Position numbers and translations under genes: made by a program. This document shows, in pieces, positions 1 through 35,186 of a stretch of 35,186 bases of DNA. The stretch is taken from positions 1 through 35,186 of IMG/VR virus record IMGVR_UViG_3300030372_002700; one strand, written 5' to 3'. Source of the stretch: a virus (taxonomy: Duplodnaviria > Caudoviricetes). The notes beneath the pieces are model-generated. The model was not told the origin of the DNA. It searched no databases and was given only the letters and a program-made list of their open reading frames with translations. Position 1 is the stretch's first letter, and every line of letters begins with the position of its first letter.

Positions 1-1
1 T

Positions 2-2287
2 GTAAATGATTTAAGGTTAAAAGAGATAGCGACAGGTGATGAGTCAGGAACCTGGGGCACTTCTACAAACACAAACTTAGAACTAATAGCTGAGGCCTTT
101 AGCTTTGGTACAGAGGCGATAACTACAAACGCAGACACACATACAACCACAATAGCTGATGGATCTACTGATCCAGGCAGATCAATTTATTTAAAATATA
201 CAGGTACTCTTGATAGTGCTTGTACTATTACTATAGGCCCTAATACCGTATCTAAACTTTGGTTTATAGAAAACGGAACATCTGGCTCACAAAATATAAT
301 TATTTCACAAGGCAGTGGAGCAAACATAACTATACCTGCTGGTGATGTAAAAGTAGTTTACTCTGATGGAGCAGGTTCAGGAGCAGCAGTTGTTGATGCT
401 TTTGCTAGTCTTTCTGTTGTAGATCTTAAAGTACAAGATGATTTAACAGTAACAGATGATATGACTGTTGGTGGCACATTAGGTGTTACTGGAGTTGTAA
501 CAGCTAATGCAGGTGTAGTAGTAGATAACATTACAATAGACGGAACCGAAATAGATTTATCTTCTGGTGATTTAACACTTGATGTAGCAGGAGATATTAT
601 TCTCGATGCTGATGGTGCAGATATAAAATTATTAAATGATGGAACACATTGGGGTTCTTTATATACTAATGCAACACCTGCTAATTTATATTTACAAAAC
701 ATGGTATCTGATGGCGATATTTATTTATCAGGTAGTGATGGTGGTTCTAATATAAATGCTCTAGTTCTTGATATGTCAGATGCAGGAACAGCACAATTTA
801 ACAATAGAGTTGCGATTGGTGGAAGTCCAAGTGTTGCACAACTTGACATAAAAGCCAGTAATTCAAACAAATATATTTATTGCGATGATGGAACTAATGC
901 ACTATTAGAAATTAAAGGAACAAGCAGTGAATTAGCAATATCTTCACAAACTACAGGTTTTTCTGCTCATGAGGATATACATTTAAAATCACATAATCTT
1001 ATGTTTTATCAAAATGGTTCTGAACAAGCCCGTATTGATAGTGCAGGAAATGCTATGTTTGGAACTACACAAAATATAGCAAACACAGATTCTAATGATA
1101 CTGGAGGTAGTGCAGCTTTCTTTGGCATGTCGGCAAGTCAAACTGGAACTGGAGTACATATATCTTCAAGAAGAGCTGCTCCTTTAGTCTTAAATAGAAT
1201 GGCAAATGATGGTGATATAATCACTATAAATCAAGCAGGTTCAACAGTTGGTTCTATTGCTTCTGATGGCAACGATTTAACACTTGATGTAGTAGGTAAT
1301 ATAAGATTAGATGCTGATGATAATGGTGAGATAAGATTTCAAGATGCAGGTACAACTTACGCAACAATTAAGAAAGATGGCAACAACGCACTTTTTCAAT
1401 CTATAGTAGCTGATGGCGATTTTATAATACAAGGTATTGATGGCTCTTCTTTTATTTCTGCTCTTAGCATTGATATGTCAGAAGGGGGGAATTGTGCAAT
1501 AGGCTCACACACACCTACAGCAAAACTAGATGTTAGAGGTTCAGTAAATTCAGAACACGTAGTAATTACAGGTGGTAGTAACTCGGGCAGAGGATTATCA
1601 ATACAAACTGCTTCTAGTGGTGGTCAACAAGATGCTGGTGTAGTATTTGATGCACAAGATACAGAAAGTGGTGCAAATCCATATATCGCTTTTGAAACTG
1701 CTGGTAGTGAAGCCATGAGAATCACAAGTGGCGGAGACGTACTTATTGGAGTAACCAGTGCAGGTGCAACCTTGCATGTTAAAGAAGCAGCAAATAAAAG
1801 TGAATCAGATGGTCATTTTAGAATTGAAGGAAATGGATATTCTTCAATCCAATGGTTAGATGGAACTGCTTATTATATTGGGCAAAACTCTAATTCCAGA
1901 AGTTTGCGATTTTACTCAGGTTCTGATGAAACTGCGGGTGCTCAGTTATCAGCAGGTGGCACTTCTTTTACTACATTTTCTGATGAAAGGTTAAAAGAAA
2001 ATGTACAAGATATTGGTTCTGTTAAAGAAAAAATAAAAGATATAAGATGTGTAAGTTTTAATAGAAATGATATAGAAAATTCAAAAGAAACGATTGGTTT
2101 TATTGCACAAGATTTTATAGGTAAATTTGACCAAGTTTTAGATAAAAGTAAATTTACAGGTGATGATACCTATTATTATGGCATTAAATATACAGAAACT
2201 ATACCAATTTTATTAAAAGCTATACAAGAGCAACAAGAGCAGATTGATGCCTTACAATCTGAAATTAATATTTTAAAAGGAGAATAA
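2..2287 (+). CDS. Tail fibre protein with C-terminal intramolecular chaperone (peptidase S74) domain; 5'-truncated by the window edge
   Basis: Frame is open from base 2 (VNDLRLKEIATGDESGTWGTSTNTNLELIAE..., a typical marine phage fibre N-terminus) and in frame with the tracked ORF at 461. G/T/D-rich beta repeats. C-terminal SDERLKENV...GFIAQD...PILLKAIQEQQEQIDAL is the S74 chaperone signature. Confidence 0.9.
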   Translation, partial: VNDLRLKEIATGDESGTWGTSTNTNLELIAEAFSFGTEAITTNADTHTTTIADGSTDPGRSIYLKYTGTLDSACTITIGPNTVSKLWFIENGTSGSQNIIISQGSGANITIPAGDVKVVYSDGAGSGAAVVDAFASLSVVDLKVQDDLTVTDDMTVGGTLGVTGVVTANAGVVVDNITIDGTEIDLSSGDLTLDVAGDIILDADGADIKLLNDGTHWGSLYTNATPANLYLQNMVSDGDIYLSGSDGGSNINALVLDMSDAGTAQFNNRVAIGGSPSVAQLDIKASNSNKYIYCDDGTNALLEIKGTSSELAISSQTTGFSAHEDIHLKSHNLMFYQNGSEQARIDSAGNAMFGTTQNIANTDSNDTGGSAAFFGMSASQTGTGVHISSRRAAPLVLNRMANDGDIITINQAGSTVGSIASDGNDLTLDVVGNIRLDADDNGEIRFQDAGTTYATIKKDGNNALFQSIVADGDFIIQGIDGSSFISALSIDMSEGGNCAIGSHTPTAKLDVRGSVNSEHVVITGGSNSGRGLSIQTASSGGQQDAGVVFDAQDTESGANPYIAFETAGSEAMRITSGGDVLIGVTSAGATLHVKEAANKSESDGHFRIEGNGYSSIQWLDGTAYYIGQNSNSRSLRFYSGSDETAGAQLSAGGTSFTTFSDERLKENVQDIGSVKEKIKDIRCVSFNRNDIENSKETIGFIAQDFIGKFDQVLDKSKFTGDDTYYYGIKYTETIPILLKAIQEQQEQIDALQSEINILKGE
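569..1292 (+). repeat. Internal duplication in tail fibre; exact 19-bp direct repeat GATTTAACACTTGATGTAG at 569-587 and 1274-1292
   Basis: Seen directly. Both copies start a similar protein module (DLTLDVxGxIxLDAD...DGDxxxxGxDGxSxIxALxxDMS). Confidence 0.85.
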
Positions 2288-2288
2288 T

Positions 2289-2636
2289 ATGGCAATAGGA
2301 TATACTTGGGATTGTAAAACTTGTGATACATATCCTACAAAAAGCGGTAAATCAAATGTGGTTTATAATGTGCATTGGAGATTAACTGCTACAGACGACA
2401 CTAATAAAGACAGTGATGGTAATAACTGGACAGCATCTTGTTATGGTGCACAAGAATTAGATACATCTGATCTATCTATTTTTAAAAATTGGTCTAGTCT
2501 TACTAATAGCGATGTACAGGCTTGGGTAGAAGCTGCATTAGGTAGCGATGAAGTAACTAATATGAAAGCATCATTAGATGCAAATATAGCCAAAAAAATT
2601 ACGCCAACTTCTGTACAAAAAACATTGAGTTCTTAA
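2289..2636 (+). CDS. Tail-fibre-associated hypothetical protein
   Basis: 115 aa, RBS AGGAG, directly after the fibre. YTW...VYNVHWRL...VQAWVEAALG pattern is common beside marine phage fibres. Confidence 0.7.
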   Translation: MAIGYTWDCKTCDTYPTKSGKSNVVYNVHWRLTATDDTNKDSDGNNWTASCYGAQELDTSDLSIFKNWSSLTNSDVQAWVEAALGSDEVTNMKASLDANIAKKITPTSVQKTLSS

Positions 2637-2637
2637 T

Positions 2638-2886
2638 ATGGCTACGCAAGAACCAGTAGTAATGATTGATGACAAAGAAATTAAAGTAAGCGAACTTACT
2701 AACGAACAACAATATTTTCATAGTCAAATACTAGATTTAACTAATAAACAAAAACGCATACAGTTTGAACTTGACCAAGTTAATGCCAGTTTAAGTGTGT
2801 TTCAAAACGCATTTATAGAGTCTGCTAAACAAAAAGCAGATGAAGTCTTAAATAATCCAGAGGAGGATAAAAATGACAATTCTTAA
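2638..2886 (+). CDS. Small coiled-coil hypothetical protein
   Basis: 82 aa, tightly packed in the operon, heptad pattern. Confidence 0.65.
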   Translation: MATQEPVVMIDDKEIKVSELTNEQQYFHSQILDLTNKQKRIQFELDQVNASLSVFQNAFIESAKQKADEVLNNPEEDKNDNS

Positions 2887-3037
2887 TATATTAGTATGGG
2901 TTACTGCAATTATATCTATAGCTTCTGTTGTAGCAGCAATAACTCCAACACCTAAAGATGACCATTGGTTTAGTTACTTATACAAAGTAATAGATTGGTG
3001 TGCATTAAATGTTTTAAAAGCAAAGGATAAAGGATGA
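2873..3037 (+). CDS. Small membrane protein (TPTPKDD type; possibly holin-like), not in the ORF track
   Basis: 54 aa MTILNILVWVTAIISIASVVAAITPTPKDDHW...; strong RBS GAGGAGG; N-terminal TM helix. Confidence 0.7.
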   Translation: MTILNILVWVTAIISIASVVAAITPTPKDDHWFSYLYKVIDWCALNVLKAKDKG

Positions 3038-3195
3038 GTTGGTTAGAAAAAATGTGGAGCAAGGTTACTGGAACTGAAAAAATAAAAGTAAGAACCAGGA
3101 ATAAAAAAGGTCATTATGTTGCTGATGACAAATCAACACCAGATGTAGATGAAGCTTGGACAACAAAAAGAGTTAAAAAATCTAAAGAATCCTAA
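3034..3195 (+). CDS. Small basic hypothetical protein, not in the ORF track
   Basis: 53 aa MSWLEKMWSKVTG...KGHYVADDKSTPDVDEAW; ATGA and TAATG overlaps with both neighbours. Confidence 0.65.
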   Translation: MSWLEKMWSKVTGTEKIKVRTRNKKGHYVADDKSTPDVDEAWTTKRVKKSKES

Positions 3196-3575
3196 TGGCT
3201 AAATCACCCGATGCGTTTGTTTATAACGCTACACTTGATAGAATCGTTGATGGCGATACTTTTGATTGTATTTTAGATCTTGGTTTTGATGTAAAACTTC
3301 ACAAACAACGTGTTAGGCTTGCTGGTATAGATACACCAGAAAGCAGAACACGTGATCTTGCTGAAAAAAAACTTGGCCTTGCTGCAAAAGAAAGACTAAA
3401 AGAATTGTGTGTAGGCAATATAAAAATTAAATCGTTGGGCAAAGGTAAGTACGGTCGTATATTGGGCATACCTTATACAGAAGACGGCAGAGATATTTGT
3501 GATGTTCTTATTAAAGAAGGTCATGCCGTTGAATACGATGGAGGCAAAAAGAAAAAAGTTTGGGGTGATTACTAA
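3195..3575 (+). CDS. Thermonuclease (SNase) family nuclease
   Basis: Motifs VDGDT, VRLAGIDTPE and KYGRILG; no signal peptide. Confidence 0.9.
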   Translation: MAKSPDAFVYNATLDRIVDGDTFDCILDLGFDVKLHKQRVRLAGIDTPESRTRDLAEKKLGLAAKERLKELCVGNIKIKSLGKGKYGRILGIPYTEDGRDICDVLIKEGHAVEYDGGKKKKVWGDY

Positions 3576-3925
3576 TGGAATCAGCCGTAACTTTAATTCA
3601 AGAAGTTGGATTTCCTATTGCAGCAGCATTAGGGCTTGGTTGGTTTATTTACAAACTAATTATGCGTATTGTTGACGGTATGGAGACTAAACTTGATACT
3701 GTTGATGAAAAAGTAGAAGCACAAATAGCTGCTATAGAAGAACGACTTGGTACAAAACTTGATTCACAACATGGTATTTTGGTAGCATTAATAGATAGAG
3801 TGCGAAGTTTAGATAACGAAATTATAAGACAAGATACTTTAGTTAAAACTATTCTTGGCGTACCACAACTTATAGATAGCAATAAAATTGCAAAGGCGAA
3901 TAGAGATGACCAAAGAAAAGATTAA
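3575..3925 (+). CDS. Single-TM plus coiled-coil protein (YvrJ/holin-like N-terminus)
   Basis: VGFPIAAALGLGWFIY TM segment followed by a coiled coil; coupled to neighbours. Confidence 0.6.
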   Translation: MESAVTLIQEVGFPIAAALGLGWFIYKLIMRIVDGMETKLDTVDEKVEAQIAAIEERLGTKLDSQHGILVALIDRVRSLDNEIIRQDTLVKTILGVPQLIDSNKIAKANRDDQRKD

Positions 3926-4406
3926 CGAAACTGAAGCAGAAAAAACTAGAATACTAATTGGTGTAATGTTTTTTGGTTTAATTATGTTTATAGGAATAAT
4001 AGCTATAAATATAAAAGCAGATCAAATAGTACATAAATTTAAGTCGCCTAGTTTTAATGGCGTAGGAACATCATCTCATTACTTAACCATAGAAAACCAA
4101 GAACACACCCGCAAACTTACACTTAAAGAAGAAATTAAAGCCTTACAAGATGAAATCAAAAGAGAAAAAGAAAACTCTACTCTTGCAAGATTTATGCGTA
4201 ATCTTGAATCTAGGGTTTACGCAGAATTATCAAGACAGTTAGTTAATAACTTATTCGGAGAAACACCGCAAAGTTCAGGTACAATTACCCTAGAAGGCAA
4301 TACAATAGTATATACAAGTGATGGCACTACATTAACCCTAACTATAACCGAGCAAGATGGTACAATTACAACGATCGTTATTCCTATCGGTACTTTTACT
4401 TTCTAG
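3906..4406 (+). CDS. csgF: Curli assembly protein CsgF-like
   Basis: Hydrophobic leader, then IVHKFKSPSFNGVGTSSHYLTIENQE, resembling the CsgF N-terminal NPxFGG pore-binding peptide. FMRNLESRVYAELSRQL...LFG and a C-terminal beta-rich tail. Directly upstream of csgG. Start at 3906 preferred over 3888. Confidence 0.8.
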   Translation: MTKEKINETEAEKTRILIGVMFFGLIMFIGIIAINIKADQIVHKFKSPSFNGVGTSSHYLTIENQEHTRKLTLKEEIKALQDEIKREKENSTLARFMRNLESRVYAELSRQLVNNLFGETPQSSGTITLEGNTIVYTSDGTTLTLTITEQDGTITTIVIPIGTFTF

Positions 4407-5262
4407 TTGTTCTACATTTGATCAACTTGAAGATACTTACGAACATAGGTTTTCAGCTCATAATGTTGTAAGTATTCAAGATTTACAATCTAAAGAACTT
4501 AAAAACGTACCTATACCTCAGGTAAGTCCTGTAGTCGCTGTATATCCAACCGCATTTACAGATCAGACAGGACAAAGAAAAAGCAACAGCGAATTTGCAC
4601 TGTTTAGCACAGCTATAACCCAACAGCCAAATGCATTATTAATACGAGCTTTAAAACACGCAGGTAATGGTCAATTTTTTAGAGTCGTAGAAAGAGTTGG
4701 TTTAGATAACTTAACCAAAGAACGACAGCTCATAAGATCTGCAAGAGAACAAACTGCTAGTGAAGATGAAAAAAAGAAAGCTCTAAGGCCACTTTTATTT
4801 GCTGGTATTTTGATAGAAGGTGCCGTAATTTCTTATGAATCTAATTTAGAAAGTGGGGGTTCTGGTGCCAGATATTTAGGTGTAGGTAAAAGTGTACAAT
4901 ATAGAGAAGACAACATAACTGTAAGTTTACGTATGGTTTCTGTTGCAACAGGCGAAGTCCTGCTAGAAGTGTTAAGCCAAAAAACCATATTTAGCTACGG
5001 AAAATCTGAGGATATATTTAGGTTTATTGAAGCAGGTACCGAGCTAGTAGAAGTAGAAATGGGTAACGCAAGAAACGAGTCATCTACCATAGCTTTAATG
5101 AAAGCTATAGAGGGTGGTATATTAGAAATAGTAGAAACAGGATATGAAAAAGGATTTTGGGTTTTACAAAACAAAAACGAAGGAGTAGAATTAAACAATG
5201 AACAAATTAAAATTAATAAGCCTGATTGTGATGATGACTGCGTTGACGACATACGCGGCTGA
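4357..5262 (+). CDS. csgG: Curli secretion channel lipoprotein CsgG (CsgG/HfaB family)
   Basis: Lipobox LLLSSC. Motifs VAVY..FTDQTGQRK, FSTAITQ, FRVVERVGLDNLTKERQLIR, SGGSGARYLG, QYREDNITVSLRMVSVATGEVL. Confidence 0.93.
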   Translation: MVQLQRSLFLSVLLLSSCSTFDQLEDTYEHRFSAHNVVSIQDLQSKELKNVPIPQVSPVVAVYPTAFTDQTGQRKSNSEFALFSTAITQQPNALLIRALKHAGNGQFFRVVERVGLDNLTKERQLIRSAREQTASEDEKKKALRPLLFAGILIEGAVISYESNLESGGSGARYLGVGKSVQYREDNITVSLRMVSVATGEVLLEVLSQKTIFSYGKSEDIFRFIEAGTELVEVEMGNARNESSTIALMKAIEGGILEIVETGYEKGFWVLQNKNEGVELNNEQIKINKPDCDDDCVDDIRG

Positions 5263-5929
5263 TAACGAAATATATGTAGAACAATCTGGTACTGGAGCAA
5301 ATATAGACCTAGAACAATTAGGTATATCTAATATTATTGGGGGGTTAAACTCGACTCCTGGCAGCATAAATGCTTTTGATTTAGACGGAAATAGCATGAC
5401 ACTTGACATTAATATGATTGGTGCAACCAATAAATTTTTAGGTGATATATTTGCTGATAACTTTACAGGTTTTTATGAGTTTGATGGCGGCACTAATTCA
5501 TTTACCATACAAGTTGATCCTACAGATACTTACAGTTCAGATGGATCTAATCAAAATGTAGATGTTACAGGAAGCGGCAACACCTTTACTTTAAATCAAG
5601 GCACTTCAGCTTTAGCTTCACAACTTGATTTAGATTGGATTATTCAAGGATCTAACAACACAGTTACTTCTAATATAAACATAGATGGAGCAACCAATTT
5701 TATGGATATAGATGGAAGTGATAATACAGTTACATATACTGGTACTGGAGTAACAGCTAGTGCAGGTGGATATTTTTATCTTGACCACACAGGAGGTTCA
5801 AGAACCTTTAATATCCAACAACTAAGCACCCAAGATAATGACTGGCTTAAGATTATTTCAATTTCTGGCACTGCCGCTTCTACTGTTTGCGTTATTCAAA
5901 ACGACCAAGGTACAAGCACAAGCTGCTGA
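5198..5929 (+). CDS. Secreted curlin-repeat-like (beta-solenoid) protein
   Basis: Sec signal (MNKLKLISLIVMMTALTTYA). Repeated hydrophobic-x-Q/D-x-G-x-x-N units (IYVEQSG, IDLEQLGISNII, VDVTGSGNTF, WIIQGSNNTV, MDIDGSDNTV). N/G/D/T-rich and almost no basic residues. Confidence 0.7.
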   Translation: MNKLKLISLIVMMTALTTYAADNEIYVEQSGTGANIDLEQLGISNIIGGLNSTPGSINAFDLDGNSMTLDINMIGATNKFLGDIFADNFTGFYEFDGGTNSFTIQVDPTDTYSSDGSNQNVDVTGSGNTFTLNQGTSALASQLDLDWIIQGSNNTVTSNINIDGATNFMDIDGSDNTVTYTGTGVTASAGGYFYLDHTGGSRTFNIQQLSTQDNDWLKIISISGTAASTVCVIQNDQGTSTSC

Positions 5930-6956
5930 TATAGGAGATATTTCTGAACTAAATGGTTCAGCTCAAATCCTAAGAGATAAACCTTATGATGCAAATCTTA
6001 AATTTGCAATTCAAAGTAATGATGAGGCTATAACCAAAGATGGCCGTATGGCTATTACTTTTCTTGATGATTCTACAGTAAAACTTACAGAACATAGTCA
6101 GCTACTTATTGACGAGTACATATATGATCCAGACCCAAGCAAAGCAAAGATGGCTCTTACCTTTGGTCTTGGTACAGCTAGGTTTATTACAGGCAATTTA
6201 AACCGTATAGATAAACAAAATATCACTCTTAAAACACCTACAGCTAATATAGCTATACGTGGCACTGATTTTACGGCTACAGTTGATGAACTAGGGCGTA
6301 GCCTTATAATATTGCTACCAGACGCTCTAGGGCTCTCTAGTGGCGAAATAGAGGTGGTTACTGCTATGGGCACTGTTTTACTTAATAAACCATACGAGGA
6401 GACTACAGTAAGCGTATTCGAGTCAGCTCCAACAAAACCAGTAATTTTAGATTTAACACTAGATGTTATAGATAATATGTTGATAGTAACACCACCTAAA
6501 GAAGAAGTGCTAGTAGAAGAAGAAAACACCACTACAAAAGCAGATAGCGTGTTAGATTTTAATGATCTTGATATAGATTATCTTGCAGAGGACTATTTAA
6601 AAGAAGATAGTCTTGAATTTACAGAATTAGATATAAATTATCTTGATGTAAATTACCTTGAAGACCTTCTTAACGTTTTAGATGCTTTAGCTATTGCTGA
6701 AGAAGAAGATGTATTAGCACAAGCTACAAGCACGCAGATAACTGGAACTATGCTTGGCAAAGATCCTGACACGCAAATAACTGCTTTAATTACAGGAAAC
6801 GTAGTAAGTTTGCGTAGAGAGGTAAGTGAAAGTGTTAGGTTAGATTTAGATGGCAGTACTGCATATACAGTTATTTTGATACAAGATGGTATTTCTAATA
6901 CAATAAAAATTAATGGGGGAAGTGATAGCATTATTACTATCACTCAAAGTGATTAA
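5838..6956 (+). CDS. FecR-domain periplasmic protein
   Basis: Signal/TM, then the FecR core (ITFLDDSTVKLTEHSQLLI...GTARF...TPTANIAIRGTDF), an acidic linker and a beta-rich C-terminus. Confidence 0.85.
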   Translation: MTGLRLFQFLALPLLLFALFKTTKVQAQAADIGDISELNGSAQILRDKPYDANLKFAIQSNDEAITKDGRMAITFLDDSTVKLTEHSQLLIDEYIYDPDPSKAKMALTFGLGTARFITGNLNRIDKQNITLKTPTANIAIRGTDFTATVDELGRSLIILLPDALGLSSGEIEVVTAMGTVLLNKPYEETTVSVFESAPTKPVILDLTLDVIDNMLIVTPPKEEVLVEEENTTTKADSVLDFNDLDIDYLAEDYLKEDSLEFTELDINYLDVNYLEDLLNVLDALAIAEEEDVLAQATSTQITGTMLGKDPDTQITALITGNVVSLRREVSESVRLDLDGSTAYTVILIQDGISNTIKINGGSDSIITITQSD

Positions 6957-8717
6957 ATGAAACGACTATTATTACCTGTGCTTATAATGCTATCTTTACC
7001 ATTATTATTTCAAAGCACGCCTACAGAAATATTAAAACTAAAAACTTTTGATGCTTTAATACAAACACCAGAAGAATCAGGTAACTTTACAATACTTAAT
7101 ATAACCGAAGAAGATGTGGAACGTGAAGGTGGTTGGCCTTTACCCAGACAAAGATTAGCTGAAATACAATTACAAATATTAGGTAAAGGTGCAGTAGGTG
7201 TTGGTTGGGTTATATCTTTTCCACAAGCAGACAGAATGGGTGGAGATGAAGACTTCGCTAGATCTTTGGGATACGCACCATCTGTTATAGCTATGTTTGA
7301 AGATGGTAAAGGTAATTACCCTGCATCTCCTGGAACCGTTGTACTTGGAGATGATAATGGTGGTATAATAAGCACGGGAGTTAAGCAGAACCTACTTCTC
7401 TTATCCAATCACACACTTCAAGGTTTAGCGATTGCTCCCACAGATGTAGATCAACTTGTTAGAAGAATACCTCTTTTAGTAAAAACTCCTGAAAATGAAT
7501 GGATACCTAGTTTTGGCACACAAATATATAAAGCTTTATTTAATGTAAAAACTTATATTATAAAAACTAATGATAATGGTATATCAGAAATATCAATAAG
7601 AGGAATACCACCAGTTAAAACAGACAGCTTTGGCCGTAAATGGATTAGTTGGATAGATACACCACAAACAGACTTACAAGAAATGGAAGTAAATGGTAAG
7701 TTTGTATTTATAGGTGTAACTGCAAACGGAGTAATGCCGCAAGTAGCAACACCTGTAGGCTTGCTAGAGCCACATAAAATACAAGCAGCACTCGCTGAAT
7801 CAATATTAATACAAGATAGTCCATACATTCCTGATTGGTCATTGGCTGCTGAACTAATGATGTTTATTATATTTGTTAGTTTAGTTTGGTTTGCACTTCA
7901 TTATTTAGGTATAACTTGGGGTATCACTGTTGCAACCATGTTAATGGTTACTACTGGTAGTTTAGGATATTACTTTATAAGCAAAGGTTTGTTAGTAGAT
8001 GTATCTTGGACACTTATATCAGAGTTTATTTCAGGATCTATAGCTTTCTATTTAAGGTTTAGACAACAATATAAATTACGTCAACAGATTAAAAAACAGT
8101 TTGAACATTACCTTGATCCACGCCAAGTCAAAAAATTACAAGATGATCCTAGTTCTTTAGTATTAGGTGGTGAACGTAGATACTGCACATTTTTATTCAC
8201 AGATGTAAGGGGATTTACTGCTTTATCTGAACGACTAGAGCCAGAAGAAGTTACTGAAATTATGAACAAAGCTCTTACAATACAAGCTGACACCGTTAAA
8301 AGATATGATGGTATGGTAGATAAGTATATAGGCGATGCTATGATGGCTATTTTTAACGCTCCTATGGATACGCCAGGACATGAAAATTCTGCAGTTTTGT
8401 GTGCTATGGAAATACAAGACAAAATAAAAATGGCTGATTTAGATGTAGAAATAGGCATAGGTGTTAATAGCGGTTATGCAGTTATTGGGAATATGGGCAG
8501 CGAAACTAGATTTGATTATACGGCTATTGGAGATGCAGTAAATCTTGCAGCAAGACTAGAGAGTTCGACTAAGGATGTTGGAGAAGATATTGTTATAGGT
8601 TATGATACTATCAGTGCAAGTAGCTTTAGCGATCAAATTATGTTAAAAGAGCTTGATAGTATTTTTGTAAAAGGTAAAGAAAAACCAATTAAAATATACA
8701 CTATACAATATGGTTAA
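6957..8717 (+). CDS. CHASE2-domain class III adenylate cyclase (membrane-bound)
   Basis: N-terminal TM. CHASE2 motifs (GGWPLPR, PTDVDQLVRRIPL, ATPVG...HKIQA). Three TMs. Cyclase motifs FTDVRGFT, DKYIGDAMMAIF, DYTAIGDAVNLAARLE with intact metal-binding Asp residues and the ATP-specifying Lys/Thr. Confidence 0.93.
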   Translation: MKRLLLPVLIMLSLPLLFQSTPTEILKLKTFDALIQTPEESGNFTILNITEEDVEREGGWPLPRQRLAEIQLQILGKGAVGVGWVISFPQADRMGGDEDFARSLGYAPSVIAMFEDGKGNYPASPGTVVLGDDNGGIISTGVKQNLLLLSNHTLQGLAIAPTDVDQLVRRIPLLVKTPENEWIPSFGTQIYKALFNVKTYIIKTNDNGISEISIRGIPPVKTDSFGRKWISWIDTPQTDLQEMEVNGKFVFIGVTANGVMPQVATPVGLLEPHKIQAALAESILIQDSPYIPDWSLAAELMMFIIFVSLVWFALHYLGITWGITVATMLMVTTGSLGYYFISKGLLVDVSWTLISEFISGSIAFYLRFRQQYKLRQQIKKQFEHYLDPRQVKKLQDDPSSLVLGGERRYCTFLFTDVRGFTALSERLEPEEVTEIMNKALTIQADTVKRYDGMVDKYIGDAMMAIFNAPMDTPGHENSAVLCAMEIQDKIKMADLDVEIGIGVNSGYAVIGNMGSETRFDYTAIGDAVNLAARLESSTKDVGEDIVIGYDTISASSFSDQIMLKELDSIFVKGKEKPIKIYTIQYG

Positions 8718-8925
8718 TAAAAAAATGACAGTAAACGATGTTGCAGAAAGGCTTACAAAGTTAGAAACAATATCACACGAGCGTTGGAAAACTGCATTCA
8801 ATGAGTTTTCTGATATAAAACAAGAAATCACTTATATTAATTCAACTATGAAAGCCGCAACCTTTGGTGTGTTTGGTTTTCTTGGTGCAATTGGTATAGC
8901 TGTTTTAACGAGCATATTAATATGA
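8710..8925 (+). CDS. Coiled-coil plus C-terminal TM protein (lysis-associated, XhlA-like architecture)
   Basis: 71 aa; ERLTKLE coiled coil and hydrophobic C-terminus; precedes holin and endolysin. Confidence 0.55.
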   Translation: MVNKKMTVNDVAERLTKLETISHERWKTAFNEFSDIKQEITYINSTMKAATFGVFGFLGAIGIAVLTSILI

Positions 8926-9401
8926 AAGGATTATTAAAAAATATAGTAGGTGCTGTTGCACCAACATTAGGCACAGCAATTAGTGGGCCTCTAGGTGGAA
9001 TGGCCATGGGTAAGATAGCAGAAGTGCTAGGTGTATCTAATGATCAAAAATCCGTACAACAAGCAATACAAAACGCTACTCCAGAACAAATGATGGAACT
9101 TAAAAAAGCTGAACAAGAGTTTGAAGTACAAATGAAAGAACTTGATGTAGATGTATTTAAGCTAGAAGTAGCTGACAAACAAAACGCTAGAGGTATATTT
9201 AGCAAAGATTGGACTGCTCGTATTATAGGTTTATTCACCATAGGTGGATTTTTAGGGTATATATTTTTAGTAACACTACAACCACCTGAACAAAACTCTG
9301 AAGCACTTATAAATTTAGTGCTTGGTTATCTTGGAGGGTTAGCAAGTGCAATTATTTCGTTTTATTTCGGAGCATCTCACACCAGCGATAAAGGAGAGTA
9401 A
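8922..9401 (+). CDS. Putative holin (3TM / GTA-holin-like)
   Basis: VAPTLGTAISGPLGG N-terminus, C-terminal TMs ending IISFYFGAS; directly before the endolysin. Confidence 0.7.
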   Translation: MKGLLKNIVGAVAPTLGTAISGPLGGMAMGKIAEVLGVSNDQKSVQQAIQNATPEQMMELKKAEQEFEVQMKELDVDVFKLEVADKQNARGIFSKDWTARIIGLFTIGGFLGYIFLVTLQPPEQNSEALINLVLGYLGGLASAIISFYFGASHTSDKGE

Positions 9402-9402
9402 C

Positions 9403-9846
9403 ATGAATATATCACAAGAAGGTTTATCTCTTATTAAAAAATTTGAAGGTTGTGAACTAGAAGCTTACAAATGTGCAGCAGGAGTTTGGACATATGGATG
9501 GGGTTCAACTAAAGGTGTAAAAGAAGGCGATACAATTACACAAGAAGAAGCAGATAGTTTACTTGTAGAAGAAATGTCTGAATACGAAGGATATGTTAAT
9601 GATATGGTTACTTCTGATCTAAAACAAAATGAGTTTGATGCTTTAGTATCTTGGGTTTATAACCTTGGGCCAAATAATTTATCTTCAAGCACATTATTGC
9701 AAAGACTTAACAACAAAGATTGGGATGATGTACCCAATCAAATTAAAAGATGGAATAAAGCTGGTGGGCAAGTGAAACAAGGCTTGGTAAGAAGAAGAGA
9801 AGCAGAAGCTTTGCTATTTGAAGGCAAAGAATGGCATGAGGTATAA
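9403..9846 (+). CDS. Endolysin, GH24 lysozyme
   Basis: KKFEGCELEAYKCAAGVWTYGWG catalytic region, QNEFDALVS, GLVRRREAEALLF. RBS AAGGAG before ATG 9403. Confidence 0.93.
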   Translation: MNISQEGLSLIKKFEGCELEAYKCAAGVWTYGWGSTKGVKEGDTITQEEADSLLVEEMSEYEGYVNDMVTSDLKQNEFDALVSWVYNLGPNNLSSSTLLQRLNNKDWDDVPNQIKRWNKAGGQVKQGLVRRREAEALLFEGKEWHEV

Positions 9847-9848
9847 CA

Positions 9849-11717
9849 ATGCCGTTGCAGAAACTTGTATTTAAACCTGGTATAAATAGAGAAGGAACTG
9901 ACTACGACAATGAGGGAGGTTGGTTTGATTGCAACCTTGTAAGATTTCGTAAAGGAAGACCAGAAAAGTTTGGGGGTTGGGAAAAAGAAACATCTAATAC
10001 TTATTTAGGAACCGCTAGAGCATTACACGCTTGGATTTCACTTGGAGGTACTAAATATCTAGGTCTTGGTACAACTTTTAAATACTATATAGAATCTGGT
10101 AATGTTTTTAATGATGTTACTCCAATAAGATCAACCACAAGTGCAGGGGACGTAACATTTTCTGCAAGTAATGGTGATGCCACTATAACTGTAGCCGATA
10201 CATCACACGGAGCAGTACAAAACGATTTTGTTACTTTTAGTGGAGCTGCAACATTAGGCGGCAATATAACAGCAAATGTACTAAATCAAGAGTATCAAAT
10301 AGCAACTATAGTAAATGCTAATAGCTATACAATTGAAGCGAAAGATACATCTGGAGCAACAGTTACAGCTAATTCTTCTGATTCAGGTAATGGTGGGTCT
10401 TCTGTTGTTGGCACTTACCAAATTAGTGTGGGTTTAGATGTTTACGTTCCTGGTACTGGTTGGGGTATAGATGGATGGGGATCTGGGACTTTTGGCAGCA
10501 CATCATCATTAGGAAACACAAATCAATTAAGAATATGGACTCATGACAACTTTGGTGAAAATTTAATAATAAATCAAAGAGCAGCAGGTATATATCAATG
10601 GACAGAAAATAATGGAGTAGGAACAAGAGCTGTAGAATTATCTGGTATATCAGGTGCAAATTTAGTGCCTACTAAAGGTTTACAAGTAATTACCTCTGAA
10701 AAAGATAGACATCTAATAATTTTAGGTGCAGATCCTATATCTGGATCTTCAAGGACTGGAACTGTAGATCCAATGCTCATAGCATTTAGTGATCAAGAAA
10801 ATGCTTTAGATTTTGAGCCCTTGTCAACGAACACTGCAGGTTCACTAAGGTTGTCAAGTGGCTCATCTATTATTGGTGGTGTAAAAGCAAGACAAGAAAT
10901 ATTAGTTTGGACTGATACAGCACTTTATAGTATGCAGTTCATAGGCCCACCATTTACTTTTGGTATAAATCTTATTAACGAAGGTACAGGGTTGATAGGT
11001 CCAAAGGCTGCCGTTACTACACCAAGTGGTGTTTACTGGATGAGCTATAACAACTTTTATTCATACAATGGTAGCGTACAAACTTTACCTTGTTCAGTTC
11101 ATAATTACGTATTTGGAGACATTAATCTAACTCAATCATTTAAAATAAATGCTTTTACTATTAAAGACAAAAGTGAAGTAGGTTGGTTTTATTGTTCAAG
11201 CGATGCTACAGAAGTTGATAGGTATGTTATATATAACTATGTAGAAGGGTTGTGGTTTTATGGACAATTGTCTAGAACTGCTTGGCTTGATTCTGGTATT
11301 GTCAATTATCCAAGAGCTGTAAGCAATGGTTATTTATATAAACAAGAAGCAGGTTTTAACGCAGATGGATCTCCAATGACCAACGTATTTATAGAGAGCA
11401 GTGATCTTGATATAGGAGATGGCAATCAATTTAGTTTTGTAAAAAGAATAATACCAGATTATAAATTTATACAAGACGATAATAACGGCAATGTAAATGT
11501 TGTTTTAAAAACTAGAAATTTTCCAGGCGATTCTCTTGCAACCAACTCCACAAGTGCAATAACATCTTCTACTCAACAAGTATATGTACGCAGTAGGTCA
11601 AGGCAAATAGCACTAAGGTTTGAGTCTGACGATGACGCTACTAACGATGGTAATTTATCAATAGGATGGAGGTTAGGAGCTACACGTATAGATATAAAGC
11701 CAGATGGTAAAAGATGA
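9849..11717 (+). CDS. Tail / packaged-DNA stabilisation protein (P22 gp10-like beta-propeller)
   Basis: 622 aa; PGINREGT...GWFDCNLVRFR, IAFSDQE, LVWTDTALYSM, WRLGATRIDI; lies before the internal virion genes. Confidence 0.7.
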   Translation: MPLQKLVFKPGINREGTDYDNEGGWFDCNLVRFRKGRPEKFGGWEKETSNTYLGTARALHAWISLGGTKYLGLGTTFKYYIESGNVFNDVTPIRSTTSAGDVTFSASNGDATITVADTSHGAVQNDFVTFSGAATLGGNITANVLNQEYQIATIVNANSYTIEAKDTSGATVTANSSDSGNGGSSVVGTYQISVGLDVYVPGTGWGIDGWGSGTFGSTSSLGNTNQLRIWTHDNFGENLIINQRAAGIYQWTENNGVGTRAVELSGISGANLVPTKGLQVITSEKDRHLIILGADPISGSSRTGTVDPMLIAFSDQENALDFEPLSTNTAGSLRLSSGSSIIGGVKARQEILVWTDTALYSMQFIGPPFTFGINLINEGTGLIGPKAAVTTPSGVYWMSYNNFYSYNGSVQTLPCSVHNYVFGDINLTQSFKINAFTIKDKSEVGWFYCSSDATEVDRYVIYNYVEGLWFYGQLSRTAWLDSGIVNYPRAVSNGYLYKQEAGFNADGSPMTNVFIESSDLDIGDGNQFSFVKRIIPDYKFIQDDNNGNVNVVLKTRNFPGDSLATNSTSAITSSTQQVYVRSRSRQIALRFESDDDATNDGNLSIGWRLGATRIDIKPDGKR

Positions 11718-12040
11718 GTAAGTTACTACAAACACAACTACCTATTGCCAGTGATACAGTTACTTCAGACATTTTTAATAGATTAGTAAGAATATTAGAA
11801 ATAAATCTTGGTGCTATAGATCTTGATAACGTTAGACAAATAAGTGATTCAGAAAAAAATACACTTAAATTTAACGATGGTAGTATTATTTGGAACACTA
11901 CAGTTGGTGTTCTGCAAGTATATACAGGCAATAAATGGGTTGATATAGGCGATAGAACCTCACCTAAAGGTTTTGAAATGACAACTTCAGTAGGTGCAGT
12001 TTCTGTAAAAACTAATGGCGATATAACTATAGAACTATGA
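11714..12040 (+). CDS. Hypothetical virion-module protein
   Basis: 108 aa with ATGA overlaps; GSIIWNTTVGVLQVYTGNKW motif is typical of tail proteins. Confidence 0.6.
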   Translation: MSKLLQTQLPIASDTVTSDIFNRLVRILEINLGAIDLDNVRQISDSEKNTLKFNDGSIIWNTTVGVLQVYTGNKWVDIGDRTSPKGFEMTTSVGAVSVKTNGDITIEL

Positions 12041-12744
12041 TCAATACAGCAGAAGACCTAAACTATAAAACAAAAAACATTCTTCTAGAACATCCTGCTG
12101 ATTGGTACATACAAAAAGATACTTTTAAAGCAGTAAAAGATTCTATACAACCTATTGTAAACTTTTATGAAGATAGTGGTTTGCAGCCTAGAAAAGACAC
12201 AAAGTTAGATAAAATTATTCAAGAACCTTTAAAAGATGTTTACACAGTTCCTTTTTTTTCAGAAAAGTTTTGCAACATACTTTTAGATGAAATGAAGCAT
12301 TTAGAGGCATACTTTGGGTTTAATCCTAACCCAGAAGAAGATAATTTACGGCAGATACCAGAAATAACTTTTCAAGATAATTGTCCACAAATCTTTCAAT
12401 CTTTGATGCAAACGATATATACTATAGGAAATCCTATATTTTTGAATATTTGGAATCGACACGTAGATAGTGGCGGAATACAAATAGCAAACTATAATTT
12501 AAAGGATAAAAAACAAGGTGCTTGGCATCACGATGCAAGTGCTGATATTAGTATGGTAGTTCCTTTGAACACTGGAAAGTACAAAGGTGGCGGAACTGAG
12601 TTTTTAAAACGTGGTACAGTTGAGCCATTACCTACAGGCCACGCTCTTATTTTTCCGAGTTTTACTCATATGCACAGGGGACTTGCAGTAGAATCAGGAG
12701 ATAGATACTTATTAGTATTTTGGTTAAAATGTTTACAGGAATAA
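12037..12744 (+). CDS. 2OG-Fe(II) oxygenase (PLOD/OGFOD2-like hydroxylase domain)
   Basis: HxD...H triad (WHHDAS...THMHRG), YKGGGTEF, and the 2OG-binding Arg in GDRYLLVFW. Confidence 0.88.
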   Translation: MINTAEDLNYKTKNILLEHPADWYIQKDTFKAVKDSIQPIVNFYEDSGLQPRKDTKLDKIIQEPLKDVYTVPFFSEKFCNILLDEMKHLEAYFGFNPNPEEDNLRQIPEITFQDNCPQIFQSLMQTIYTIGNPIFLNIWNRHVDSGGIQIANYNLKDKKQGAWHHDASADISMVVPLNTGKYKGGGTEFLKRGTVEPLPTGHALIFPSFTHMHRGLAVESGDRYLLVFWLKCLQE

Positions 12745-12745
12745 T

Positions 12746-13822
12746 TTGAGCATGAATAGAATCGACAACTCAGGTAAAGGCATAGCAGGTTTAGGAAGAG
12801 GAGAGGACAGTATGCTTGCTCACGTAGCACCAGGAGAAATGGTAGTCCCACCAGTTATTACTCCACAAACACAAAAAATTATAGAACAAGAAATGATGGC
12901 GGTTGGACTTAATCCTAATGAATATAGGGTTGGTGAAGGTATGTCCATAAATCCAATAACGGGTATGGCAGAGTTTGGGTTCTTAAAAAAACTAGGTAAA
13001 AAACTTAAAAAAGTAGTTAAAAAAGTAGCACCAGTTGCTATGTTTATACCTGGAGTAGGTCAAGCTTTAGGCGGTGTATTAGGTGGTCTAGGATCTAAAA
13101 TTGGTCTTACAGCAGCTAAATTTCCTAAATTAGCAAATTTTGCACAAACTGTAGCGGGTGCTGGTATTCCTGGTATTTCACAAATTGCTGGAGGTATGAC
13201 AGCAGGACCAGGAAACTATGGTTCTACAATCACAACTGGATTAACACAACCTTTTGGTGGTTTTTTCAGCAGTGCTACTGGATCGACCTTGGGACCAGTA
13301 GGATCAGGCATACAGTCAAGTCTTTCAAAGGCTTTTCCTGGATTAATACCAGGTGCTACTGGATCTACTTCACAAGGTGGTGGAATGAATTTACCACTAC
13401 TCCTATTAGCTGGTGCTTATGGTAAAGCAGTTAAATCTGATTATGAAAAGAAACAAGGTGGTTTACAAGATATAAGAACATCAATACGACCAGACTTGAT
13501 GCCTCAACAAACATTTCAAGGTTTTGATATGGGCATAAGAGGAGCTAAAGATGGTGGATTACAAGAATTAGATATGCGTATGGGTGGTCCTTCAGTGGGG
13601 CCAGGAACAGGCACAAGTGATGATATACCAGCTATGTTGAGTGATGGTGAGTTTGTAATGACATCAGCAGCTAACAATGGTTTAGGTGGATTTAAAGTAA
13701 CAAAAACAGAAACAGGCATAGAACTTATACCAAATGGTTCACCAAATAGACAAAAGGGTGCTGAAAACATGGACAAGCTTATGAAAACTTTTGAGCAATT
13801 TAATAAAATAGGACAAGTATAA
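12746..13822 (+). CDS. Putative internal virion / DNA ejection protein
   Basis: Gly-rich hydrophobic stretches; DSMLAHVAPGE, INPITGMAEF and GTGTSDDIPAMLSDGEFV motifs; genomic position. Confidence 0.6.
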   Translation: MSMNRIDNSGKGIAGLGRGEDSMLAHVAPGEMVVPPVITPQTQKIIEQEMMAVGLNPNEYRVGEGMSINPITGMAEFGFLKKLGKKLKKVVKKVAPVAMFIPGVGQALGGVLGGLGSKIGLTAAKFPKLANFAQTVAGAGIPGISQIAGGMTAGPGNYGSTITTGLTQPFGGFFSSATGSTLGPVGSGIQSSLSKAFPGLIPGATGSTSQGGGMNLPLLLLAGAYGKAVKSDYEKKQGGLQDIRTSIRPDLMPQQTFQGFDMGIRGAKDGGLQELDMRMGGPSVGPGTGTSDDIPAMLSDGEFVMTSAANNGLGGFKVTKTETGIELIPNGSPNRQKGAENMDKLMKTFEQFNKIGQV

Positions 13823-15774
13823 TGGGCTTTTTATCACAAGCATTTAAAGATCAAATTATGTCTCCAATTGGTAGGCCAATGCCTGCTATGGGTGTAAGGC
13901 CAATGTTAAGAGAACCTGGATTAGATATACCAGGAGAAAGAAGTATATTTGAACAACCAAGTCCTTTTGGTCCACCCTTACCTCCAACTCCACGACCACC
14001 AGTAGTAGGCGGTCCAGTTTTACCTCCTGTTGACCCTCGTATAATCCCACAAAGACCACCATCAATAGGTGGTGTAGGCGGTATAAATCAACCCATAAAT
14101 CAACCATTACAACCAGTTTTACAACAACCACAACCACCACAAACAGGAGGTATTCCAGTAACAGGTGGTGGACCATTAGGAAGTGGTATTTTGCCTATAG
14201 CTAATTTACCGACAGGCCCAGTATCACCACCAACAAATATAGGCATACAAATACCAGATAATCCTGTGGGCGGCATAACTGCTGTGCCACAAGCCCAGCC
14301 TATGCCGCCAGTAGCCTTGGGTAGTCCAGAGTTTTTAGCAAGACAAAAACAACTAAGAGAAGCAATAATTGCTGCTGGAGATGATCCAGATCAAAAAGCT
14401 TATGCATTTGGTGGAGGTAATGGTTTAGAAAAAATGCCTGTACCACCCAAGCGTGAAGATTTTATGTCTATAGGTGGTCCTGGTGGTGGGTTTAATGATG
14501 ATAGAGTATTTGCAGGCGGTAGTCCTACATTTAATGAAAGAGGATCTGTATTTACACAACCTTCTGTAGGAGATGGTATGACATCACCAAGTTTAATTGG
14601 GCAAGAAATAAACGCACCAATGCCTACTCCAGTACCAGAGCCAGTTGTACAACCAACTATCCCAGATCCAACTGTAAGCACAGAGCCTGTTACAACTCCC
14701 ACAGATCCTAATATGTCTGTAAATATGCCTGTCGCACCTATAGATCCTGTATTGTTACAACAATCTGCCTCTGAAGTTCAAACAGACCCATTATTGAGGT
14801 CTTTATATTTTGGTACAGCAGATTCACCAGGTTTTTATAATCAACTACAACAAGCAGGTGCTAACCTAATTGGTAGTGATGTACCATTACAACAAACTGC
14901 AGGTCTCACTCCACTAGAATTATTAGCTAGACAACAGGCTGTAGCAGGATTAGGTGGTTTTGAACCATTTTTACAACAAAACAGAAATTTAGTAAATCAA
15001 GCTATAGAACAATCAAGAAGAGCAGAAGGACTCCAAGATCCTTATTACACACAAGCTGAAGAAATATATAAAGATACTATGGGTGCTTATGACCCTAGTA
15101 TGACTCAACAGTTCTACAATCCTTATGAGGATGCAGTAGTACAACAAACTATTGAAGATGTAATGAAAGCAGGAGATAAACAAGATATAGCTGCTAGAGC
15201 TCGTGAGATTAGTTCTGGTGCATTTGGTGGCAGCAGGGCAAGACTTGGTGCAGAAGAACGTAGACAAGACCTTGGAGAAGGCTTAGCAAAAGCATTAAGT
15301 GGTATTAGATCACAAGGATTCCAAAGTGCACAAGCAACTGGACTTGGTGAGTTTGCAAGACAGCAAGCAGCTAAAAGAACTGGAGCTCAAGGACTTATGG
15401 GTATTGGTGTAGGCAGAGGAAGTGCTGCATCTGACTTAGGAAGACAGCTAGCAGGTTATGGTAGCCAAATGACTGGCTTGGGTAGAACACAAGAAGAACT
15501 AAGAAGAGGTCAAAGAGGAGAACTATCAGGATATGGTACAACTGGCAGAGGCATTGCTGAAACTGGATTAGGTAGAATATATGAGCAACAGATGGGACAA
15601 CAAATGCGTCCATTAGGCGTATTAGGTCAGATTGGTTCTATGTTACCTGGGTATCAAGCTGCAAGTTCAAGAATTGACTCACAATATGGTATGCCCACAG
15701 ATCCAGCCGCTGCAGGATTAGGAGCTGCATTCAGTGCTTATGGTGCTGTTGCTCCTAAACAAGGGAGCAGTTAG
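13822..15774 (+). CDS. Putative internal virion / DNA transfer protein with Pro-rich N-terminal half
   Basis: About 300 aa of Pro/Gly low complexity, then a Q/A/G-rich helical region with FYNPYEDAVV...GAFGGSRA. Confidence 0.6.
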   Translation: MGFLSQAFKDQIMSPIGRPMPAMGVRPMLREPGLDIPGERSIFEQPSPFGPPLPPTPRPPVVGGPVLPPVDPRIIPQRPPSIGGVGGINQPINQPLQPVLQQPQPPQTGGIPVTGGGPLGSGILPIANLPTGPVSPPTNIGIQIPDNPVGGITAVPQAQPMPPVALGSPEFLARQKQLREAIIAAGDDPDQKAYAFGGGNGLEKMPVPPKREDFMSIGGPGGGFNDDRVFAGGSPTFNERGSVFTQPSVGDGMTSPSLIGQEINAPMPTPVPEPVVQPTIPDPTVSTEPVTTPTDPNMSVNMPVAPIDPVLLQQSASEVQTDPLLRSLYFGTADSPGFYNQLQQAGANLIGSDVPLQQTAGLTPLELLARQQAVAGLGGFEPFLQQNRNLVNQAIEQSRRAEGLQDPYYTQAEEIYKDTMGAYDPSMTQQFYNPYEDAVVQQTIEDVMKAGDKQDIAARAREISSGAFGGSRARLGAEERRQDLGEGLAKALSGIRSQGFQSAQATGLGEFARQQAAKRTGAQGLMGIGVGRGSAASDLGRQLAGYGSQMTGLGRTQEELRRGQRGELSGYGTTGRGIAETGLGRIYEQQMGQQMRPLGVLGQIGSMLPGYQAASSRIDSQYGMPTDPAAAGLGAAFSAYGAVAPKQGSS

Positions 15775-17750
15775 TGAATTTTCTAAAACGTAAAATGTTT
15801 CAAGATGGTGGTCCTGCTGCTGTAGACGAACGTTATTTTGTTATTGACAAAATTAATAACGAAAAATTTTTTGTAACAGAAAATCAAATAACAGATATTT
15901 TAAAATATGCTAATTTGGGCACTGTAGAGGCGTTGATTCAAAATCCAGATACAGAATATAGTCCAGATTTAAAACAAATTTTTAGAAAAATTGTTGGTCA
16001 AAGAGCAGTTGATGTAACAACCCTTGATCCAGCTACATTTGAATTTGGTGAAATGTTACCAGATACTACGTCTATAAAATCAGCGTTGCAAGATTTTGGT
16101 GGATTTGCATTAGATTTTGGGGGAACAGCAGCAGAGCAATTGATAAATCTTGGGAGAAAAGGTTTTTCAGGTCTTCAAGAAAAAGGTTACGATGAGTTTG
16201 GAAACCCATTACCAGAAGTCATGCCAATCGACTATTATAAAACTGATAGATTTCCATTTGATGAAAACAATCCTGGTGGACAAGCTTCGTTTGATTTTGA
16301 CCGATTTGATAAAGGTATGCTTAGAAGAGGTTTTACACAAGAACAATTAGTAGATGTTTTAAAACAAGCACAAGTTGGCGATATAATAAAAGATTTTACA
16401 CCTGAATTAACAGGACTTAATACAGAAGTTGACGCATCTTCTTTTGATTTTAGAGATGAAGATATAGCAGCTAGACAACCAAAATATATAGTACCTCCTG
16501 ATGAATTTGTTTCAAAACAAGAAAGAATTGATGCTAGCCCCATTCAAAGCGAAACTTTAGGAACCATAAGTCCAGAAGAAGCAGCAGAAAGACGAGCTAG
16601 ATTTCAAGAGTCTATAGAAGGTGTTGATGAGTTTGGTTTACCTATACCTGGTTTTGATAAAAGAACAAGCATGATAGATGATGGTATTGCTGAAGCCATA
16701 CGAGAGCTACAACCAGCAGAATCTAAAGTTGATATAGATAAAACAGAAGCTGATACTTTATTAGATACACAAGATAAGTTTGATGGCAAGTTTGATCCAC
16801 CAAAAATTGAGTTAGATAAGGTTGATACCAAATTAACTACGGGCGATAAAATTCGTGAGAAATTAGATACAAAAACAATTCCTGTTATAAAAGAAACTTT
16901 TGGTGTGTTCGGATCAGATAGGTTCTTAGATTTTATAAGAAACGTTGGTGGTGAATTAGTTAGGACAGGACAAATGGGAGAAGGTTTAGCATCTGGAGCT
17001 GCAAAAGCATCAGAGGAAAGAGCAGCAAGAGAACTTCTACAACAACAAGAAGATAAAAAATATAAAAGAGATTTAGCTCTTGCAGTTGCTGTAGAGGCTG
17101 CTAAAAATGCTGGCAAAAAAGATTTTACGGTAACTGATATAGACAAAATTACTACTAGAGAAGAAGAATTAGCTGAAAATATAAGAGGATTCAACAAAAG
17201 TGCAAATACACTTTCTAACTTAAATTACGTAATACAAACATTACAAACTGGTGGTGCTACTGGTTTGAGAGGTTTCTTTGGTGAAGCAACAGACCAAATT
17301 GAAGCTGCAATAAAATCTGATACTGGTAAAACTTTTGAAGAATTACAACCACGTACAAGAGCTAATGCTTTATTAAATGTATTACGACAAGCCAACGTAA
17401 GAGAAATATTAGGAGAGTCTGGTAAAACCATTTCTAACTTAGATAGACAAATAGTTGAAGATGTATTTGGTGATATTAAAATTACGACACCAGTTTCCAT
17501 ATCAATTAAAAAACTTGAAGACAGTAGAGTTAGAATTGTAGATGGCATGATGGAGCAACAAAATAAAGTTATTGCAGCTAAAAGTTTCTTTGATAAAGTA
17601 GGCGTTGAATCAAATGTTTACAATATTAATCAACCTATAATTGATCTTATAAAATCTTTTTCTATTGCTAATGCCAACACATATATTGAAGATAGAGACA
17701 TACAAGATACATCGGTAATTGACATAGATTATCGTACACCAGGTACCTAA
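15774..17750 (+). CDS. Putative internal virion protein
   Basis: 658 aa, GTG start overlapping the upstream stop; RKMFQDGG N-terminal motif; helical C-terminal part. Confidence 0.55.
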   Translation: MNFLKRKMFQDGGPAAVDERYFVIDKINNEKFFVTENQITDILKYANLGTVEALIQNPDTEYSPDLKQIFRKIVGQRAVDVTTLDPATFEFGEMLPDTTSIKSALQDFGGFALDFGGTAAEQLINLGRKGFSGLQEKGYDEFGNPLPEVMPIDYYKTDRFPFDENNPGGQASFDFDRFDKGMLRRGFTQEQLVDVLKQAQVGDIIKDFTPELTGLNTEVDASSFDFRDEDIAARQPKYIVPPDEFVSKQERIDASPIQSETLGTISPEEAAERRARFQESIEGVDEFGLPIPGFDKRTSMIDDGIAEAIRELQPAESKVDIDKTEADTLLDTQDKFDGKFDPPKIELDKVDTKLTTGDKIREKLDTKTIPVIKETFGVFGSDRFLDFIRNVGGELVRTGQMGEGLASGAAKASEERAARELLQQQEDKKYKRDLALAVAVEAAKNAGKKDFTVTDIDKITTREEELAENIRGFNKSANTLSNLNYVIQTLQTGGATGLRGFFGEATDQIEAAIKSDTGKTFEELQPRTRANALLNVLRQANVREILGESGKTISNLDRQIVEDVFGDIKITTPVSISIKKLEDSRVRIVDGMMEQQNKVIAAKSFFDKVGVESNVYNINQPIIDLIKSFSIANANTYIEDRDIQDTSVIDIDYRTPGT

Positions 17751-17755
17751 ATATA

Positions 17756-20700
17756 ATGCCAAGGTTTAGAGTCAATATAGCTCCAGGTGTTTCTCAAATA
17801 GTTGATGCTGCAACTGAAGATGATGCAAGAAAAATCATTAAATCAGAAATAGCCAAAGGTACCGTATCTCCATTTTTTGACGAGTTATTTTTTGATTATG
17901 AAACTGGGGTTAATAATAAAGAATTAAGAAGAAAACTTGGTAGAGCCGAAACAATGGCTGAAGAGGACAAGGTTTTAAATGACATACTCACTAGACTATC
18001 TAAAACTAAATCACCTTTAGAACAAGAAGATGTAATTGATGGAGAGGTTGGATCATCTGGTTACATTAGAAATACCAAAGGTCAATTAGCTTTAACACCT
18101 GAAGGTTTAGAAATACTAGGATTACCTATACAACAGAGAAAACTTCAAGATGGCACTATTGTAAATCTCAATACTATTATTGATGAAAATAGTTTTAATT
18201 TAAAGACTGGAGATTTAGCTGATTTTTCTGGTATAGCTGGTCCTGTAATAGGTACTATAGTATCACTTTTACCACAAGCTAGAATTGTCAGAGGTTTAGC
18301 TGCATTGCTTGGTGGTAGACAGCCTATGGCAAGAATGTTAGCTGCTGGTACTGGTTCTGCTGCAGGTAAGGCTGGTGAAGAATATCTCGATGCACAAGAG
18401 GGTTTTCAGTTACAAGATTCTGAAGAAATAAAAAAATTAATAGGATATGAGTTTGGTATTGGTTCAATAGGTCAAGGTCTTTTTGGTGAAGTTCCAGCAA
18501 AACTATACAACTTGTTATTAGGTAAAAGAGCACCGATTGACAATCAAAGACTAATGAACGTTATGTCAAAAAATTTAAGTTATAAAGATGTTGTAAAACT
18601 TGATAATGATTTAGGAAGAGCTGCTACACCTAAAGAAATAGCTAGAGCTGTGCGAGATGGTAGAGTTAAAAAGTTTGATTGGAAGTATTCAAGAGGGGCA
18701 ATACCAGCACAGGCATCATTAGAAAAAATGTTACCTGGTAGGTACCAACAAATTTCTGAACAAGTCTTAGGTAACAATAGAGATATTGCAAATAAAAATG
18801 CTTTGTTTGCTGAGCTAGACTACATACTTAATGGTATTAAAAGTGAAAGAGCAGCTTTAGACTCTTATATATCACAATCATCAAAAGGTAGATTAGATGA
18901 ATCAGTAAACCAAGCTTTACAAAAATTAAGAAACCAAGAAAAAGATGTTACAGAAAGTTTGAAAAAAATGCTTAAAGATATTGGTTCGGATGTCATTGAA
19001 ATAGGGAATTACGGCCAGGTGCCTAGTAGAAGAGAATTTGGTGAAACACTCAAAGATGTATTATTTAGATCTAGAAGTGCTGTTATGCGAGAAAGTGGTG
19101 AAAGATATGGCACAGTTGACCAAAAATTTTTAGACATTGCAGATCCTAGAAATAAAGAAGAAATAGTAAGAACTGTTGGCGGTAGAGAAGCAGTTACTGG
19201 ACCAGCACAAGAAGCACGTATTATAAACAAAACTATTAATAGTGTTGTAAACAAATATGTTTTACAGGCACAACGTTTGGTAAAAGATTATAAAAATAGT
19301 AGCAATACTTGGAATTTACAAGCTCCAGGAACTGATATTAAAACTAGCGTAGTACAACAGCTTGATGCTGTTTTAGAAAATATGAGAAAAAGATCTCAAG
19401 CAGTATTAGATAACGCAACAGACGAAAGCGGAGAATTAATTGCTGGTATTAATTTAAAACAAATAAGAAATGATGTTAGCAGATTAAAAGATTTCCACAC
19501 AGAGGTTGTTGGACGTTCACCTGAAGGACGTTTGCTTAGTGATGTAGTAAAAGTGTTTGATAATTACAAACCTGGACAACAAAATGCTGACAGTATGCTC
19601 ACTGAATTAGCTGATACAGGAAAAGCACAAATTAAAGCAGATTTGAAAAAAGCTGGTATTGATGTAAATCCAATTTTAAGCAATAGAATAACAATGGCTA
19701 TTGATGATTTAAGAGCTGCAAACAAATTGCATTATGAAAGAATGAGGCCGTTTGATAAAGTAAAAATGGATTCTTTGATTTCAAATGCACAAAAAGGATC
19801 TATCAGTGCTGATGACGTTTATAAAAGAGCAATTTTAAGTGGAGCACCTGGAGAATTTTCAGATATTGTGAATGCATTACGTGGTTATGATGAATACCTT
19901 GCTAGAACAGGACAAGCTACGTTTAAAAATGGTAAACAAGTTTTAAAGGAAGTAGAACTAAAATCACAAATTAAAAGAAGATTGTTTAATGATGCTTTTA
20001 GAGTAGCAACTAAAGATGATTTAACAAGTGTCAACTTTACTGATTTTGCTAAACAAATGAAAAAATTTGATATGGAAAATCAAGGTAAGTTTGATGAGTT
20101 GTTTAGAGATCCAGTTACCAAAAGAAGTTCTGGTAAAGATGTTCTACGAGCTATTGATCAGTTAAATATGATAGGTCCAAGAATAAAACCACAAGATTTA
20201 AAAAGTTTAGTAAATGACTTCACTAAAGATTTTAAAGGCAAAGGATTAGATGCCTATGCCTCTGGTAGAAAATTTATTAACGAATTAGAAAATTTAGCCA
20301 AAGCCTCAGACGAAAGGTTAAAATTTGAAGCTAACAGGGCTATATCAAGACTACCTGAAGTTGGTATTGAAGAAACAGTTAATAGTATTTTTAGACCTGG
20401 TAGTGCAGCTAATATTATTAAATTAAAAAACACTGTTGATGACGAAGTGTTTAACAGCATTCAACAAGCTAGTATGCAAAAACTATTAGCTAAATCTATA
20501 GACTTCAATGGTAAAGGTAAAGTTACCGATGTATTTAAACATCAAAATCTTAAAACAGCTTTAGATTCATATGGTGATGAAACACTTGAAGCTATGTTTG
20601 GAAGAGAGCTTGCAAAAGATTTACGAACATTCCAAAAAGAAATAGATATTTTAACTCTTGGTGAGGTAGGCAGAGGAGCAGGTGGTGCTGGTGGTTTAGT

Positions 20701-21175
20701 AGCTGCAGGTATAGCTGCTACTGTTATATTTACACCTTTAGCCACCCTGCCGATAGTAGCAGGTCTTGCAGTTGCTAGGTCTTTATTTGGTAATAGAGCT
20801 TTTGTAAGATTGATGACTAAAACAGATCCAGGTTCCATTACACAGGCTTTTAAAATATTTAACAATACATTAAGACAATTTGGTTTACGATATGTTGATG
20901 GTCAAATTCAACCCTTTGCTGCTTCTGTAGCAGATGTTATTGAAACAGGTGTACAAGATGCTGCGACTGAGGCTGGAGTTACTGGCGGTGATGTAGAGGG
21001 TATTACAGATGAAGGTCTTAACATATTCCAACAACTAAGAGAACAAGTTACTGCACCACTCAAAACCTCAGAACTACAACTACCAGATGTTCAACCTATG
21101 CAATCACCAACAGATCCACTATCTCAAGAACGTATAGACTTTGCAGAACAAGTTGCTGGTAGGCCAATAGTTTAA
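17756..21175 (+). CDS. Large putative internal virion (ejection) protein
   Basis: 1139 aa, helical, with Gly/Ala hydrophobic segments near both ends; last gene of the late operon. Confidence 0.6.
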   Translation: MPRFRVNIAPGVSQIVDAATEDDARKIIKSEIAKGTVSPFFDELFFDYETGVNNKELRRKLGRAETMAEEDKVLNDILTRLSKTKSPLEQEDVIDGEVGSSGYIRNTKGQLALTPEGLEILGLPIQQRKLQDGTIVNLNTIIDENSFNLKTGDLADFSGIAGPVIGTIVSLLPQARIVRGLAALLGGRQPMARMLAAGTGSAAGKAGEEYLDAQEGFQLQDSEEIKKLIGYEFGIGSIGQGLFGEVPAKLYNLLLGKRAPIDNQRLMNVMSKNLSYKDVVKLDNDLGRAATPKEIARAVRDGRVKKFDWKYSRGAIPAQASLEKMLPGRYQQISEQVLGNNRDIANKNALFAELDYILNGIKSERAALDSYISQSSKGRLDESVNQALQKLRNQEKDVTESLKKMLKDIGSDVIEIGNYGQVPSRREFGETLKDVLFRSRSAVMRESGERYGTVDQKFLDIADPRNKEEIVRTVGGREAVTGPAQEARIINKTINSVVNKYVLQAQRLVKDYKNSSNTWNLQAPGTDIKTSVVQQLDAVLENMRKRSQAVLDNATDESGELIAGINLKQIRNDVSRLKDFHTEVVGRSPEGRLLSDVVKVFDNYKPGQQNADSMLTELADTGKAQIKADLKKAGIDVNPILSNRITMAIDDLRAANKLHYERMRPFDKVKMDSLISNAQKGSISADDVYKRAILSGAPGEFSDIVNALRGYDEYLARTGQATFKNGKQVLKEVELKSQIKRRLFNDAFRVATKDDLTSVNFTDFAKQMKKFDMENQGKFDELFRDPVTKRSSGKDVLRAIDQLNMIGPRIKPQDLKSLVNDFTKDFKGKGLDAYASGRKFINELENLAKASDERLKFEANRAISRLPEVGIEETVNSIFRPGSAANIIKLKNTVDDEVFNSIQQASMQKLLAKSIDFNGKGKVTDVFKHQNLKTALDSYGDETLEAMFGRELAKDLRTFQKEIDILTLGEVGRGAGGAGGLVAAGIAATVIFTPLATLPIVAGLAVARSLFGNRAFVRLMTKTDPGSITQAFKIFNNTLRQFGLRYVDGQIQPFAASVADVIETGVQDAATEAGVTGGDVEGITDEGLNIFQQLREQVTAPLKTSELQLPDVQPMQSPTDPLSQERIDFAEQVAGRPIV

Positions 21176-21630
21176 CTCTTTTCCCATTTAAACTTTGCTT
21201 GACCTGTGACTGGTTGCCATTCTCTACCTGGTCTTGTAGTCCATCCTTTGTGGTTTTTATCAGTAGAAGTTTCGCCTATTATTTTATAACCAGCAGCTTT
21301 CAAACTAGATCCAGATTCTGATTGTAACGTATATGTAATCATTCTCTTGCCACCCATTTGTTGCCATATTCTCCAACATTTACCATACAGAAAAGAATTT
21401 GTATTGTTCGGTGACTTGTTATTTGTACACACCCTTACTGCTTCTGCTGTATACCCATCATCTAAAGTTCTAGATATGGGTCTTCCTACTATTGCTACAC
21501 CTACGAGCTGATCATCATAAGATGCACCAATGGCAAACTTTGCACCCCTTACTGGTTTGTTGTGTCTATGAAAATTATCGACAAATTCATTAGCATCACG
21601 TATGGTCATTGGCACTACTTGTAATCTCAT
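21172..21630 (-). CDS. XF1762/Mom-like GNAT-fold protein (candidate DNA modification enzyme)
   Basis: ANEFVDNFHRH, LVGVAIVGRP, RVCT, SFLYG, ITYT..SESGSSLKAAG motifs; coupled to the primase gene. Confidence 0.65.
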   Translation of the reverse strand: MRLQVVPMTIRDANEFVDNFHRHNKPVRGAKFAIGASYDDQLVGVAIVGRPISRTLDDGYTAEAVRVCTNNKSPNNTNSFLYGKCWRIWQQMGGKRMITYTLQSESGSSLKAAGYKIIGETSTDKNHKGWTTRPGREWQPVTGQAKFKWEKS

Positions 21631-23747
21631 TCTTCAAAAAAAGTAGGATCAACCGCAACAAACCTTTTAGCTGGTCTGCCTTTACCACCAACTTTAATCT
21701 CAACCTCTTGTATCTCCCCTGCATTTTTAAGCCTTTCAATAATCTCTTTTACTTCATAAGACTTCATGCTTCTAAATAATTCGTGTCTATCTACTTCACG
21801 TTTAGATATGCCCTCGCCATTCCTAGATCTAATAAATGATAATACTTGTTTAATCTTAGATTCTGTTGCACTACTTGCCACCTTATCTCTACATGCTTCT
21901 ATAAATAATAAGTCGTAGTATCTAATAAAATCTACAGCCCAACGTGTTACATCTCCTGTAATGGCTTTAGCGTCTGCATTTGTTGCTAAAGTACATAACA
22001 AAGACAAACGCATAGCTTTTTCCTTAGAACGGCTTAGAAGTGGCTCTAGGTTATCTTTTTCTAGTATATCTTGTCGTTTAACTATTTCTCGTGCAAAGTC
22101 TTGTAGTATTTCTTCTGATTCTCTATCAAAATTTAAAATTATTTGATCTAAATCTAATTCTGCATTATCACGAGATAAATCAGTCATTCCTCCCCTAGAT
22201 CTTCTAACATAGTTCACCCAATTAACTATAGATGTTGGTGGCGATTTAAATTTTTTAAGCTCACCTACTCTTCTTGGTTCTGTAGATTCAACAACCACAA
22301 AACGGTTTAAGAAGCCGTCTGCAATTCTGCCACCATTTAATGCTTTATAAAAATTCTTTGGTACTGATAAACCAACGAGTGTTATGGCTGGCTTATGCGT
22401 AACACGGCTCATCATCATTTCTTTATATTGTTCTTGTACATTCATTAAAGAATAGTTATCTGGTCGTAAAGTACCATGACAACGACCCCATGCCTCCATA
22501 AGTGTTTGTATTCCATCTTCTCTATTTGTATTGGTTGACGCACCTATGGCCTCTAATCTTTTACCAAACTCGTCCATTATAGTTATTTGTGTTGGCCTCA
22601 TCTTAAGAACAGAATGCACAGCACCACTTGATGTATAACCATCTCCTACTACAAGCTTTTCGTGATCACTAGCATTGAGCACCGACTCAACAAATGTTTT
22701 TATGTTTTCCTTACCCTGACCAGACTTAGCAATACCCATGAAATACATAGAAGAAAAGTTATTCATATTGGTTCTATAAATACGTCCACAAGTAACACTA
22801 GCTAAAGCTAATGCACCTATGAGTGATAACTCTGGTTGTGGAACTTGTGCTATCTCTTCACAAAACTTAAACATATCTTTTAAAAGTCCTGGTGGGTTGA
22901 ATAAGTCTTTAGGTTTCTGTATGCTTTCTGAAGCTTGAATGAACAATGGTGCTATCCTGTTCTTTCTATCGTGAGTGTTTTTAACGCTCTCTACAACGCT
23001 ATCTATCTCTGTTTGTGGCAATGGTGGATTGTTATTTTTATTCCAGTTCTGCAAAAATATTTTTACAAATTGTATATTTACGTTCTTTGATATTAAGTAT
23101 CCAGCTATTCTAGCAGCTCCATCATTCCTGGATCCTTCCATAACACCATCAAGTGAGAATGGTGCAGTTTGTACTCCTGTATCTGTTTTTGGAACTCCCG
23201 TAATTTTTTGAAACTCAACTTCTGTAAAGTCTGGTAAATCATTATGGTCATGTATTTTCCAATCTGGAAAAGTAATTGGTTTATAAACTTGTCCGTTGGC
23301 GTGCCTGTTATATGGTGCAATGATTAATCCACCCATACCCCTAATATCTATTAATCTTTCTATGGGAGTTTCAGCAGTTCTTCTGGTTGCAAAAGTAGTA
23401 TAGTTTTGTGGATTGTTATAATAGTAATGCATACCTTTACCAGTTATAACTTTAAATGGACAAGCAGGCATATTTTTTTCTACCCAGTCCATAGCCTCTG
23501 GAGAATCTGCATCGACAACAACAAATTTACCGCAAACAAGTGCAACTTGTAAGTTATCTCTGCCCTTAAACCATGACTCTACAAGGGTTCTATCAGGCCT
23601 TACCTCTTTGTATTGTTCCCAACTACCTAGAAAAGATGGTGGTTTTTTGTTAGATCTTTGTAAAGGAACTACATTATAACCATCGTCATAATAGGCAAGA
23701 GCTTGCTCTAAGGATGTATCATCCTCAGTAATGTTAAGCTGAAACAC
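21627..23747 (-). CDS. Bifunctional primase-polymerase with PriCT and C-terminal helicase-like (DUF3987-type) domain
   Basis: VVPL...KKP, VVVDAD, TGKGMHYYY, IDIRGMGGLIIAP (Prim-Pol); GSRND (PriCT); AKSGQGKE, MDEFG, DGFLNRF (P-loop). Confidence 0.9.
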   Translation of the reverse strand: MFQLNITEDDTSLEQALAYYDDGYNVVPLQRSNKKPPSFLGSWEQYKEVRPDRTLVESWFKGRDNLQVALVCGKFVVVDADSPEAMDWVEKNMPACPFKVITGKGMHYYYNNPQNYTTFATRRTAETPIERLIDIRGMGGLIIAPYNRHANGQVYKPITFPDWKIHDHNDLPDFTEVEFQKITGVPKTDTGVQTAPFSLDGVMEGSRNDGAARIAGYLISKNVNIQFVKIFLQNWNKNNNPPLPQTEIDSVVESVKNTHDRKNRIAPLFIQASESIQKPKDLFNPPGLLKDMFKFCEEIAQVPQPELSLIGALALASVTCGRIYRTNMNNFSSMYFMGIAKSGQGKENIKTFVESVLNASDHEKLVVGDGYTSSGAVHSVLKMRPTQITIMDEFGKRLEAIGASTNTNREDGIQTLMEAWGRCHGTLRPDNYSLMNVQEQYKEMMMSRVTHKPAITLVGLSVPKNFYKALNGGRIADGFLNRFVVVESTEPRRVGELKKFKSPPTSIVNWVNYVRRSRGGMTDLSRDNAELDLDQIILNFDRESEEILQDFAREIVKRQDILEKDNLEPLLSRSKEKAMRLSLLCTLATNADAKAITGDVTRWAVDFIRYYDLLFIEACRDKVASSATESKIKQVLSFIRSRNGEGISKREVDRHELFRSMKSYEVKEIIERLKNAGEIQEVEIKVGGKGRPAKRFVAVDPTFFEE

Positions 23748-23748
23748 A

Positions 23749-24093
23749 CTAAGCTTCTTGTGCTATATCATTTACTGATCCAAAGATGCATTCAAAATCT
23801 AATCTGCCATCAGTAGCTTTTATAATTTGTTTGGCTTGATTTATAGTTGGCTGCCTATAACCATATCTCCATGACTTACATGAAGCCTCCGAACAACCAA
23901 AATCCTCTGCAGCTTTTTTCTGTCCTAGAAATTCAATGTATTCTTTTAAAGTGTATCTTTTTACTACTCTATCAGTGTGATTAGGTTTTACTCCAAGTGT
24001 TTCAAATTCTTTTAATTTTTGCGATGATAGCGACTTCATTCTATGATAATAGTTAGCTTGCCATACTAAATTTTCTTTGTTGGTATCTTCCAT
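23749..24093 (-). CDS. Cro-like HTH DNA-binding protein
   Basis: GQKKAAEDFGCSEASCKSWRYGYRQP helix-turn-helix; RBS GAGGAG supports a start at 24093. Confidence 0.75.
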   Translation of the reverse strand: MEDTNKENLVWQANYYHRMKSLSSQKLKEFETLGVKPNHTDRVVKRYTLKEYIEFLGQKKAAEDFGCSEASCKSWRYGYRQPTINQAKQIIKATDGRLDFECIFGSVNDIAQEA

Positions 24094-24126
24094 GTTTTTC
24101 TCCTCGTAACTTTTATTTGAAAAATA

Positions 24127-24162
24127 TTCACATATTGTAGATAAGTAGTATATAATATGCAA
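24127..24162. promoter_or_regulatory. Overlapping divergent sigma70-type promoters
   Basis: Minus strand TTGCAT-17-TACAAT; plus strand TTCACA-18-TATAAT; lies between divergent genes. Confidence 0.6.
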
Positions 24163-24190
24163 GTTAATTTTTATTTAAAGGAGATAGAGA

Positions 24191-24913
24191 ATGGAATTAT
24201 CAAGTAGAATAGTATCTCCGCAAAAGTTAGTACAGGATCAAGGTGCAAAAATCTTGGTGTATGGAATGGCTGGAGCGGGTAAAACAACATTAGCCAAAAC
24301 TTGTCCAGGCAAGGTACTTGTTATAAGTGCTGAAGCTGGATTGTTATCTATTAAAGATGCAAGCAATGTAGAGGCTATTGAAGTAAAAGAAGCAGCAGAA
24401 GTTATGGAACTTCATGATGCTTTGAAGTCTGGTAAATTACAATATGACACAGTGTGCTTAGATTCAGTATCTGAAATAAGCGAGATCTTATTAACATGGG
24501 AGAAATCTCGTAGCAAAGATCCACGTATGGCATATGGTAATGTACAAGAATCTGTAACAAATTTAATGCGTGCTTTTAGAGATCTAAATATGCACGTTTT
24601 GTTCTTATGTAAAGAAGATGTGGTAAATGATGATGGCGTACTTAGACACGCACCAAAAATGGTTGGTACTAAGTTAGGCGAATCAATTACATATTTTTTT
24701 GATGAGGTTCTTGCTTTACGCATCATTGAAGATCAAGATGAAGACGGCAAGAATATCCAAAACAGATGGTTGCAAACCGTCTATGGACAAGGTTATAAAG
24801 CAAAGGATCGTAGTGGTAAACTAGAAAACTTTGAAAAACCTGATATAACTGCTCTAATTGAAAAGTTAGGGTTTTCATTAACTAACGACAATATGGGAGG
24901 AGAAAATGTCTGA
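24191..24913 (+). CDS. AAA_24 / Sak4-like ATPase (phage recombinase)
   Basis: ILVYGMAGAGKTT Walker A, VCLDSVSE Walker B, YFFDEV, AKDRSGKL. Confidence 0.85.
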   Translation: MELSSRIVSPQKLVQDQGAKILVYGMAGAGKTTLAKTCPGKVLVISAEAGLLSIKDASNVEAIEVKEAAEVMELHDALKSGKLQYDTVCLDSVSEISEILLTWEKSRSKDPRMAYGNVQESVTNLMRAFRDLNMHVLFLCKEDVVNDDGVLRHAPKMVGTKLGESITYFFDEVLALRIIEDQDEDGKNIQNRWLQTVYGQGYKAKDRSGKLENFEKPDITALIEKLGFSLTNDNMGGENV

Positions 24914-25367
24914 TTTTGGTGATGTAGAATTTTTTGATAACTTAGAGGAAATGTCATCTGGTGGCTTACCTCTAGCACCAGATGGTGAACACAATGCAAC
25001 GGTTATTGCTACAGACAAGTATAAGTCTAAAGCAGGTAACCATACGCTAAAGGTTACATTTCAATTAGATGGCGGTAAATATCGTGATCATAACGAATGG
25101 TATAACCTTTGGGCTACTAATGAAGACAACAAAAGAATAAGCACTGAAATATTTACCAGGCTTACTAAAGCTGTTGGCTTTAAAAAGTATCCAGAGAATC
25201 ATGGTGATTTTGTGGGTAAAAAACTAATACTTAAAACTGAACAAATTGATGATCAATTTGAAGGTGATAACGGTGTGGTAAATACTAAGAAGACTAAAAT
25301 CAGATTATATTTACCAGAGGCTGATTCAGATATGAGTCCACCTAAAGAAGCTGTACCGCCTTTCTAA
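24906..25367 (+). CDS. DUF669-like ssDNA-binding protein
   Basis: PDGEHNATV..SKAGN..LKVTF; acidic/Pro tail ending PPF; follows the Sak4-like gene. Confidence 0.75.
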   Translation: MSDFGDVEFFDNLEEMSSGGLPLAPDGEHNATVIATDKYKSKAGNHTLKVTFQLDGGKYRDHNEWYNLWATNEDNKRISTEIFTRLTKAVGFKKYPENHGDFVGKKLILKTEQIDDQFEGDNGVVNTKKTKIRLYLPEADSDMSPPKEAVPPF

Positions 25368-25381
25368 TATTAGTTTATAAA

Positions 25382-25513
25382 TTAAGGGGCTTTGTGCCCC
25401 TTTTTTTGTGCCTCTAAAATTAACAAAAACAACTCATCTTGCAATCGTTGTGTTCTTTCTTTTGCTTTTTTTAGATCTTTTTTGGTTTGTTTTATTTGTT
25501 CTGATAAATTCAT
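25382..25513 (-). CDS. Small coiled-coil hypothetical protein (43 aa)
   Basis: MNLSEQIKQTKKDLKKAKERTQRLQDEL..., AGGA upstream; not in the ORF track. Confidence 0.45.
   Translation of the reverse strand: MNLSEQIKQTKKDLKKAKERTQRLQDELFLLILEAQKKGHKAP
25384..25407 (+). terminator. Rho-independent terminator
   Basis: AAGGGGC-TTTGT-GCCCCTT plus T run, at the convergence of two transcription units. Confidence 0.85.
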
Positions 25514-25583
25514 TTTTTATCCTGCATATACGCATATATAGTTAAAAGTAAAAGACCTATCACAGCATAAAAACTAAGATCCA

Positions 25584-25802
25584 TCATCTGTTCTCCATTT
25601 TGTTTCTAAGTCTAGTTAGATACCATATAGCTTTATCTATATCTTGGATATTTGCATCTTTATGATCTTCACGCCAAATGTATTTGAACGCTGCTGCTTT
25701 GCAATAGCCTTTAAACTCTTCAAAGGTTAAGGCTGATTCTATTGCGTCTATACACTCAATAGGGCCTTTCTTGTAATGTGGGGGGTTTATGTTATCTGTC
25801 AT
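25584..25802 (-). CDS. DUF3310 family protein
   Basis: DNINPPHY...IECIDAI...KYIWR...DIDKAIWYL signature. Confidence 0.85.
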   Translation of the reverse strand: MTDNINPPHYKKGPIECIDAIESALTFEEFKGYCKAAAFKYIWREDHKDANIQDIDKAIWYLTRLRNKMENR

Positions 25803-26016
25803 TTTGTTTCTCCAATATTTTTTCTGCTGTTTCTGCTGATTTTTTTAGACTTTTAAAATTTTGATGTGCTAATTTTTGTAACGCTTGCCAATAACAATCG
25901 TATTTGTTAGCTAAATATTTACAGGTAACAAGTTCACTCATGCCTTGATTTGTGTAAGTCTTTATTTCTTTTGCAATAATTTCTCTTGCTTTGCTTATAT
26001 CATTAGCATCAATCAT
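25792..26016 (-). CDS. Hypothetical protein
   Basis: 74 aa, overlapping neighbours in the minus-strand operon. Confidence 0.55.
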   Translation of the reverse strand: MIDANDISKAREIIAKEIKTYTNQGMSELVTCKYLANKYDCYWQALQKLAHQNFKSLKKSAETAEKILEKQNDR

Positions 26017-26176
26017 TGTGTTTTACCTTTTTATTAGATGTTTCTTCCCATACGTTTTTAAGTTTGGTTATATCTGTGGTTTTTTTGTTTTTAAAAATCT
26101 TATCCCAGCCAAGACTCCATTTATTTTTGTTTGTTGGTCTTTGTTTACTACCTTTACCACCATGCCATTTAGTCAT
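26009..26176 (-). CDS. Small basic phage protein (GGKGSKQRP...WDKIF type), not in the ORF track
   Basis: 55 aa MTKWHGGKGSKQRPTNKNKWSLGWDKIFK...; fills the gap with overlaps on both sides. Confidence 0.65.
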   Translation of the reverse strand: MTKWHGGKGSKQRPTNKNKWSLGWDKIFKNKKTTDITKLKNVWEETSNKKVKHND

Positions 26177-27062
26177 TTAATTCTTCTCTGTAAAAGTTGC
26201 CAGTATCTAGCTCAACAACATTAGGGCTGTTGTATATGGTTGCTTGTTTGCCACCACTCCAGACTACCTTGTTGTATTCTTCTAAGTAATCACTTAAAAA
26301 GTTCCAACCTACTTCCATGTCGGTATGGTTCATTTTAAATACTTTACTTGCATAAGGTGGTTTTTTTTCCTGTGCTACAAACATAAAGTCATGCACCTGA
26401 AAACCAGCTTTTTCAAAACCACGCTTATACCAAGCAGCTTGTAGATCATAAGAGTACCGCCTTACCGAATTGGTAAAACCCCTGACGGAACAATCACTGG
26501 TTGTTTTATAATCTACAAGCACTATGGCATTTTCCCCATGTGGTTTATCAAATGGGTTCAAAACTACATCAGCCCTGGTCTTACATAATAAATCTTGCTC
26601 ATACCAAAAAATAGACACCTCGTAGGGTGAATCAAAAGTGCTGGGATACTCTTTATCTGGATTTAGATAAGCTCTCGCCTCCGTTACCAAGCTGTTTTGC
26701 ATACTATATATGGTATCTTTGTCCTTTTCATTAATAACAATAAGACCTTTATCAAGACTTTCTTTCTTAAGAGCTTTGTTAGTATTGGTGTATGGAGATC
26801 CAGTTATAGTAACTACATCACTAAAAAATGCTCCCTCACCCTCTACAATTAATGAATGTGCCGCAGATCCAAAGTTCATAGCTGGTGTCTGCTCTATAAC
26901 TTCTTCCAAAGCGTGTAATTGACTTTGACTAAATCTTCTTATGTGTGAAGAAGATATGCCTGGCCCATTATGATAAAAGTTATTATCCATGTTAGGAAAG
27001 TAATAAGCATCGCCTACCTTTTTATGTGGTAGATCCTCTAACATATCTGGTAACTTACTCAT
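26169..27062 (-). CDS. PD-(D/E)XK exonuclease (RecE / ExoVIII C-terminal-like)
   Basis: YH..PGISSS, FGSAAHSLIVE, CKTRAD, VDYKTT, YDLQAAWY, FVAQEK. Confidence 0.88.
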   Translation of the reverse strand: MSKLPDMLEDLPHKKVGDAYYFPNMDNNFYHNGPGISSSHIRRFSQSQLHALEEVIEQTPAMNFGSAAHSLIVEGEGAFFSDVVTITGSPYTNTNKALKKESLDKGLIVINEKDKDTIYSMQNSLVTEARAYLNPDKEYPSTFDSPYEVSIFWYEQDLLCKTRADVVLNPFDKPHGENAIVLVDYKTTSDCSVRGFTNSVRRYSYDLQAAWYKRGFEKAGFQVHDFMFVAQEKKPPYASKVFKMNHTDMEVGWNFLSDYLEEYNKVVWSGGKQATIYNSPNVVELDTGNFYREELND

Positions 27063-27259
27063 GATGCCTCCTTGTCTACAGTTACTTTATATAGATCATC
27101 TACAATAGACTGTAGTTCTTTGATAGCAACACCACACTGCCAAATAGCAATATTGAGCCTGTCTTGTTTTTGTTGTAATTCATAGTCCTCTTTTGAGGGA
27201 TTTGTGTAACTGATTACTTCGTCAATAATAGCAGTTACGTCTAATTTAGGTTTTTCCAT
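27059..27259 (-). CDS. Hypothetical protein
   Basis: 66 aa, RBS GGAG, first gene after the leftward promoter. Confidence 0.6.
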   Translation of the reverse strand: MEKPKLDVTAIIDEVISYTNPSKEDYELQQKQDRLNIAIWQCGVAIKELQSIVDDLYKVTVDKEAS

Positions 27260-27282
27260 TTTACTTCTCCAAATAAATGAGT

Positions 27283-27332
27283 TTGTATTATTGCACTAAC
27301 TAATGTATGATGTCAACCATAAGTAACCAATT
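27283..27332. promoter_or_regulatory. Divergent promoters with an adjacent GTAACCAAT box
   Basis: Minus TTGACA-18-AATAAT (TG extended); plus TTGTAT-17-TATGAT; box at 27323-27331. Confidence 0.6.
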
Positions 27333-27353
27333 TTTATTTATGAGGAGTAAGAT

Positions 27354-27557
27354 ATGGGAAGATCAAATGATTTGTATATGATGATGCGTTTATCGTATGA
27401 ACAAGCTACAGATGATTACAACAACAAAAAAACAGATTCAATAGTAAATGCTTACAGTAAGTATTACAAAGAGAACGTTGGTATGACCTGTTATGATCCG
27501 CAAGGAGATATTATAAATTTTTATGATGAAGATAACAGCCAGGAATGTTCATTATGA
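27354..27557 (+). CDS. Hypothetical protein
   Basis: 67 aa, RBS GAGGAG. Confidence 0.6.
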   Translation: MGRSNDLYMMMRLSYEQATDDYNNKKTDSIVNAYSKYYKENVGMTCYDPQGDIINFYDEDNSQECSL

Positions 27558-27630
27558 TTGAGTTTTTATTTTGGTTTTTTTTAGCAATAATAGGCATACC
27601 AGCCTTGTTTATTGTTTTGTTTGATAGAAT

Positions 27631-27825
27631 ATGAACAGCGTTACTGAATTAAAAAAAGTTAAATGCAGTATATGTAATGGTTACATAAAACCATTAAAGA
27701 ATGATGACGGAGAGGTTGTTTGGGAGCATGGAAACAATGCTGAACCTGTAAACTCTGGCCGTTGTTGTGATGATTGTAATTGGACAAAGGTAATACCAGC
27801 TAGGCTGTTACAGATGGAGAAGTAG
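27631..27825 (+). CDS. Small zinc-binding protein
   Basis: CSIC...GNNAEPV...GRCCDDCN cysteine pattern. Confidence 0.7.
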   Translation: MNSVTELKKVKCSICNGYIKPLKNDDGEVVWEHGNNAEPVNSGRCCDDCNWTKVIPARLLQMEK

Positions 27826-27857
27826 CGGTATTATGAGTTATCGTGTTATGATGCGGA

Positions 27858-28097
27858 ATGCCAAAGATTGTACAAATCAAAGACAAGATGGGCAAACCCA
27901 CATTACAGGAAGTTATTTCCAGACTAGATGCTATGTTCGACAACATGGTTTATCGGGGTGAAGATCGTTTGAATATTATCCTGGCGAGCTTAAGTTTTTG
28001 TATCGCACAAGTAAGCACAGAGTTTGAAGATAAAGAGGTTGCTAGGTTAGTTGATGAACTTTTAGCTCAATATATTGACAAATCTGCCAAGAAATAG
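27858..28097 (+). CDS. Hypothetical protein
   Basis: 79 aa helical ORF in the operon. Confidence 0.55.
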   Translation: MPKIVQIKDKMGKPTLQEVISRLDAMFDNMVYRGEDRLNIILASLSFCIAQVSTEFEDKEVARLVDELLAQYIDKSAKK

Positions 28098-28230
28098 ATT
28101 TTTGTCTATTATTGTCATTTTGTCATGACAGCTAAAAACATGATAAGAATGCGGGTTTCGGGATTATTGTATTTTTTTCATTTTTGTCATAAGAGAATAA
28201 CAAAACTTAGTTAAATAAATAAGAAAATAC

Positions 28231-28260
28231 TTGACTAGATCTACTCTCTTCAAGTATGCT
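28231..28260 (+). promoter_or_regulatory. Putative promoter for the terS-like gene
   Basis: TTGACT-18-TATGCT upstream of the ORF. Confidence 0.45.
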
Positions 28261-28281
28261 CTCAATACACTTTAGGGTAAA

Positions 28282-28905
28282 GTGGGGGTAGGTATTAATA
28301 AAACTTACCTCTGCTCTAATATGCAAAACATGGGATATAGAAAGAATAAACTTGAATATGAACCTATCATTTCTTCAGAAGAAGAAGCTCCCATAGAATA
28401 TTGCAATCTCGATAACTCCCTTAACAGACGACAACGCAATTTTATTTGGATTGCAGTCAATAATCCTCGTTTATCTTTAGTAGAGTGTGCCCACAAAGCT
28501 GGTTATACAAGTCCTCGTCAAATGGCCAATAAACTCATGAACAAGCCTATTATTCGTAAGGAATATAATTATCTTATGAACCAGGCGAAGAAGAAGTATG
28601 AGCTCAATTATGATCGGGCTGTGCAAGATTTATATGATATTCGGGACAAGGCTATTGAATCGGGTTCATTTAATGCTGCAATATCTGCCCAGAACTCACT
28701 GCTAAAAGTCGGGGGTTTAATTGTTGATCGTAAAGAAGTAATGTTCGGGAAAGTTGACCAAATGAGTCGGGAAGAAGTTGAAAACAGATTAAAACAGCTG
28801 ATGGGTAGTGTTGTTGAGGCTAGTATAGAAAATAAAGTTGACGACCTGGATCTACCAGAAGTAGAAGTTGATGAGGATAAAGATGCCAAAGAAGAACATA
28901 ATTAA
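28282..28905 (+). CDS. Terminase small subunit-like protein (start uncertain; 28321 or 28330 possible)
   Basis: LNRRQRNF...ECAHKAGY.S..QMANKLM HTH; AIESGSFNAAISA..LLKVGGL oligomerisation region; DQMSREEVENRL tail. Confidence 0.7.
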   Translation: MGVGINKTYLCSNMQNMGYRKNKLEYEPIISSEEEAPIEYCNLDNSLNRRQRNFIWIAVNNPRLSLVECAHKAGYTSPRQMANKLMNKPIIRKEYNYLMNQAKKKYELNYDRAVQDLYDIRDKAIESGSFNAAISAQNSLLKVGGLIVDRKEVMFGKVDQMSREEVENRLKQLMGSVVEASIENKVDDLDLPEVEVDEDKDAKEEHN

Positions 28906-29044
28906 AGCTGTTATGTATGTGGAAGAAGATCCAATTACTATGCCTTACGACAAGTTAGATAAGTTATTTAAAGCGAGATGTAAGAAAGGAAAGATAAATC
29001 ATTATTCTGTAGTTTCATATCCAAAGAAAGTTAAAAAGGCATAA
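28883..29044 (+). CDS. Small basic hypothetical protein (53 aa)
   Basis: MPKKNIIKAVMYVEEDP..., GAGG upstream; not in the ORF track. Confidence 0.45.
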   Translation: MPKKNIIKAVMYVEEDPITMPYDKLDKLFKARCKKGKINHYSVVSYPKKVKKA

Positions 29045-29117
29045 CTAATTATTGGAGGAGATGAGAAGTAAAATATAAAATCAGACTATGCCTTAATCGG
29101 AATATAACAAATTACTT

Positions 29118-29321
29118 CTAATTGTTCAAGAAAATATCTAAAGCTTTGAATAAGCTCTTATTAGATCTAAACCAAGCTGACTTAATGTGTTTATTGTTTT
29201 GATAGACCAAATAACCAACAGTAAAGCCGACTTCATCAATATTTGGGTATCGTTGTAAGTCATGCTCTACTGCATTAAATGGCACTATTTTAATGTAATA
29301 TTTATTTATTGTTCGGCTCAT
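29118..29321 (-). CDS. Hypothetical protein
   Basis: 67 aa, last gene of the minus-strand small-gene cluster. Confidence 0.5.
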   Translation of the reverse strand: MSRTINKYYIKIVPFNAVEHDLQRYPNIDEVGFTVGYLVYQNNKHIKSAWFRSNKSLFKALDIFLNN

Positions 29322-29532
29322 TAGGGTTAGAAAATATATACATTAAGACTAAAACGACACAAGAAAATATAAACAGGCTACTCATTTTCTTTTGAGTTTG
29401 ACTTCAAAAGTATAATCATCATTATTAATGATACCCTGCACTTTTTTCAATGCATGGTCGTGGTTGTATGCATAAGTTTGAACACACAATATATCTTTTT
29501 TTGTGCCTACATATACATTATAAGTTTGTTTA

Positions 29533-29781
29533 TTACTCATCTTTTATCTCCTCCAATTTTTTTACCCATTGTTCATTTTGAATATCTTTTGTTGAAAATA
29601 ATTCAATAAAAGGTGGGTCATAAATTCCCTCGTCTAAAAAAGATTTACCAATTACAAATTCTTTTGTCATAAAATCTCTTTTATGGTCTTCTTCTATATC
29701 GTAAGGTATATATAAATGCACTTCTGCATCTGGATTTATGCCCTCTAACTGTTTCATTAATTGTTTAACTGTTGTTGTCAT
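29533..29781 (-). CDS. Hypothetical protein
   Basis: 82 aa, RBS GAGGAGG; TVKQLMKQLE...PDAEV N-terminal pattern is common in phage early genes. Confidence 0.65.
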   Translation of the reverse strand: MTTTVKQLMKQLEGINPDAEVHLYIPYDIEEDHKRDFMTKEFVIGKSFLDEGIYDPPFIELFSTKDIQNEQWVKKLEEIKDE

Positions 29782-29989
29782 CTGACACCTCCTCAGTAGA
29801 ATGATGTTCCCAATCTATATAGTCAGGCTCGGCATCATTAACTATATGTGATGCTATCTCCCTTGCATTTTGTTTTGATTTAGCCTTAACTTCTATTTCA
29901 TAAGACCTGGTTTCATCAAAAATAACTTTATAAGTTTTAATCATAATCACATTCCTCCAATTCAAAATCTCTAAGTGAACAGTTATCAC
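29765..29989 (-). CDS. Hypothetical protein (YEIEVKAKS...AREIA pattern); true start probably downstream of the annotated one
   Basis: GGAGG lies within the annotated 5' part; the short beta-beta-alpha pattern is frequent in phage early genes. Confidence 0.55.
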   Translation of the reverse strand: MITVHLEILNWRNVIMIKTYKVIFDETRSYEIEVKAKSKQNAREIASHIVNDAEPDYIDWEHHSTEEVSDDNNS

Positions 29990-30197
29990 TTATCCTTACG
30001 TAAATACCTTGATCTGCTAATAGCTTAAATAAGTCTGCCAAACTATCTACGATTAAAACCTCATCATTATCTTTATCAACTGTTATTGTCATATCACACC
30101 TCCTATCGTGATCTAAATAAATAAAATAAACACTTTAAACGCCACTCGGATAAGTGGCGTAAATGTTCTGGTATTTTAGTTCTGTCAATTTTTGACA

Positions 30198-30359
30198 TTA
30201 GTCTTGCTCCTTTAGTTTATCCATAAATCTAGTTATACCAATGACCAAACCTAGATACATTTTAGAATTATTTTTATCTGATTCTTTACCAATATCTTCG
30301 CATGATTCATCTACAACTTCCTTTGCGATTCTTTCAATTTGTTCTTTACTAATAGCCAT
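30198..30359 (-). CDS. Hypothetical protein
   Basis: MAISKEQIERIAKE..., AGGAG upstream, start overlaps the upstream stop. Confidence 0.5.
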   Translation of the reverse strand: MAISKEQIERIAKEVVDESCEDIGKESDKNNSKMYLGLVIGITRFMDKLKEQD

Positions 30360-30784
30360 TATGCTGACTCCTTTTCTAGCGTAGCCAAAACAGACCATAA
30401 TGGTTGCAAGTCATTTTCTGTAATTCCAACATGAATGATTTTATAATCAGAGTCATAAGATACTTTATGTTTTGCTACATACCATTGATTGTTTTTAAAT
30501 AGATAGATCCATTCAATGTCGAACTGCACATCATTATAAAATGTGTGTGCTGAATGATATGTTAATGGTGGCTCTATATTTGCCCTATCATCTAAACTTT
30601 CTTTAATGGTAGGTTTAAGAGAAGATAGATAACCTTGATTGGCTAGTTCTTCTGCTTTCTTTTGGTTGTTGTAATGTTCATTAATTAATAAGCCGTTATA
30701 TTCTGGGTAGCCGTCATAATGACAGTATGTTACTACGACTTGCCCGTTTGCTCGCTGATATGCGATATTACTTCTCGTTGCCAT
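30359..30784 (-). CDS. Conserved phage early protein (YCHxDGYP motif)
   Basis: MATRSNI...YCHYDGYPEYNG...EWIYLF..NQW; RBS GGAGG. Confidence 0.75.
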   Translation of the reverse strand: MATRSNIAYQRANGQVVVTYCHYDGYPEYNGLLINEHYNNQKKAEELANQGYLSSLKPTIKESLDDRANIEPPLTYHSAHTFYNDVQFDIEWIYLFKNNQWYVAKHKVSYDSDYKIIHVGITENDLQPLWSVLATLEKESA

Positions 30785-30833
30785 GTTATATACCTCCTAT
30801 AGTATTTATTATGGTTTCCAATTCACATTTATA

Positions 30834-30876
30834 ATCATACTCTTCTTAATCTATTTGTCAACAATTTGTATCCAAT
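30834..30876 (-). promoter_or_regulatory. Leftward promoter with an adjacent GTATCCAAT box
   Basis: Minus strand TTGACA-16-TATGAT; box at 30868-30876. Confidence 0.65.
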
Positions 30877-30982
30877 TATTATTATAAAGATTATTTATAT
30901 GGCTAGATGTTGGGGATTAATCGCATCTTCCCCCTCGTTCGTTCAAGCTCGTAAATAAAATCATACAGACATTTAGATCCAA

Positions 30983-31030
30983 TCGGGTCGGGTCGGGATT
31001 GTCGGGAATATGTTTCGGGTCGGGTCGGGG
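30983..31030 (+). repeat. TCGGG pentamer cluster (7 copies)
   Basis: TCGGGTCGGGTCGGGATTGTCGGGAATATGTTTCGGGTCGGGTCGGGG read directly. Confidence 0.95.
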
Positions 31031-31150
31031 AATGCCCTTAACACAATATAACACACCAGACAGGTGAGCAGGAAAGAACATTTTGTAGTCTTCTGCAGTC
31101 TGGGTTGCCTAGCTCTATCTATATCTATTTAAAATAAACTAAAATAAGTG

Positions 31151-31178
31151 TTGCAATTTGTATCCACTATGATATATT
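31151..31178 (+). promoter_or_regulatory. Promoter with GTATCCA box in the spacer
   Basis: TTGCAA-16-TATATT with TG extension. Confidence 0.6.
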
Positions 31179-31211
31179 AGATGTTCATTTACATTAAATA
31201 GGAGAAGTAAT

Positions 31212-31631
31212 ATGAAACAAATAAGAAAATTTGAACAAGAATCTATAGTCAATCAGATTATGGAGGGCGTTAATGAAAGACTTGATGCCAAAGTAGAGAA
31301 AGCGAAGAAGTCTAAAGACTACAAAGCTGTTGAGAAACTTGCTGATGTTGTTGTTAAGCTACAGAAAGAAATTGAATTTGCTAATCAAAAAAGGTCTGAT
31401 GCTTTAAATCGTGTTAATGAGGCTATTAAGAACTATAACGAATTTAGCACAGATAAAATGGTTGGGTTAAGTTCTATGAATAACTACAACGATAGCAGAT
31501 TAAAATTCTTTAGAAATGATTGGCAGGTAAAACAACAAGTATCTGACAAATTAGCTATCGCATTACTAGAGCCAAACGCACAGGAAAGAATCAAAGAAAT
31601 CATTATGGCTATTGCGAGTGAGGTTTCTTAA
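31212..31631 (+). CDS. Coiled-coil hypothetical protein
   Basis: 139 aa with its own promoter, RBS GGAG and terminator. Confidence 0.75.
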   Translation: MKQIRKFEQESIVNQIMEGVNERLDAKVEKAKKSKDYKAVEKLADVVVKLQKEIEFANQKRSDALNRVNEAIKNYNEFSTDKMVGLSSMNNYNDSRLKFFRNDWQVKQQVSDKLAIALLEPNAQERIKEIIMAIASEVS

Positions 31632-31653
31632 ATAAAAACTCTCCTAATGAGTT

Positions 31654-31677
31654 AAGCCCGTTCATTCGGGCTTTTTT
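31654..31677 (+). terminator. Rho-independent terminator
   Basis: AAGCCCG-TTCATT-CGGGCTT plus T run. Confidence 0.85.
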
Positions 31678-31798
31678 ATGTCGGGAGTTCGGGATTTCGG
31701 GTTTGTTGCTAAACACAGATAAACACACAATAAAGTAAACACAGTTAGATCCAGGAGATCTGGCAGATCTACCAGGACCAGATCAAAGAAGAAAGTTG

Positions 31799-31827
31799 TT
31801 GACAAAATGTATCCAATATGAAACAAT
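31799..31827 (+). promoter_or_regulatory. Promoter with GTATCCAAT box in the spacer
   Basis: TTGACA-17-AACAAT with TG extension. Confidence 0.65.
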
Positions 31828-31855
31828 AAGCTTTTACAAATTAGGAGAAGTAAAT

Positions 31856-32122
31856 ATGGCTAGTAAATCATATCCAATATGGAATATAGTAACAGCTTGC
31901 ATTTATAAAGGTGCAAAATCGTATGGAGTGCGAGAACGTGGAGAGGTGGAGGTTAGAATAGGAACAAGTGGCTCTAATTCTCACACTTTCCTAAATCATA
32001 GAACAACACATAAAATACTGGAAAATGGCGATAGAGAATATCGTTTTTATGTTGATGATAAATGTATCAAGCGTGCTTTGTTACCAAAAGGAAAAAAAGA
32101 AATACAATATTTGGAGCAATGA
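31856..32122 (+). CDS. Hypothetical protein
   Basis: 88 aa from ATG 31856 (RBS AGGAG): MASKSYPIWNIVTACIYK... Confidence 0.7.
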   Translation: MASKSYPIWNIVTACIYKGAKSYGVRERGEVEVRIGTSGSNSHTFLNHRTTHKILENGDREYRFYVDDKCIKRALLPKGKKEIQYLEQ

Positions 32123-32439
32123 ATGGATCTATTTACAATATCAGTTGTTGTATTGGTGGTGGTGTTCCTAATGTCGGGTCGGGTGTAAAGTAGCTTTCAT
32201 GTCTAACCTAGCAACCACCACCACTACTACACACACAAAGAAGCCAGATAGATCTACCAGGTCGTTCGGGTATGTCGGGTACTGCCATTTAGGAACAGCT
32301 CGGGTTTGGTCAAGTTCATTAACACAATGTATTGATGAAGCCCAAGAGTTTATCCAGGCCAACCCAAGATACTTAACTAGAAAAGGTTTGTTTATTTATG
32401 AACTAATAAAAGGTGAAGAAAGAAAGTTTCATAAAAGAG

Positions 32440-32467
32440 TTGACAAAATGTAACCAATTGCTATAAT
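32440..32467 (+). promoter_or_regulatory. Near-consensus promoter with GTAACCAAT box in the spacer
   Basis: TTGACA-16-TATAAT with TG extension. Confidence 0.8.
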
Positions 32468-32504
32468 TAGCTTATCTTTTAAACAAAACCATTAGGAGGT
32501 TATT

Positions 32505-32693
32505 ATGAAGATAGAAATAAACTTATATGATGAAACAGGTGAAAGGGTCGTTGGCAAAGCCATAGAGATTGATTGCCAAAGTCTCATCATCAATGGCATT
32601 CATGTCATTCAAGCAGGTGGTGTTCATGCTGAAATGAGACAGCTAGAATCTGATGAAATACCAGTAAGTGCTGAACAGTACACAATGCAATAG
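32505..32693 (+). CDS. Hypothetical protein
   Basis: 62 aa, RBS AGGAGG, with its own promoter and terminator. Confidence 0.7.
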   Translation: MKIEINLYDETGERVVGKAIEIDCQSLIINGIHVIQAGGVHAEMRQLESDEIPVSAEQYTMQ

Positions 32694-32710
32694 AAAATAA
32701 TCGGAGGATC

Positions 32711-32736
32711 AAGGGAGCAATACGCTCCCTTTTTTT
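32711..32736 (+). terminator. Rho-independent terminator
   Basis: AAGGGAGC-AATAC-GCTCCCTT plus T run. Confidence 0.85.
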
Positions 32737-32932
32737 ATGGGTCGGAGTCCCAGCAGGACACAAAATCCAGTCGGTCGAGATGTCCTTCGGGCGGGGGGGA
32801 CACAAATGAGGGTGCAAGTATATATAGAGACACAGGGGTAATAACAAACACAAACAAAACATATATTTAACACAATGCTAGTAATTTTTATATTTTTTCT
32901 GATACAATCAGATTTTAACTACGAGGTACCAC

Positions 32933-33223
32933 ATGGACGAAGATATGATGGGTATGCAGGTTAATCCAGTAATGACACCTGAACAACCAATGATGCAAGG
33001 GACTCCTGCCCCCCAAGAAATGCCAGGTCAAATGCAGTCTGAATTAGATGAAATATCAAGTTCTGATCGAGAAGAGGCTAAACAAGCCCTCATGCAAATT
33101 GTAAAAATTCTACAACAAATGGTATCTCAAGGTGCATCTGATGAAGAAATCCAAGCTTTTTTACAACAAGTAGGAATTACTATGGAAGAACTACAGATGG
33201 CTAGGGAGATGTTTGGTATATGA
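32933..33223 (+). CDS. Met/Gln-rich hypothetical protein
   Basis: 96 aa, RBS GAGG; first gene of a new + strand operon. Confidence 0.7.
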   Translation: MDEDMMGMQVNPVMTPEQPMMQGTPAPQEMPGQMQSELDEISSSDREEAKQALMQIVKILQQMVSQGASDEEIQAFLQQVGITMEELQMAREMFGI

Positions 33224-33705
33224 TGAATATGCGAGAAATGTTAGGTGAAGCTGGCAGAACTATCTCCAACATGGATAGAACTATAGCAGCAGGTATGGGT
33301 TATCCTCTTCCACCAACTGAAAAGATGAAAACAATGAATCAACTAAGTGATCCTATTCCAGATCCTACACCTCAAACTATGTTAATGTCCGACAACGAAC
33401 CGAGATTTGAAGATAGATCTCCTGAAAACCAAATATTCTCTATTGATACTGCTATTGGTAACCTTATGACTGAGTACGACATGGTAGTTCGCAACAAAGA
33501 ATTTGAAAGAGCACAGATGATTGCTGACCAGATTGACCAATTACAACAGCAAAAGATTGGTATACAGGCTCAAAATGTGCCTCAAACAGGTTTTTTATCA
33601 AATATAAATACAAGTATACGAGAAATGTTGGGAGAAAGTGGTAAAACTATATCAAATCAAGACAGAGAAACTATATCTGACCTGCTAGACTCTATATCTG
33701 AGTAG
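33220..33705 (+). CDS. Hypothetical protein with a terminal peptide repeat
   Basis: 161 aa; REMLGExGxTISNxDR at both ends. Confidence 0.7.
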   Translation: MMNMREMLGEAGRTISNMDRTIAAGMGYPLPPTEKMKTMNQLSDPIPDPTPQTMLMSDNEPRFEDRSPENQIFSIDTAIGNLMTEYDMVVRNKEFERAQMIADQIDQLQQQKIGIQAQNVPQTGFLSNINTSIREMLGESGKTISNQDRETISDLLDSISE

Positions 33706-33711
33706 CCAAGC

Positions 33712-34590
33712 ATGGCTGTTTCTAACATATCCTCTCTTTTAGATGAACTAGAAGCTGACTCTAATACAAAAAATATTACAGAACTACCTGAAGAAGTAAT
33801 AACGTTTTTACCTCCAATGACACAAAATTTCTTAGAAAAATTTGAAAAAATAAACGGAAAATTATTTTTACCAACACAAGATGTAGACAGATTAACATTA
33901 GAAGCAGAAAAAGAAAAAATGGGACAATTAGCTTTGCGTAATGACCCACAAGGTCTTGGCTTTCACGGTGGAGATCCAGAACTAAGTGCAACTGTAACTG
34001 ATGACCCAATGGAAATAAGAGGAAGAGAATTTAGAGGACCTTATGACAAATATGGCTCAAAACCTGATGTTTTTAGAACATTTGAACCACATTCCATATT
34101 ACTAGAACAAAAATATAGATTTCCAACAAGAGCTAATCAATACAGACCTTCAGATACGCCTTACGCTCTTGGTACATATGACAGAATGGGTGATACTATG
34201 TTATTAAGTGGAACTGACGATGATCCTTATATGGCAAGAAAAATTACAGAGCCTCATGAGTATATGCATAGAGGTATAAGTTATAGGCCCTTTGAAGGTG
34301 GACTTACACGATTTTTGGCTGCAGTTGCAGATCTTGGTGCAGAAAAAGCTGGATTACCTAGTATTTTTAATACCATGCAGACAGGTGAGGCACAACACGA
34401 GTACATAGATAAAGCTTTAGACAAATATATAGAACAAAGTATGTCAAGCGAGTTAAAAGAAAGCAATGATAAATATAATAAAGCATTAGACGACCTAAAA
34501 ATGCGATTTATACAAGAATATGATTCTGTTGAAATAGGCACAGAAAAATTTAACGAATATATAACTGAGAATAATTTGGGTTACAAATAA
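33712..34590 (+). CDS. Hypothetical protein with HExxH (zincin-like metallopeptidase) motif
   Basis: LGTYD...DTMLL...PHEYMHRG. Confidence 0.55.
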   Translation: MAVSNISSLLDELEADSNTKNITELPEEVITFLPPMTQNFLEKFEKINGKLFLPTQDVDRLTLEAEKEKMGQLALRNDPQGLGFHGGDPELSATVTDDPMEIRGREFRGPYDKYGSKPDVFRTFEPHSILLEQKYRFPTRANQYRPSDTPYALGTYDRMGDTMLLSGTDDDPYMARKITEPHEYMHRGISYRPFEGGLTRFLAAVADLGAEKAGLPSIFNTMQTGEAQHEYIDKALDKYIEQSMSSELKESNDKYNKALDDLKMRFIQEYDSVEIGTEKFNEYITENNLGYK

Positions 34591-34592
34591 AC

Positions 34593-35186
34593 ATGGCTGC
34601 AAGAAAGGAAATACTTTCAGATTTAAGCACCAAGATAGCTGATGGTAATATTAGTGATGCCTATCGTACTTTTGAACAACTACCTGTTGTAGACCAAATT
34701 GCTGTAAGTATCTCTCCTGGTGTCGGTGATGCTCTTGCAGCTTACGAAGTTGGTGAGTTTGGTCGTAGAGCCAAAACCAACATACAAGACCAAGACAGAC
34801 TAGGTGCAGCAGGCAATATAGCCTTATCTGCACTATCAGGTATTAGCTTAATACCATTATTTAGATTCCTTAGAGGTGCAAGAGGTGTAACAAAATCTGC
34901 TACGCAAGCAGCAGATGCTTCTAAAAAACTTAAACCCCCTGTTGAAGAGCCGTTACCACTTGCACCGCCCAAGGAAACAAAATTACCTAAAGTAGAACCT
35001 TTTGAACCTAAAGGCATTAAAGATATAAGCTATCAAGCAGGAGATTTTCAGTTTGGTTCTAAAGCTAGGAAGTGGGTTAACGGAATTGAACAGCCAAATA
35101 TTACAACCTTAGGTAAAAAAGTACAAAAACTACCTGCAGAGCAATGGGTGCAAAAATTAGAAAACGCTGGGATTCCAAAAGGTGAG
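34593..35186 (+). CDS. Large phage protein, 3'-truncated by the window edge, not in the ORF track
   Basis: Open to the window end for 198 codons: MAARKEILSDLS...SPGVGDALAAYE...EQWVQKLENAGIPKGE. Confidence 0.75.
   Translation, partial: MAARKEILSDLSTKIADGNISDAYRTFEQLPVVDQIAVSISPGVGDALAAYEVGEFGRRAKTNIQDQDRLGAAGNIALSALSGISLIPLFRFLRGARGVTKSATQAADASKKLKPPVEEPLPLAPPKETKLPKVEPFEPKGIKDISYQAGDFQFGSKARKWVNGIEQPNITTLGKKVQKLPAEQWVQKLENAGIPKGE

What the first reader, a model, noticed from the sequence alone, without database searches (positions are those of the whole stretch)
3575..8717. Phage-encoded trans-envelope signalling cassette: CsgF-CsgG pore, curlin-like protein, FecR and CHASE2-adenylate cyclase
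Seen: five intact, overlapping or abutting genes encode an outer-membrane pore (CsgG with lipobox, CsgF-like), a secreted curlin-repeat-like protein, a periplasmic FecR-domain protein, and an inner-membrane CHASE2 sensor fused to a class III cyclase with all catalytic motifs. Established: CsgG/CsgF form the type VIII secretion pore, and FecR plus CHASE2-cyclase pairs occur in bacterial envelope signalling loci. To my recollection csgF/csgG have been reported in some large marine myophages, but I know of no characterised phage system coupling them to a cyclase. Inference: this is a surface-to-cytoplasm relay in which assembly or ligand contact of the exported beta-solenoid is passed through FecR to CHASE2 and read out as cAMP in the infected cell. 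Possible uses are sensing superinfection or cell contact, timing lysis, or rewiring host CRP regulons. No csgE, csgC or csgD is visible, so this is not a standard curli biofilm operon.
Basis: partly seen in the sequence, partly recalled or inferred. Interest (0 to 1): 0.93.

Follow-up and report, generated by a model that had tools for sequence, protein, structure and literature searches.

The report
Known phage curli-pore cyclase cassette
A marine phage carries an intact copy of an already published six-gene block (curli-type outer-membrane pore, curlin-like protein, FecR-domain protein, membrane cyclase), in which the FecR-domain protein likely tethers an exported surface structure to an enzyme predicted to make cAMP; its role in infection is untested.

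Summary
The genes are real, intact and travel together, but the block is the published pelagiphage T8SS/curli module (Wittmers 2022, PMC9599517; also in HTVC008M and Melnitz). This scan has noted it before in other genomes (look-alikes in 28). It has six genes, not five. The first (3575-3925), called a histidine kinase in print, is a small membrane coiled-coil protein without kinase features. Additions here: (1) the FecR-domain protein is built like a tether: a periplasmic domain resembling PupR and the MpIBP pore plug, an acidic disordered linker, and a weakly curlin-like C-terminus; (2) the whole operon occurs in cellular context in two Caulobacteraceae genome bins, against the published claim that bacteria lack it; (3) one phage lineage keeps pore, curlin and FecR but has no cyclase in the slot, so cAMP looks like an optional read-out; (4) CRP rewiring is doubtful in SAR11 (cNMP-binding domain in 15 of 151 genomes), and the host is unknown; (5) 39 of 97 cassette loci also encode spanin-like pairs, arguing against a lysis pore. 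Binding and cyclase activity are untested. Verdict: new member of a known kind, interest 0.3.

The parts
3575..3925 (+). Small membrane protein (one hydrophobic helix, about aa 11-29, then coiled coil); the gene in the position that Wittmers 2022 calls 'histidine kinase'; phage-specific part of the block
   Evidence: Homolog upstream of CsgF in 70 of 70 evaluable loci, one copy in 53 and two in 17; no kinase family in Pfam or NCBIfam; no conserved His, 16 of 34 aligned homologs have none; nearest named Atlas clusters BhlA/YvrJ at 0.86-0.87, a lead only; absent from L086/L087
3888..4406 (+). CsgF-like pore partner with signal/anchor helix (start may be ATG 3906)
   Evidence: PF10614 E 4.8e-16; hydrophobic segment aa 22-40
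4357..5262 (+). CsgG outer-membrane lipoprotein pore
   Evidence: PF03783 E 1.3e-45; lipobox here and in 148 of 155 homologs; 47% to HTVC008M CsgG
5198..5929 (+). Secreted curlin-like beta-solenoid with degenerate repeats and a C-terminal Cys pair
   Evidence: Profile hits 8C50 and 8ENQ; model pLDDT 84.8; VIA top hit 8C50; two Cys in the last 15 aa in 29 of 47 aligned sequences
5838..6956 (+). FecR-domain protein: signal peptide, periplasmic beta domain (about 5919-6482), acidic disordered linker with Leu every fifth residue (about 6483-6728), C-terminal beta domain ending in a curlin-type half-motif (about 6729-6953)
   Evidence: PF04773; model; PupR 6OVM Z 15.2 rmsd 2.6, MpIBP plug 5IX9 Z 6.9 rmsd 2.2; linker 25 D/E versus 3 K/R in 82 aa; pentads; tail tests
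6957..8717 (+). Inner-membrane CHASE2 sensor fused to a class III, predicted ATP-specific cyclase
   Evidence: PF05226 and PF00211; nearest solved structure P. aeruginosa CyaB 3R5G, E 1.8e-59; catalytic residues conserved

Best explanation
This is an intact phage copy of the published viral curli/T8SS module, and it likely builds a pore-anchored surface structure on the infected cell, whose state would be relayed by a FecR-domain tether to a CHASE2 cyclase predicted to make cAMP. Shown: gene content, order, domains and co-travel. Inferred steps: CsgG and CsgF form an outer-membrane pore; the curlin-like protein is exported and docks as a short, capped solenoid rather than a long fibre; the C-terminal curlin-type end of the FecR protein enters the pore or joins the solenoid, while its folded N-domain is too large to pass and stays in the periplasm as plug and CHASE2 ligand; the cyclase is an optional read-out. 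The least supported step is the purpose: most likely sensing contact at the cell surface (a second phage or a neighbouring cell) to tune the infection, with an unidentified cAMP receptor.
For: Co-travel: curlin, FecR and cyclase downstream of CsgG in 69 of 69 evaluable loci, of 82 examined. Tether anatomy: folded N-domain (pLDDT mostly above 90), disordered linker, folded C-domain. The N-domain matches the PupR cell-surface-signalling domain (Z 15.2) and the MpIBP N-terminal domain 5IX9 (Z 6.9), which that paper describes as too large to pass the TolC pore and so retaining the adhesin (PMC5550230 passages). Tails score 5 bits or more against the curlin-like profile in 36 of 87, versus 31 of 870 shuffles and 1 of 87 N-domain pieces; a terminal hydrophobic-x-hydrophobic-x-Gln motif occurs in 80 of 87. 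In bacteria the same N-domain is fused to other export cargo (FHBP_C/TbpB barrels or RTX repeats), often directly behind a SlipAM/TPR barrel gene, and 23 of 74 such loci hold a CHASE2 protein. Precedents: S. meliloti NsrA to CHASE2 cyclases (PMC13001267 passage); CHASE2-cyclase, FecR, TPR and phosphodiesterase clusters in Campylobacterota (PMC9239204 passage). A cellular copy has a cyclic-nucleotide phosphodiesterase-like gene directly upstream. The cyclase-less lineage departs at 3 of 37 conserved N-domain positions, including P134, against 0-2 departures in 150 cyclase-linked copies (one event only).
Against: No binding, export or cAMP production has been measured. The curlin likeness of the FecR tail is weak: HHalign probability 9.5%, E 0.0034; reversed tails also score 5 bits or more in 16 of 87; stricter curlin patterns fit only 30 of 87 and 5 of 87; and fold searches of the model gave only FHA-like matches (Z up to 3.6) for that domain. 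The 5IX9 match is below Z 8 and covers 72 residues. Three near-identical loci lack the cyclase in the slot. CHASE2 varies more than its supposed partner among close relatives (mean 76% identity, against mostly 80-94% for whole FecR). No cNMP-binding domain was found in 5 of 5 phage records, and only in 15 of 151 Pelagibacteraceae genomes. The host is unknown.
Confidence: 0.42

Rival explanations
1. Working curli biogenesis: the phage makes the infected cell grow amyloid fibres that aggregate cells ('sibling capture') or shield it from superinfection; FecR and cyclase only regulate this (Wittmers 2022; Zaragoza-Solas 2020 as cited there).
For: Pore, CsgF and a curlin-fold protein are all present; myophage copies often add a second curlin, once with a PA14 domain (HTVC008M); transcripts reported in marine metatranscriptomes (PMC9599517 passages).
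Against: Repeats are degenerate (12 Gln in 243 aa, four canonical half-motifs) and 29 of 47 end in a Cys pair that may cap the solenoid; no clumping was seen in Melnitz infections (PMC9004378 section 9); it does not explain the conserved linker and tail of FecR.
Confidence: 0.25
2. Lysis device: CsgG acts as a pinholin- or spanin-like pore that times or completes lysis (Buchholz 2022), with the small membrane protein as a holin-like partner.
For: In these podoviruses the block sits directly before holin-like and lysozyme genes; the small protein's nearest named clusters are BhlA/YvrJ (below 0.9).
Against: 39 of 97 cassette loci reaching the lysozyme also encode an overlapping spanin-like pair (assigned by architecture; loci not dereplicated); the operon exists in bacteria without phage context; in HTVC008M and Melnitz it lies among replication and baseplate genes.
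Confidence: 0.13
3. Host reprogramming: the cyclase floods the cell with cAMP to rewire CRP regulons, and the pore and curlin are a separate function.
For: Complete catalytic motifs under strong conservation; in one myophage record the cyclase lies several kb away from FecR.
Against: Pelagibacteraceae rarely have cNMP-binding proteins (15 of 151) or a class III cyclase (2 of 151, both on short contigs and at least one phage-like); the cyclase keeps its periplasmic sensor and abuts FecR; the host is unknown, so this stays open for non-SAR11 hosts.
Confidence: 0.1
4. Uptake channel: an ungated CsgG pore imports cofactors or iron carriers, with FecR as iron sensor (one option in Wittmers 2022).
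For: No CsgE gate in the window; FecR family match.
Against: The protein has only a signal-peptide-length N-terminus, so no cytoplasmic anti-sigma part; no TonB receptor or ECF sigma among the 34 window proteins scanned; the curlin-like gene would be unnecessary.
Confidence: 0.08

Closest known systems
Pelagiphage T8SS/curli module of HTVC023P-type podoviruses and pelagimyophages (Wittmers et al. 2022, PMC9599517; HTVC008M KC465899; Melnitz MZ577097, PMC9004378)
   Same: Same genes in the same order: small upstream gene(s), CsgF, CsgG, curlin, FecR, cyclase; 31-47% identity to the cultured copies.
   Different: One upstream gene and no second curlin. The carrier seems to lack PolA (none in the 65%-complete window or in two near-complete relatives), whereas PolA is core in HTVC023P-type phages. 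The 'histidine kinase' label is not supported.
Bacterial curli / type VIII secretion (CsgG, CsgF, CsgA/B)
   Same: CsgG lipoprotein, CsgF, and a beta-solenoid related to CsgA 8C50/8ENQ.
   Different: No CsgE, CsgC or CsgD; degenerate, Cys-ended repeats; FecR-domain protein and CHASE2 cyclase in the same operon.
CHASE2-cyclase envelope signalling: S. meliloti NsrA-CyaD1/D2/K-Clr and Campylobacterota CHASE2-cyclase/FecR/TPR clusters
   Same: Outer-membrane component, FecR domain and CHASE2 cyclase linked; similar loci found here with cyclase, SpoIIE or HD outputs, including in Pelagibacter.
   Different: The outer-membrane part is CsgG/F rather than a TPR beta-barrel; no Crp-type receptor is encoded with it; it is carried by a phage.
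RTX adhesin retention module (MpIBP RIN, PDB 5IX9) and PupR/FecR cell-surface-signalling domain (6OVM)
   Same: Fold of the N-domain and the proposed plug-linker-exported-domain layout.
   Different: Sec-type signal peptide and CsgG rather than T1SS/TolC; no membrane-spanning anti-sigma part, TonB receptor or sigma factor.

Membership tests
Pelagiphage viral T8SS module (Wittmers 2022) | CsgF, CsgG, curlin repeat gene and FecR in conserved order, often followed by a cyclase | tested here: met
Pelagiphage viral T8SS module (Wittmers 2022) | One or two small genes directly upstream (labelled HK in the paper) | tested here: met
   Homologous small gene present, also in HTVC008M and Melnitz; that these are the paper's 'HK' is inferred from position
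Pelagiphage viral T8SS module (Wittmers 2022) | Phage context | tested here: met
   Tail fibre, lysozyme, virion, primase and small terminase genes
HTVC023P-type pelagiphage (carrier) | PolA in the core genome | tested here: inconclusive
   No PF00476 in the window (65% complete) or in relatives G556 (100%) and G558 (98%); present in G557
HTVC023P-type pelagiphage (carrier) | Pelagibacter host | not testable with these tools
   Nearest cultured relatives by the virion protein are only 33-40% identical and have several hosts
Histidine kinase (gene 3575-3925) | HisKA helix pair with conserved His and a HATPase domain | tested here: not met
   116 aa; no kinase family hit; no conserved His
Class III adenylyl cyclase | Two metal-binding Asp, substrate Lys and Thr/Ser, catalytic Asn and Arg | tested here: met
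   nearest structure CyaB; residue roles are established knowledge, recalled
Class III adenylyl cyclase | Measured cAMP synthesis | not testable with these tools
   needs an assay
Curlin (CsgA/B) | Beta-solenoid of curlin repeats | tested here: met
Curlin (CsgA/B) | Regular Asn/Gln repeat motif and amyloid polymerisation | tested here: inconclusive
   Pfam curlin E 0.35; four canonical half-motifs; polymerisation not testable
Canonical enterobacterial curli operon | CsgE, CsgC and CsgD present | tested here: not met
   none among 34 window proteins scanned
FecR/PupR anti-sigma factor | Periplasmic FecR domain fold | tested here: met
   PF04773; 6OVM Z 15.2
FecR/PupR anti-sigma factor | Cytoplasmic sigma-binding domain, with ECF sigma and TonB receptor partners | tested here: not met
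   Only about 27 aa precede the domain; no such partners in the window

The most novel reading that the evidence does not exclude
The FecR-domain protein is an unrecognised type VIII secretion substrate that is never released. Its curlin-type C-terminus threads the CsgG pore, its acidic Leu-pentad linker (about nine pentads, perhaps one per subunit of the nonameric pore) stands in for CsgE, and its N-domain is the protein ligand of CHASE2. That would make the block a phage-borne contact sensor and one case of a general bacterial design (exporter + FecR-tethered cargo + CHASE2 output), with a native curli version in Caulobacteraceae.
Probability: 0.3. Interest if true: 0.75.

Novelty: new member of a known kind. 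Interest (0 to 1): 0.3.

Why it matters
The block is common in ocean phages (291 close CsgG relatives; 6,645 FecR relatives at E up to 0.001) and its function is still untested. As a discovery it is not new. Its value here is that the open question becomes easier to test: a specific tether model with defined domain borders, a cellular copy with its own phosphodiesterase-like gene, and a natural cyclase-less variant. If the FecR domain is the CHASE2 ligand, it would help explain a widespread sensor family.

Tried and rejected
Complex prediction of the FecR N-domain with CHASE2: the queue was full and no job ran, so there is no verdict on binding. Chimera or artefact: rejected. Histidine kinase for 3575-3925: rejected. 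Cellular origin of L083-L085 and L088: these full-length hits in genome bins carry phage-type genes or are short contigs, so I treated them as misbinned viral contigs. No CHASE2 structure appeared among the 60 of 65 PDB hits shown. Foldseek gave no hit at E up to 0.001 for the curlin model. Curlin 8C50 was not listed for the FecR model, which is inconclusive because the C-domain was not folded alone. Promoter and terminator scans were near chance (24 versus 26.7; 6 versus 3.2); no tRNAs. The one RNA run held only scattered low-depth contigs (10 of 30 bins): no evidence on expression. A joint skipping 2964-9433 had only 25 letters on one side and was not used. The careful tree did not finish; the quick one was used. 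The full-length FecR type was found in 1 of 401 Caulobacterales genomes searched, the query genome itself, so the cellular operon is rare. Literature: CsgG/FecR/CHASE2/curlin with at least 3 terms gave 0 papers; CHASE2 with FecR gave 3 listed; a 2023-onward search listed no functional test among the 20 of 395 shown. Subscription papers and figures were not seen.
Full report
Observation. Pfam supports CsgF, CsgG, FecR, CHASE2 and a class III cyclase. The curlin-like protein has no significant Pfam hit itself (E 0.35). A profile of 47 relatives hits the CsgA structures 8C50 and 8ENQ, and its model (pLDDT 84.8) is a beta-solenoid with 8C50 as top VIA match, tied with SufBD-type solenoids. The cyclase keeps D416, K456, D460 and R533 in 61 of 61 viral copies, and N529 and T/S522 in 60 of 61; the roles of these residues are established knowledge. 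A sixth gene, 3575-3925, belongs to the block. The window is a 35-kb, 65%-complete virus record with tail fibre, lysozyme, virion, primase and terminase genes. Flat GC, the matching independent contig L001 and a bridging contig at the 5' boundary exclude a chimera. Holders are marine metagenomes.

Distribution. A CsgG scan found 291 close relatives and kept 80. With two cultured phages added (82 loci), curlin, FecR and cyclase follow CsgG in 69 of 69 loci long enough to judge, and the small gene plus CsgF precede it in 70 of 70. A second set of 80 myophage-type loci has the same order, usually with two small genes and a second curlin. Starting instead from a neighbouring virion gene, 48 of 80 loci show the block, 6 show a different secreted module in the same slot, and the rest are too short. 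Three near-identical loci keep small gene, CsgF, CsgG, curlin and FecR but run straight on to the holin-like gene; their records (27-51% complete) hold no cyclase. These counts are loci, not independent lineages, and some contigs were fetched twice.

What is known. Wittmers et al. 2022 (PMC9599517; abstract, passages, section 6 and a supplement search seen) describe this module in nine HTVC023P-type podovirus genomes and in pelagimyophages: 'HK', CsgF, CsgG, CsgA/B, FecR, often a second curlin and a cyclase, with transcripts in marine samples. CHASE2 is absent from their main text but used as a label in the supplement. Buchholz et al. 2022 (PMC9004378; passages and part 1 of 2 of section 9) propose a pinholin or secretin role and saw no clumping. 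GenBank records of HTVC008M and Melnitz annotate the genes. Figures of these papers could not be seen. Earlier notes of this scan list look-alikes in 30 windows of 28 genomes; the 8 shown were all filed as known.

Additions. First, the upstream gene is not a histidine kinase: 116 aa, one hydrophobic helix, a coiled coil, no kinase family and no conserved His. Second, the FecR protein has three parts. The N-domain matches PupR (Z 15.2, rmsd 2.6, 135 aligned) and, more weakly, the MpIBP domain 5IX9 (Z 6.9, rmsd 2.2, 72 aligned), which is described as a periplasmic plug too large for its pore (PMC5550230 passages). The linker is acidic and disordered, with Leu at every fifth position also in distant homologs (median 101 aa between anchor columns in 57 of 72 distant rows). 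The tail ends in a motif like the curlin half-repeat given in PMC10192328 (passages): 80 of 87 have the terminal pattern, and 36 of 87 score 5 bits or more on the curlin-like profile against 31 of 870 shuffles. Against this: reversed tails score in 16 of 87, stricter patterns fit 30 and 5 of 87, HHalign gives 9.5%, and the fold search returned only weak FHA-like matches for this domain.

Third, bacteria. A genome scan found 275 relatives and kept 80. Six were near full length. Four of these look viral. Two, L086 and L087 (Caulobacteraceae bins), carry CsgF-CsgG-curlin-curlin-FecR-CHASE2 cyclase among cellular genes; 18 of 26 flanking proteins scanned hit cellular families, and a phosphodiesterase-like gene lies directly upstream in L087 (below the family cut-off). 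They lack the small gene and have slightly lower GC than their flanks. In a quick tree of 30 cyclases they group with the two viral clades apart from five other bacterial CHASE2 cyclases, nested in neither (midpoint root; six non-cyclase rows and near-duplicates left out), so the direction of transfer is open. The type was found in 1 of 401 Caulobacterales genomes searched. This conflicts with the published statement that FecR and cyclase are not in bacterial T8SS operons. In the other 74 loci only the N-domain matches; 23 hold a CHASE2 protein. In a scanned subset (82 proteins) the domain is fused to FHBP_C/TbpB or RTX cargo, often behind a SlipAM/TPR barrel gene, with cyclase, SpoIIE or HD outputs, including in Pelagibacter. 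This fits passages on NsrA, the Campylobacterota clusters and a Burkholderia LysM-FecR/CHASE2 kinase operon.

Mechanism. Inferred: CsgG/F make the pore; the curlin-like protein is exported and docks as a short capped solenoid (terminal Cys pair in 29 of 47); the FecR tail follows it into the pore while the N-domain is retained and contacts CHASE2; the cyclase reports the state of this tether. The cyclase-less lineage suggests that the anchored structure is the core and cAMP an optional output. That lineage also departs at 3 of 37 conserved N-domain positions, including P134, which is kept in all 150 cyclase-linked copies; the myophage copy with a distant cyclase departs at none. This is one event, so only a hint. 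The cAMP receptor is unknown: none in 5 phage records, cNMP-binding domains in 15 of 151 Pelagibacteraceae, a class III cyclase in 2 of 151 (short contigs, one clearly phage-like), CHASE2 in 34 of 151. A lysis-pore role is weakened because 39 of 97 cassette loci also carry a spanin-like pair. The host is unknown, and the carrier seems to lack PolA, so it may be a podovirus group outside the strict HTVC023P type.

Verdict. A real, conserved and still unexplained module, already in print. New member of a known kind; interest 0.3. The tether model stands at about 0.4; its boldest form has probability 0.3 and would deserve 0.75.

Noticed in passing
window 8922-9401 and loci L001-L080, L269-L348: The two-helix 159-aa membrane protein before the lysozyme and an overlapping spanin-like gene pair were mutually exclusive: 59 loci had only the former, 44 only the latter, none both or neither (loci not dereplicated). 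It may be an alternative outer-membrane lysis component.
   Followed up: partly
L312:4172-7845; also L308, L310, L311, L315, L325: Relatives without the curli block carry another module in the same slot: an Asn/Thr-repeat secreted protein, a 750-aa secreted acidic protein (virus-only Atlas clusters; weak NIDO lead at 0.81) and a 113-115 aa membrane coiled-coil protein; never together with the block.
   Followed up: partly
L086:4001-10058 and L087:4083-10103: Cellular CsgF-CsgG-curlin-curlin-FecR-CHASE2 cyclase operon in two Caulobacteraceae genome bins, one with a phosphodiesterase-like gene upstream.
   Followed up: yes
L090, L098, L117, L123, L128, L143 (Pelagibacter and relatives): Native CHASE2-SpoIIE gene next to TPR/beta-barrel and FecR-domain genes in SAR11; CHASE2 in 34 of 151 genomes. 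The phage FecR domain could cross-talk with it.
   Followed up: partly
window 6552-6689: About nine Leu-Asp-x-x-x pentads in the acidic FecR linker, conserved at about 30% overall identity; the number is close to the pore's ninefold symmetry, which is speculation.
   Followed up: partly
L052:5636-6310 and L083:1694-2854: DNA methyltransferase-like genes inserted between FecR and cyclase (named from sequence motifs, not scanned).
   Followed up: no
window 21172-28905: Replication and recombination set of Mom-like protein, Prim-Pol primase, Cro-like, Sak4, SSB, ExoVIII and small terminase, with no PolA in the window or in two near-complete relatives.
   Followed up: partly
L083-L085, L088, L349: Phage cassette contigs placed in bacterial genome bins (Marinimicrobia, Parvibaculum, Flavobacteriaceae, Pelagibacteraceae); probably misbinned, not host evidence.
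   Followed up: partly
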